Virus record (IMG/VR): IMGVR_UViG_3300030110_003594
Coordinates: 1-64,000 of that record
DNA length: 64,000 nucleotides
From: a virus
Strand: one strand, 5' to 3'
The position numbers were made by a program, and so were the translations under genes. This document shows, piece after piece, positions 1-64,000 of the stretch (the first letter of the stretch is position 1; each line of letters begins with the position of its first letter). A model generated the notes under the pieces. That model ran no database searches. It worked only from the letters and a program-made list of their open reading frames with translations, and was not told the origin of the DNA.

Positions 1-105
1 GAATGGGGATCATATGATATTAATGAAAAATATTATCTTGATGCAATAGAGAAAGAAATCAATAATATTATAGGAATTAAGTCTAATCAACTATTGCTAT
101 TTTAA
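1..105 (+). CDS. 3' end of a gene truncated by the window edge; probable family B DNA polymerase C-terminus
   Basis: Frame 1 reads EWGSYDINEKYYLDAIEKEINNIIGIKSNQLLLF*. The YDIN..YY.....I pattern and terminal QLxLF clamp-binding-like motif are typical of PolB C-termini. Only 34 aa are visible. Confidence 0.6.
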   Translation, partial: EWGSYDINEKYYLDAIEKEINNIIGIKSNQLLLF

Positions 106-123
106 TAAAATTAGTTAAATTTG
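94..123 (+). promoter_or_regulatory. Bacteroidota primary-sigma type promoter (-33 TTG / -7 TAnnTTTG)
   Basis: TTG at 94-96, 19-nt spacer, TAAATTTG at 116-123, 19 nt before the ATG at 143. Confidence 0.55.
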
Positions 124-142
124 TAACAATAAAATCAAAAAA

Positions 143-1003
143 ATGGGATATAAAAAACCAGGTAAGGTAACACCTGAAAAGTTATCACAAGCTTCATTTC
201 CTAATCATGGAAGTACATATACAGTAATACGTCATAAATTTTTAATTGATGCTAGTAGAAGCATTTTAAGAACACATGGTTTCAATATTATAGATGAAAC
301 ATATACAGCAACATCTAACTTAAATGTTGCACAAGGTAGGTATCAAATTCAATCAGACAAAGATTCTGAATTAGGTATGATGTTTGCTTGGTCAAATTCA
401 TATGATAAAAGTACACGTTTTCAATGTGGAATAGGTGCTTATGTATTTGTATGTAATAACGGTATGGTATCTGGAGATCTAGCTTCATATGCTAGAAAAC
501 ATACAGGTAATGCTGATTCAGAAGCATTTAATCATATTATGTCACAAATAAAACATGCTGATAAATATTTTAGTAAATTAATCTTAGACAAAGATGAACT
601 AAAAAAAATATGTTTAAATAAAAAAGAGCAATCAGAATTAGCTGGTAGATTATTTATGGATGAAGAACTTATTGATGCAACACAAATGTCTTGTATTAAA
701 AATGAAATGAGTAAACCATCTTATGAATATCAAGCTGATTTAGATAATGCTTGGACATTTTATAATCATGTAACTCATGCACTTAAGAAAAGTCATCCTA
801 GATCATGGATGACAGATCAACAAAAATTTCATGAGTTTATGATAACTGAATTATTGAGTCAGTCTCAATTACAGAATACTGATGCAAATATAATAGATGA
901 AATTGATCCACGTCAATTAAATATTATTGATGCAATAGAAAATAAATCATTTGCTGCTGATATGGAAGCACAAGATGAAATGTTTGGAGAATTTAAAATC
1001 TGA
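143..1003 (+). CDS. DUF932 (LGT_TIGR03299-like) family protein
   Basis: SNSYDKS...GAYVFVCNNGM...RKHTG and late NAWTFYNHVTH match the DUF932 NSxDxS/VCxNG/W..YNxxT signature. Confidence 0.75.
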   Translation: MGYKKPGKVTPEKLSQASFPNHGSTYTVIRHKFLIDASRSILRTHGFNIIDETYTATSNLNVAQGRYQIQSDKDSELGMMFAWSNSYDKSTRFQCGIGAYVFVCNNGMVSGDLASYARKHTGNADSEAFNHIMSQIKHADKYFSKLILDKDELKKICLNKKEQSELAGRLFMDEELIDATQMSCIKNEMSKPSYEYQADLDNAWTFYNHVTHALKKSHPRSWMTDQQKFHEFMITELLSQSQLQNTDANIIDEIDPRQLNIIDAIENKSFAADMEAQDEMFGEFKI

Positions 1004-1005
1004 GT

Positions 1006-1071
1006 CATGTCAGATACATTGAAGGGGAGGTTATAAAGCCTTGGATCGGTTCCATTTCCTCCCCTGATATG
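1006..1071 (+). promoter_or_regulatory. intergenic GC-rich stem-loop
   Basis: AGGGGAGG (1023-1030) pairs with CCTCCCCT (1058-1065); the outer CATGTCA/TGATATG can extend the stem with G-U pairs. Confidence 0.5.
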
Positions 1072-1087
1072 TTTTAAACAAAAAATT

Positions 1088-1924
1088 ATGAAAATAAAAC
1101 ATCAAAAAACAAAAACATTAATAACAAAACAAAACAATAATAGTAGTGACTGTATAGCTCCTAATATAATTTATGGTTGTTTTGGTAACTGTATAGATAC
1201 TTATTGTTATATGTCTAGATATAATGGTAAAAGAGTTTTTGTAAATAAAAATGTTGACCAAATATTTAACTCTGTAGTTGAATGGGAAAAGACTTATAAA
1301 AAAGTTCCTAATCAACAAGATCCTGTATATACAATGGTAGACATTGCATGCAATTCAGATTTAGTTTTGATGCAGAAGCATGTACCAGGAACACTTCATA
1401 ATTACCTTAAGTTATATGATGATCATCCTCAACTTAATAGCACAATGGCTACTAAGTATCCAGGTTTGTTAAAGTTAGATGTAAATCATTTTAATAAAAA
1501 ACCAAGAGTTCGTGTAAGTTTAATGCCACAAAAATATTCAGATATACTTGAACCAAAAATGCAAAAAATATTATCAAGAATAAAAGATGTCAATAGATTA
1601 AAAAAACTTGGTTGGGAAGTACATCTTAACTATTCACCTTTAATATTTTATCCTGGATGGAGTATAGAGTATGAAAATTTATTTAAATTTGTAAAAAAAT
1701 ATGCAGGTGAAAATAAATGTGAAGTTATTGCACTAACTAATCACGTATTTCAAATGAACAAAGCAAGTGAAGAAGCACGTGAATTAATGAAATATTCTGA
1801 TGAACCTAAAAATCTTAGTGGTACATTAAGGTATCCTATTAAAAAGAAAACAAGAGCATTAGAAAATTTTAAAAATATTTATAGTAAATATTTTAAATTA
1901 GAAACAATTAGATATATATTTTAA
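1088..1924 (+). CDS. spore photoproduct lyase-like radical SAM protein
   Basis: GCFGNCIDTYCYM (Cx3Cx4C variant), DIACNSD (equivalent to the SPL xACxSD motif), ATK, RVRVSLMPQ, GWEVHLNYSP, final IRYIF. Confidence 0.8.
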   Translation: MKIKHQKTKTLITKQNNNSSDCIAPNIIYGCFGNCIDTYCYMSRYNGKRVFVNKNVDQIFNSVVEWEKTYKKVPNQQDPVYTMVDIACNSDLVLMQKHVPGTLHNYLKLYDDHPQLNSTMATKYPGLLKLDVNHFNKKPRVRVSLMPQKYSDILEPKMQKILSRIKDVNRLKKLGWEVHLNYSPLIFYPGWSIEYENLFKFVKKYAGENKCEVIALTNHVFQMNKASEEARELMKYSDEPKNLSGTLRYPIKKKTRALENFKNIYSKYFKLETIRYIF

Positions 1925-1932
1925 ATTATAAT

Positions 1933-2088
1933 ATGGAAATAATAATACAAATTATGGGAATGTGTTTTGTAATCATCATAGCAATATGTATAGTTTTTAC
2001 AATAGTTGAATACATATTCAATATAAAAGATCAAAATCAAGAACTTTTAAAAAATATGAAAGAGCTTGATGAAAAAAATAAAAAATAG
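1933..2088 (+). CDS. 51-aa single-TM hypothetical protein (not in ORF track)
   Basis: Translated by hand: MEIIIQIMGMCFVIIIAICIVFTIVEYIFNIKDQNQELLKNMKELDEKNKK*. Fills the intergenic gap. Confidence 0.6.
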   Translation: MEIIIQIMGMCFVIIIAICIVFTIVEYIFNIKDQNQELLKNMKELDEKNKK

Positions 2089-2115
2089 TTATTAACCCTT
2101 TAAAATTTCAAAAAA

Positions 2116-2277
2116 ATGAATGAAAATTTAAAACCAATGGACCAGGAAGAGCCTAATCTTTCAAATGTAAAATTAGATCAAGAACCAAATATTAATAATG
2201 TGGATCTAGATCAAAATATCATTAGAAATAATGCAGCTACAATTGTAAATGCAGACAAAGCTAATGAAACTAAATAG
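2116..2277 (+). CDS. 53-aa acidic/Asn-rich hypothetical protein (not in ORF track)
   Basis: MNENLKPMDQEEPNLSNVKLDQEPNINNVDLDQNIIRNNAATIVNADKANETK*. A-rich leader and an internal DQE(E)PN(L/I)xNVxL duplication. Confidence 0.5.
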   Translation: MNENLKPMDQEEPNLSNVKLDQEPNINNVDLDQNIIRNNAATIVNADKANETK

Positions 2278-2584
2278 ATTTAAATGTCTTTTACAGGGTG
2301 TTTTTAATAGAACTGAAAGGGTATTTAATAAGAAAAGGAATGAATACTCACATGATCAAGATGTATTTGCAAATTTAAGAAATGGAGTGGCTTTTTCAAT
2401 TCATAATGAAGCTGAAAAAGTTGCTTATGAATATGCTTGTAAACATCTTGAATCAATTCAATCTATGATTAAAAAACTTCCTGATGAAGTTCCTTCTGAA
2501 AAATTAATTAATGAAAAATTTGGTGATGCTATTAATTACCTGATCATTATAGAAGGACTTCTTAAAGAGAGAATAGGAAAATAA
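2264..2584 (+). CDS. Nmad1/DUF1599-like all-helical (MazG/dUTPase-fold) nucleotide-modification-associated protein
   Basis: KKRNEYS..DVFANL...KHLESI...EKFGDAINYLIII matches the KxxDY...D..NY pattern. Likely start is ATG 2264 (ORF track starts at 2249). Confidence 0.55.
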   Translation: MKLNRFKCLLQGVFNRTERVFNKKRNEYSHDQDVFANLRNGVAFSIHNEAEKVAYEYACKHLESIQSMIKKLPDEVPSEKLINEKFGDAINYLIIIEGLLKERIGK

Positions 2585-2615
2585 ATATAAAACCAACATT
2601 TTATATTTATATGAA

Positions 2616-2657
2616 GAGGGTCAGTAGGTTTAATTCCATTTCCTACTGGCCTTTTTT
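2616..2657 (+). terminator. intrinsic terminator at the convergent junction of early (+) and late (-) blocks
   Basis: AGGGTCAGTAGG / CCTACTGGCCTT 12-bp stem (2 G-U) running into a T tract. Confidence 0.7.
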
Positions 2658-2898
2658 ATTGTCCTTCAGGACTTAAATCTTGAGTAATCCATCCATTATT
2701 AAGATCATTTATAATAGAAGAAATTTCTTGTAAAGTATATTCAGTGAAACCATTTAAAAAACTAGGTTTGTTTCCTTTAAATTTAACAATAGCTTTTGTA
2801 TTATCAAGATTCCATCTAAGAGTATCTTCAGAATCTATAATTAATTGATCCCAAATCATATTGCTTACATCAGATTTATTTATTATACAATATTTCAT
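2656..2898 (-). CDS. small hypothetical protein, probable partner of the LamG tail protein
   Basis: 80-aa ORF with S.DTLR.NLD.TK.IVKF.G.KPSFL, a pattern I recall next to LamG-domain genes in aquatic phages. Confidence 0.6.
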   Translation of the reverse strand: MKYCIINKSDVSNMIWDQLIIDSEDTLRWNLDNTKAIVKFKGNKPSFLNGFTEYTLQEISSIINDLNNGWITQDLSPEGQ

Positions 2899-2910
2899 AA
2901 TTTCATAATT

Positions 2911-3768
2911 TTACCAAAGAGGTGATGGATCTATATCACCACTAGACATATTAGTCATAGTTCCATTATAACCACTTGGCATTGATACTTCTTCATAAAT
3001 TGTTGGATAAGTTGCTGGTCCATCAGGAGATCCCATTCTCCACCAAGCTTTTAAAGTAGCAGCATGAGCGGCTGTATAATCATTAATAGTTGTTCCAGTG
3101 GGTTGTCTCCAATCTATTCCATTATTATTAGAATCATATTGAGCTTTAACAGCTTTTTCAGGTAATGCTGTTTGATGAATAGTAATATCTCCTAAGTATC
3201 CTGGTCCATAATATTTAATAGTTCCTGAAGCTTTACCATCAGAACCTATACGAGAATCTCCAACATAATCAAGAGTTAAATTTGTATTAGTTCCAGAATT
3301 AGTAGTTGTTTGATTAACACCATTAATAAATATTTTCCAACCAGCAGCAGTAGATGAAGTAACACCTCCATCAAAAACCCAAGCTATGTGAGTCCAAGTA
3401 GTAACTGGAACAACATAAGTAGTGGTAACACGTGTTCTTCTATTATTAGATCCAGCACCTGCTACACCGCTATTTAAACCCATCAAATGCATTTGTATTT
3501 TACCTGTGTTAGCAGTTTTACAATGCATACCATAATATTGATTAGTTCCTTGTCTTCCAATAGTTAAAATAGGTTTTCCATAACAGGCTGTACTATCAAA
3601 ATATACCCACGCTGTAACCGTTACACCAGTAGTATCATATTGAGTATTAGTAAATTCTAAACCTGTAGCATGTCCTAAATCTAAATATTGATCTACACCA
3701 TTAAAATCTGTAACATGGTTGTTTCCACCTCCATATTTAAACAATGGATTTATAACATGCATTGACAT
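2911..3768 (-). CDS. LamG/concanavalin A-like lectin domain virion protein
   Basis: DFNGVDQYL, TVTAWVY, WTHIAWVFDG, KIFING, RIG, LKAWWRMG, NGTMTNM. The ATG at 3768 overlaps the upstream TAA (TAATG), so it is a better start than 3804. Confidence 0.8.
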   Translation of the reverse strand: MSMHVINPLFKYGGGNNHVTDFNGVDQYLDLGHATGLEFTNTQYDTTGVTVTAWVYFDSTACYGKPILTIGRQGTNQYYGMHCKTANTGKIQMHLMGLNSGVAGAGSNNRRTRVTTTYVVPVTTWTHIAWVFDGGVTSSTAAGWKIFINGVNQTTTNSGTNTNLTLDYVGDSRIGSDGKASGTIKYYGPGYLGDITIHQTALPEKAVKAQYDSNNNGIDWRQPTGTTINDYTAAHAATLKAWWRMGSPDGPATYPTIYEEVSMPSGYNGTMTNMSSGDIDPSPLW

Positions 3769-5297
3769 TATACAATAGTTGATTGATAACCCATAATAAT
3801 ACATTTTAATCCTACAGGTGCTCCAAAAACAGAATCTACTGTAAATCTAAGCACAGTATCACAATTAATACTTATTGCTGCTGCATCACTTGGAAGCTGA
3901 ACTCTAGCAGCTGATGTAACACTTGACCACTCACCTGCATCAATAGTAGGTTTAACATCAAATATGCTACTCCAACTAACTCTATTATTTGTACTTGTTT
4001 CTACATTAACTGTTAATCCAGCTGATTCAGTACCAGATGGAGGTGTATTTACATGAATTTTAACAGGAGATTTGCAATGATCAGCATCATCAACTGCACC
4101 TCCATACCAAGATATTGTAAAATTATAAGGTATTCTAAATTCATATTTAACACCAGTTGTTATAGGTCTTACTTCATCAGTTAGTGTTACAACAAAACTT
4201 TCATATTTACGTGCAGATAATTTTAATGTATCTGTAGTAGCTGCATCAGCAGTAATACTACTATTAGGTGATTGTATAGTTAATGTATCAGAACATCCTG
4301 ATGCTACTGTACTACCAGTGGTACCGGTTATAGTTTTATATACATCTGCACATCCTCCTGCAGTATCAGTCCACGGTACACTAACAGCCATCTGTTGAGC
4401 TGCATTTAATTGAACTGGATATGTTCTACTAGCTGTTCCAGTAACACCTGTTTCATAGGTTTGTGTTAATGTAGTATTTGATCCTAATTCAACACCCCCT
4501 AAAGCTGTCGCTGTTGCAACAGGTAAAGTATAAGTAGTGTCAGTCCAAGGAACATTTACTACTAATTGATCAGAAGCATTAAATTGCAATCCATAAGTTC
4601 TTGATGCTGTGGTAGTTATAGCATTAGCTGCAACAGATTGTACAGCAACATCTTCTAATTTAACTAAACCTAATACAGAATCTGTTGCTTTAGCATATGT
4701 AGTATTAGGAGGTGTTGACCACGTATTATCTCCTCTTAAAAAATTTAAACTATTAGGAGTACCTGTTGCAGATAAAGATGTTGTTAGAGTATTTGTTGCT
4801 GAAACTACATTATTTATAAATGTACTATCTGCAAATGTTACAGTTTCAGTATTATCAATTTGTTGAGTAGTAGATCCATCACTTAATATCCAGTAATCCA
4901 TTGTACTTCCACCACCCCCACAACATTCACCATATACTATATTACAAGCTGTAATCTCAGGTCTAAAACCTCCACCACCATGTACAAATACACGTAAAAT
5001 ATGATCAAGTTTAGGATTAATTTGTTGATATACTGCAGCATTTAAAATAGCTTCATAAATTTCTGATAAATCTGTTCCTCCAGATACTACAAGTTGAACT
5101 GTATCAACAGCATTTACATCATTGGCTCCTCTAAAATACATTCTAAAGGTAGTTGCATTAACATAACCATATCCTAACAAAGATTCTGTAGGATACCATT
5201 GTTCTAGAGTAGCTGAAGCTTTAAAATAATATATATATTTAGGAAGATTGTGTCCAGGAAAAGCAGATGCCGGTATAGAATTAACATTAATAGTCAT
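3768..5297 (-). CDS. tail fibre protein
   Basis: FLRGDNTW motif and two AT...LGxVxL...SRTYxxQxN...VxVPWTDT repeats typical of Bacteroidota phage fibres; Thr/Ser-rich. Confidence 0.7.
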   Translation of the reverse strand: MTINVNSIPASAFPGHNLPKYIYYFKASATLEQWYPTESLLGYGYVNATTFRMYFRGANDVNAVDTVQLVVSGGTDLSEIYEAILNAAVYQQINPKLDHILRVFVHGGGGFRPEITACNIVYGECCGGGGSTMDYWILSDGSTTQQIDNTETVTFADSTFINNVVSATNTLTTSLSATGTPNSLNFLRGDNTWSTPPNTTYAKATDSVLGLVKLEDVAVQSVAANAITTTASRTYGLQFNASDQLVVNVPWTDTTYTLPVATATALGGVELGSNTTLTQTYETGVTGTASRTYPVQLNAAQQMAVSVPWTDTAGGCADVYKTITGTTGSTVASGCSDTLTIQSPNSSITADAATTDTLKLSARKYESFVVTLTDEVRPITTGVKYEFRIPYNFTISWYGGAVDDADHCKSPVKIHVNTPPSGTESAGLTVNVETSTNNRVSWSSIFDVKPTIDAGEWSSVTSAARVQLPSDAAAISINCDTVLRFTVDSVFGAPVGLKCIIMGYQSTIV

Positions 5298-5308
5298 AAC
5301 TAAAAGTA

Positions 5309-5674
5309 TTAACCTCTAGTCCAGTAAAACCATTCTAGAGTAGTTGATGAAGTATCGTATTTAAGTTTAGCTCCTACTGAACCTTTAAGAGGCATAAATA
5401 AAAAATCATTTGGTTTAAGCAAAGCCATATTTTGTGTACCTTGCCCATTTGTTACAAGAACATTACCACTTGTTGTTGATCCTGTATTTGTTATAAATAT
5501 ATAAGTATCTGAAGTTACAGAACTTGCAACAATAGTTTCATCAGTTGTTGCTTCAGTTGTTATTGTTCCTGAACCAGTAGGATCTGCTGTAGTTATAGCT
5601 GGTCCTATTCTAATAGTTAAAGGATCTGATCCAGACAGTCTACTTAAATGAAATAATGAGTTTATTGTTGCCAT
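5309..5674 (-). CDS. small beta-rich putative virion protein, paralog family member 1
   Basis: TYIFITNTG...LLKPNDFLFMP...LEWF; shares its pattern with 7712, 12888 and 13293. Confidence 0.65.
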   Translation of the reverse strand: MATINSLFHLSRLSGSDPLTIRIGPAITTADPTGSGTITTEATTDETIVASSVTSDTYIFITNTGSTTSGNVLVTNGQGTQNMALLKPNDFLFMPLKGSVGAKLKYDTSSTTLEWFYWTRG

Positions 5675-5684
5675 AATATTATCT

Positions 5685-5819
5685 TTATCTTCCTTGTCCT
5701 ACGTATGCCTTTTTGTAGAACTTAGAGTTTTTACTTTTACTTGTTTTAGTTTTAGCATGTACACCCGGTCTTTTTCTTTTACTAGGTTTACTATACGTAT
5801 ATATTTTTATCTTTGCCAT
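5685..5819 (-). CDS. 44-aa highly basic protein ending KAYVGQGR (not in ORF track)
   Basis: MAKIKIYTYSKPSKRKRPGVHAKTKTSKSKNSKFYKKAYVGQGR*. Tightly packed between its neighbours. Confidence 0.7.
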   Translation of the reverse strand: MAKIKIYTYSKPSKRKRPGVHAKTKTSKSKNSKFYKKAYVGQGR

Positions 5820-5822
5820 ATC

Positions 5823-5897
5823 TTAGCATTCTTTAGCGTGAGAACCATCACATGAACCGTCCTCAGCTTTTGTTTTACCACATTTACATTGAGCCAT
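5823..5897 (-). CDS. 24-aa CDGSH iron-sulfur (NEET-type) micro-protein (not in ORF track)
   Basis: MAQCKCGKTKAEDGSCDGSHAKEC* carries CxCxxT...CDGSH. A-rich leader; stop lies 3 nt from the next ATG. Confidence 0.75.
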   Translation of the reverse strand: MAQCKCGKTKAEDGSCDGSHAKEC

Positions 5898-5918
5898 AAT
5901 TTCTTTTTTTTTTTAATT

Positions 5919-6221
5919 TTACATCATTCCATCAAACATCCCAGGAATTCTTCTTCCTCTTTTGTCCATAGAAGGGGAACCTCCACCATAGTACTCTTTC
6001 ATAGTTCTAGGTTTTTTTACAGATTTACCATATTTAGCGTAACCCATATTATTACGTACTGATTTAGGTAGTGCTCTTAAACCAGCACCATCTTTACCGC
6101 CAGGTACTTCTTTAAGTTCTTTACCTATTTTTGCAGTCATCATCATTTTTCTTTTCATGAGTTCTGCTTGTTTCATCCCTAGTGGGGTATATGGAAATTT
6201 CATTCCGTTTACATTTGGCAT
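5919..6221 (-). CDS. small basic Met/Gly-rich hypothetical (putative internal virion) protein
   Basis: 100-aa ORF with AKIGK/AKYGK/YYGGG motifs and GLRALPKSVRNNMGY. Confidence 0.65.
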   Translation of the reverse strand: MPNVNGMKFPYTPLGMKQAELMKRKMMMTAKIGKELKEVPGGKDGAGLRALPKSVRNNMGYAKYGKSVKKPRTMKEYYGGGSPSMDKRGRRIPGMFDGMM

Positions 6222-6243
6222 AATTTCTAAATTTTAATTATTA

Positions 6244-6651
6244 TTATAACATTCCGTTTGGTCCTACACTACCACCTCTTTTCATTCTTCCACCTCTTTT
6301 TCTAATACCTGTTTCTCTAGGAACTATACCTTGTTCAAGTTGCGTACTTGTAGTGTTTCCAAAACTGACATCAGGATTAATCATACCTCCTCCCCTTGGA
6401 TCTATAGGAAAGTTAGGAACACGCGGATTTAAAAGTTGTCCTTTAATATGTGGACTCATATCTTTATGTGAAGGTCTAAATATATTAGCTATTCTAGTAC
6501 CTATATTACCTAACCATGATCTTTCTTGTGGTGGTGGAGGTGTAATCATAAAGTCTTTGAATGAATCTGGACCCCATCCCTCTTGAGCTTTAAACATTCC
6601 TGGAACTGCTTTTCCACCGTATTTATAAGGTTTTTTCATATATCTTGGCAT
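6244..6651 (-). CDS. GG-motif small protein ending GGSVGPNGML
   Basis: YKYGGKAVPGMFKAQEG, RKRGG, MKRGG. Confidence 0.65.
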   Translation of the reverse strand: MPRYMKKPYKYGGKAVPGMFKAQEGWGPDSFKDFMITPPPPQERSWLGNIGTRIANIFRPSHKDMSPHIKGQLLNPRVPNFPIDPRGGGMINPDVSFGNTTSTQLEQGIVPRETGIRKRGGRMKRGGSVGPNGML

Positions 6652-6671
6652 AATTTCTAATTTAATTATTA

Positions 6672-6887
6672 TTATAATACTCCATTTGGTCCTACAGCAC
6701 CTCCATCTTTGTATGTTTCCTTACCTTTTTTTGCCATTGTTTGTATAATAGATGACATACAGTTTGGATCTTCTTTGCAATTCTTTATATCTCTATTTCC
6801 TTTAATTACATTCGCAGCTGTAAAAGCTGCAGGGGCTGCATAAGCTGCTCCTAATAGTCCTAATCCTATTTTAGCACCTTTTTTCAT
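6672..6887 (-). CDS. GG-motif small protein ending GGAVGPNGVL
   Basis: 71 aa with an N-terminal hydrophobic helix and YKDGG; ATGA overlap with the holin. Confidence 0.6.
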   Translation of the reverse strand: MKKGAKIGLGLLGAAYAAPAAFTAANVIKGNRDIKNCKEDPNCMSSIIQTMAKKGKETYKDGGAVGPNGVL

Positions 6888-7282
6888 TTTACTTTTTTTG
6901 TTTTTTCTAATGATCTACCACCAAAGTAAGCACCTATCACAGTTATTAATACTAATTGAAGTAAGTCAGTCCATTTAGCTTCAACAACAAAGTTGATAAC
7001 ACCTGCATCAATAAATATTAATAACACTGTGCTTACAACTAAGAATGCTAATACTAATGGTCTTATATTTTTTGATAACCAAGAATCAGAATTCATGTCT
7101 GCTTCCCATCTTGATGTAATTTCTTTTTCCATTTGAGTTTCATAGCTAGCTATTAACTCTTGCATTTTTTGTTTAGCTTCAAGCTTTTCTTCTTTAGATG
7201 TATGTAAGTTATCTATAACTCCACCTACACTTTCTACAAGATCTCCTGCTCCTCCACTAAATATTTTTCCTAATATACTCAT
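6884..7282 (-). CDS. holin, GTA_holin_3TM-like
   Basis: TSKEEK...RWEADMNSDSWLSKNIRPL followed by TM segments and AYFGGRSLEK. Confidence 0.8.
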   Translation of the reverse strand: MSILGKIFSGGAGDLVESVGGVIDNLHTSKEEKLEAKQKMQELIASYETQMEKEITSRWEADMNSDSWLSKNIRPLVLAFLVVSTVLLIFIDAGVINFVVEAKWTDLLQLVLITVIGAYFGGRSLEKTKKVK

Positions 7283-7284
7283 AA

Positions 7285-7452
7285 TTATTTTTTTGGTCTA
7301 AATTTATTAAACGTCTTCCAAAGACTACATCTTTTTTTAGCTTTGGCTGATGGAGGATTCTTGCAGTATTGAGTTTTACTTAAACCAGCTTTCTTTGCTG
7401 CCGCATTAAGAGCACCAGGTTTCTTTACTGCTGTCTTCATCCAATTTGCCAT
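7285..7452 (-). CDS. 55-aa basic protein (W...AVKKPGAL type; not in ORF track)
   Basis: MANWMKTAVKKPGALNAAAKKAGLSKTQYCKNPPSAKAKKRCSLWKTFNKFRPKK*. 2-nt gaps to both neighbours. Confidence 0.7.
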   Translation of the reverse strand: MANWMKTAVKKPGALNAAAKKAGLSKTQYCKNPPSAKAKKRCSLWKTFNKFRPKK

Positions 7453-7454
7453 TA

Positions 7455-7688
7455 CTACACGTATTGATCAAATGTTCCAGACTTAACAACGTCCATAAAC
7501 AAAGCAAACTGTTCTTTTGTAAACTCTGTGTACCCTTCTTCTTCTCCACCAACTACAACTTTATCTGAGTCAGCAGAAATATCAATAGATGGGCAAGATT
7601 TACAGTTTGCACAGAATGTCATTTCAGCTCTATTCTCTGAAACGCTTACATTTTTAAGTCCTTCTAATTTATCTAAATTCATTTTCAA
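7455..7688 (-). CDS. DUF397-like small protein with CxxCxxC
   Basis: CANCKSCPSIDI...VVV...EFTKEQFALFMDVVKSGTFD resembles the DUF397 C(V)E...FT..EW..F...VK.GEFD pattern. Confidence 0.5.
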   Translation of the reverse strand: MKMNLDKLEGLKNVSVSENRAEMTFCANCKSCPSIDISADSDKVVVGGEEEGYTEFTKEQFALFMDVVKSGTFDQYV

Positions 7689-7711
7689 TTTTTTATTGGT
7701 TATTATTTATT

Positions 7712-15946: not shown

Positions 15947-17806
15947 ATGAATTTGAACAACAAAATTCTAAGTGACATCACTGTCCATATGAAATACGCA
16001 AAATATATTCCTGAATTAAAAAGAAGAGAGACTTGGGATGAGTTAGTAACTAGAAATAAAGCAATGCATTTAAAGCATTATCCTAAACTAAAAGAAGATA
16101 TAGAGAATGCTTACAAATTTGTATATGATAAGAAAGTACTACCTTCAATGAGATCTATGCAATTTGGTGGAAAACCAATTGAAATTTCTCCTAATAGAAT
16201 ATATAATTGTGCGTATATGCCTATAGATCATGTTGATTCATTTAGTGAGTGTATGTTCTTATTATTAGGTGGAACAGGTGTTGGATATTCAGTTCAAAAA
16301 CATCATGTAGAAAAATTACCTCCTATAAATAAACCTTATGTAAAAAGAACTAAAAGATATTTAATTGGTGATAGTATTGAAGGTTGGGCTGACTCAGTAA
16401 AAGTATTAATGAAATCTTACCTTAATGGTAGATCTTCTAGAATAATATTTGACTTTTCAGATATTAGACCTAAAGGTGCTAGACTTGTAACATCAGGTGG
16501 TAAAGCTCCTGGTCCTCAACCACTTAAGGAGTGTTTATTAAAAATAGAAGGATTATTAAGCTCTAAAGAAGATGGTGATAATCTTACTACATTAGAAGTT
16601 CATGATATAATATGCTACATAGCTGATGCTGTATTGGCTGGTGGTATTAGAAGAGCAGCTTTAATAAGTTTATTTTCAGCTGCTGATGATCATATGATTG
16701 GTGCTAAATCAGGACAATGGTGGGAAACAAACCCACAACGTGGTAGAGCTAATAACTCAGCTGTATTAATGAGACATAAAATAACAAAAGGTTTCTTTAT
16801 GGATTTATGGGAACGTGTTAAAGCATCTGGTGCAGGTGAGCCGGGTATATACTTTAATAATGATAAAGACTGGGGAACTAATCCATGTTGTGAAATTGCT
16901 TTAAGACCTTATCAGTTTTGTAACTTGTGTGAAGTAAATGTTTCTAATATTGAATCACAAGAAGATTTTGAAAATAGAGTTAAAGCTGCAGCTCTTATTG
17001 GTACACTTCAAGCAGGATATACTAACTTTCATTACTTAAGAGAAATATGGAAAGAAACAACAGAAAAAGACGCTCTTATAGGTGTGTCAATGACAGGAAT
17101 AGGGAGTGCCGCTGTGCTCCAAATGGATATGAAGGAAGCTGCAAATATAGTAAAGAAAGAAAACGCAAGAATAGCAAAATTAATAGGGATAAAAAAAGCA
17201 GCTAGATGTACTACAGTTAAACCTGCTGGTACAACATCATTAACGTTAGGAACAAGCTCTGGTATTCATGCTTGGCATAATGATTATTATATCAGAAGAT
17301 TACGTGTAGGCAAGAATGAATCAATATATAATTATCTTATTGACAATCATCCTCAATTAATAGAAGATGATTATTTTAGACCTCATGATACTGCTGTTAT
17401 AAGTATACCTCAACAAGCACCTGAAGGATCTATTTTAAGAACTGAATCACCTTTTCAATTATTAGAAAGAGTTAAGAAAGTTGCTACTGAGTGGGTTAAA
17501 GAAGGACATAGAACTGGATCTAATACTCATAATGTTTCAGCTACAATTAGTTTAAAAGATGATGAATGGGAATTAGCAGGTGAGTGGATGTGGAAGAATA
17601 AAGAATTTTATAATGGTTTATCTGTTTTACCTTATGATGGAGGAAGTTACACACAAGCACCGTTTGAAGATATAACAAAAAAGAAATATAAAGAGTTAGA
17701 AAAATCTTTAATGAATATTGATCTATTTAACGTTGTAGAATTAGATGACAACACTGATCTTAAAGGTGAGTTAGCTTGTGCAGGTGGTGCGTGTGAAATT
17801 ACATAA
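15947..17806 (+). CDS. nrdJ: class II (adenosylcobalamin-dependent) ribonucleotide reductase
   Basis: LPSMR, YNCA, GTGVG, GGIRRAA, RANNS, TNPCCEI, FCNL, TVKPAGTTS, C-terminal ACAGGACEI; no beta subunit gene nearby. Confidence 0.93.
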   Translation: MNLNNKILSDITVHMKYAKYIPELKRRETWDELVTRNKAMHLKHYPKLKEDIENAYKFVYDKKVLPSMRSMQFGGKPIEISPNRIYNCAYMPIDHVDSFSECMFLLLGGTGVGYSVQKHHVEKLPPINKPYVKRTKRYLIGDSIEGWADSVKVLMKSYLNGRSSRIIFDFSDIRPKGARLVTSGGKAPGPQPLKECLLKIEGLLSSKEDGDNLTTLEVHDIICYIADAVLAGGIRRAALISLFSAADDHMIGAKSGQWWETNPQRGRANNSAVLMRHKITKGFFMDLWERVKASGAGEPGIYFNNDKDWGTNPCCEIALRPYQFCNLCEVNVSNIESQEDFENRVKAAALIGTLQAGYTNFHYLREIWKETTEKDALIGVSMTGIGSAAVLQMDMKEAANIVKKENARIAKLIGIKKAARCTTVKPAGTTSLTLGTSSGIHAWHNDYYIRRLRVGKNESIYNYLIDNHPQLIEDDYFRPHDTAVISIPQQAPEGSILRTESPFQLLERVKKVATEWVKEGHRTGSNTHNVSATISLKDDEWELAGEWMWKNKEFYNGLSVLPYDGGSYTQAPFEDITKKKYKELEKSLMNIDLFNVVELDDNTDLKGELACAGGACEIT

Positions 17807-17873
17807 TACCTAAAGCAAAAACAACTGCCATTATTATAATATATATTACTGGGGTTATATCTATACGTTTCAT
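17799..17873 (-). CDS. possible 24-aa hydrophobic micro-protein
   Basis: MKRIDITPVIYIIIMAVVFALGIM*. Single TM; overlaps the nrdJ stop by 8 nt. Confidence 0.4.
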   Translation of the reverse strand: MKRIDITPVIYIIIMAVVFALGIM

Positions 17874-17918
17874 ATAAATAAGATATATAATATAATCCCA
17901 GTTTATATTAAGGAAATG

Positions 17919-18248
17919 TTAATTTTCTGTAAATTCTGCGTTATATAATGTATACTCTACAGTTAACTCTTCTCCTGCTTCTATCTTTCTTTTAGTAAAA
18001 AGTATTCTGTGCTCTTTACTTTCATTCTCTTCTATTATACAGTTTGGATTTTTTGAATGATTTATAAAACCTCCTAATGGTGTTCTTATAAAATCATCTT
18101 GAAAGTCTGGATCATATACATGTGTTATTCCTATTTCTATTTCACCTGGTATATCTTCTTTAGCTAATATGCCAGCACCATGTATATCTGAAGGTCCTAT
18201 TGCTAAATATTCTGGTAAAGGTTTATAGGGTTTTTTTTCTGTTTCCAT
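17919..18248 (-). CDS. minimal SET-domain methyltransferase
   Basis: SDIHGAGILAKEDI, GGFINHSKNPN, KIEAGEELTVEY. Confidence 0.9.
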   Translation of the reverse strand: METEKKPYKPLPEYLAIGPSDIHGAGILAKEDIPGEIEIGITHVYDPDFQDDFIRTPLGGFINHSKNPNCIIEENESKEHRILFTKRKIEAGEELTVEYTLYNAEFTEN

Positions 18249-18375
18249 CTAACTTTTCTTCTTTGGTTAATACTTCAGTTAGTTTTGTTTTTAACTCTTT
18301 ATAATCTTTCACCTGATCTTTATAATCTCTATTTCTATTGTACTGATCAACGTACCATTGATTATTCTTTTCCAT
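18223..18375 (-). CDS. 50-aa hypothetical protein (not in ORF track)
   Basis: MEKNNQWYVDQYNRNRDYKDQVKDYKELKTKLTEVLTKEEKLDGNRKKTL*. Starts 1 nt after the upstream stop. Confidence 0.6.
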   Translation of the reverse strand: MEKNNQWYVDQYNRNRDYKDQVKDYKELKTKLTEVLTKEEKLDGNRKKTL

Positions 18376-18376
18376 C

Positions 18377-21300
18377 TTATTTTACATAAAAATCTTTCAT
18401 AGTATCATAAGCCTTAAATCTATTAATTGCATACCATAATGGGATAATGTCTCCCCATTCTTTAGCTAATTTAAGTTGTCCTTTTCTATTCCCTCTTTGA
18501 TAATATACATCTTTATCTTTTAACATATCATAATCATCATTAAACATTTTATAAGTAAATGCAGCTCCGGTACCAAAAGTTTTATACATAACATCTGACA
18601 TTTCACCCATTAATCTTGTAACAGCAATAGGTGATTTCATTAAATAGAATTGTTCTCTAAATCCAAGAGCAGGCCAGAAGAATAATAATTCTCTACCTTG
18701 TCTATTCATTTGATATACTAAAGCATTTTCAAATCTTTTTCTTGTTATTGATTTATCATCATCTTCATCATCAAATAAAGAATCTAATATCATAGCCGTT
18801 GCAAATGAAGATAACATTAATGCAATTTCTGCAGCAGTTCTTTTTGCTCCTGTTATTTTAGTTAAAGCTCTTTCATCTCCATATTCATGCTTTAATCTTT
18901 TAACAGTTTTGTTTATATTACCCATTTCTTTAAAGAAAAAAGCCATAAAGCTCCAAGCACTTTTCCATCTACCTTCTACCCATCCTAAATTTTCATCATA
19001 ATATTCTTTTCTATATCTAGCTTTAATAGCTGGAGCAACCCATTTATGAAACTGCATAGCTAAATTTCCTAACCAATGTTCTTGAATAACTGTTCTATCA
19101 ACATGAGCATAGTTACCATGTACTTGTTTATTTACTTCACGTATATTATTTCTAATATCATATCTTTGAGTATCATCATATTTAACCTTAGTGCCGTTTC
19201 TTTTTACTAAAGTATTATACCCTTCTTTAATAGTTACTTCACCTGTCTTGTTATTAAATTGATATGCATCAAATAAAGACATCTCATCTAATACATTTCC
19301 TGCATCATCAAGTTTTTGAACTTGAGTTGACATTAATATTGCAATACCAATTTTAGTTTGTACATTATATTCAGCACCATCCTGAAGTAAATAAGCCCAT
19401 GACATAGCATCCCTAAGTCCTCCTTTTCCTTTTGTTCTTCCACTCTCACGTATATCAGCTTTATCATCCATCATTCTAAAAAGTCCAACTAAAGCTTCAT
19501 ATTTACTTCCAGGAATATATTTTTTATATTTTCCTTTTCCTCCAATTATTCCTGCCCATGTAGAATTATCACCCATCTTTTTCATTAGATCTGGTAAAGC
19601 TCTCGTATTAAATAATTTAGTAGCTCTTACCATTGCTTCAGGTTCAAAGTATCTACCTCCTATTGTCTCAATAGCGTTGTTAATTCTACCAACCATATAG
19701 TTATTAAAGTTACCCCATGGGTTAAGACCTACATATGTTAAAGATGATAATTGAATTAATCCTTTTGAAACTTTATCCATAAATCCTTCTGATTTCTTTT
19801 CATTATCATAGTATACCATGTGCATCCACTTTCTTGCTCTTTTAGCAATTTTGGATTCAGTAGACATTCCAACTGTTTTTTCTTTTCCTTTAAATCTTGT
19901 ATATAATCTATCTATTCCAGCTGGAGAATAGTTTCTATTATCTATAACTTTCATAATAGCTGAAAGAGTATTTTTGATCTCACTCATTACTTCATAATTT
20001 TCAGCCATTGAAGAAAATCTTAAAAGATTGTCTCCCATATCTAAACTCATTTCACTTAACGTTGGTTTAGATTGTATAGCTCGTCTTCTTCCTACTAATT
20101 CAGCTTTCTTTTTATCATATTGATCTTTTTTAATTTTCTGTTTACTCCAACTATCATTTAATAACTGAATTTCTTCTTCTATTTTTTTAAGTTGTTTTTC
20201 ATTTTGAGGAGTACCAACATAAAATATAGGTAATGTATCTAAGAAATATCCATGTTCATCAACCATTACTTTTTCTTGTCTTGATGTTGTTGTAAATAGA
20301 TCTTTCATTCCTCTTGTGGTTTTACCCCATAAACCTGTTATAAGATTACCTTCTCTTTTAACTGCATTTAAAGTATTATCTCTTACAAGAGGAATATTTC
20401 CAACCATTTGATTTTGAACAGATGTTGGTAATTTTTGTAAAAGATCATCTTCAAAGAATTTTTTATACATTAAATAAAATTCTTTTTGTGCCTGTTCCAA
20501 AGAATTTGTAGGAGAAGGATTCATTAATTTTACATACTTAGGATCTCTCATATCTACTCCTGATCTACTAATACTTCTTTTTTCTACATATTGTCTTTTA
20601 ACAAAATCTCTATTAGTTGGTTGAGATACTGTTCCATCTAATTCATCATTAACCTGATTAGCATATGTTACTGCTTTACTTTCATAATATTTTGATTTAA
20701 ACTCATTATATGCTTTTCTACTAACACTTGGTTTTCTTTTCCAATATCCACGCTTACCTTGTGATACCCATATAGCAACTTTATTACGGGCATCTTTAAA
20801 TTCTTGTGTATATCTATGAAAATCTCCATCAACTAATTGACCATTAACTTTATCTTCTGCAGCCATAAAAGCTCCATATTCTCTTCTAGCTAAAGCTAAT
20901 TCTTTATTATATTTAAGTTCTTCTGTTGTATAATCTTCTTTATTATCTTTATATATGTATTCTTTCCAATTACCTTGTTCATCAAATAATTTATCTCTAA
21001 TCTCCATCCACCTTCTATCATACTCCCATCCAATTTCTCTTACGTATTTACCAGTAAAATTATTATCCTTATCAAAAACTAACATGAATGAATAATCAAC
21101 TTTACCTCCTGGAGATAATGCTTCTAATTTACTTGTCACTCTTCTTATTTGATCATTTCTTAACTCAATAAAATCTAATGCTTTTTGCACTTGTCTTTTA
21201 TAAAGTTTATCTATCAGTTGAGATAATGGGTCCTTACTGGTAGCAAGATCTCCTGTACCATACTCTACAGTACTAATATCTTGCATCTCAGTCATTATCT

Positions 21301-23956
21301 TATCAATCTCAGCATCAGTAAGATCTGTTCTATTTGTATTTTCTGTATATATTCTTCTTACATAATTATAAATACTTTCATCAATAATACCGTCCTTATC
21401 CATAGACTCTTCACCATTGATCTCTCTTATTTTATTTTTTAATTCATTTCTTAATGATTCTTTTTTATGTCCTAAAGAAACACCATCTGGAAGAGGAACT
21501 ATGTCTAAACCTGAATATGTTTTAACAATAGTTTCCATATTCATAATCCTATCAATATATTCAGGAGTATTCATATTAGCAGGATCTTTTGCATACTTTA
21601 TGAAGTCATCCATTTCTTCAATAGACTGAGTTAATAATTCTTCATATACTACATCAACTACGCCATCTAATATAGCAGCGTTTATATCACTAATAGATCT
21701 ATCAATTTCAACTAATAACCTTTCTGTATTAAAAGATTGTTTTTCTCTATCTTGTAATTGTTGTAAGGCATCTCTTCTGGTAATTAATTTTTCTTTATAT
21801 AGTTTTACATTTTCAACTAAACCTTGATAAATTATATCATCAACTACATCATCTTGTGGTAATGCATCTTTTCCTTCTACATAAGGTTCTTCTTTCATAC
21901 TTTCCTTATGTTGCATATCTACATTTAAAGGAACAACTTGATCTATAAAAGAAGCATTTTGTGATGAAGGATGATTAATTTCTCCATCTAATCTAAACGT
22001 ACCTTCAAATTTTTGATTTTTTCCTTTACCTGTTACATCAACATGGAAATGAATAGTCTTACTCATAGAAGAAACTGTATAACCCATGTTAACTAACATA
22101 CGTCTATAAGTATTAACTTGCATGCTTTGTTGCATACGTGTAGACATTTTAAATTGTTCTTTCTCACTTAGATTAGAATCATAAAAATTACTTCCTTCAT
22201 TAACAGGCCATGCTTTATCATACATGTCTTCTTTAATAGAGTTTTTACTAACTTTTAAATCAATAATTTCTAATGATCCATCTTCATGTACAGCTAATAA
22301 ATCTATTGTTCCTGCAGTTTCTGATCTTGCATCAGCTACAACTACTTGTGGTATTATAACAGCTCCACCATTTCTATACATGTTTAATATAGTTTGTATC
22401 TGATCAACAGCTCTTTGAACTTGTTCTTTATTAAGAACTGTCATTTGTGGTAATAATTCTTGTGCAATTACATTATCACCAGGTTTAAGCATAGTAATAT
22501 GCTCCATAATAGCATCAAAGTCATTACCTATATCTCTATTAAGTTTATATAGACCCTCATCATCTTTTAGTTGACCTTTGATTTTAGTAGTAACAGATCC
22601 ATATTGTTCACCTGTTTCTATATTATAGTACTCATGCTTATCTTTGTCTAATACAACTAGTGGTGTATCAGTACCTGTAAGTTTACTACCTACAGTAAAA
22701 TCTTCAAATTCTTGTTTTTTATTCTCTGCTGCAGTATGAAATAATTGATCTATAATTTGTTCTTGAATTCCTGTAGTAGTTTGTGATTTTAAATTTTTAA
22801 CTGCAGCTTTTAATTTAGGAGTTAAAGAATATTTAACTTTTCTATCTAATACGGATTCTGTTGTAAATTTAAATTGTAAGTCCCCGGTATTCAATAACTT
22901 AGCTATACTTGTAAGATTGTTTCTTGAATTTAAATCCTTTGCTTGTATTGTTAATCTACCACCAGTTATGAAAGCACTTAAATCTTGAATGATGTCTAAT
23001 AAAAATTTTAATAGTTGACTTATTTTACTTCTCCAATTCTGAGTTGGTTCATTTTCATATTCTTTTTTAAAGTGTCTAGATAATGCTTGTGTTACTAATT
23101 CAAGATCTCTATCACGTTGATTAAAACCTCTTCTGTCAGTGTATTCTGCATTAATCATTGCTGTTAATTCAGGAAACATTGATCTTGCTTCCTTTAATAA
23201 TCCATTAAATAAATCTTTCTTTTCTAGATATACAGCATCAACAAAGGGATGTAATATTTCTTCTATAGCAGTCTCTGGTGTCACACGTCCTTTAATTATC
23301 ATTACATTACCTCTTACATAATAACTATTAACTTGACTAAAATCTTTTATACCTCTTTTTTGTTGTGGGCTTAAACTATCCCAATATTCTTTTGCTTCTT
23401 TTACACTTACAACTTGAACATTTAGTTGAGGAAACATTGAGTTCATATGTTGTATAATATCTAGCACATGTGTATGATCTTTATTATTATCTTGTGCTAT
23501 AATATCTCTTGGAGTAAACATGTTTTCATTTATGCTTATCTTATATGTATTTTCTGTTCTTTCAATAGATACCATACTAGAAGGTATATTCCAAAATTGT
23601 AAAGTTCTTTCAACTTTTGTTCTATTTAAATTTGCAATCCTTCTATTAGATTCTGGTTTTCCATATTGTTTGTTAGTTGTATCTGTTGTATTAATATACC
23701 ATTCACCATTATATTTACTTACAAAACCTTTTTCATATAAGTTTTTAAGAATTGCTTCAGAATATTCTCTCTTCTTTAGAGATAACATTGTTTTTCTTTG
23801 ATCCATAAAAACATCTATCTGAGAAATTGTAGGTATTAATTCAGATCTATTACTTTTTTGCCATTTGTTGATTATACTATCAACAATAATAGGACTAGTA
23901 AATTTATCCTGTAATGCTTTATATTCTGCTGTATTTCTATTATAACAAACTGCCAT
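18377..23956 (-). CDS. large virion cargo/ejection protein with degenerate zincin and PD-(D/E)xK nuclease-like domains
   Basis: TAIEEILHPFV; AGTIDLLAVHEDGSLEIIDLK followed by QVNTYRRML; helical C-terminal region with VHGNY...MQFHKW. Directly downstream of the RNAP gene. Confidence 0.7.
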   Translation of the reverse strand: MAVCYNRNTAEYKALQDKFTSPIIVDSIINKWQKSNRSELIPTISQIDVFMDQRKTMLSLKKREYSEAILKNLYEKGFVSKYNGEWYINTTDTTNKQYGKPESNRRIANLNRTKVERTLQFWNIPSSMVSIERTENTYKISINENMFTPRDIIAQDNNKDHTHVLDIIQHMNSMFPQLNVQVVSVKEAKEYWDSLSPQQKRGIKDFSQVNSYYVRGNVMIIKGRVTPETAIEEILHPFVDAVYLEKKDLFNGLLKEARSMFPELTAMINAEYTDRRGFNQRDRDLELVTQALSRHFKKEYENEPTQNWRSKISQLLKFLLDIIQDLSAFITGGRLTIQAKDLNSRNNLTSIAKLLNTGDLQFKFTTESVLDRKVKYSLTPKLKAAVKNLKSQTTTGIQEQIIDQLFHTAAENKKQEFEDFTVGSKLTGTDTPLVVLDKDKHEYYNIETGEQYGSVTTKIKGQLKDDEGLYKLNRDIGNDFDAIMEHITMLKPGDNVIAQELLPQMTVLNKEQVQRAVDQIQTILNMYRNGGAVIIPQVVVADARSETAGTIDLLAVHEDGSLEIIDLKVSKNSIKEDMYDKAWPVNEGSNFYDSNLSEKEQFKMSTRMQQSMQVNTYRRMLVNMGYTVSSMSKTIHFHVDVTGKGKNQKFEGTFRLDGEINHPSSQNASFIDQVVPLNVDMQHKESMKEEPYVEGKDALPQDDVVDDIIYQGLVENVKLYKEKLITRRDALQQLQDREKQSFNTERLLVEIDRSISDINAAILDGVVDVVYEELLTQSIEEMDDFIKYAKDPANMNTPEYIDRIMNMETIVKTYSGLDIVPLPDGVSLGHKKESLRNELKNKIREINGEESMDKDGIIDESIYNYVRRIYTENTNRTDLTDAEIDKIMTEMQDISTVEYGTGDLATSKDPLSQLIDKLYKRQVQKALDFIELRNDQIRRVTSKLEALSPGGKVDYSFMLVFDKDNNFTGKYVREIGWEYDRRWMEIRDKLFDEQGNWKEYIYKDNKEDYTTEELKYNKELALARREYGAFMAAEDKVNGQLVDGDFHRYTQEFKDARNKVAIWVSQGKRGYWKRKPSVSRKAYNEFKSKYYESKAVTYANQVNDELDGTVSQPTNRDFVKRQYVEKRSISRSGVDMRDPKYVKLMNPSPTNSLEQAQKEFYLMYKKFFEDDLLQKLPTSVQNQMVGNIPLVRDNTLNAVKREGNLITGLWGKTTRGMKDLFTTTSRQEKVMVDEHGYFLDTLPIFYVGTPQNEKQLKKIEEEIQLLNDSWSKQKIKKDQYDKKKAELVGRRRAIQSKPTLSEMSLDMGDNLLRFSSMAENYEVMSEIKNTLSAIMKVIDNRNYSPAGIDRLYTRFKGKEKTVGMSTESKIAKRARKWMHMVYYDNEKKSEGFMDKVSKGLIQLSSLTYVGLNPWGNFNNYMVGRINNAIETIGGRYFEPEAMVRATKLFNTRALPDLMKKMGDNSTWAGIIGGKGKYKKYIPGSKYEALVGLFRMMDDKADIRESGRTKGKGGLRDAMSWAYLLQDGAEYNVQTKIGIAILMSTQVQKLDDAGNVLDEMSLFDAYQFNNKTGEVTIKEGYNTLVKRNGTKVKYDDTQRYDIRNNIREVNKQVHGNYAHVDRTVIQEHWLGNLAMQFHKWVAPAIKARYRKEYYDENLGWVEGRWKSAWSFMAFFFKEMGNINKTVKRLKHEYGDERALTKITGAKRTAAEIALMLSSFATAMILDSLFDDEDDDKSITRKRFENALVYQMNRQGRELLFFWPALGFREQFYLMKSPIAVTRLMGEMSDVMYKTFGTGAAFTYKMFNDDYDMLKDKDVYYQRGNRKGQLKLAKEWGDIIPLWYAINRFKAYDTMKDFYVK

Positions 23957-23962
23957 ATCTAA

Positions 23963-26900
23963 TTAATTAGTGTAACATTTCTTTAACCGTTCTTTCATTT
24001 CTTCTACTGAGTCCATATTATTAGGGTGATTAAATTCTTCTATTAATTCTTCAGGTGTAGAAATATCTAACCCTCCTTCTTTAATTGTTCTAGCTATCAT
24101 TGCTTTTTGAACTTTTGATAAATTTTCATAAAATTCTGTTAGCTCTTTGTTTTCAGTTGGTGTTTTTGTATTCTCATCCATTGCCATATTTTTCTTAAAG
24201 GTATTTATATCAACACCTTTACCAGTGAAAACAGTTCCTTCTTTACTCATTTTCTCAAGCTTTGACAAATATACAGGTTTTGTTTCAGTATCTGTAGTAG
24301 TTTCTGTAAATTTCACAGAATCATTTGTTGCTTCAACAGATGTATTAGTTCCTGGACCAACTTTCTTTGGAGGTTTTTGATCTTGTCCTGCTATCTTATC
24401 AATAATAGATGCTTCTTTTCCATCATTAACTGCAGCATCTTTTTTCTCTAGTTGTTCTTGAAGATATTCATATGTAGATCTATCACCCCACATGAATCCC
24501 ATACCATTTTGTTGCATAGATCCAAATGGTTTAAATTCCCTATACACTACCCTATGCCCTGTTACAAGTCCAAACTCTTGATCAAAGTTTATCATTTGAG
24601 GTGTATAGTTTGGATCTGATATATCTGTTTTTTCAATTTTCTTTGATGAATAAACTTCTTCTAACATAAACATTCTATAGTCTGGCTTTTTTCTAGTACC
24701 TATATTCATTTTTACTACTACAGGTGTTACCATTACTTTAACTGTTTTATCATTAATCTTTTCATCTATTAACTCAATACCTGTTGTTTGTAATGTTTTT
24801 TCAAAAGTAGATCCTTTTGGAATTTCTCTATGTTTACCTTTTTTAGTTTTCTTCTTTCTACCACGTTGTTTAAATAATCTAATTTCTAGAGTTCCAGAAT
24901 CTTGATCATAAATAATAGGTTTGTTTGCTGTTTTCTTTCTTCCTAATACTTCTTCTTCTGTTTCTGTTATTTCTTCTGTTTCTTCTTGTACATCATCCAT
25001 ATCTTTTTTCTTACTAAGATATTTTTGAACACCAAATTTTGTAACTTTTATTTCTTTAGCAAAGTATACATTATTTCTACTTTGCATATAACCTTCTGTA
25101 ATTTCATTAACCATTTCGTTAAAGTCTATACCAAATAGATTTTTATATTGTTGTTTTGATATAGATTCACTGTTAAATAAATCATTAACTCCTTTTGTTA
25201 CCATTAGTATTTCATCTAATAATGGGGCAGGAATTATACTTAAGAAAGATCCTTGACTGTATTGTAATCCATCTTTCACTAGTAAATAATGAATTAAATG
25301 AACAACATCTTTTCTTATAGTTGGAATTGCATATAAGTCTCTTAAACTATTTTGTAAATTTGTTACTTGTGTTGGAGATAACTTACTCCAAGTATTCATA
25401 ACAGCTTGATTTATACCAGATTTATTATTAGGATTTTTTGTATCTTTTTTAAATATGAAATTATCTATAAAGTAATTTGATTGTTTTTCTCCTCTTAGAT
25501 AATCTTGTATATTTCCAATTACTTTATTAATAGTTAATCCTTCACCAGCAAATTCATCATATATCATTCCATTTTGTAATGACTCTATTAGCTGTGCTCT
25601 TCCTGTTTCTTCTAAATATTTTGTATAAGCCTTTCCAATAATATAACTTAAAATATCTTTTTTAACTTTTTCAATTCTTTCAGGAGTTCTTGCACTTGAA
25701 TCCATATTAGAAACTATACTCATTTGAAGTTTTCTAAATTCGTTTGTTTCAGTAATAAATATTGAAGGAGTTAATTGTTGAATATTTTTAAATATCTTAT
25801 AGTAAGTTGATTGAAAATTATTTCCTTTAAATAATATTCTTGCGTCAAAAGGTATCTTAAAATCTTTTGAAAATTGAGCTTGATTTAATTCAATTCCTAA
25901 TTTATCAAAGCTTTCAAATGAATCATACATTTCTTTCATACCCCTATCTAAACCAGCAACTTTAGTAGCTAAAGCTTGAATATGTCCTGTATAAGTTTTT
26001 AATTCTCTTGCTTGTTGAAATTGTTTTAAAATAGCATATCGTTCATGTGTTTTTAATTCTTCCCCTCTAATGTGTTTCATTAATAAATCTGTTGTGACAT
26101 TTATCTTTTTTGCATTAGCTGCAGCAAGACTATCTGTTTCTTCTATAGCTACAAGTTCTGATTTAAGTAATCCATTTATACCAGGATCAGTAGGTTTATC
26201 TTTATTAGCTGCTAAAGAATACATAAATTTAATATCCGGTTGATTAACAAGTAATATTGATGTTTGAATATCAACACCAATAGATACTAAATTACCAACA
26301 ACAGCTAAAGCATCTTTATTTAAGCCAAGTTTTGCTAATAATCTTTCTTTAGCATTATCTGTAGCAGCTGTAACTAAAGCAGATATAATATTTTGTTTTC
26401 TAGTATAAGGATTAGTTTTATCTGGTTTACCTGTATTTGGATCTATAGTATAATCTCCTTTAAAGCTTTTATATTTAACACCATTAAGTTCAATATTACC
26501 ACCAAGAATTGGAAATCCTTTGTTATTAGTTTGTCTTAAATTAATTTTATTTTCTTTAAGCATATTAAATATAATATTAGGCAATACAATAGCTCCAATA
26601 GATCTTGCTCCTTCTTTATTATTTTTCCAAGCTCTATACATTCCTACCATATTATCTACCATCACACCTTCTTCTTTAACTTGTTCAGCTAATTCTGGAA
26701 GTGCTGCTTCTATTATTACATTTCCATCTTCATCTTTTAAACCAGCAATAAAATTCCAAACTTCTTCTAAAGGATCTAAATTAGCTGGTTCATAAGCAAG
26801 TCCAACTTTTCTACCATTTCTTCCTTTTGTCATTCCTTCATTACCTTGTAAAGCATATTTAGCATCTAATGCTATATTACTTTGTGCTGCTGTATATGGT

Positions 26901-29900
26901 ACTCTATTGTGTTTTCTTTTATATTGTATAAATTCATCAAATGTAACTGGCATATTTAATATTCTTAACGCACCAATAATTGCAGCAGAAGGAAGTTCTT
27001 CTTTTCTTTCTAAAACAGGATCTACTATATTACCTCTAGAATTCCATACTTTAGTTGCCATATTAAGAGTAGTTCCTTTTTTTCTTGATTCTTTTATGGT
27101 ATATTCTAAGTATTCTTGATATTGTTCATTATCATTTTCTGTTTTACCATATTCTACAAACTCCCCATCCTTTCTATAGAACTCTTTAAATTGTATATAT
27201 AGTTTATCAATATCAAAGTCAGCCCCAGATATTTCAATTAAATCTGGAGGAAATACTCCTGAAGAACCATAGAATACTGGCATAAAGTCTACTAACTTAA
27301 GATTAACTGATGAGTGTTTATCTTGTGATGGAATACGTGTACCAAATCCTTTTGATACAACATCTGGTATCATCTCTCCAGTTTTAACATTTTTTAAATC
27401 TTGATGATAAGCAGGCATCATAAACTCTGAATATACTAATCCTGTTTCATTTCCATTTTCATCATATTCTTTTACGTTAGCTTTTAATTCATCTACATAT
27501 AAATCATTAACCTTAATACCATTAAATGTTTTATTTTCTTTATCACTCCAATCTAAAAAGTCAATTTCTGGTCTATTTTTAAGATTTTTATAATCATCCA
27601 TTCTAATAACTTCCCATCTACTTGGTTGTTCAGTTACAGGATCTAATTCTATAACTTTTTTAATTACTTTCATTCCTACACCAGAAACAAGAGCAACTGA
27701 TTCACCATTTACTTTTTCACTTAACACGCTTTTAGTAAAGAATGACATAAACAATTCTTGGAATTTATTTATAGTTATAGGGTTATTTAAATCAAACTTA
27801 GGAGCTCCAGTACTATCTGTTTCAAATAGTTCCATAAATTGTGGACTTGATCCTGATGCTGCTAAGCTTTCTTGTGCATACATTAAAAATGCTTGAAGAT
27901 CTGGAGTTACTTCTCCAAGTCTAATACTTTCTTGTAGTTCATCTTGACCTTTTTGGAAATCAAATATTAAATTTCTTCTGTTTAAATACTTAATTTCTAC
28001 TCTATTACTAATAGCATCATTATAGATTTGTCTAATCTTTCCTATTGAAGTCATTTTTCCAGCAAACATTACTTCAACACTATCATCTTGTTCACTTGTA
28101 ATAAGTTGTTTTATTTGTGTTGGGTCAATAATAATTTGTTTATTAGATGGATTTATTTGTTGTAACCTCATCCAACGTGCATCTAAATCTGTTATATCTT
28201 CTGGTCTTAATTCTGGATTACTATCAAATGCTCTTTCATTAGATATAATGTTTTTCTTAATCATTTTAGATGCAGATTCTGGAGCAGCAATAGCTATAGT
28301 TTCTTCTCCATCTTGTTCAATTTTTTCTAACTTTATTCTAAGATTATGCATAGCTTCTCTACCAGGAAGTGCAGTTGCAAATTCAGTTGCTGGATCAGAA
28401 CTTAATGCTTTAGTTAATACAAAAGCAGACATTTTTAAAAATGTTTTACCATCAGCATATACTAATTTTTTTGAATTAATAATAGCATCTAACTCTTTAT
28501 ATCCCTGCTTTGTTAAACCTGAACCATAAAATTCATCTATACTAATATCTTCACCTGCTTCTATTCTATCTAAAATTCTAGATTGTGCAGTAGTAAGAGA
28601 TCCAAAACCAAACATCATATATCTAAATGCTTTAGGTGTTATCCACATTTGAGCATCAGTTTCAGTAACAGGTGCTCCTTCTTTACCTTTTCCACCATAT
28701 TTAGGAGGAGTTTCAATATCTGTTAATGTAACAAGACTTATATGTTTAGTTGCATGATTTACACCATGACCTCCTATTATATTATCATTTTCATCATATC
28801 TATAAGGGGAAGCAACAACACTGCTAGCATTTGGTCCAGCAGCATTTACAGCTTTCATTCTTTTAATTTCATCTACTGCATCTTTAAAACTCATAGATGC
28901 ATCACCTAAAAGAATTTGTTTTATTGACATTCTATTTAAGTAATCATTAAAGAATATTTGTTTTAAATTATGATTATCAGGATTATTTACTTTAAGGTTT
29001 AATAGATCCATAGACTTTTTAGTATTCCTGTTTGTTTTACCTTCAGATGTTTTTAATTGATTTAATAACCTACTGTCTACTTGATTAATAGCTTGAGTAC
29101 CACCTGTTCCAATAATAGTATTGAATTCATCAAATTCTTGCATCAACCTTGTTTTAACTAACTCTGTAATATCAACTCCTGTATCTTCTTTTATTTTCTT
29201 TTTAGCTTCACTATATGTTAACTCTCCTTCTCTTGCAAGATTTTGAAGAGCTTCTATAATAGAATTATCAGTTACAACTTCAACATCTCCTATAGTTGTT
29301 TTTTCTATTTCTAATTCTGATTGAGGAACAATTTCCATTACTCCATAACTTGTTGTACCCTTTAACCAATCTCTTTGTTTAGCAGTTCTTACATAATAAG
29401 TTTCTGCACCAAGTGATACTTGTTGGTTATTTTTTGCACTTTTTATATCAGATATATCATTACCTAATAATTCTTTAATCTGATCTATACTATATGACTC
29501 TGCAGACTGTACTCCTCTATATGTAATTGCATACATTACTTCTGATGGAATCTTATTTTTTAAAGTATAAACAGGAGTTAGTACTGTCTCACCTTGATTA
29601 AGACCTAATTTTGTAATTACTTTACCTTCTCTTAATAATATTTTAGCACCACCATCTTGATTTAATCCTTCTATTTCTTGTGGACCAGCTGTAATTTTTA
29701 TTTCTTCTCCTACTTTTCTTAATGCCTCAGTCTTTTGACTTTTACTTTTTAGTAGTTCTTTTGTTTTGTTAAACTTAGCTGCTCTATCCTTCTTATTATT
29801 TTTATCATTTATATTATTTGGATTAAAATCATTATAACCTTTTATTTCATCTTCTGTATATCCTTCTTTTTCATTTACCTCACGGTCAATTCTGTTATAT

Positions 29901-32900
29901 TCATTTTCTATTTCATTTTCAATTTTATTAACATACTCATCTGTTAGTTCAGATTTTCCATCATTTAATTCAACAGAAAATATTATAGGTAATGGTACAA
30001 AGTCAGCTGTATTAGATTCAGATATAACAGTTATATTTGTTAAAGATGTTGTAAATTTATTAGTTATTTTAGTACCATTATCATCAAAAGTTTCATATTT
30101 GGTTTCTTCTACTTTACCATTCATATTATTATAACTTGATAAATATAAATTCATCATTTGAGATAAGAAATCTTTAGGTGTAGAGTCACCAAATGAAATA
30201 GCTTTTTTATCTAAATCAATACCATTAGAAGATTTAAATCCTTGTTCATGTTCTTCCAATTCAACTAATTTTTGACCTGATACTCTAGATACTCTTAATT
30301 TTCCATCTATAGCTAATTGTCTAAATCTAGGATCATCTAATAAATAATTACTAGAAAGAAATGCATCTTCAGACATTAAGTCATCTAAAGCATGCTCACT
30401 ATTTAATTCAGCAACTTTTTCTAGATTATAAGTTGGCATCTGATGTGCATATATAAGTTTACCTTCTGGATTTCTAAATACTGTTGCACCTACTGTATCA
30501 TCAAATATTGCATTAAGTTGAGCAAGCTTTTTAATTTTAGATTTTACATCTGTACCTTCTGCATTTACTTCTTCTTCATTATTTTCAATAGACTCATCAC
30601 TCATATCATAAAATAAGTTTCCTTTTTGAAGTCCACTTTTAGTTAAGCCATGATTTGAAATAGCAACTTCTATTTCATTAACATCATCAAGATTAAATTC
30701 TAATAATTCTCCACTAAATGTTTTAACAAATTGTGATTGTGCTTTTGTTTTATTAGTTATACCATTGTTAAGTATCATAAATTTAACTGTTAAATAACTT
30801 AACTTAATACCAATAGTATTAAAAATTTCATCAGCTATTTCTCTTGATTTTGAATCTAATTGTTTTTCAGAGATTCTTTTCTTTCCTGCTAAAAATTGTA
30901 TACTACCCCATGGTGTTTGTGCAGCACTTACTGCTTTAGGATCATTATTTAATTTTTCTAATTTAGTTGTATAATTTTCTTGCCACTTATCTGTTTGAGT
31001 ACTAGCATCATCTCTATGATTTGCTTTAAATATATTAACAAGACCTTTTGTTGTATCTGTTTCAATATATAAATAATCTGTTCTAAATTGTGAAAAAGCT
31101 TTTAAAATACCTTGGAAGAATGATGCATTTGTTATTTGTTTGAACTTAAATTCACCTTCTATAAGTTCTTCTAAAGTAACGTTAGACATATTTATTCTAT
31201 CAAATATAGCATTAATTACTGCACTTGCATCTGGACTTGATTGTGCAAATAATTTTAATTTAACTAGCATTATTTGAGGATTTGTAATACCAGCTAATGA
31301 TTTCATTAATGCATTATAAGCTGTTATATAATCAACAGGAACAGAAACTAATTCACCAGTGAACTCATCTTTTACTTGTTTAGTTTGGGTTGCAAGAAAC
31401 TTACGTACAGATTTACTTAAAGATTTAAAACCTCCAATTTCATTTGCTGCAGATTCATATTCTTCTGTAGTTTTTACTGAACCATCTGGAGACATATCTG
31501 TTTTCTCAAGAATCTCAAGCTCTTGAGTTGCATCCATATCAAATAATGTTAAATATTCATTAACTGAATTTATAACATCATCTTTATATTTTACTAAAGA
31601 TTCATGTCTTTCTTTTAATCTATCTTTAAAATCACTCCAATTATCTCTATCTGCATAAAAGAATTCTTCTTCTCCTTGTGCATTTATAGTTGATCTTTTA
31701 GGATTATATTGATGATTATATTCATTTACTGTTTCTTCTAATATTTGCTTAGGATTATATTGACCATCAAAATCTTTTTGTTGAGAAATTTCATCTACTT
31801 TTTGCATGTAATTAGCTCCTATTTGAGCTACAATACCATTTGTTTCTTCTTGATTAAAGTAGTTATTAATATAAACAATTCTACCATCAGGGATAATTTT
31901 TCCATCTTTTATTACTGGTCTAGGACTTGCAATAGGTTTTCCTTTTTTAATTGCTTTCAATGCTAGATTAGAAGGTATTCCTGTTTTTACTTCATTATCT
32001 AGTTCAGCTAAACCAGTTAAACCCTCCATTGCTGATAAAGTAAATCTATTTTCTTGTATTGCTGCATTTTTAAACTTACCTGAATCTATACTTGTAAACA
32101 AAGCATTGTATTCTAAATTGTTAGGTGCTATAAATATACTTTTAATCCACTCTAATATACGTGTAAATAAACTTTTTACTTCTGAACTTGCTCTGGATGA
32201 TCTTGGGTTTGTTTTAAATTTTTCAAATTCATCTGCTAAATATTCTTCAAATACTCTATCATTAAGATCTTTATCATTTAGAACTGCATATGATTTTGAT
32301 AAACCTTTCAATATAGATCTAGCTTGCTCCATTGTTTTAACAAATGTTCCAGGTAAAATTTCATAGCCTTTTGCAGATCTCATTTGTTTTAATACATCTG
32401 TTTTTGCAAGAGATAGATATTTTTTAATTTCTTGTTCAGTTAATAACATTCTAAACACCCCGTGAAATGCTTCATGGTATCTATATGAAGTTTGTCTTCC
32501 TGTATATATATGACCTCTAAGAGATTCAATTCCATCAGATACATTCTTGAGTGACATAACAAATGCACCAAGAGTAATACCATTAGCTTTTAATCTTCTT
32601 GCTAAACCATCTACATCTTGTATATTTATAAAGTCAGGTAAGTTTCTTTGTGCCCATTCAAGAAAGATATTTATATCTTCAACATCTCTACTATCAAAAT
32701 TATCTACTACCTTATATCCTAATTGACTTTCTAATTTAGTTAGTTCTGAATTTAGTTTAGATAACTCTTCACTTACATCTAACATATCTTCTACTTGTAA
32801 ATTTAATTTACCTTTTGATATTGTTGGATTTGCTTCTTTTATTTGAGCTCTATATTCATTTTCTAATTGTCTTTTCTTAGCTGCTATTTCTTTTTTCTTA

Positions 32901-35900
32901 TCTTCTATCTTTGTTATAATATCAGGATTATCAGATTCTGCTTGATTACCTTCTTCATCCTTTTGTGTTGCAGCATCTTCAGATGAAATCTCATTATCTG
33001 ATACAAGACTTTGTCCATGTGATTCTTCCCATGCTTTGACAATCATTTGTTCTTGAGTACTTAATTTATCACCTGTAATAAGTTTTTTTCTTATAGCATT
33101 TATAATACCATCTGGAATATTTTCAAATTCTTTTTGCATTAGATCTTGAAATATTTCATTTGTAACTGGAGTTTCAGCACCAGTTCTATCTGGATCTATT
33201 CTATTTTGTTGATCTGGACTTAACCTATCCCACATCTTAGGATTCATTACTGTTTTATAATCATTAACTTTATCAGATGTAACAGTATCTTTTGGGTTTA
33301 AATTGTCTAAAGCTTCTAATGCAGTAATATTTTCATCAGCTTTTATATTTAATTTTTTACTAGCTGGACCCCACATTTCTGCTTTTTCATTCCATTGTTC
33401 AAATATAACTGAACCGTCTAAATAAGTTTTAGCTTTATATTTAATAGTTGTTACACCATCTTCAAAAGTATAAGTAAATTCTTCTGTTCCAACAGGAATT
33501 TGATCATCTTTATATCTTGGATTTTCATTTTGTCTTTCTATTTCTTTATCATAGAATTCTTCTGAAGAATCTTCTTGTGTTTGATCAATTTTAAAACCAG
33601 ATAATTGATTTGCTATATTTACATCATTTGTATAATTTAAATCAGCTATTTGTCCCCATACAATATCTGGTATTACTCTTGCTGATACTCCAGCATTTAT
33701 TAAATCCATTGGATCTGAAATATTCTTAGGAAGATTAGGAGTGAAACTATCTGTCTTTACTGTTATAGGCATTTCTACAAATTCTCCTTTACCAGTTTTT
33801 TTATGTAAAGCTTTTTCATCTTTTTCATTTGCTTTCCAATTTGCATTTAATGTTTCAACAAATGTTTCTGCACTTACAACACCTTCCATAATAGCAGCAT
33901 CAAGAGCTATTGTTCTTGTTATACCTTCAGCAAGTAACATCTGTTCTCTTTCAACTTTAAATATTAATTGACCAAATTCATTGAAGAATATACTTACATC
34001 ATCTCCTACAACATCTGATAGTATATAAAAACTTTCATTTAACTCTTGATTAATCCTTTCTACAAATGCTTTAGAAGCTGGCTTATCAATGTATTTACCA
34101 TCTTTAAGATTATGTTTTAATATCTCCTGTTGTTTATTTTTAATATCTTGAGCAATATCAGCTATAGCTTCATTAGGAAATCTATCTACTTTTAATTCAA
34201 AGAAATGTATATCACCATTTGGAAGTTTTATAACTTGAACATATCTTCCCATGTTTAGATCTCCAACACTGTTAAGACCTCTTGCTTGTAAAGCATTTAA
34301 TATTTCATTATCTATTTTTCTACCTTTCTTACTACCTGGATCTATAGTCCACATTCTTGATGATGCTCTTCTTCCAGTAGTACGTGATCTACGTGTATCA
34401 TATATAAGAATTTCACCCTCATATGTATTTGAATTTTCATCTAGATCAGCCCATGGTGTAGATGCATTTTTACCTTTTAATGTTGGATTACCTTTACTAT
34501 CAATTCTATATCCAGTATATCCTCTAGTGACATTTAATTCTATATTTTTTAATTCACTTATTTTAATTTTTGAAGCCTGTGAACCTTCTAGTTTATCTGA
34601 TAACTCTTTAGTAATTAATTCAGCCTTAGCATAGTTTCTTCTAATTCGTGCAGCTATTTCATTTGCATCCTGACCTTTTGGTATGATAAATAATCTTTTA
34701 GCTTGTTCAGTTGTAATTTGAGATCCAACTATAACTGATCCGTCTGTATCAAATAATATAGATACACCTAACCCCATTAGTTTACCAATAGGTTTATTAC
34801 CTGACATTATAGTTACTTCAAACTCATTTTGACCTTGTTTAATTAATTCATTTACTGAATAATTTTCATTTGCTGGTTTAAATTTTAAGTTTCCTGACTC
34901 AAGATCTTTTTTAAATTTATCATAGTTAGGATTTCTTTCAACAAGAAGTGTTAAATTATTTCTTTGTTCTGGAGTTAAATTTTTAAGATTATCTTGAAAC
35001 TGTTGATCAACATCTTCAGGAGTTGGATACATATTATGTAATGTATAACCTGGTAAAACTTTACCACCATCAAATGGATATATTTTTATAGGTTCATAAG
35101 CTGTAAGTTTTGTAGTTAATGAACTTGTTAGATCTACTTGTTCATCTCCTTTCTTTTTCCATTTTTCATTTTTAAACTCTTGTTCAGTAAGATAACGTCT
35201 ATCATCTTCACCTTTTTTTGATTTAGCTTTATCTATAGGAACAATGTATAGATTGTTATTATTTCTAATCATTCTTGGATTAGATCTAACCATCCATTCT
35301 TTTCCTCCAGAATCTACAATAATATCTGTTGTTGAAAAAGTTTGACCTGCAAATTCAAAAGTACCATCTTGTGGCATATTGTTAAGCAAATATTTTAATG
35401 CTGCAAGAGCATCTGCTTTTTTAGCATAAGTTCTTTTTATAAACTTATTATTAGGATCTAAATTTTTATATTTATCAACTACATTTACTGCTGAAGTTCC
35501 TGGTGTTGAGGTATCTACTATACTGTAATATACACTAGGTTTATTAGTGTCTTCATCATATATAGTTGTTTCTATAACTGTTATTCCAGTAGCTTTATCT
35601 GTATTTATTACTTTTTCATTAGACTGTAGTTTGTCTTTTTTAAGACCCTTGTCTTTTGATAATATTGTAGATACATCAGAAATACTAACTCCGTTCTTAG
35701 TTAAAATACCATTAGTTCCTATAACTAAAGGATTTCTTTGATTTGCAATTATCCAATCATCTAATGTAGGATTTTTTTCTTTTACTTCAGCAGACTCAGC
35801 CTGATACATTTCATTTAGTTCATATCTAGACTTTATAATATTTTTACCACCTTTATCAGATGCCACCCATTTATTTTTATCTAATAGAGGGCCTTGTTCA

Positions 35901-38900
35901 GAACTCCAACCTTTTTTATATTCAAGATAAGCATTGTCAATAATTTCTTGAGTTCCTTTATCTTGCATATAGAATTGTTGATATTTTGATCTACCAACTA
36001 TACTATCAAAATCTGGTTCTTGATTTTCATCAGATGCTTCTTCATTTTTTGTTTGTTCAGATTCTTGTCTTTCTTCTGATGTTTCATCAGTTTTTTCAGC
36101 TTTATCTACTCTTTGAGCTTCTCTTAAATTTTGTTGGAAACCTTCTATAATTGTCCAAGATGTAGGATCACTTTCTTTTGTTATTTTACCTTGATCATCA
36201 AAATATTCTGTAGGCATTGTACCATCTTCAAAGAATTTTTTTGTTTGAACTGGATCAGGTTGAATTCCTTTTTCTGCTAATGCTTTTATAAATTCCATAC
36301 GCTCTTTATGAGCATAATATTTTTTAACTCTTAATAGTAGATTATTTTTATCTCTATGTGATTCCCATACAGATTTCATAATATCAGATAATCTTTCTGT
36401 AACTTCATTTAAATTGGAAGGATCCATAAGAACTGACATAGCTTTATGATAATCTGTTGCTCTACCTTTTAAGTAATTCCAATCTACTATCTTTTTTAAT
36501 GTTTCATCTAATTTTTCATTAACTACAAAATCATCATTTGTTTCAGCTAAAAATTGTAAATAAGCTACAAATGCTGGTTTAAGTTTTTTTATTTTTCTTT
36601 TATCAAATCTACCTATATTTCTACTTTTTGTTCTATATACTACTCCATCTTGTTCACGCTGATCATAATACATCTGACCATTTGTATATGCTTGATTTTC
36701 AGGTGCCATTATAACATCATAGTAGTTTTGTAAAAGCTCTAATTTCTTTTTCTTTTTCTTTTGTAATTCTTTTTCTTCTGGTGTTTTAGCTTCTAAAGCA
36801 AGTTCTTTTTTTAATAATGCTAATTCTTTTATTAGACCTTCTCTAGTTGTTAATGCAGCTATATCAGTTGCAGAAATACTTTTTAATACTGGATCAGAAG
36901 ATAGTGAATCATAAATATCATTTGCTCTTATTAATGATTGTTCAAATGTGTCTTTAGTAAACATCATCATCATCTTTGCATTTTCAAATGCAAATGATTT
37001 TATTTCTTCTTCATGATATTTTCTTGTTCCTTTCTTATACCTTTTAGGATCAAATGGATTTACATACTCATCTTTTAATTTATTATAATTAGTTTCAATC
37101 TCATCCATTCTATTTAACATCCTATCAATACGTCCTCTAATTTTTTGAGGAGTTGAAGAAACAGAACTGAATGCTTCTTTTAAAGCTACATCATCTAATT
37201 TTTGAAAATCTTTCATTTGATCTTTAAAGTGATGTAGTTGACCACTTGCCATTACAGTATATAAGTGTGAAAATATAGAATGATCATTAAAGTCCATAAA
37301 GCTAGTTATATCATTAGCTCCTGCTGCTTCAAACATTGCACTGTTTAACTCTTTCTGAGTCATAGCATTTAACTTCTTAATATCAAAATATTGAGAAGGA
37401 TCATTATATATTTTATTTAATCTCTCTACAGTATTTGCTACTTGCTCATCTCTTTTTGCTCTATAATCAGCAAATTCTGTAGTACCCATTACTTTATCTT
37501 TACCCCATCTAAATAAATTTGGGGTAGTTTGCATAAGGAATTTTTGAGGTCCTTGAACTAATCCCCCCATTAAAAATCCTGACATAAATGTATGCAATCC
37601 TTGACCACTCATTTGTGATCCTACACCTCTTTTAACTGCATCCATAACAGACATAGCTGTAGGTCTATCTGTATAATCATAATCTCCAATCCATGATTTT
37701 CTAGCATTTTGATAATCTTCAGTCATATCAGCTAGCTTAACATCTAAATCAATACCCATAGGAGAATCATATAGACTTTTATAATATGCTTTAACACCAT
37801 TAGCTGTAGCTTCTTGTGAAAGTTCTTGAACACCTTCTGCAAGATTTGCTGTAGAATATTTTAATGCAGTAGCACCCATATGTTTAAAGCTTCCTTTAAA
37901 TCCAGCCTTCCACATTCTTCTCATATTCTCACCAATAATCCATTCTCTACCAAATTCTTTAAATGGATTTTTAGCTCCTTTAGCTGCTGATTTATATACT
38001 CTACTTAAAGATTGATCCATTAGCTGACCCAAAGGTCTAAATCCTCTTAATGCACCGTCTAATACTAATTTATTGCTTAAGAAAATAATAGGAAGATTTG
38101 TTAATTGAGTTGTAAATGCTGCAGCTCTAGCATCACTTACAATCATTTCCATTTCTTCTACAGATGGATCTTCTCCATCTTTCATATTCATAACTTCTTT
38201 ATATAATTCTTCACGCATTTCCATCTCCACTAATCCACCTTCCATTTTAGATTCTGCCCAAGCTAAATTAACTGCTCTTAAATCTCTATAGAATCCACCA
38301 GCAAGTCTAGAAGCTTTAGCCATTTGTGTTAAATTATCACCTGCTTTAGCTGAAGTTCTTATAGCTTTTAATTGATATAATGTTTCAGGACCAAAAAATC
38401 TAGCCATTCCCATACCAAGTGCTCTTCCACCAGTTTTAGCTGCTTGCCAAAAAGCTTTTGCATTATCAAAACTTTTAAGTTTTTGTAACATTTTAGCACC
38501 ACCTGTTGACATTCCCTTTAAAGTAGTAAATAGTTTACCAAGTCTAATGGCATTAGCACCTGTTCTTGCGGCTGCTACACCACTAGCTGCTCCACCAGAA
38601 AAATATGTAGCAGCAGCTAATACCGCTTCTTCTAATGCAATACTAGAAATAATTCCCATTGTATAAGAACTATTTAAAAATAAATCATTAAAGAATCCTC
38701 TAGTTCCACCACTACCTGATCTACCAATTCTCATTGCATCATCCATAGTTTGTGCACCTAACATATCTGCTTGAGTTATATCTCCTGAGAACATATCACC
38801 TATAGATCTCCAACCTGATGTAAATGCTGGTCCAAAAGTTGCAGACCATTGTCCTCTTGTTCTTGTAAAGTTATCCCATTTACTAGAGTTTGCTTGATAG

Positions 38901-39559
38901 TAAGTTTCATTATCTGCAAAAGGATGAAATCCTAGATCTGCAAATCTAGGGTGTCTATAATATCTATCTAAATTATATCTTCTAGCACTATAATAAAAAG
39001 GATCTTTATATCCAGGTGTCATATTAGGCTTAGTTGCTTTTGTAAATTCAACAGCATGAGATAAATAAGCTTTTATTCCGTTTGAAGTACTAAGATCTGG
39101 AATACCACTACTTTGTCTAAAAGGATCATAGTCTGTTCCTGATCTTCCAGGAAATAAACTATCTAAATCATTATTAGAAAATAAAGCAGGATATTTATTT
39201 AAATCAACAGCAGCAGCATCTATCATATCTCTGAAGGGTTGATTTATTTCTAGATTAGGCATCCCTTGTGTTTGAATTGCATCATTTACTGCATCATCAA
39301 AAAGTATAGGATCATAACTACCCATATCTGGATATGCATTATCAAAATTTACTACATCAGTACCAGGTCCTTCTATTTTTGTTAATCTAGAAGGTTGTAA
39401 ATTAGAAAGATCCATTTCTGGATCTACCATTGAAGAAGGAGATAATGGTTGATCAATATCAGGTGATGGTTGTACATCATCTGTATTAACTGGTGAAGTC
39501 ATGTTTAATGCTTCTTCAGTTATATTTCCGCTATCTTCAAAATTAGTTTGATCTGCCAT
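23963..39559 (-). CDS. giant virion-packaged crAss-like RNA polymerase polyprotein (5198 aa)
   Basis: GTRIPSQDKHS (about 27330) and SGADFDIDK (27206-27220) match phi14:2 gp66-type catalytic motifs; zincin YHEAFH at about 32470. Confidence 0.88.
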   Translation of the reverse strand: MADQTNFEDSGNITEEALNMTSPVNTDDVQPSPDIDQPLSPSSMVDPEMDLSNLQPSRLTKIEGPGTDVVNFDNAYPDMGSYDPILFDDAVNDAIQTQGMPNLEINQPFRDMIDAAAVDLNKYPALFSNNDLDSLFPGRSGTDYDPFRQSSGIPDLSTSNGIKAYLSHAVEFTKATKPNMTPGYKDPFYYSARRYNLDRYYRHPRFADLGFHPFADNETYYQANSSKWDNFTRTRGQWSATFGPAFTSGWRSIGDMFSGDITQADMLGAQTMDDAMRIGRSGSGGTRGFFNDLFLNSSYTMGIISSIALEEAVLAAATYFSGGAASGVAAARTGANAIRLGKLFTTLKGMSTGGAKMLQKLKSFDNAKAFWQAAKTGGRALGMGMARFFGPETLYQLKAIRTSAKAGDNLTQMAKASRLAGGFYRDLRAVNLAWAESKMEGGLVEMEMREELYKEVMNMKDGEDPSVEEMEMIVSDARAAAFTTQLTNLPIIFLSNKLVLDGALRGFRPLGQLMDQSLSRVYKSAAKGAKNPFKEFGREWIIGENMRRMWKAGFKGSFKHMGATALKYSTANLAEGVQELSQEATANGVKAYYKSLYDSPMGIDLDVKLADMTEDYQNARKSWIGDYDYTDRPTAMSVMDAVKRGVGSQMSGQGLHTFMSGFLMGGLVQGPQKFLMQTTPNLFRWGKDKVMGTTEFADYRAKRDEQVANTVERLNKIYNDPSQYFDIKKLNAMTQKELNSAMFEAAGANDITSFMDFNDHSIFSHLYTVMASGQLHHFKDQMKDFQKLDDVALKEAFSSVSSTPQKIRGRIDRMLNRMDEIETNYNKLKDEYVNPFDPKRYKKGTRKYHEEEIKSFAFENAKMMMMFTKDTFEQSLIRANDIYDSLSSDPVLKSISATDIAALTTREGLIKELALLKKELALEAKTPEEKELQKKKKKKLELLQNYYDVIMAPENQAYTNGQMYYDQREQDGVVYRTKSRNIGRFDKRKIKKLKPAFVAYLQFLAETNDDFVVNEKLDETLKKIVDWNYLKGRATDYHKAMSVLMDPSNLNEVTERLSDIMKSVWESHRDKNNLLLRVKKYYAHKERMEFIKALAEKGIQPDPVQTKKFFEDGTMPTEYFDDQGKITKESDPTSWTIIEGFQQNLREAQRVDKAEKTDETSEERQESEQTKNEEASDENQEPDFDSIVGRSKYQQFYMQDKGTQEIIDNAYLEYKKGWSSEQGPLLDKNKWVASDKGGKNIIKSRYELNEMYQAESAEVKEKNPTLDDWIIANQRNPLVIGTNGILTKNGVSISDVSTILSKDKGLKKDKLQSNEKVINTDKATGITVIETTIYDEDTNKPSVYYSIVDTSTPGTSAVNVVDKYKNLDPNNKFIKRTYAKKADALAALKYLLNNMPQDGTFEFAGQTFSTTDIIVDSGGKEWMVRSNPRMIRNNNNLYIVPIDKAKSKKGEDDRRYLTEQEFKNEKWKKKGDEQVDLTSSLTTKLTAYEPIKIYPFDGGKVLPGYTLHNMYPTPEDVDQQFQDNLKNLTPEQRNNLTLLVERNPNYDKFKKDLESGNLKFKPANENYSVNELIKQGQNEFEVTIMSGNKPIGKLMGLGVSILFDTDGSVIVGSQITTEQAKRLFIIPKGQDANEIAARIRRNYAKAELITKELSDKLEGSQASKIKISELKNIELNVTRGYTGYRIDSKGNPTLKGKNASTPWADLDENSNTYEGEILIYDTRRSRTTGRRASSRMWTIDPGSKKGRKIDNEILNALQARGLNSVGDLNMGRYVQVIKLPNGDIHFFELKVDRFPNEAIADIAQDIKNKQQEILKHNLKDGKYIDKPASKAFVERINQELNESFYILSDVVGDDVSIFFNEFGQLIFKVEREQMLLAEGITRTIALDAAIMEGVVSAETFVETLNANWKANEKDEKALHKKTGKGEFVEMPITVKTDSFTPNLPKNISDPMDLINAGVSARVIPDIVWGQIADLNYTNDVNIANQLSGFKIDQTQEDSSEEFYDKEIERQNENPRYKDDQIPVGTEEFTYTFEDGVTTIKYKAKTYLDGSVIFEQWNEKAEMWGPASKKLNIKADENITALEALDNLNPKDTVTSDKVNDYKTVMNPKMWDRLSPDQQNRIDPDRTGAETPVTNEIFQDLMQKEFENIPDGIINAIRKKLITGDKLSTQEQMIVKAWEESHGQSLVSDNEISSEDAATQKDEEGNQAESDNPDIITKIEDKKKEIAAKKRQLENEYRAQIKEANPTISKGKLNLQVEDMLDVSEELSKLNSELTKLESQLGYKVVDNFDSRDVEDINIFLEWAQRNLPDFINIQDVDGLARRLKANGITLGAFVMSLKNVSDGIESLRGHIYTGRQTSYRYHEAFHGVFRMLLTEQEIKKYLSLAKTDVLKQMRSAKGYEILPGTFVKTMEQARSILKGLSKSYAVLNDKDLNDRVFEEYLADEFEKFKTNPRSSRASSEVKSLFTRILEWIKSIFIAPNNLEYNALFTSIDSGKFKNAAIQENRFTLSAMEGLTGLAELDNEVKTGIPSNLALKAIKKGKPIASPRPVIKDGKIIPDGRIVYINNYFNQEETNGIVAQIGANYMQKVDEISQQKDFDGQYNPKQILEETVNEYNHQYNPKRSTINAQGEEEFFYADRDNWSDFKDRLKERHESLVKYKDDVINSVNEYLTLFDMDATQELEILEKTDMSPDGSVKTTEEYESAANEIGGFKSLSKSVRKFLATQTKQVKDEFTGELVSVPVDYITAYNALMKSLAGITNPQIMLVKLKLFAQSSPDASAVINAIFDRINMSNVTLEELIEGEFKFKQITNASFFQGILKAFSQFRTDYLYIETDTTKGLVNIFKANHRDDASTQTDKWQENYTTKLEKLNNDPKAVSAAQTPWGSIQFLAGKKRISEKQLDSKSREIADEIFNTIGIKLSYLTVKFMILNNGITNKTKAQSQFVKTFSGELLEFNLDDVNEIEVAISNHGLTKSGLQKGNLFYDMSDESIENNEEEVNAEGTDVKSKIKKLAQLNAIFDDTVGATVFRNPEGKLIYAHQMPTYNLEKVAELNSEHALDDLMSEDAFLSSNYLLDDPRFRQLAIDGKLRVSRVSGQKLVELEEHEQGFKSSNGIDLDKKAISFGDSTPKDFLSQMMNLYLSSYNNMNGKVEETKYETFDDNGTKITNKFTTSLTNITVISESNTADFVPLPIIFSVELNDGKSELTDEYVNKIENEIENEYNRIDREVNEKEGYTEDEIKGYNDFNPNNINDKNNKKDRAAKFNKTKELLKSKSQKTEALRKVGEEIKITAGPQEIEGLNQDGGAKILLREGKVITKLGLNQGETVLTPVYTLKNKIPSEVMYAITYRGVQSAESYSIDQIKELLGNDISDIKSAKNNQQVSLGAETYYVRTAKQRDWLKGTTSYGVMEIVPQSELEIEKTTIGDVEVVTDNSIIEALQNLAREGELTYSEAKKKIKEDTGVDITELVKTRLMQEFDEFNTIIGTGGTQAINQVDSRLLNQLKTSEGKTNRNTKKSMDLLNLKVNNPDNHNLKQIFFNDYLNRMSIKQILLGDASMSFKDAVDEIKRMKAVNAAGPNASSVVASPYRYDENDNIIGGHGVNHATKHISLVTLTDIETPPKYGGKGKEGAPVTETDAQMWITPKAFRYMMFGFGSLTTAQSRILDRIEAGEDISIDEFYGSGLTKQGYKELDAIINSKKLVYADGKTFLKMSAFVLTKALSSDPATEFATALPGREAMHNLRIKLEKIEQDGEETIAIAAPESASKMIKKNIISNERAFDSNPELRPEDITDLDARWMRLQQINPSNKQIIIDPTQIKQLITSEQDDSVEVMFAGKMTSIGKIRQIYNDAISNRVEIKYLNRRNLIFDFQKGQDELQESIRLGEVTPDLQAFLMYAQESLAASGSSPQFMELFETDSTGAPKFDLNNPITINKFQELFMSFFTKSVLSEKVNGESVALVSGVGMKVIKKVIELDPVTEQPSRWEVIRMDDYKNLKNRPEIDFLDWSDKENKTFNGIKVNDLYVDELKANVKEYDENGNETGLVYSEFMMPAYHQDLKNVKTGEMIPDVVSKGFGTRIPSQDKHSSVNLKLVDFMPVFYGSSGVFPPDLIEISGADFDIDKLYIQFKEFYRKDGEFVEYGKTENDNEQYQEYLEYTIKESRKKGTTLNMATKVWNSRGNIVDPVLERKEELPSAAIIGALRILNMPVTFDEFIQYKRKHNRVPYTAAQSNIALDAKYALQGNEGMTKGRNGRKVGLAYEPANLDPLEEVWNFIAGLKDEDGNVIIEAALPELAEQVKEEGVMVDNMVGMYRAWKNNKEGARSIGAIVLPNIIFNMLKENKINLRQTNNKGFPILGGNIELNGVKYKSFKGDYTIDPNTGKPDKTNPYTRKQNIISALVTAATDNAKERLLAKLGLNKDALAVVGNLVSIGVDIQTSILLVNQPDIKFMYSLAANKDKPTDPGINGLLKSELVAIEETDSLAAANAKKINVTTDLLMKHIRGEELKTHERYAILKQFQQARELKTYTGHIQALATKVAGLDRGMKEMYDSFESFDKLGIELNQAQFSKDFKIPFDARILFKGNNFQSTYYKIFKNIQQLTPSIFITETNEFRKLQMSIVSNMDSSARTPERIEKVKKDILSYIIGKAYTKYLEETGRAQLIESLQNGMIYDEFAGEGLTINKVIGNIQDYLRGEKQSNYFIDNFIFKKDTKNPNNKSGINQAVMNTWSKLSPTQVTNLQNSLRDLYAIPTIRKDVVHLIHYLLVKDGLQYSQGSFLSIIPAPLLDEILMVTKGVNDLFNSESISKQQYKNLFGIDFNEMVNEITEGYMQSRNNVYFAKEIKVTKFGVQKYLSKKKDMDDVQEETEEITETEEEVLGRKKTANKPIIYDQDSGTLEIRLFKQRGRKKKTKKGKHREIPKGSTFEKTLQTTGIELIDEKINDKTVKVMVTPVVVKMNIGTRKKPDYRMFMLEEVYSSKKIEKTDISDPNYTPQMINFDQEFGLVTGHRVVYREFKPFGSMQQNGMGFMWGDRSTYEYLQEQLEKKDAAVNDGKEASIIDKIAGQDQKPPKKVGPGTNTSVEATNDSVKFTETTTDTETKPVYLSKLEKMSKEGTVFTGKGVDINTFKKNMAMDENTKTPTENKELTEFYENLSKVQKAMIARTIKEGGLDISTPEELIEEFNHPNNMDSVEEMKERLKKCYTN

Positions 39560-39570
39560 ACTGAAGGTTT

Positions 39571-42500
39571 TTATTTAGAGTTTTTCTGATTCCAAAGAGT
39601 TTTCTTGGTTACGTTTTCTTTTGCAATATTCATTAAATACTGATCCATATTTACAACTAAAGCATCTAATTGATTTGCATCAACATCTAATATTATACTT
39701 GTAACATCATTAGCTGTAATTGCTCCTGTTTTTTCATCAAATAAATATGTTGTAGTTTCTTGTACATATTGTCCTTTTGAATTTGGATATATTGTATAAC
39801 TACCACCATTTAAAACAGGAAGACTATTATAAAATCCATCATCTTTAATCATTAGATCTGCATAAGATAATAATTGATTTGTAGATTTATAAGGATTGCT
39901 ATCTGCAGTTTTTGGTATTGTTATTGTAATACCATGCTTTTTAAAAGTTTCAAATGCATCTTCATCAAAGTTATCACCCACTCCAAAATAATCTTTATAT
40001 GTATTTGCATAATTTGCACCTACTCTTACATTATATCCAGCTATATCTGTTTCTTGATCAGGACCACCCACCTTTTCTACATATGTAGTATTTATATAAG
40101 GTCTACCTTTTGTCTTATCTATTACACCAGTATTTATCTGAAACATTATAGCTTCATATACTGACTTAACATTTTCCATTTGGCTTTCATCTACACCTTC
40201 TTTACCTTTTGTTATTTGTGTAGTAGTCTTATCTAAATTATTTCCAAGACTAAATGTATATCCATCAGCTGATGCTGATAATTCTTGAGTAGCATTTAAA
40301 AGAGATTTTATTTGATTTAAAGCTATAGTTGATGGAGATGCTGCATCATACGTTGTACTATATGTAGTATATCCTGCTTCTCCAACACCTTCTTCTGGTT
40401 GACCAATTAGCTGACCTCTTAAATTATAAACATGACCTAACTCAGGTGCATCTGCTGATCCCATTATAGCATTCATATTTTTCATAATTCCATCATAATA
40501 GTCAGCACCATCTTCTATTGCTTTTTCACGGTTAAATTGCCATGCAGTATCTAGATCTTCCATGTCCATTACTTCATTTCCACTAGTAGCAGATACATAG
40601 TCATCATCCCAATAATTCCAAGCAATATGCTCTTTATCAGTTCCAGTTATAGGAATCCAGTAATCTCTCTTCTTTCTTAAAAAGAAATCATAATCATGTT
40701 TATCTTTATTAACATTATTATCTGCACTAAGTTGAGCTCTTTCATTTGCGTCAAGTCCCACCATATCTGCAAATATAGATTGGTATTCTTCTTTAGTAAC
40801 AAATCTTCTTACTGGAGAACCTTTACCATCTAATATAGGTTCAATTATTTGACCATTATTTTTCATCTCTACAACTTCCCACCATTGATTACCTTTTCTT
40901 AGTGCATCTATTTCTCCTTGTGTTAATAATACTGGTGGAATTGAATTTTCTTGTCCTTGATATGTAGATGAATTTATTGTTTCTTTATCTACAGTTAAAG
41001 CATAATCATGTACTGTATTATATACTTTATTCATCTCTTCAACCTTTTCATTAAATCTTGTTCTTCCCTCTATTATACTTTTATATTGTTGATGAAGATT
41101 TGAAACTACTGATGGATCTTTTATATTTAATTTTGCTAGATCATAATTTAATTGTGATCCATTTTCTGTTGTAATAAGATTAGTATATTTATCTCCTATG
41201 TTTTTTAATAGTCTATCAAATTCAGCTCTATTAGTTGAACCTGTTGTTGTAAGATCTGCCCAAGCTGTTGCTAATGGTGATGTCTTTGTTGTAGTTTTTC
41301 CTGTACCTTCATCATAGAATTGATATGTAATAGTACCTCCTTTATTTATAAATTTAGATTGTTGTAATTCTGTAGGTAATAATTCAATTGCTGTTTCTAT
41401 AAATGATATTTCACTTTTTGTTAAATTGTTACCAAGTTCTAAAGTAGCTTCATTATTTTCATTAAGTATATCTACATGAGATCTTTCTTTCTTTGAAATT
41501 TTACCATCGTTATTAGCATCATAACCTGTTAATGAACCACTTATTTCTGCACCACCTGTACCTGTAAATACGCCTCCATTTGTTAAGCCTAGTACATTAC
41601 CAGTGTTTTGACTTTCTAATGAAGATTTATATTTAGCTAATTCAATATCAGCTTGTGCTTTAATAGCTATTTTATTTAGATCATATTGATGTTGAATAGC
41701 CATTCTATTAAGATCATATCTATGTTGATGTTCCATTTTTTTAAATGGATTGGCTTCAAATGTTTGTTCAGCATCTACTTGACTATATGCTATTGCAGCA
41801 GCGTTCATTTTAGGACCCATTACACTAGCCATATATGCAGAGTATGCTTTATTCATAAGACCATCTAAATCAGATGTAGGTCCTTTTTGATTCATAATTC
41901 TACTTTTAACAGCATCTCTATTAGTCTTAGCTAATCTCATATTAAACTGTGATAGTAACCATGCTTCTTCTTCAGCTGATCCTGGAACTATACCATATTC
42001 TTTTTTATAAGCTTCCCAGTTTCTTGCTGCTATTTGTTCTTTTGTAAGTTCTGATTCTTTTTCAACCAGATCTTTCATATCTGCTTTTGTCTGTGTACCT
42101 AGTATTTCATCTGCCCATGCTTTTTTAGCATTTTCTATACTTCCATATTTTTGAATATTTTCTGGATTTTCTGCAAATTGTCTTGATCTTACTTTAGCTT
42201 CTGTTAAAAGTCCTCTCATTACAATAGGATCTTTCATTACAGTATTTTTTAAATATTCAGCAGCTGGATTTCTATATATAGGAATTGGATTATTATTATC
42301 ATCAAGCTTATATTTATCACCATATATAGGATTTCCATTAGGATCTTCTCCTATTACTTCTCTTTCATATCCAGCAATTTGTCTAGTAAGTGCTGTTCCA
42401 TTTTTAGTGGTAATAATCCAATCACCTTCTAATGTAGTTTGTTTAATAGATAGTTCACTATCTTTTAATGATTCAAAAGATCTTTCATATATATTAGGAT

Positions 42501-43011
42501 TTTCAACATAAGTAGGCATTCCTTGTTTTAATGCATCTTGTGCTGTTCCATTTTTAAAATCTTCCATTTGATATTTAAGATCTTGAACACCAACTTGCCA
42601 ATATCTATCACGTATTTCTTCACTTGGATCCGTCATATAACCATTAGCAGTTTGCATTTCTTTAGAATACAGCTTGGTAAATGCTAAATCTTTTACTACA
42701 GATTTATCTTCAAAGAAAGGTTTAAATAATCCTTTAGCAACATCTACATTTTGTTGTAATGATAGATCTGTTCCTGAAACTTGCTTTATACCATTACTTA
42801 ATCTATTAGCATATTGCTGTCTAGTACTTTCATTGTCTTCTCTAGATAGAGGTGCATAGACAACTTTGCTGTATAAATTATTAAGTGTTTTAAAATTTGT
42901 GTCATACCTGTCCTGTCTAACCGTTAATACGTCAGATAAGAATTTATAGTCTGGTTTAAATGGTTCCAGAACCGGTATATAATCTGTTACTCCTTTTATA
43001 TAAGTTGCCAT
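39571..43011 (-). CDS. large virion cargo/ejection protein
   Basis: 1146 aa, helical N-terminus (PFKPDYKFL...RQDRYD); immediately upstream of the RNAP gene as in crAss-like genomes. Confidence 0.6.
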   Translation of the reverse strand: MATYIKGVTDYIPVLEPFKPDYKFLSDVLTVRQDRYDTNFKTLNNLYSKVVYAPLSREDNESTRQQYANRLSNGIKQVSGTDLSLQQNVDVAKGLFKPFFEDKSVVKDLAFTKLYSKEMQTANGYMTDPSEEIRDRYWQVGVQDLKYQMEDFKNGTAQDALKQGMPTYVENPNIYERSFESLKDSELSIKQTTLEGDWIITTKNGTALTRQIAGYEREVIGEDPNGNPIYGDKYKLDDNNNPIPIYRNPAAEYLKNTVMKDPIVMRGLLTEAKVRSRQFAENPENIQKYGSIENAKKAWADEILGTQTKADMKDLVEKESELTKEQIAARNWEAYKKEYGIVPGSAEEEAWLLSQFNMRLAKTNRDAVKSRIMNQKGPTSDLDGLMNKAYSAYMASVMGPKMNAAAIAYSQVDAEQTFEANPFKKMEHQHRYDLNRMAIQHQYDLNKIAIKAQADIELAKYKSSLESQNTGNVLGLTNGGVFTGTGGAEISGSLTGYDANNDGKISKKERSHVDILNENNEATLELGNNLTKSEISFIETAIELLPTELQQSKFINKGGTITYQFYDEGTGKTTTKTSPLATAWADLTTTGSTNRAEFDRLLKNIGDKYTNLITTENGSQLNYDLAKLNIKDPSVVSNLHQQYKSIIEGRTRFNEKVEEMNKVYNTVHDYALTVDKETINSSTYQGQENSIPPVLLTQGEIDALRKGNQWWEVVEMKNNGQIIEPILDGKGSPVRRFVTKEEYQSIFADMVGLDANERAQLSADNNVNKDKHDYDFFLRKKRDYWIPITGTDKEHIAWNYWDDDYVSATSGNEVMDMEDLDTAWQFNREKAIEDGADYYDGIMKNMNAIMGSADAPELGHVYNLRGQLIGQPEEGVGEAGYTTYSTTYDAASPSTIALNQIKSLLNATQELSASADGYTFSLGNNLDKTTTQITKGKEGVDESQMENVKSVYEAIMFQINTGVIDKTKGRPYINTTYVEKVGGPDQETDIAGYNVRVGANYANTYKDYFGVGDNFDEDAFETFKKHGITITIPKTADSNPYKSTNQLLSYADLMIKDDGFYNSLPVLNGGSYTIYPNSKGQYVQETTTYLFDEKTGAITANDVTSIILDVDANQLDALVVNMDQYLMNIAKENVTKKTLWNQKNSK

Positions 43012-43015
43012 ATTA

Positions 43016-43023
43016 CAAAGATA
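43016..43023 (-). promoter_or_regulatory. possible Bacteroidota -7 promoter element TATCTTTG
   Basis: Matches TAnnTTTG 4 nt upstream of ATG 43011 within a 59-nt gap; the -33 element is weak. Confidence 0.35.
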
Positions 43024-43070
43024 ATAAAATTTTATAAGTTTTAAACATCATATCAATACACTTTTTAAGT

Positions 43071-46000
43071 TTAATTTCCAAACCAATTTCTTAATTCTCC
43101 TCCTTTTTTTAATATTCTGCTCTTTCTATTTGTTTCTCTTCCCCATCTTGCTGTCTTACCTCCTGGGTAACCACTTGCTATAATAGGTGCATTTTGCTGT
43201 GCAAATGTTGTATTGCTTTTACTAGTGTTAGGTATATTATACATTGGTAATCTATCCCACTGATCTTCAGGAAGTATCTTCTTAAGCTCAGTTATAGTAT
43301 TTTTATAATCCTCTAAAGATGTTTTAGGATCTTTATAGTTAGGATCTGCATAAAAAGCTTTAGGATCTGTAATATTAATCATACCTCCTGTAGAAGGATC
43401 AATATCAAACTGAGGATAAATACTATTTAGATTAGCAGTGTTTGCTCTATTAGTATAAGCAGCTTGTAACTGTGTTGTAATAGCAGCATTAGCTTTTCTA
43501 AGTGAATTATCATAGTTCTCCTCTGTTAATACAGTATTATCATATAATTGTTTTAACTCATTATTATTTAATACTTGAGTTTTATACTGTAATTCTGCAT
43601 TTTTAACTTTAATATCATTTGCTGTTTTAATATTATTAGTATGAACTTTATTCACTGCATCAGCAATTTGTGTTGCTGCTTTACCTTGTGCTGCAAGTGC
43701 TGCAGTAATACCTCTTTTACTTCCACCAAATGCTCCAGCTGCATCAGCTACTATTGAAGCTTGCTCACCTATTGCAGCAATTTCTCTAGTAGGATCATCA
43801 AATGTTGCATCAATTTGAATTTGATCATATTGAGGTGCCCATGGATAACGTTTCTTTAAACTCATTTTAGCATCCATTGCATTAGCTAATCCAAGTTCAT
43901 CTTGTAACCAGAAAGGTGTATCTTTTTTTGTTGGTGGTGGTATTTTTGTTGGTGGTATTGGTTTATCACATTTACAACTGTTAGCTGGATCCTCTTCATT
44001 GTATGGTGTCCATGTACCTCCTACCTCTACACATGCAGCTTCCATTCCTTCTGCATTTGCACATGGTGTTCCAGGAGTTTCTTCAAATTGTGACTCATAC
44101 TGTTGATTAGTTGTATTACCAAAAAAACCATCAGCTGGTGATATATTCATAGTAACTGGTTTACCATTTATATCTAAAAATTGTGTAGTCTGATCAGCAA
44201 CACCAGTTTGCATAAATTCATCATAAGATTCTTCATTCAATACTAATGCTTGTCCACCAACATAGCCTGCTTGTACATGTTTTATTTGATCTTGAGTTAA
44301 TGGTGGTAATTCTTCATTATCTGCAAAATACTTATTATACATAAAGTTAGCATCTTGTTCTTTTCCATCTTTCTTCCAAAATTTACCATCAATCTCTCTA
44401 CATCCACTTTCACCTTTTGTACATGGTACATAATTATATAATCTATCCCATGATGGGTGACTTAATTCTTCTTGAGATAAATTGTTTTTTAAATAATCAT
44501 TTTGTTTTTGGTATCTAGCATATAATTCATGATATTCATCTTCTGCTAGTGGTGTAAGTCCTTTAGTCTTTGCATAATCTGAATAAGCTCTATATCTATC
44601 AGCTCTATAACTTTCTTGATCATCTGATAAATATCTATCTGACCAAACTGAGGTTCCTCCTTGATATGTTGAAGATGTACCTTCTGTATCTTCACGTGAT
44701 ACATTAATGTTTTCTATTTTTTGATCTATAGTTTCTGTATCTATACCAAGAATAGTTTTAGCTAATTGTATTTTTACAGGATCTCCACTCTTAAGCATTT
44801 TTTCTAACTGCTTTATTTTATATGTTTTACCTTCAAACTCTATACTCTTACCTCTTTTAGCTAATGGTAATTCATCATCTACTTGATTAAAGAAATCTTG
44901 AAGATAATTTTCACCACCCATATTCATATTAATATTACTTCCACTTATAGTTCCAATTTCTGGACTGACTTCTTGTTCTAGTACTGGAGAATTTGATAAC
45001 TCAAACTTCATTTTTAATATTTCATTTTGATACCTTAATATAAGACTTTGAATATGCATTCTTGCATCTTCTGACATTTCTGGTGAAAGCATTTGTTGGT
45101 GCATTGCATTTATTTTCATTTCTGCTTGCAAAATATATTGTTTAAGAGCTTCTTTTTTGCTTAAATTTTTTGTTTCACCTTGAGGAGATACTGGAGTTCC
45201 TCCTTTTTGGAATGCCCATTGAGCTCCTACATAATATGGATTTTCTGTATTTGAATAATCTAACGGTAGTCCTACAGCTTGTCCTGGTGTAGTTGGTTGA
45301 TCTGAAGAAGTATTATCTGAATCAGGAGTTCTAAGAACATAGCCAGGTCTACCTTTTGGATCAGGATCTCCTTCATTAGGTTGATCTTGATTATCTATAT
45401 TATAAATATTTGTCATACTATTATCTGAATCTGAATCTCCATAAGTAGGTTCTTTACCATATACGTTTTTATAAGCTTCTGAATAGTTAGCATCATAACT
45501 AGATGGAGCTGGTCCACCTTTTCTAATATGATCTTCCCATATTTCAACTTTATTAGAATCTACATTACCTGTAACATTAAACATATTCATTTGTTGTTGT
45601 ATACTTGGAATATTTGATAATGTCTTATTAAATTGATCTATATTAGCTTGATAAGCTTTATTATATTGCTCTATTAATTGAGCATTTTGTGATGTTAATA
45701 CTTCAATTATTTGTTCAGAATTTAATACACTAGGATCATTATTTTCTCCTGGATTTCCTGTTTCTACTTCTGGAGCATGTAGTAATTCATCATCATATAA
45801 AGGTAGATTATAATTACTTGGATGTACATATAAATTATCTAAAGGTTGTACATATATACTATCCATATTAAAATTATAACTTGGTATACTATCATTATAT
45901 AAACCATTTTGAGCTTTAGGTAAAGGTTGTCCACCGTTTCTCATTTCATCTTTATGTAGATAACCCATTTCTTTCATACGTAAATGATCTTCATACTTTT

Positions 46001-48425
46001 CAGCCATATAACCTTTTTTAGTTTCTGGATCATACATCATGTGTGGTTCAAATTCTTCTCCTCCTTTTTTCCACAATCCTGTATATTCACCAAGTGCGCC
46101 AATACCATATCCAACATTTTGAAATACACTTGCTACAGGATTAGCTGCTGCCATTGCTTGCAGTTGTTGTCTATTCTTTGCATCAGGATCACTTAAAGTA
46201 TGTTCAGTAAATGAGCTATGATCACCCATAAATAAACCTGTTGGATTCCATTTACTTACTAAACTATCGTATGTATTTCCAACTACATAGTCAGGTTTAA
46301 CATTAGTATCTAATTCTACAGTGGGTGGAATATAAACACCTGTAGTATCTGCTTCATGTACAAATTGATTTTCTGGTATACTTACATTTTCTATACCATC
46401 ATCTGCTTTATATAGATTTCCACCATATTTTTTATTTAAGCCAATTGTATTACCTATTTTATTTACTGCATATCTTAAAGGTGCATAATCTAACCAAGGA
46501 TTTTCTTTATAAATAATATTGTTTAAAAACTCATCTCTAGTGATACCAGCTTTGTTCATTATTTTATTAATATCATTTATATTAACATTATGTTTTTTTA
46601 ATTTATTTTTTGCAAGACTACCTGTTGCAAGATCATAAAGCTCACTTGCACCAAAGTCTTTAAATGAAGGTACTAAACTATTCATAACGTTATCATAGTT
46701 TTCCCATAATTGATATTTATGCCAATCAGAAATACCCTCTAAATTATGCCAATTTTTATTTAACATATTTTTAGGAAGATAGCTTAAACTTTTTATTTTC
46801 TTTACTGTTTTTTCATCTAAGCCTTCAAATACATTTTTCTTTTTCTTTTTGTTTCCTCCTCCTGTTTTTCTAATAGGTATTCCAAGACCTACACTAAATT
46901 GTGGACTTTGATTAGCAATATCATATCCGCCAGTAAGATTAAGATTCCCAATATTAAAATAACCACCTAATGTATTACTTTGATCTCCCATAAGTGGATG
47001 TGTATAATATGCACCTAATCCATATTGCATTGGATTTCCTCTTCTTCCTCTTAAATAATTTTTATAACTATGAGCATCTCCAATTTCACCTGTGTATCCT
47101 AAAGTTGCAACAAGATTTGCAAAAGGATCAATTGTATTAAGATCTTGACCTTGATTAACTGAAGTCATTCTACCACCTATATTTCCACCAAAATAACCTT
47201 TTAATCCTCCCATACCATGAGAAGGATTAAATGTATAACCACTAGTAAGTCTAGCTGATCCAGTATATTCATCATCTAACATACCTGCTGACATTCCAAA
47301 TCCAAGACCAAAATCGTGCATAGGATCATATTCTCTTTGTCTACAATTTGCAAAACATCTACCTTCTGCATCAACTATTGGAGCATGTGCAGTAAATTCT
47401 TTCATACCTTTACTTTCCACTCCATCTTGTGCTTTGTATAAATTAGATATTTGACCCCCACGTCTTGCCATTGCTGGTTGTTGCATTGGAGGTTGAGGTG
47501 GCATCATACCTGGAGGAGGACCCATAGGTGGCATTCCACCTTGTTGAGGTGGCCCCATTGGAGGCATACCTCCCTGTGGTGACATTCCTTGTGACATTTC
47601 AGCACCAACTGTTCCACCTTCACTTGGTGGTATCATACCTGATTGTTGTGCATCTTGTTGTGCCATAGCTGCTTGTTGTTGCATAGCCATTTCAGCTTTC
47701 ATTTTTAATATCTGCATTTGACTTTCAAAAGGTAACTGTGTCATCATTTGTTGTTCTGCTTCTTGCTGACTAATATCTTGTATTTGTTGAGAGAACTCTA
47801 TTGGATTAATACCCTTTTCTTGAAGATATGGATAAGCTGCTAAAGGTACACCATCTTCAAATCTTTTTTTAGCTTCTTGTAAAAATGCTAATTGAGATAA
47901 TGATTTCTTATTTTTAGTTAACATATATTCAGCTGTATCTCTTGTTATATTGTCAGAATGTTCATCATCTAATAAACCTATAAAATTATTTAATTGATAA
48001 CCTTTAGATACTTTTGCTGGAGTTATTTTCTTTTTAGAATTAATACCCATTTCAGCTAATTCATATCTATCAAGTTTCATACTAGAAGTATCTGAATATA
48101 TAAAAGATTGTGGTGGTAAATTTAACGGGGTACCACCTTTATGATGTCTATTTCCTCCTATATCATATAGTTCAAAATCTCCATCATTATTCATGTCTGT
48201 TAATACTGTCTCACCTTTTTCTGCTTCAAGGTTTGCTTCTTCTCTAGGTACAGGAGCTAATGAGTAATTAACTGAACTAAATGGACTAGCAGCATTTGTA
48301 GAATCCAATGAAGGAACTCCTACTAAACCATAGTTGAATTGATCACCTGTTGTACCCCCGTCCTGGTACACCTTTCCATTTTGCATGGAAAAGCCTTTTG
48401 GTAAACTTTTTATTCTTACTTTCAT
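43071..48425 (-). CDS. modular virion cargo protein with GG linkers
   Basis: N-terminal NLEAEKGE...GGNRHHKGG motif seen in crAss-like cargo proteins; Pro/Gln/Met tract; about 10 xxGG linkers. Confidence 0.65.
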   Translation of the reverse strand: MKVRIKSLPKGFSMQNGKVYQDGGTTGDQFNYGLVGVPSLDSTNAASPFSSVNYSLAPVPREEANLEAEKGETVLTDMNNDGDFELYDIGGNRHHKGGTPLNLPPQSFIYSDTSSMKLDRYELAEMGINSKKKITPAKVSKGYQLNNFIGLLDDEHSDNITRDTAEYMLTKNKKSLSQLAFLQEAKKRFEDGVPLAAYPYLQEKGINPIEFSQQIQDISQQEAEQQMMTQLPFESQMQILKMKAEMAMQQQAAMAQQDAQQSGMIPPSEGGTVGAEMSQGMSPQGGMPPMGPPQQGGMPPMGPPPGMMPPQPPMQQPAMARRGGQISNLYKAQDGVESKGMKEFTAHAPIVDAEGRCFANCRQREYDPMHDFGLGFGMSAGMLDDEYTGSARLTSGYTFNPSHGMGGLKGYFGGNIGGRMTSVNQGQDLNTIDPFANLVATLGYTGEIGDAHSYKNYLRGRRGNPMQYGLGAYYTHPLMGDQSNTLGGYFNIGNLNLTGGYDIANQSPQFSVGLGIPIRKTGGGNKKKKKNVFEGLDEKTVKKIKSLSYLPKNMLNKNWHNLEGISDWHKYQLWENYDNVMNSLVPSFKDFGASELYDLATGSLAKNKLKKHNVNINDINKIMNKAGITRDEFLNNIIYKENPWLDYAPLRYAVNKIGNTIGLNKKYGGNLYKADDGIENVSIPENQFVHEADTTGVYIPPTVELDTNVKPDYVVGNTYDSLVSKWNPTGLFMGDHSSFTEHTLSDPDAKNRQQLQAMAAANPVASVFQNVGYGIGALGEYTGLWKKGGEEFEPHMMYDPETKKGYMAEKYEDHLRMKEMGYLHKDEMRNGGQPLPKAQNGLYNDSIPSYNFNMDSIYVQPLDNLYVHPSNYNLPLYDDELLHAPEVETGNPGENNDPSVLNSEQIIEVLTSQNAQLIEQYNKAYQANIDQFNKTLSNIPSIQQQMNMFNVTGNVDSNKVEIWEDHIRKGGPAPSSYDANYSEAYKNVYGKEPTYGDSDSDNSMTNIYNIDNQDQPNEGDPDPKGRPGYVLRTPDSDNTSSDQPTTPGQAVGLPLDYSNTENPYYVGAQWAFQKGGTPVSPQGETKNLSKKEALKQYILQAEMKINAMHQQMLSPEMSEDARMHIQSLILRYQNEILKMKFELSNSPVLEQEVSPEIGTISGSNINMNMGGENYLQDFFNQVDDELPLAKRGKSIEFEGKTYKIKQLEKMLKSGDPVKIQLAKTILGIDTETIDQKIENINVSREDTEGTSSTYQGGTSVWSDRYLSDDQESYRADRYRAYSDYAKTKGLTPLAEDEYHELYARYQKQNDYLKNNLSQEELSHPSWDRLYNYVPCTKGESGCREIDGKFWKKDGKEQDANFMYNKYFADNEELPPLTQDQIKHVQAGYVGGQALVLNEESYDEFMQTGVADQTTQFLDINGKPVTMNISPADGFFGNTTNQQYESQFEETPGTPCANAEGMEAACVEVGGTWTPYNEEDPANSCKCDKPIPPTKIPPPTKKDTPFWLQDELGLANAMDAKMSLKKRYPWAPQYDQIQIDATFDDPTREIAAIGEQASIVADAAGAFGGSKRGITAALAAQGKAATQIADAVNKVHTNNIKTANDIKVKNAELQYKTQVLNNNELKQLYDNTVLTEENYDNSLRKANAAITTQLQAAYTNRANTANLNSIYPQFDIDPSTGGMINITDPKAFYADPNYKDPKTSLEDYKNTITELKKILPEDQWDRLPMYNIPNTSKSNTTFAQQNAPIIASGYPGGKTARWGRETNRKSRILKKGGELRNWFGN

Positions 48426-48428
48426 AAT

Positions 48429-51400
48429 TTATAATATTTCTATTTGTGCCCCTGCGGCTATTAATTGTTTATATGTATTCATATCTATTTCCATTTCTCC
48501 TCCGTCATTAAAAAATGATCCTCCATATTTAGTCATTGTTGTACCATCAACTACTTTGTCATCTGGTCTAAATATTCCTGTGTTTACATCATAATCACCT
48601 TTCATTCCTGTTATATCTGCATCTCTTGCTGCAAACATATTATCTGATAGATAAGCATTTTGCATCATTGTTTCTTTTCTTTCAGCTTCTTCTCTAGCTT
48701 CAAGAATTCTATTAAGAGGTTTACCTATTCTAACTATACCTTGTCCTATCTTACTATATGTTTGTCCTACCTTACTATCTAAAGCTCTATTTTTAAGATT
48801 CCAAAGTTTATCTCCAAAAGACATACTTGAATCTTTATTATCTTTGTTCAATTGTCTTTCTCTTAACTTTCTTCTCATTTCCTCTTGATCTTGTTCTTCT
48901 TGCCAATCTAAATATTCATTTCTATCATCAAATCCTAATTCTTGTGATTTCTCTAATTCTTTAACATGTTTTCTTTTTCCTTGATATTTAGGTATATTAT
49001 CCATATAATCACTTATTTCAGATTTAGTTTCTCTACTACTTTTTCTGATGTCTGCCATTTTATTTCTCATATATTTATCAGGATCAGTTCTCATTAATCT
49101 ATGATCCATCATGTCTGATCTAAGATCAAAATCTCTTTGTAAATTAGGATCTATATTTATTTCTGGAACATCAAAAGGACTTGTTTGTGTTTCAATTAAA
49201 GATGGATTCTGTATTTTGTCATTCATATCTGCAGTAAATGCATTCCATTCATCCATAGATCTATTGACAGATTGATTATAAGCAAACATTCTATCACTTG
49301 AGTTAAAGAATGGCTCCGTCTTTTCTTGAGGAGTTGTTTGATTATCAAACATATCCATACTAATAGGTGTTGAATATAAATCTGTATTAATATTAAAAGG
49401 ATCAATTTGATTAGTATGTGGATTATATCCTGTATTATAATTATCAATACCAAAAGGAGAACCTGCAAATTGAAATTTAGGTAACTCACCACCTTTATCA
49501 AACCCCCAATAGTTTGCAATATTAGACCAAGTTTTTTTCTTAAAAGGATTTTGCCATTCAAAATCATCAAGTGTTTCACTAACTGGTTTTGTTACATTTT
49601 CATATAGATAATCATTTGTATCCTCAATAGCATCAGATACAGGTACTGTAACGTTATCATACAAATAGTCATTTACATCTGAAAACGTTTCAACTGTTTT
49701 ATCTATTCCATCTGATATAAGGTTTTTAGTCATTTCAATATTTTGCGCTTGCAAAACTCTAAAAGGTTTCATACTACTATGTATTTCTAAACCCTTTTCT
49801 ATTACATCTTTCATAGATAATCCAAGCCATGAATTATCACCAGCAGAAAGTACTGGTAGTACATTTTTATAAAGATTCTCCATCTCTTTAAAATTACCTT
49901 CACCATCTAATACATTTTGTATACTTCTTCTTTCTCCTGTTTGTTTTATTCTTGGAATGTCATCTTGTGTTAAAAGATAATCCATTAACAATGTTGGATC
50001 TGTCATATTTAAAACATTAAACTGTCCATCATTCATATCATCATCTATATCTAAAGCTTTACATACACCATCAGCACAATTACTATCATAGAAATCATAT
50101 TCTGCTGGATCTGTTCTAGGATCAACACTTACAGGAAGAGTTCTACTAGGCCATCCAATATCATATTCTTTACCCATAAAATCAAAGGTAGTCCCAAGTC
50201 TCTGATTTGTACCTGGCTTAAATGTTTGTGCTGTTTTCATAAAGTGATTAAGCTGATCTAATGTAAGTTCTAAATCAACTTCTCTAACACCTCTTTCATA
50301 ATCACCATCAGTATAGTCAGTAAGTGGATTATATTCTTGATCTGCTTCTACCCATCTATTAACATATCCTTTGTGTACAAATTTACCATCTTCTTTTTTA
50401 TTCCAGTTATTAGGAAGATTTTCTTGATCTAGAACAAATGCTTCTATATGTCCTGGAGGCATTCCTCCTACTCCATCCCAACGGTCAGATCCACCTTCAT
50501 ATCCATAAGGATATTGTCTTACTCTAACTGTATATGTTTTTTCTTCTGATCCATAACCACCAAAAGGTTCATAACCATCATCAACACCAGTGGTTGGAAT
50601 TTGGTATCCAGTTTGTGCTTTAGGTAATTCTCCACCTTGTTTTCTACTTAAGTATCCAATATTTAAAGTAGGTAGATTTTTATCTTCCCACCAATTTTTT
50701 ACATTTCTTCCTATTCTAGTTCTATCTCCTAAAAAGTTAAGACCATAATTAATTGCTCCTGTGTATAAACCATCTTTAACACCCTGCTTAACATTTTGCC
50801 AATATGCATCAGCTAAATCACCTTTTTGCAAAACATTATTTTTATTCATAACAATGTCTTTACCAAAGAGATTATCATCCGTACCTCTAAACCATGCAAA
50901 ATTAGGTTCAGAGTGTCCATCTAAAAGTTGTAATCTTTGTTCTTCCCAAGAAGGACAATTTCCTGTTGTACACATTTTGTCATACCAATCAGTTCCTCGT
51001 TGATCTATATAATCCTCATATGCGTTTCTATAATTTTTTCTATTAGTTATTCCTGTATTAAGACCTCTTGTAAGCATACTACCAAGACCAACAGTTCCTG
51101 CTAACTTTAAAGATTGTTCAAGATTAGATCTACCATCTCTTGAATTAACATAATTACCAAGTCCAAATTGTGCTTTAGGTATTGACCCTCCATATCTTTC
51201 ATCATTTCCTGGTCCTAAAATATCATCAATTTCTTCAGGACTCATTCCTCTGGCTAACATAGCTTCTCTTGTCATAGCATTTTCTGGATTTTCTAAGTCT
51301 TCTATATTTTGTGAAACTCCTGTAACAGGTTTACTATATGTTCCATCTGGTCCTACATTAGATATTATATTAGGATTTAAATTATAAGGTACTCCTGAAT

Positions 51401-52649
51401 TAGCAGCATGTTTAGGACTATTTAAATATTCTTGACTATAGTTATAATTATCTGGATTGTTAGGATCAAATGGAATTCCTGAAAACCCTGTTTCAAAATC
51501 TTGTTGATTATATTTTGTAGGATCATCTGGATTTTGTGTTAAATAATCAAAGGCTGAGGAATAATTACCCTCATCATCTACTGTCCATCCTATATGTGTT
51601 GCTCCTTGTTCTCTATATTTATTTTCTAGAATATCTCCTTCAAAACCTTCATGCTTCCTATTAAAAAGACCTTTTCTATAATCAAGATGTCCTGTCTCTC
51701 TAAATAGATCAATATCAAAATCTTTTACTTTAGAATATTTTTCTGGATTTCTTCTATGCCTTTCATCAAGATAATTTTGATAATATTTTTCCTCCATTTG
51801 TTCTTTATCTTTTAAAAACTTACCTGACTTATGAGGTGTTTTAAAAAATTGTTCTGGATCAAAATATAAATCTTCATCAGTTGTATTTGTAAAACCAGCT
51901 TTCATATAATCCCATTTACTACCTGGATCATAATAATTTTCTTTCTTAAAACTTTTTGCTGTTGTATCTATTGCTTTTATTAAATCAAACAATCCTGTAT
52001 CACCTACACCTGATAATAAATTTGCTTCTTCTGGAGATCTAAATTCTTCATCATAGTATACAGCATTTGTTCCTTCTTCTACTTCTTTGTTAGCATTATC
52101 TATTTCACTATCATCATCCTTATCATCATCTTTTGTAGTATTATCTGAAGTTATTGCTTCTGGATATGCTGCATTTAATTTATCTGTTGCTTCTTTATTT
52201 TCTGCTAAACTAATCCATTCTCCTGTTGATCCTTTTTTTCTTGTATACCAAACACCATCAATTATTTTATAGTCATATGCATCATCATGATCAGCATATA
52301 CTCCATCATTTGTTTCAGTGTTTTTCTTTGAAATATTAACAACATTATTAGAAGTGGTAGAACTAGTAGTACTATTGTTAGTAGTAGTATTATTATTATT
52401 ATTATCAACTTCTGTATTAGCAGGGCCAGGACCTGTACCATCAGTATCAGGACCAGTATTACTTTGCCATGCACCACCTTGATATATGTGTTTAGTGTGC
52501 ACACCATTAGCATCTATTTTAAAGTAAACTCCATCTTTACTTATTGTAGATGGATCAACTTGTTGACCTAGTATATTTATCCAGTGCTCACCACCATGTT
52601 CATATGATGGATTAAAACCTTTAATATGTGGATTATTATATAAAAACAT
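48429..52649 (-). CDS. modular cargo protein with GG linkers and a permuted papain-like (His...Cys) peptidase module
   Basis: PGHIEAFV...YDFYDSNCADGVCKAL lies between GGELPKAQTG and GGELPKFQFAG. Confidence 0.6.
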   Translation of the reverse strand: MFLYNNPHIKGFNPSYEHGGEHWINILGQQVDPSTISKDGVYFKIDANGVHTKHIYQGGAWQSNTGPDTDGTGPGPANTEVDNNNNNTTTNNSTTSSTTSNNVVNISKKNTETNDGVYADHDDAYDYKIIDGVWYTRKKGSTGEWISLAENKEATDKLNAAYPEAITSDNTTKDDDKDDDSEIDNANKEVEEGTNAVYYDEEFRSPEEANLLSGVGDTGLFDLIKAIDTTAKSFKKENYYDPGSKWDYMKAGFTNTTDEDLYFDPEQFFKTPHKSGKFLKDKEQMEEKYYQNYLDERHRRNPEKYSKVKDFDIDLFRETGHLDYRKGLFNRKHEGFEGDILENKYREQGATHIGWTVDDEGNYSSAFDYLTQNPDDPTKYNQQDFETGFSGIPFDPNNPDNYNYSQEYLNSPKHAANSGVPYNLNPNIISNVGPDGTYSKPVTGVSQNIEDLENPENAMTREAMLARGMSPEEIDDILGPGNDERYGGSIPKAQFGLGNYVNSRDGRSNLEQSLKLAGTVGLGSMLTRGLNTGITNRKNYRNAYEDYIDQRGTDWYDKMCTTGNCPSWEEQRLQLLDGHSEPNFAWFRGTDDNLFGKDIVMNKNNVLQKGDLADAYWQNVKQGVKDGLYTGAINYGLNFLGDRTRIGRNVKNWWEDKNLPTLNIGYLSRKQGGELPKAQTGYQIPTTGVDDGYEPFGGYGSEEKTYTVRVRQYPYGYEGGSDRWDGVGGMPPGHIEAFVLDQENLPNNWNKKEDGKFVHKGYVNRWVEADQEYNPLTDYTDGDYERGVREVDLELTLDQLNHFMKTAQTFKPGTNQRLGTTFDFMGKEYDIGWPSRTLPVSVDPRTDPAEYDFYDSNCADGVCKALDIDDDMNDGQFNVLNMTDPTLLMDYLLTQDDIPRIKQTGERRSIQNVLDGEGNFKEMENLYKNVLPVLSAGDNSWLGLSMKDVIEKGLEIHSSMKPFRVLQAQNIEMTKNLISDGIDKTVETFSDVNDYLYDNVTVPVSDAIEDTNDYLYENVTKPVSETLDDFEWQNPFKKKTWSNIANYWGFDKGGELPKFQFAGSPFGIDNYNTGYNPHTNQIDPFNINTDLYSTPISMDMFDNQTTPQEKTEPFFNSSDRMFAYNQSVNRSMDEWNAFTADMNDKIQNPSLIETQTSPFDVPEINIDPNLQRDFDLRSDMMDHRLMRTDPDKYMRNKMADIRKSSRETKSEISDYMDNIPKYQGKRKHVKELEKSQELGFDDRNEYLDWQEEQDQEEMRRKLRERQLNKDNKDSSMSFGDKLWNLKNRALDSKVGQTYSKIGQGIVRIGKPLNRILEAREEAERKETMMQNAYLSDNMFAARDADITGMKGDYDVNTGIFRPDDKVVDGTTMTKYGGSFFNDGGEMEIDMNTYKQLIAAGAQIEIL

Positions 52650-52661
52650 TAAGTTACAGTT

Positions 52662-52683
52662 TACTTTATTAATATACTAAATA
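52662..52683 (-). promoter_or_regulatory. degenerate copy of the candidate late promoter
   Basis: Minus-strand TTTAGTATATTAATAAAGTA in a 59-nt gap; shares the GTATATTA core. Confidence 0.4.
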
Positions 52684-52708
52684 TTCATGAGATTTACTAA
52701 TGATTCGG

Positions 52709-55700
52709 CTACCTATTGGACCTTAAGATACTTTTCATTACATCTAATTGATGTAGTCCACTTGTTTTTGAATCATTGTAATACATCCTATTTAATTTAT
52801 CATATAATTTATTTGCTTTATTTTCTTGTTTGGTTCCTTTGTATACTCCACTAATATAATCATTATAAAATTGAACTTGATTTTTCATTCCAAATTCACC
52901 ACCAAGTTTACTAAAAGGATTTAAATCTACCTTATCCCACCATTCAGAAACGTTTTCTTTTACTTCACCTAATTCATCTATTACTGCATCAATTTTAGGA
53001 GCTACATTTTTATTATATCCATGTTTTATAGTTTCTCCTAGATTAAGTATTTTTTCTTCAATAGGTTTTTCTTTTATTCTTTTATTTGATTCTGGATTAA
53101 GATCTGAATATTCTCCTTTTACAATAACATTATTATCTACATTATCAATATCAGTTTCTTGTAAATCTATATAATCAATATATTTATTTACCATATTAGC
53201 ATAATCATCACCTCCCGTAGGACTATATTTTTTTGGTAATTCTGTATATATATCAAAGTCTGGATCTTTCTTTTGTGATGAAGATATTTGATTTTGATAC
53301 TCTTTATAAAGAATTGCAATAGTTGCTTTAGCTGAATTTGCTGGATCCATAAGTTGATCATTAGAAGTAATCCCTACTTTTTTAAGAGCTTCTATTTCTG
53401 TTTCATCACGTTCATTCCATCTTATTTGTGTCCAACCAACACTTCTATTATCACCTGTTACACCATATGTTTCATATTTTGATCTGACATCCGGTGATGT
53501 ATCACCAAGATTTAAACCTGTTTTATTAGTTAAATATTTAGTTCCTGCTTTAATAAAATTTTCTGAAGCACTACCTTCATCACCCATACCACTTTCATAT
53601 CCATATATTCCAAAAGCTATTAATGCTAAATCATTATACATATCTCCATCCATTCCTAATTTATCCATCATAAACTTTTTATTATCAGTGAGGGAGTTTA
53701 AAAATGGTTGAGTATTATTTACAAATTCTTCTTCTTCACCTGCTGCTGTTCCATCATATCTTTCAGAATTAGTTTGATAATAGTTTTTATCAAAAGTAAT
53801 ATTAATTGGTTTGTATGTACTTGTCATCTTATTAGCAATTCCATGACCGTCTTGTTCATTACCTTCTGAATCTATATAAGTTTGATATTCTTTTTGATTA
53901 TCTCTACTTGCATAAAAATTAATTTCACCATTTTCATATACAAAATTATTACCAGCATCTTCAGGTAATATAAAAACTTTAGTTCCTTCACCTACATCTG
54001 GATTTTCATATAGTTCTGTTAATGCTGTACAAGTACCATTAATACATCCATTAGTCATTCTATTATTATCACTATTACCATCCTGTAAAGAGTTTATTCT
54101 ATCTACATCTTTTGAACTAGGAACTGTATGAATTACCATAGGAACTTCATCATCATTTGCATTCTTTAAAACAAAAGATGGAGTTGGTCTTCCTTCTCCT
54201 GAATCATCATAATATCCACTATCCTCATTCATTGTTCCTATTGTATAAACACCTGCACCAGTTTGTTTATTTCCTTTAGCCCAATCTATTTCAGATGTAT
54301 AACCTTCAACTTCCATAAGTTCATCTATTGAACCTGCATCATGTTTTTCCATAGCGTTGTTAAGTCCTTCTCTATCTAACTTTACACCGTTATAAAAGAA
54401 TGATCCTTTAGTAACTGTTTGTGCATCTCCTACATTTTCACCTGTTAAGATAGGATAACTTTTAACTGGTTTATCATTACCAGGATAATATAAATGCATT
54501 CTACCTTTTTTCTCATCTACAACAATATAAGGTTTACCTGCAGATTTATTTATCTTTATATTTTGTCCTATTTGTATTTCATCAGCATTAGTTATATTAT
54601 TATCTGATAATAATTTTTCTAGGGTTACTCCATTTTCACTTGCTATAGTAGAAAGATTATCATTCCTTTTTACTGTATAATTAATTTGTTTAGAATTATC
54701 TCCTTCAATTTCATTCATACCTTGTGTAATTCTATCAGCTTGATCCATTTTGTTTATTTGAGTCTTTATAGTTCTTTTACCAGAGTTTTCCCATTTTCCT
54801 TTGTCTGAATTCCACTTCCTTCTATTCCAACTAGTATTTACACCATGATTATCATCAACATTCATTTCTCCTACTTCTGTATATGGTGACTCAATTATTT
54901 TTTTATTTCTGTTTATATTTTTATCATTTGTATTAACATTATCTGGTAATGTTATTTTTTGACCAGGTTGAATTTTTCTTGGATCAGATATATTATTTAA
55001 TGCAGCAATATCTTGGTATCTAACTCCATATTTACTTGCTATTGCTGATAATGTATCTCCACTCTTTATTTCATAAGTAAATGTTGCAGTACTATCATCT
55101 ATACTAGTATTTTCAGAAAGTGATATTCTATCTCCAGAATATATTGTACTTGGATCATCCATATATTTTGGATTTAAAGTTAATATTTCAGATAGTGTCA
55201 TATTGTTAGCTCTTGCTATTCTAGAAAGATTATCTCCTTTTTTAACTACATATGATTTTTGCACAATAGGTTCTCCACCTGTTTGCATTTTAGGTTTAAT
55301 TAAATTAAGTTTTTCTAATTCTTTTTTTGCTAAAGGAGATACTTTACCTCCAGAATTATATGATTCTAATTGTTGATTTAATCTTTGAATTTTTCTTAAA
55401 AATTCTCCACCTAATTTTTTCTTAGGTCCAGGTATTCTTTTTTTTGTTTTAGGATCATAATAAATTCTACCATATAGTTGAGGAGGATTCATATCACCAA
55501 TAGTATTAATAATACCATCTACAACTTTACTACTAGGATTAATATTCCAATTATCAAAATAACTAATGTAATGACCGTGATCATCTTTACCTTTGTCTAA
55601 TTTAAAATTACCTAATACATCTCCGTATAATCCTTTACCTAAATTTGGATTTTCTTTTTCATAAGCATCAAAAAACCAACCATCTTTAGTTCTTATACAA

Positions 55701-57919
55701 CCTTCTTCACCTTTTTTGCATGGTATCATTTCTGGTCTATTATGATAATCTCTAGCAAAATTAGTTATATCACCATCATTTCTATCTGACCAATCTAAAA
55801 TTTTACTTATTCTATTTGATATTTCATCTTCTGTATATTTAGAAGTATAAAAAGTTGTATCTTCATCAGCTCCTTTTGTAGGTCTGTATCTTGATTCCTG
55901 TATACTATTATATGGTTGTTCAAAATTTAACATCATATTAAGAAGATCTATTCTTTCTTTATATGATACTTCTAATCCTTTATTTATATCTGGATTTGAT
56001 TTCAATGCTTCATCTATATTAGCTCTTTTTTGTTCTAGATTACCATAAAGACCTGCTTCTATAACTCTATTAAAGAAATTATCATAATCATGTGGACTAA
56101 TATTTTCTGCAATATTCTTTTTCATTTCATCTCTTAGCCAAGCAATCATACTAGGACCACCCATTGCAGGAGTCAATATTTTATTAAGCGGGTGTTTAGG
56201 ATTAATCGTTTCATTTGCATGATCATGTATTTGCCATACAGGACTTACAACATTTTTAATACCTTCATATATTTTTTTAGCGTTTCCTTTTTCTTCTCCT
56301 CCTTCTTTCTTTTCAAATACATATCTTCCTTCATCATCTATTGTATAATACATTCTATTATATAATGATGCTGGTTGTACTCCTAATATATTTTCTTGTG
56401 CAAAATCAGAAAGTTTTTCCTTCCAACCTCCTTCATATTGATATGGAGATAAATCCCATTTATCATAGTAACTAATGTATTTACCTTTTTTATCTTCTCC
56501 TTGATTTAAAGTAAAGTTACCTAAAACGGAACCATAAAATCCACCAGACTGACCAGTTCCCTCTTCTTCATTTCCAGCTGTTGTTAAAAAAGTTTCAAAA
56601 TCAGGAAACTCAACCCAGCTATAATTATCCTCTATTTGTTTTTTTGTTTCCTTTTCCCATTTTTTATAATTACTACTATTTACAAAATCTTTGTGTTCTT
56701 GTATATCTTTATAGTATATGTACTTATCTGGCTCATCTTCTGCTTTATATTTTAATGTTGTTGCTTGTTTACCATTCCACATATATGGATCATTCTCTGG
56801 ATCATTGCTTTTCTTAAGATCAATTAGCCTATAAAAAAGCTCATAATCAAATTCCTCTTCTAAATTTTCTTCCCAAGCTTTATCTATATCTTCTGGATCA
56901 CCCCGCTCATCTAACAAATAATCCCTATACCAAATGTCTTTTTCAGTTTTTCCTATCCTATTAATATTTTCTTCAATTTCCTGTTCAGTGTATGGTGAGG
57001 AATAATATATATCTCCTTTGTTATGACCTTGAGTAGGAACGTATGTAGTTTGTTGTGGTATTGAATTACCTTCTTGATCAAGACCCATTAACAAATGTAA
57101 TAAATCTCTTCTTTCACCAGTTGCATCTTCACCTATATCTCCAAAATCATATTTTTTATCTTCTTTGGTAAAAATAGCATCATAAAGTCTATCATATGCA
57201 TCTTCATATCCCCATGGATCTATATTATCTGCTATTTTATTTTTTACCCAATCCACACCTTTATCAACTAGATAACTAGTAGTAGGCATAAGAGGACCTA
57301 GTAAATTTATCATGCCTAATCCATCCTGTGCTTTTGGTAGTGAACCTCCATCTTTAAATCTATGTTGTAAAGATATTTTAGGTTTAAATTGTAATGGTAG
57401 TTTTTGTACATTTTGATTTACAAAATATTCATGAGGATCATTTAAGATTGGTGAACCAATATTTAAAGCTAGATCTGTATTTCCAAAATTCTGTCTAATA
57501 CCTAAATCAAACGCACCTTTAAATATAGGATCATTATCCATTGGTAAAATACCAGTTGCATTAAACTGTGTACCTGTTGGAAAAGTATATCCTGCACCAC
57601 CTATCAATTGATTTTCTGCAGGATTATGATGTAAGAATGCACCAATATTTTTTCTTTGTCCTGGATCCCAACTAAAAGTATTTTTTAATGGTATCTCTTT
57701 AACTTTTGTTGTACCCATATTATGTATACCAGAATTAGGAGGTAATAATCTACCATTAGCTAATAATGGAATACTAACATTTGTCATATCTATTTCACCT
57801 GTTGGTGTATCAATATCTATGTAAGGTCTACTCTTAAAAGGAGAATCATCCCTATATCCAAACTTTGATATAAGTTCATTACTTGAAGGTATTTTATATT
57901 TTATTTTTGGTTCACTCAT
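52709..57919 (-). CDS. modular peptidoglycan-active virion protein: 3x LysM, L,D-transpeptidase (YkuD)-like and lysozyme-like domains
   Basis: YVVKKGDNL, YEIKSGDTL, YTVKRNDNL; YIVVDEK...TGAGVY...IHT...RMTNGCIN; IYGYESG...SVGWTQI...LMDPANSA. Confidence 0.8.
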   Translation of the reverse strand: MSEPKIKYKIPSSNELISKFGYRDDSPFKSRPYIDIDTPTGEIDMTNVSIPLLANGRLLPPNSGIHNMGTTKVKEIPLKNTFSWDPGQRKNIGAFLHHNPAENQLIGGAGYTFPTGTQFNATGILPMDNDPIFKGAFDLGIRQNFGNTDLALNIGSPILNDPHEYFVNQNVQKLPLQFKPKISLQHRFKDGGSLPKAQDGLGMINLLGPLMPTTSYLVDKGVDWVKNKIADNIDPWGYEDAYDRLYDAIFTKEDKKYDFGDIGEDATGERRDLLHLLMGLDQEGNSIPQQTTYVPTQGHNKGDIYYSSPYTEQEIEENINRIGKTEKDIWYRDYLLDERGDPEDIDKAWEENLEEEFDYELFYRLIDLKKSNDPENDPYMWNGKQATTLKYKAEDEPDKYIYYKDIQEHKDFVNSSNYKKWEKETKKQIEDNYSWVEFPDFETFLTTAGNEEEGTGQSGGFYGSVLGNFTLNQGEDKKGKYISYYDKWDLSPYQYEGGWKEKLSDFAQENILGVQPASLYNRMYYTIDDEGRYVFEKKEGGEEKGNAKKIYEGIKNVVSPVWQIHDHANETINPKHPLNKILTPAMGGPSMIAWLRDEMKKNIAENISPHDYDNFFNRVIEAGLYGNLEQKRANIDEALKSNPDINKGLEVSYKERIDLLNMMLNFEQPYNSIQESRYRPTKGADEDTTFYTSKYTEDEISNRISKILDWSDRNDGDITNFARDYHNRPEMIPCKKGEEGCIRTKDGWFFDAYEKENPNLGKGLYGDVLGNFKLDKGKDDHGHYISYFDNWNINPSSKVVDGIINTIGDMNPPQLYGRIYYDPKTKKRIPGPKKKLGGEFLRKIQRLNQQLESYNSGGKVSPLAKKELEKLNLIKPKMQTGGEPIVQKSYVVKKGDNLSRIARANNMTLSEILTLNPKYMDDPSTIYSGDRISLSENTSIDDSTATFTYEIKSGDTLSAIASKYGVRYQDIAALNNISDPRKIQPGQKITLPDNVNTNDKNINRNKKIIESPYTEVGEMNVDDNHGVNTSWNRRKWNSDKGKWENSGKRTIKTQINKMDQADRITQGMNEIEGDNSKQINYTVKRNDNLSTIASENGVTLEKLLSDNNITNADEIQIGQNIKINKSAGKPYIVVDEKKGRMHLYYPGNDKPVKSYPILTGENVGDAQTVTKGSFFYNGVKLDREGLNNAMEKHDAGSIDELMEVEGYTSEIDWAKGNKQTGAGVYTIGTMNEDSGYYDDSGEGRPTPSFVLKNANDDEVPMVIHTVPSSKDVDRINSLQDGNSDNNRMTNGCINGTCTALTELYENPDVGEGTKVFILPEDAGNNFVYENGEINFYASRDNQKEYQTYIDSEGNEQDGHGIANKMTSTYKPINITFDKNYYQTNSERYDGTAAGEEEEFVNNTQPFLNSLTDNKKFMMDKLGMDGDMYNDLALIAFGIYGYESGMGDEGSASENFIKAGTKYLTNKTGLNLGDTSPDVRSKYETYGVTGDNRSVGWTQIRWNERDETEIEALKKVGITSNDQLMDPANSAKATIAILYKEYQNQISSSQKKDPDFDIYTELPKKYSPTGGDDYANMVNKYIDYIDLQETDIDNVDNNVIVKGEYSDLNPESNKRIKEKPIEEKILNLGETIKHGYNKNVAPKIDAVIDELGEVKENVSEWWDKVDLNPFSKLGGEFGMKNQVQFYNDYISGVYKGTKQENKANKLYDKLNRMYYNDSKTSGLHQLDVMKSILRSNR

Positions 57920-60900
57920 TATCTAAAAGATGCATTAATTTTTGTATTAGCTAATTTTAATATCATTTTTCTATCAGCAGATATATTTTTTCTAAGTATA
58001 ACTTTATTCCAGTAATGTCTAAATTTCTTACGTTGTAGCTCTGGTTTATTATAATCTAAGTTTGCTTGATTTAAATCTTTTATATAACCATTTAATTGTG
58101 TTATAAATATTGGCAGATTCCAGTTAGGATCAAACTCACCTCTATCTCTTGTAATATCCCAGAACTGATTAAATCTATATTTCTGTTCTACTTTACTATA
58201 TAGTATTCTTATCTCATTACCTGTAATAAAAGGGAATTGTGTAATTAAAGGTACATTGTTTTTAGGATCTAGTGTTAATGCAAGTTCCCCTGATACTTGT
58301 TCAGTGTTGTGTATTATTGCATGATCAAAATTCCAATCTAAATCATGGAATCTATCACCACAATTATCATCTAAGTTTCCTCTATAGATATAAGATTCTA
58401 ATTGATACTCTACACTTCTAATTGTATTAACAGTTTGACCTACAGCTTCAACCCATTCTATTTCCCATGGATAATTTTCTCCATAATAGTTTGCATATAA
58501 ATCACATCTATCATTATGTTTCCATATACCACCTTTTGTAAATGTTCCATCTAAACAACATTCATAATCATAATGACACATTTTAGGATTAGAGTTAACC
58601 CATAAAGGATCTCCAACACCTGTGGTTGTATTATACCATTTTGCTATACCATTCATAATATCTGAAGGACATATTCCTGTTGTTGTTACAGGTATTGATG
58701 GAAATGGTAATTGAGTTGGATCACATTCACATTCCATTTTTCTACATACACCATTTTTACCCTCAACTACACAACTTTCATTTAATCCTAAAACTTGATG
58801 AGGAGGTGCTGTACCATCTGTTAATTGAGTTATTCTTTCGTATCCTGCAGGACATGAACATACTGGAGGTAATGTACATAAATTATTAGCTAATGTAGTT
58901 GCAAAATCAGTAACAGTAGCTGGAGTTAAACTTAAGTTTTGATAATTTGTATCACCAGCTGTTACTATATCAAAATCAGCCTGATTAGCAGTTCCAGTTG
59001 GATGACAATATAATCCCCAGCTTTCTGAAGAAATAGTTGCTAATCCTGCAGTCTCAGCTGCATTAGCATAACCAACATTAAAACCAGGATTATTTGGATT
59101 TCCACTTGCATCATTATTAGGAAAGCTTGAAGGCATAGCTCCTTGTAAAGATTGATAATATTGAGAAGCGTGAGCTCCACCACCATTATCACCACCATCT
59201 GCCATTATAATACAAATACGTTTATAAGCTGAATGATCTGTTCTATCTCCTAAAGTAGAATTAAGTACACCAGATAACTGTTGTTGTGCATCATCAAATG
59301 CACAAAAGAAACCAGTAGTACCACCATCACCTGGTATATAATCACTTCCCCAAGTTGTTGAAACTGTATAATTAGACATATTTACTTCACCCTCAAGTAC
59401 CCCTCCTGATCCATCTGGAGATGGTGTATGGTTATAATAATCACCACAACTATCCCATGAAGCTAATCCTATTTGAACATCTCCACTATCCATATCAGTT
59501 TTAAATGCCAATACAAAATCATCAACAAAACTTCTAAAATGGTGTAGAAAATCTTCTGTAGAACCTGATTTATCAATAGCAAGTACAATATCTAATTGAC
59601 AATCAAGTTGCTCTATATAAAATTCAACAGGTACTTCATCAACAATTACATCTGCTTCATAACTACCTTGAAATACTTGACAACATGTTTGTGTTGATGG
59701 ATTCCAAGTAAAGCCAGGAGGACAATTTGGTTCAGCCTCAAGATCTTCATAACTATTAGTTGTGAAGAAATGATTTAAACTTGGTATCATTAATTCAGGA
59801 TGCCAATCGTGGAATGACATCCAAGCTTCATATTTAGGATCATAACTTATTGTCCATGATACATCTTCAAAATATGTTTCATCTTGTAATGAAACTGGCG
59901 TTGTATTATCTAACATTTCAACAGGAGCATATTCTCTACATTCACACATATATTGTCCAGCAGAATTTGTTATTAAATCACATGTAGGATCTGCACATGA
60001 ATATGTTGGTGGAGGTGTTACATCATCTATTATTTCAGTTGCTACAGCTATTATATCTGCAACATCTGCAAAAGCTCCTCCATATGCATTACCAGAATTT
60101 GCAAATTCTTCACCATAATTTAAATGTAGATTTGTTGGAGCATTACCACCTGGATCAACAACAACTGAATAACTTTTTTGAGCATATGGTGCATTCATAT
60201 AATCAGGATTATTTAATACATTAGTATTAAACCATGTACATTCATAATCACCTACACTCCAAGTAGTAGTTGTAGTTGGATCACCTGGCCAAACAACATC
60301 AGGAGTTAATGGACTTACACTCATTCCTTTGTATATATCAGTACCTGTAATACCAGCTTCACTATATGAACTACTTACATAAGATATACCTGGACCTCCG
60401 TTTGCTTGTAATATTGAAATACTACCTTCAGCTACTTGACCTCCATCAAATAATGAAATTAAAACTTTAGGAACTGATCTAGAACCTGTTCCATATAATA
60501 AATTTTGTCCATTCCATACTCCTCCTAATATATCTGTTCCATAAGGATTGTCATCACCTTGACCTAAACCTGTAGAAGTTGATACTCCTCTATCTGCTGC
60601 TATTCCATATGTAGATGTTACATCAGGTTGATAACCTGTATTAGCACCATTCCAATCAAATGTTATTCCTGGTGTACCAACCCATTGATTAATAAGTGTC
60701 ATATCACTAGTTAATTCTTGTTGTTCTCCCCAATTCATAAAAGTATCCGGAGAAGAACAATCTGGACAATTACCTGGATTGTTACAATCTGCTGATGTTT
60801 GACCATGATCTGACATTGGAATATCTGAACATCTACCACCACCAAAATGAGTTAATCCAATTCTAATGTTTCCACTTCCTATTTGAGTTGCTAATTGGTC

Positions 60901-63900
60901 AATCATTACTTTTATAAAATTCTGCATATTACCAATATTATTATTGCTATCTACAGAATTTGATGCATCAACTACAAATACAATATCTACTTGACCACCT
61001 TCTTGATCTTCTATTGCAGGATATAAATTTATTTTTTCACACTCTTCACCAACAGGATTTCCAGGATTATATGTAAATCCATCTGGACAACAAGGAGTTG
61101 CAGGAACATTATTACAAGCCGTATTATTATAAACAAATCCTTCACATGGAACAAAATCTATACATTCTGGTAATATACAATTATAATCTTTTTTACTAAA
61201 ATATATTAAATCATAATTTGGATCATATACTGATTGACATCCAATTCCTGCAACAGGATTATCTACCCAGTTATTACAACCTTCCATTCCAGGATATTGG
61301 TTTAAAAGAAAAGATGGTAAGTATTTATTAAACCATTGTTTCATTCCTTTATTAGCAATATTTTCTAAAGATTGTCCATTATATTTAAATACTTTTCCTT
61401 GAGCTTGAGATATATAAAATAATCCAGATGGTGTATTAATAACACTTCTTGCACTTTCACATGATCCATATTCATATGATATATCTGTATTTACTACATT
61501 TTGCATAGGTTGACTAAATAAACCACCATCACCTATTGTAAGTTTAGTTCCTAGATCTGTTTGTAATTGATCTACTCCTTGCCACATTGCTGGTGCAAGG
61601 TTTGGAAATAATATCATTGCACCACTTTTAGATACTGGTTTAATTACATTAACTCTATTTTTAAAGTCTTTATAATTTAACGGTAAGAACACTCTCCAAA
61701 AATCTTTTTTAGCTTCAAGTTGTGCTTGTAATGAATATATAAGTCTTTTAGGATAATGCCTATAACATTTTTCTGATACTAATGGATCATAATCTTTTGG
61801 TTGAATAAATCCAAAAGATATTAATTGACTAAAAAATCTACCTTTACTTAATGAAGAATCATATTTATAAAAATTATCTTTTCTTATAATATCAGCATCA
61901 AATAATGCTTCTACATCTGTATACTCTAACCAATCATAATGTCTTTTTTCATCTACATCTTCCCAATCTCTTAATGCTACATTAATAGTTGATTCAACAA
62001 AAAACTCATTAACACCATTACAATGAGTATACATATATCCATTTTTAATATGAAATATAGAACTACTTCCTGTAGGCATATTAGGTGCAACTTGATTAGG
62101 AGCAGCAGTATTAACTGGTCCACTTGCTGTTGCATCTTCATCTTCACTACTTGAAGAACCAGATGAAGAACCTCCATCATCATCAGCTAAATCACCACCC
62201 GGTCTATCTAAAAAATATAAACCGCTAGGCATAGCTCCTGCTAATCCACCAGGAGTTGAACCTGTTAAAAAACTAAGATTTGTTATTTGTCTTACCATTT
62301 CTGATAATTCAAATTTCTTAGTATCCATCCAATAGATAGGACGTGGAACATTAGATCTTAATTTATAATCATATGCAAACATATCTGGTTGACCTTTTAG
62401 AAAGTCCCAGAAGAATGGCATTATTACTTTTTCTGAATATCTATTTAAATAACAATCTCCTCCATATATTGTAGGAGTTGTAAATCTATTAGCATTATTT
62501 ATTTCACTTCCTGTTAACGGATCTGTTATAATTTCATATGTCCATGGTATAATTTCTCCACTTGAATTATATCTTCTTTGATCTTCAAAATATGATATAC
62601 ATCCTGAAGGAACTTGTTTTATTTGATCTAATTGACCATACTGATTTTTAAATGCAACTTTTAATGCAGTATAATGTGCAGCTATATTTGCTTGTCTATA
62701 TTGTCCAGGATTCCACCATCCACTAAAGTTACCTATAATAAATTTAGAGTTATCCATTTCTCCAACAGGTGCTGGAAAATCTGCTTCTCCAGTTGTAATT
62801 GTATTTATACAAACTGTCTTAGGTCTTTGTAAATTATTAACTCTTACATTTGCTGTTAAATTTTGCATTGATGAACCAACATATCTAGCTTTATTAACTA
62901 ATTGTCTAAATGGTGACCATCCGTCTCTTTGTTGTGTTGCCCAATATAATCCATGCCCACTATATTTCCATGCATAATCTTGCATGCTAACTAAATTATA
63001 TATCATATCTATTACTACTTGTCCACCTTCTGCTGTAAATGACATAAATTGATACAAACCAAATACAAGTTGTGCTAATGATGGAAGAGCTTCAAATCTA
63101 GCTCCTTCAAATTCTACTGATGTATTTGGACCAACATGTCCAGCTGTTGCTGCTGCAGCTGCATTTTCTTCTGTTGCAAATAAAGGTTCATAGAAAAATC
63201 TTTGTGCCATCTTTGGTGCACCTACAACTGTTGATGCACTCAATACACTTTCATTAGCATTCATTCCTGCAAGTGTAGCTAAATTACCTGTTAACATAAG
63301 ACCAGCATTAGCTGCTGCTGCAGCAGTAACTGCCCCAAATCCAGGAGCCATACCTGTAAGTGTTGGTTCAGGAATTTGAATTACTTCATTTGCAGTAACA
63401 AGAGTATAAATATATTCTGCTGCAGTTGCAAAAATAACACTACCTTCAAGATATGTTACAGCACCAGTAATACCTCCAAGATGCGTGTCTAAACTATATG
63501 GACCTCCTTCTCGTCCTATTGATAATGATCTTGCTCCATCCATTTTGGTATTACGTTTACCACGCATTTCTCCAATAGCATAACCAGCACCTACAAATAT
63601 TGCAATCCACATACATACATTTCTAAGAAGTTTATTTTGTGGATGTTTTTCAGATGGTTTAAATCTACCTAAAGAAGTACCTGTAACCATTCCATATGTT
63701 TTTAATTCATACGGAGATAAGAAAGGTTTATTAAAGGATGTTTCTGGTGAATGAAAAGTAAATAAATTTGTTGCTGTATATCCTGCAGAATATGGAGTAT
63801 CAGCTTGTCTATTACCGTTAGCAACATATGAAAAAGTATTACTACCTGATAAATAAGGATCTGAATTACAATCATTAAAAGGATAATTTGGTATAAATCC

Positions 63901-63999
63901 TTGTGTTCCTACAGTTTCATGACCTTGTGCGTTAGGAGGTAAATCATATCTTCTCATGTTTCTTGCTAAACCTTTTGCTATAATAGATTTATTACCTTC
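57919..63999 (-). CDS. crAss-like tail stabilization/muzzle-like protein with two inserted vWA domains (5' truncated by the window edge)
   Basis: Frame stays open upstream of 63957 (EGNKSIIAKGLARNM...). FHSPET, QYGQL, YGGDCYL, IGDGGLF, SWTISY, WMSFHDWHP motifs; DASNS and DKSGS MIDAS motifs. Confidence 0.72.
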   Translation of the reverse strand, partial: EGNKSIIAKGLARNMRRYDLPPNAQGHETVGTQGFIPNYPFNDCNSDPYLSGSNTFSYVANGNRQADTPYSAGYTATNLFTFHSPETSFNKPFLSPYELKTYGMVTGTSLGRFKPSEKHPQNKLLRNVCMWIAIFVGAGYAIGEMRGKRNTKMDGARSLSIGREGGPYSLDTHLGGITGAVTYLEGSVIFATAAEYIYTLVTANEVIQIPEPTLTGMAPGFGAVTAAAAANAGLMLTGNLATLAGMNANESVLSASTVVGAPKMAQRFFYEPLFATEENAAAAATAGHVGPNTSVEFEGARFEALPSLAQLVFGLYQFMSFTAEGGQVVIDMIYNLVSMQDYAWKYSGHGLYWATQQRDGWSPFRQLVNKARYVGSSMQNLTANVRVNNLQRPKTVCINTITTGEADFPAPVGEMDNSKFIIGNFSGWWNPGQYRQANIAAHYTALKVAFKNQYGQLDQIKQVPSGCISYFEDQRRYNSSGEIIPWTYEIITDPLTGSEINNANRFTTPTIYGGDCYLNRYSEKVIMPFFWDFLKGQPDMFAYDYKLRSNVPRPIYWMDTKKFELSEMVRQITNLSFLTGSTPGGLAGAMPSGLYFLDRPGGDLADDDGGSSSGSSSSEDEDATASGPVNTAAPNQVAPNMPTGSSSIFHIKNGYMYTHCNGVNEFFVESTINVALRDWEDVDEKRHYDWLEYTDVEALFDADIIRKDNFYKYDSSLSKGRFFSQLISFGFIQPKDYDPLVSEKCYRHYPKRLIYSLQAQLEAKKDFWRVFLPLNYKDFKNRVNVIKPVSKSGAMILFPNLAPAMWQGVDQLQTDLGTKLTIGDGGLFSQPMQNVVNTDISYEYGSCESARSVINTPSGLFYISQAQGKVFKYNGQSLENIANKGMKQWFNKYLPSFLLNQYPGMEGCNNWVDNPVAGIGCQSVYDPNYDLIYFSKKDYNCILPECIDFVPCEGFVYNNTACNNVPATPCCPDGFTYNPGNPVGEECEKINLYPAIEDQEGGQVDIVFVVDASNSVDSNNNIGNMQNFIKVMIDQLATQIGSGNIRIGLTHFGGGRCSDIPMSDHGQTSADCNNPGNCPDCSSPDTFMNWGEQQELTSDMTLINQWVGTPGITFDWNGANTGYQPDVTSTYGIAADRGVSTSTGLGQGDDNPYGTDILGGVWNGQNLLYGTGSRSVPKVLISLFDGGQVAEGSISILQANGGPGISYVSSSYSEAGITGTDIYKGMSVSPLTPDVVWPGDPTTTTTWSVGDYECTWFNTNVLNNPDYMNAPYAQKSYSVVVDPGGNAPTNLHLNYGEEFANSGNAYGGAFADVADIIAVATEIIDDVTPPPTYSCADPTCDLITNSAGQYMCECREYAPVEMLDNTTPVSLQDETYFEDVSWTISYDPKYEAWMSFHDWHPELMIPSLNHFFTTNSYEDLEAEPNCPPGFTWNPSTQTCCQVFQGSYEADVIVDEVPVEFYIEQLDCQLDIVLAIDKSGSTEDFLHHFRSFVDDFVLAFKTDMDSGDVQIGLASWDSCGDYYNHTPSPDGSGGVLEGEVNMSNYTVSTTWGSDYIPGDGGTTGFFCAFDDAQQQLSGVLNSTLGDRTDHSAYKRICIIMADGGDNGGGAHASQYYQSLQGAMPSSFPNNDASGNPNNPGFNVGYANAAETAGLATISSESWGLYCHPTGTANQADFDIVTAGDTNYQNLSLTPATVTDFATTLANNLCTLPPVCSCPAGYERITQLTDGTAPPHQVLGLNESCVVEGKNGVCRKMECECDPTQLPFPSIPVTTTGICPSDIMNGIAKWYNTTTGVGDPLWVNSNPKMCHYDYECCLDGTFTKGGIWKHNDRCDLYANYYGENYPWEIEWVEAVGQTVNTIRSVEYQLESYIYRGNLDDNCGDRFHDLDWNFDHAIIHNTEQVSGELALTLDPKNNVPLITQFPFITGNEIRILYSKVEQKYRFNQFWDITRDRGEFDPNWNLPIFITQLNGYIKDLNQANLDYNKPELQRKKFRHYWNKVILRKNISADRKMILKLANTKINASFR

Positions 64000-64000
64000 T

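Follow-up and report, generated by a model that had tools for sequence, protein, structure and literature searches.

A conserved 24-codon micro-gene in a phage lysis region encodes a putative CDGSH-loop microprotein

The DNA that we analyzed, referred to here as the window, is the first 64 kb (30% G+C) of the viral record IMGVR_UViG_3300030110_003594, which has 119,868 bp and is rated 100% complete. A sequence-only reading had proposed an unannotated stand-alone CDGSH micro-protein of 24 amino acids at positions 5823 to 5897, and a complete frame is indeed present there on the minus strand, running from the ATG at 5897 to 5895 through 24 codons to the TAA at 5825 to 5823, with the product MAQCKCGKTKAEDGSCDGSHAKEC. 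The micro-gene and the features that surround it are as follows.

7455 to 7688, minus strand: gene for a 77-aa protein with an invariant C-x2-C-x2-C-P motif, a candidate partner of the microprotein
6884 to 7282, minus strand: gene for a holin-like protein of 132 aa (phrog_3427 "holin," E 2e-33; PF11351 GTA_holin_3TM, 25.9 bits versus a cut-off of 24.8)
5904 to 6896, minus strand: separating block of 993 nt with genes of 71, 135, and 100 aa, between the holin gene and the micro-gene
5919 to 6221, minus strand: gene for a 100-aa protein, the upstream neighbor, with a 21-nt gap to the micro-gene
5898 to 5918, minus strand: A-rich leader of 21 nt, ending in AGAAATT directly 5' of the ATG
5823 to 5897, minus strand: the mini-CDGSH micro-gene
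5838 to 5888, minus strand: putative metal-ligand core of 17 codons, Cys4-x-Cys6-Gly-x-Thr-x4-Gly-x-Cys16-Asp-Gly-Ser-His20
5685 to 5819, minus strand: gene for a very basic 44-aa protein that starts 3 nt past the micro-gene stop, listed for context only

The peptide was said to contain all ligands of a 3Cys-1His site and little else, and this description holds: Cys4, Cys6, Cys16, and His20 are preceded by 3 residues and followed by 4, among them a fifth cysteine, Cys24 (codon 5828 to 5826), placed as H-x3-C after His20. The A-rich leader and the tight packing are likewise as described, with 72% A in the 25 nt upstream of the ATG and gaps of 21 and 3 nt on the two sides of the micro-gene, which occupies the 99-nt space between the 100-aa and the 44-aa genes. 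The start context AGAAATT-ATG is common to the micro-gene and the two genes that precede it (6244 to 6651 and 5919 to 6221), and at the related loci L155, L203, and L088 it reads AGAAAT(T/A)ATGGC. The stretch from 7688 to 3768 forms a single run of minus-strand genes without a terminator-like site; a search of positions 5000 to 8000 for such sites and for Rfam families gave none of either.

Because the frame is very short, is without a match in the family libraries, was called by no gene caller, and sits at a rearrangement junction, it might have arisen by chance, be what is left of a longer CDGSH gene, or serve as a coupling upstream ORF whose peptide does not matter. Several observations speak against this. 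When the core pattern C-x-C-G-x-[ST]-x6-C-D-G-[ST]-H was written as degenerate DNA, it had a single match in the window, whereas none of 100 dinucleotide-preserving shuffles contained one. The open frame around the micro-gene extends over only 29 codons, which leaves no longer frame of which the micro-gene could be a part; its flanks showed no vestiges of CDGSH-like sequence, and neither a terminator nor an Rfam family lies at the site. A scan of 2.9 million viral contigs with the family pattern (TGY NNN TGY GGN NNN WSN, 18 N, TGY GAY GGN WSN CAY; ~37 bits) matched at least 120 stretches, with about 1 chance match expected by our own estimate from the ~37 bits. The 120 viral stretches listed held 118 motif-bearing ORFs, 79 of which were of 45 aa or less and mostly of 22 to 30 aa. 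Around the 80 small viral ORFs (these 79 plus the window copy), the neighboring genes were co-oriented in 73 of 76 cases upstream and 73 of 77 downstream, and the gaps to them were mostly between -11 and +12 nt, with clusters at -11, -4, -1, and +1 to +5.

The conservation is of amino acids across synonymous codons. A Gly two residues before the third cysteine, which the search pattern did not force, was found in 100 of 105 unique viral DNA motifs among the matches listed, where each of the four Gly codons occurs, and in 113 of the 128 bacterial motifs listed; the window peptide has Gly14 at this place. Among the same viral motifs listed, 87 of 105 had N or D at position 8, and 89 of 105 had Thr at position 6, where Ser, Cys, Arg, and others would also have satisfied the pattern. 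The 3Cys-1His ligands were kept in all family members sampled, but the search pattern or the profile derived from it required them, so that their invariance, like that of Asp and Gly, carries no independent weight.

A search for conserved homologues had been proposed together with the first description of the peptide, and small homologous ORFs proved widespread: in addition to the viral stretches, a profile built from 67 short members found 499 proteins of 12 to 79 aa at E ≤ 0.01, the family profile gave 410 representatives at E ≤ 1e-3 among 1.84 billion, and the homologous small ORFs with intact starts and stops number in the hundreds. In cultured phages, the proposed tblastn with the peptide came back without a match, as did blastn with the region, and the window stretch was present in none of the RNA runs in which it was sought. 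The description of the peptide as unannotated was accurate, since it had no match in Pfam (E ≤ 10), PHROGs, or NCBIfam and its exact sequence was absent from ~15 billion called proteins. Four other phage copies of 25 aa or less and a 26-aa Paenibacillus copy were also absent from that collection, which does contain a 30-aa family member; thus, the shortest members are systematically left uncalled. We conclude that 5823 to 5897 is a real micro-gene that is conserved at the protein level. The non-gene reading is largely refuted already, and we regard it as exceedingly improbable.

The assignment of the peptide to the CDGSH proteins stood only in part. According to the accessible text of Lin et al. 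(2011, PMC3174974), the CDGSH consensus has 17 residues, Phi-C-X-C-X2-(S/T)-X3-P-Phi-C-D-G-(S/T/A)-H, an integral CDGSH domain or cluster-binding module requires a β-sandwich, an N-strand, and a lid-proline motif, and the smallest described CISD has 53 aa. The core of the present family, C-x-C-G-x-[S/T]-x4-G-x-C-D-G-[S/T]-H, is one residue longer than this consensus, and N/D-P-x-G is common where the consensus has X-X-P-Phi; the window copy reads A-E-D-G. The C-x-C-x2-T and C-D-G-S-H parts of the consensus are present in the window peptide, with a spacing of 9, not 8, between the second and third cysteines, no consensus Pro, and Q and S at both hydrophobic consensus positions. Ordinary CDGSH proteins with two domains can likewise have a spacing of 9 in their first motif (L229, 66.9 bits; L304).

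When the family profile was compared with PDB sequences, 8 matches were obtained at E ≤ 10, and 7 of them were CDGSH/NEET proteins. The best, 3tbm_A, is a weak match (E 0.0044, with one single-residue gap); it was followed by 3tbn_A (E 0.04) and five further CDGSH/NEET chains at E 0.12 to 9.8 (plant and human NEET, 3tbo_A, and CISD3), and the remaining match, 1gh9_A (E 0.61), is an unrelated 8.3-kDa protein. Against the Pfam family zf-CDGSH (PF09360), which has a gathering cut-off of 29.5 bits, relatives with a single motif scored 11.3 to 15.9 bits and a tandem form 25.1 bits, with these sub-threshold matches confined to profile positions 29 to 48 of 48; the window peptide stayed below the cut-off as well (0 families at E ≤ 10). 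Nor does it contain the β-sandwich, N-strand, and lid-proline motif of an integral domain. Thus, what stood is the loop and a weak profile kinship to CDGSH/NEET structures, and what fell away is the domain, given the missing β-sandwich and the sub-threshold score. Judged on sequence, the core appears to be homologous to the CDGSH/NEET cluster-binding loop and closest to bacterial type-4-like structures, through a PDB link that is weak, and the window product is best described as a predicted CDGSH-loop microprotein, not a full CDGSH domain. Because the β-sandwich is absent and the Pfam threshold is not reached, we treat it as a relative of the loop rather than a member of the domain family as defined.

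The likeness is greatest with the CISDs (PF09360) of the bacterial and archaeal single-motif types 3 and 4 (3TBM, 3TBN, and 3TBO), which share the C-x-C-G-x-[S/T]...C-D-G-[S/T]-H arrangement of three Cys and one His, and both groups include tandem as well as single forms. However, the mini-CDGSH proteins differ by a loop that is longer by one residue and by the lack of a kept Pro, of flanking hydrophobics, and of a helix, N-strand, or β-sandwich. Additionally, CISDs have at least 53 aa, as far as the accessible descriptions go, whereas the mini-CDGSH proteins have 22 to 30 aa and their cluster binding is putative. The tails after the His are mostly of 2 to 5 residues. JGI names some members "CDGSH-type Zn-finger protein." In the ESM Atlas, the bacterial member P0099 led to unnamed clusters of 30 to 46 aa and to a 34-aa cluster in which 76% of the members carry PF09360, at a score of 0.81, which serves as a lead only.

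The family extends well beyond phages. The same pattern gave at least 120 matches in bacterial contigs representing one genome per species, including ORFs of 26 to 33 aa in Polaribacter, Formosa-like, and other Flavobacteriaceae, of 25 aa in Paenibacillus, and of 49 aa in acI-type Actinobacteria, and in Opitutales tandem forms of ~60 aa are joined by Pro/Ala-rich linkers. In the material sampled, the family occurs in marine phages, small-genome Flavobacteriaceae, Paenibacillus, acI-type Actinobacteria, and Opitutales. Among 201 evenly drawn Flavobacteriaceae genomes, the exact motif was found in 8, mostly of 1.7 to 2.7 Mb, and a reversed control pattern in 0. In all seven Flavobacteriaceae loci that we inspected, which had been chosen by the motif, the micro-ORF lies directly downstream of a gene for a YceI-like lipoprotein, and in bacterial fusions the module stands N-terminal to a transmembrane (TM) helix that is followed by a YceI domain. 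The module also occurs at the C terminus of ribosomal protein bS16 (L274 and L312). Phage fusions join it to an XkdF-type protease, a WYL_2 domain, the N terminus of ~108-aa proteins, and acidic or hydrophobic C-terminal tails. The bS16 fusion and the Pro/Ala-linked tandems are explained by an autonomous Zn knuckle no less well than by an Fe-S site.

Short metal-binding modules of another kind are known from the SEC-C motif, or SecA-type metal-binding tail, C-x-C-x8-C-[C/H], which binds Zn or Fe. The SecA-type tail forms a short knuckle at the end of many otherwise unrelated proteins and operates on the cytoplasmic side of the membrane. SEC-C (PF02810) resembles mini-CDGSH in being a very short C-x-C-G... 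metal knuckle on protein ends. However, its third and fourth ligands are adjacent, whereas the fourth ligand of mini-CDGSH stands three residues further on (C-D-G-S-H, +4), and the Pfam scans of the peptide and its relatives gave no SEC-C match. We therefore do not place the peptide in that family. A RiPP precursor was also considered and set aside; the recurrent neighbors are genes for holin-like, TM, and endolysin proteins in phages and for YceI in bacteria, with no maturase or processing genes.

The loop could also be read as a site in which three Cys and one His hold one Zn(II) or a mononuclear Fe, so that the peptide would serve as a structural knuckle in binding to protein or nucleic acid, or as a buffer or donor of Zn, for example, to M15-type endolysins. 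Small Zn knuckles typically spread by being appended to unrelated protein ends, and the module stands on the termini of such unrelated proteins as the XkdF-type protease, WYL_2, bS16, and YceI and forms tandem copies linked by Pro/Ala. A Peptidase_M15_3 endolysin, of the Zn-dependent M15 type, is the downstream neighbor in six phage loci, the "zinc finger" label has been kept by both Pfam and JGI, and the module, at ~17 residues, is without the CDGSH β-sandwich that is said to be needed in the accessible text of Lin et al. (2011, PMC3174974). However, the cluster cradle of proven [2Fe-2S] proteins has the same C-D-G-[S/T]-H and C-x-C-G-x-[S/T] elements, and 7 of the 8 PDB matches at E ≤ 10, including the best, are [2Fe-2S] proteins. 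Additionally, the D-G-[S/T] triplet would have no obvious purpose at a Zn site. On balance, we find the Zn knuckle somewhat unlikely.

In phages, the recurrent surroundings of the small copies are those of a lysis region. The holin-like gene of the window lies 986 nt upstream of the micro-gene on the same strand, and in a 114-kb relative (L076/L088) the peptide MAQCVCGKTKDENGNCDGSHNS is encoded directly after the holin-like gene, with a stop/start overlap of TAATG. Contigs from two other metagenome runs, X4 (2 contigs) and X5 (1 contig), carry a joint from 5903 to 6897 that places the micro-gene directly after the holin gene; other contigs skip the micro-gene. Because the X4 and X5 contigs join the holin gene directly to the micro-gene, the 71-, 135-, and 100-aa genes look like a 993-nt insertion into an ancestral pair of holin and mini-CDGSH genes. 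No relatives of the 121-aa neighbor were found, and relatives of the 100-aa neighbor were found at 4 loci, none of which has the micro-ORF.

A holin profile search placed a phrog_3427-type holin in the fetched locus (mean length, 8.4 kb) of 48 of the 79 small viral copies listed, a tally that overstates the number of independent events since many of the 79 loci come from near-identical phages. All 48 holin-linked copies are on the same strand as the holin gene, 45 are within 1,034 bp of it, and 10 are adjacent to it. Among the 39 longer motif-bearing forms in the viral matches listed, only 2 have a holin in the locus. The upstream neighbor of the 80 small viral copies is a protein of ~125 to 142 aa with two TM helices in 23 loci and a phrog_3427/GTA_holin_3TM holin in 10 loci, and downstream there are small TM proteins (16 and 10 loci) and the Peptidase_M15_3 endolysin (6 loci). 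The cassette at L119, for example, consists of a 2-TM protein, mini-CDGSH, a 51-aa TM protein, an M15 endolysin, a 60-aa ORF, a lipoprotein-like ORF, and a holin-like gene. The window copy follows the general picture, being co-oriented and tightly packed (gaps of 21 and 3 nt) with a holin gene on the same strand within ~1 kb (986 nt). Lysis regions also collect accessory genes.

The gene is far from universal near related holins. In the cultured phages Vibrio phage 1.063.O and Nonlabens phage P12024L, both of which encode a related holin, the sequence up to 2.5 kb from the holin gene is free of CDG[SAT]H, and of 80 relatives that were anchored on the holin, 1 has the micro-gene within 5 kb. 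The closest complete relative (G001, 120 kb) differs in local gene order and has no CxC...CDGxH anywhere. Thus, since this genome lacks a copy and only 1 of the 80 holin-anchored relatives is positive, the micro-gene is dispensable. Taken together, mini-CDGSH in phages is typically an accessory gene of the lysis region, often located directly after the holin gene. The sequence-only reading had placed the micro-gene in a late operon and raised the packaging of its product into the virion; this found no support, the recurrent context being a lysis module beside holin genes.

The lysis context could be incidental. The phage copies may be host-derived accessory genes (morons) that act on a YceI-linked host pathway, such as membrane or quinone redox homeostasis, with no direct role in lysis, and the proximity to holins would then mark only a hot-spot for accessory genes. 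The phage consensus is nearly identical to the chromosomal version of Flavobacteriaceae, the bacterial copies stand in a YceI operon or fusion, and the distribution is sporadic in phages and hosts alike (8 of 201 genomes of the family Flavobacteriaceae). However, 45 of the 79 small copies listed lie within ~1 kb of a holin gene on the same strand, in two cassette layouts, which exceeds what a loose hot-spot would lead one to expect even though the loci are not independent. This explanation, which is the main alternative to a role in lysis, seems unlikely to us.

The 77-aa gene at 7455 to 7688 provides a candidate partner for the peptide. Its product shares 76% and 69% identity with the N-terminal portions of two longer proteins (L170 and L156) that both end in a mini-CDGSH module, and 9 of the 15 longer homologues that we inspected, out of 72 homologues in total, carry the module fused at the C terminus. 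A fifth cysteine in the H-x3-C arrangement of the window peptide is present in 8 of these 9 fused modules, and a Cys 2 to 5 residues after the His is found in 7 of the 66 unique small viral ORFs listed. The link between the two is not obligatory: in the closest complete relative (G001), the 77-aa gene is present and mini-CDGSH is not, whereas two others (G005 and G007) carry the micro-gene but no 77-aa gene. The 77-aa protein had no match in Pfam. AlphaFold2 models of a fused 100-aa member (pLDDT 71.1; 56 to 65 in the module part) and of a tandem member (pLDDT 61.7, pTM 0.23) are too weak for a metal site to be read from them, and Foldseek of the low-confidence fused model against the PDB returned nothing at E ≤ 1e-3 (best, a polo-box-like match at 0.17). 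A complex prediction for the 77-aa protein, the 24-aa peptide, and 2Fe-2S ended with a score close to zero, which is no answer and bears neither way.

A similar arrangement has been described for type 7 CISDs, in which CDGSH is fused to DUF1271/Fer4_19, a 4Fe-4S mono-cluster domain (accessible text of Lin et al. 2011, PMC3174974, and Sengupta et al. 2018). As in the phage fusions, a small Cys-motif domain is followed by a CDGSH module on one chain. However, the 77-aa protein has three Cys only and no Pfam or clear structural match, and whereas type 7 CISDs are one chain as far as described, the corresponding parts in the window are separate genes 1.5 kb apart.

Another proposed partner was a radical SAM enzyme encoded on the opposite strand.

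1088 to 1924, plus strand: gene for a radical SAM enzyme of the SPL family (PF20903, E 1e-16), listed for context only

The sequence-only reading had suggested that the peptide is a minimal Fe-S carrier that might feed this enzyme, and in its fuller form this rival makes the peptide a source of clusters or electrons for the SPL-type enzyme or else a packaged component of the virion. The SPL gene is present, and it co-occurs with the micro-gene in four genomes (G000, G005, G007, and G008). However, it is found in 4 of 4 complete relatives, one of which, G001, keeps an SPL gene that is 87% identical and has no CxC...CDGxH in its 120 kb. The two genes of the window are ~4 kb apart on opposite strands, and the SPL gene is missing from the recurrent neighbor clusters, in which holin, membrane, and endolysin genes recur instead. 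Nothing ties the peptide to structural genes or to the virion. The specific link to radical SAM chemistry thus did not survive the comparison, and we consider the carrier or virion role very unlikely.

The best overall explanation, and in our judgment a probable one, is that of a conserved mini-CDGSH micro-gene that is an accessory of the lysis region and encodes a putative metal or redox adaptor. The peptide would be cytoplasmic, since it has no signal peptide, and it would fold only around a metal held by Cys4, Cys6, Cys16, and His20. Whether this metal would be a redox-active, acid-labile [2Fe-2S] cluster appears to us an evenly balanced matter; of the candidates it is the favored one, as the C-D-G-[S/T]-H cradle has been kept. 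More tentatively, we consider one Zn or Fe ion possible, because the sandwich is missing and the module spreads like a terminal knuckle, even onto bS16. The peptide would probably act in pairs or docked on a partner, given that tandem forms exist and that fusions with the 77-aa protein occur, and Cys24 may be an extra ligand at the 77-aa partner. The bacterial YceI/TM fusions and the holin neighbors in phages suggest the cytoplasmic face of the membrane as the site of action. As for the role, we tentatively propose, as the likeliest among those considered, a small adaptor that, depending on metal or redox state, would tune holin triggering, and with it the timing of lysis, to the iron or redox state of the host.

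A more elaborate form of this proposal is that the peptide binds [2Fe-2S] alone or as a dimer and, together with the 77-aa protein, with Cys24 completing a second cluster, would make up a two-piece mini-ferredoxin that couples iron or redox state to the holin as a metal-based lysis clock; we regard this as quite improbable. Cytoplasmic regulators of holin timing are known from coliphages in the form of antiholins and cofactors. To our knowledge, no coliphage holin-timing regulator carries a metal site. Mini-CDGSH is like the antiholins and cofactors in being a small gene of the lysis cassette that is co-oriented with the holin gene, but no sequence relation between them is known, and the effect of mini-CDGSH on lysis is proposed.

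Some of the members with at least 30 aa are already labeled CDGSH-type by automated annotation. The window product belongs to a large and mostly unannotated family of proteins of 22 to 45 residues that keep only the CDGSH loop. The accessible text of two evolutionary surveys of CDGSH proteins (Lin et al. 2011, PMC3174974; Sengupta et al. 2018) contains no mention of viruses, of phages, or of forms with less than 53 aa. A literature search that covered few subscription journals, judged by titles and the beginnings of abstracts, gave nothing on phage-encoded CDGSH, and a search of the same coverage gave nothing on small stand-alone CDGSH forms or on links of CDGSH to YceI, holins, or auxiliary metabolic genes.

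Should the loop by itself accommodate a cluster, the published view that a CDGSH site needs a β-sandwich would be overturned, and a natural peptide of ~25 residues that can be synthesized would become available as a scaffold for Fe-S (or Zn/Fe). If the peptide binds [2Fe-2S] alone or as a dimer, the family would contain the smallest natural iron-sulfur proteins. For annotation, a family with hundreds of members has been overlooked by gene callers (0 of the 6 copies of 26 aa or less that were looked up had been called). For phage biology, mini-CDGSH is a recurrent and previously unnoticed component of lysis cassettes in abundant marine phages, and it hints that the timing of lysis may read the iron or redox state, which would be relevant in iron-poor oceans.

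The three genes that separate the holin-like gene from the mini-CDGSH micro-gene (5904..6896) constitute a 993-nt insertion relative to contigs from two other metagenome runs. Different pieces are absent in other contigs, with joints at 5834->6244 and 5819->6583. Because the contigs differ in which pieces are skipped, the region around 5904..6896 is, judging by these comparisons, a mosaic hot-spot. Several small proteins that look unrelated share a common C-terminal tail, G-x-x-G-P-N-(G)-[MVK]-[IL]-L followed by the stop codon, both in the window and in the fetched locus L003:

6244..6651, minus strand, window: small protein ending in ...GGSVGPNGML
6672..6887, minus strand, window: small protein ending in ...GGAVGPNGVL
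3086..3388, 3391..3588 and 4306..4698, L003: small proteins with the shared tail

The tail may serve these proteins as a common signal for sorting, processing or docking. The window also carries a DNA repeat, with 82% identity between 6645-6731 and 6215-6300.

In phage copies of the micro-gene product, two recurrent C-terminal tails follow the Cys3His module, ...LFDMNNLPFPYL and ...NEDVPFADKF/GD (L106, L117, L118, L123, L132, L141, L174, L207; L138, L150, L157, L156). Both look like short docking motifs and may resemble the acidic ...PF tails found on single-strand-binding proteins. In L155 and L203, which carry the two copies closest to the window peptide, the copy lies directly upstream of a gene for a membrane-anchored thioredoxin-like protein (10615..10995 in L155), which scored 22.6 bits against PF00085, just below the cutoff of 23.5. 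The module also occurs at the extreme N terminus of a viral protein family of approximately 108 to 110 amino acids, where it precedes a conserved domain of unknown function (L102, L104, L105, L107, L110, L133, L164, L167, L183, L188, L193, L200, and L201); one contig of this family carries a giant-virus MAG label.

Among bacteria, the micro-ORF was found directly 3' of a YceI-like lipoprotein gene in Flavobacteriaceae (L249, L287, L223, L270, L212, L319, and L271), and the bacterial YceI-associated loci also include L226, L253, and L311. Some species have a fused form in which the mini-CDGSH module is followed by a transmembrane helix and the YceI domain; our literature search found no paper joining CDGSH and YceI. 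In Coraliomargaritaceae MAGs, the module is contained in a C-terminal extension of ribosomal protein bS16 (L274, 957..1511; L312, 7221..7823).

Other genes of the window are as follows:

143..1003, plus strand: DUF932 protein
1088..1924, plus strand: SPL-family (spore-photoproduct-lyase-like) radical SAM protein
7455..7688, minus strand: 77-aa protein with an invariant C-x2-C-x2-C-P
18377..63999, minus strand: 45-kb run of giant ORFs

The 77-aa protein matched no Pfam family, and its predicted fold of five strands and one helix had no clear match in the PDB. Its 72 homologues, nearly all of 75 aa, come from marine viral or metagenome data. The 77-aa protein could itself be a small Fe-S protein or other metalloprotein. 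The SPL gene showed 78 to 87% identity in three relatives of 112 to 120 kb and 39% in a fourth. Most of the window is occupied by the giant ORFs, with sizes of 1859, 5198, 1146, 1784, 1406, 1736, and at least 2012 aa.
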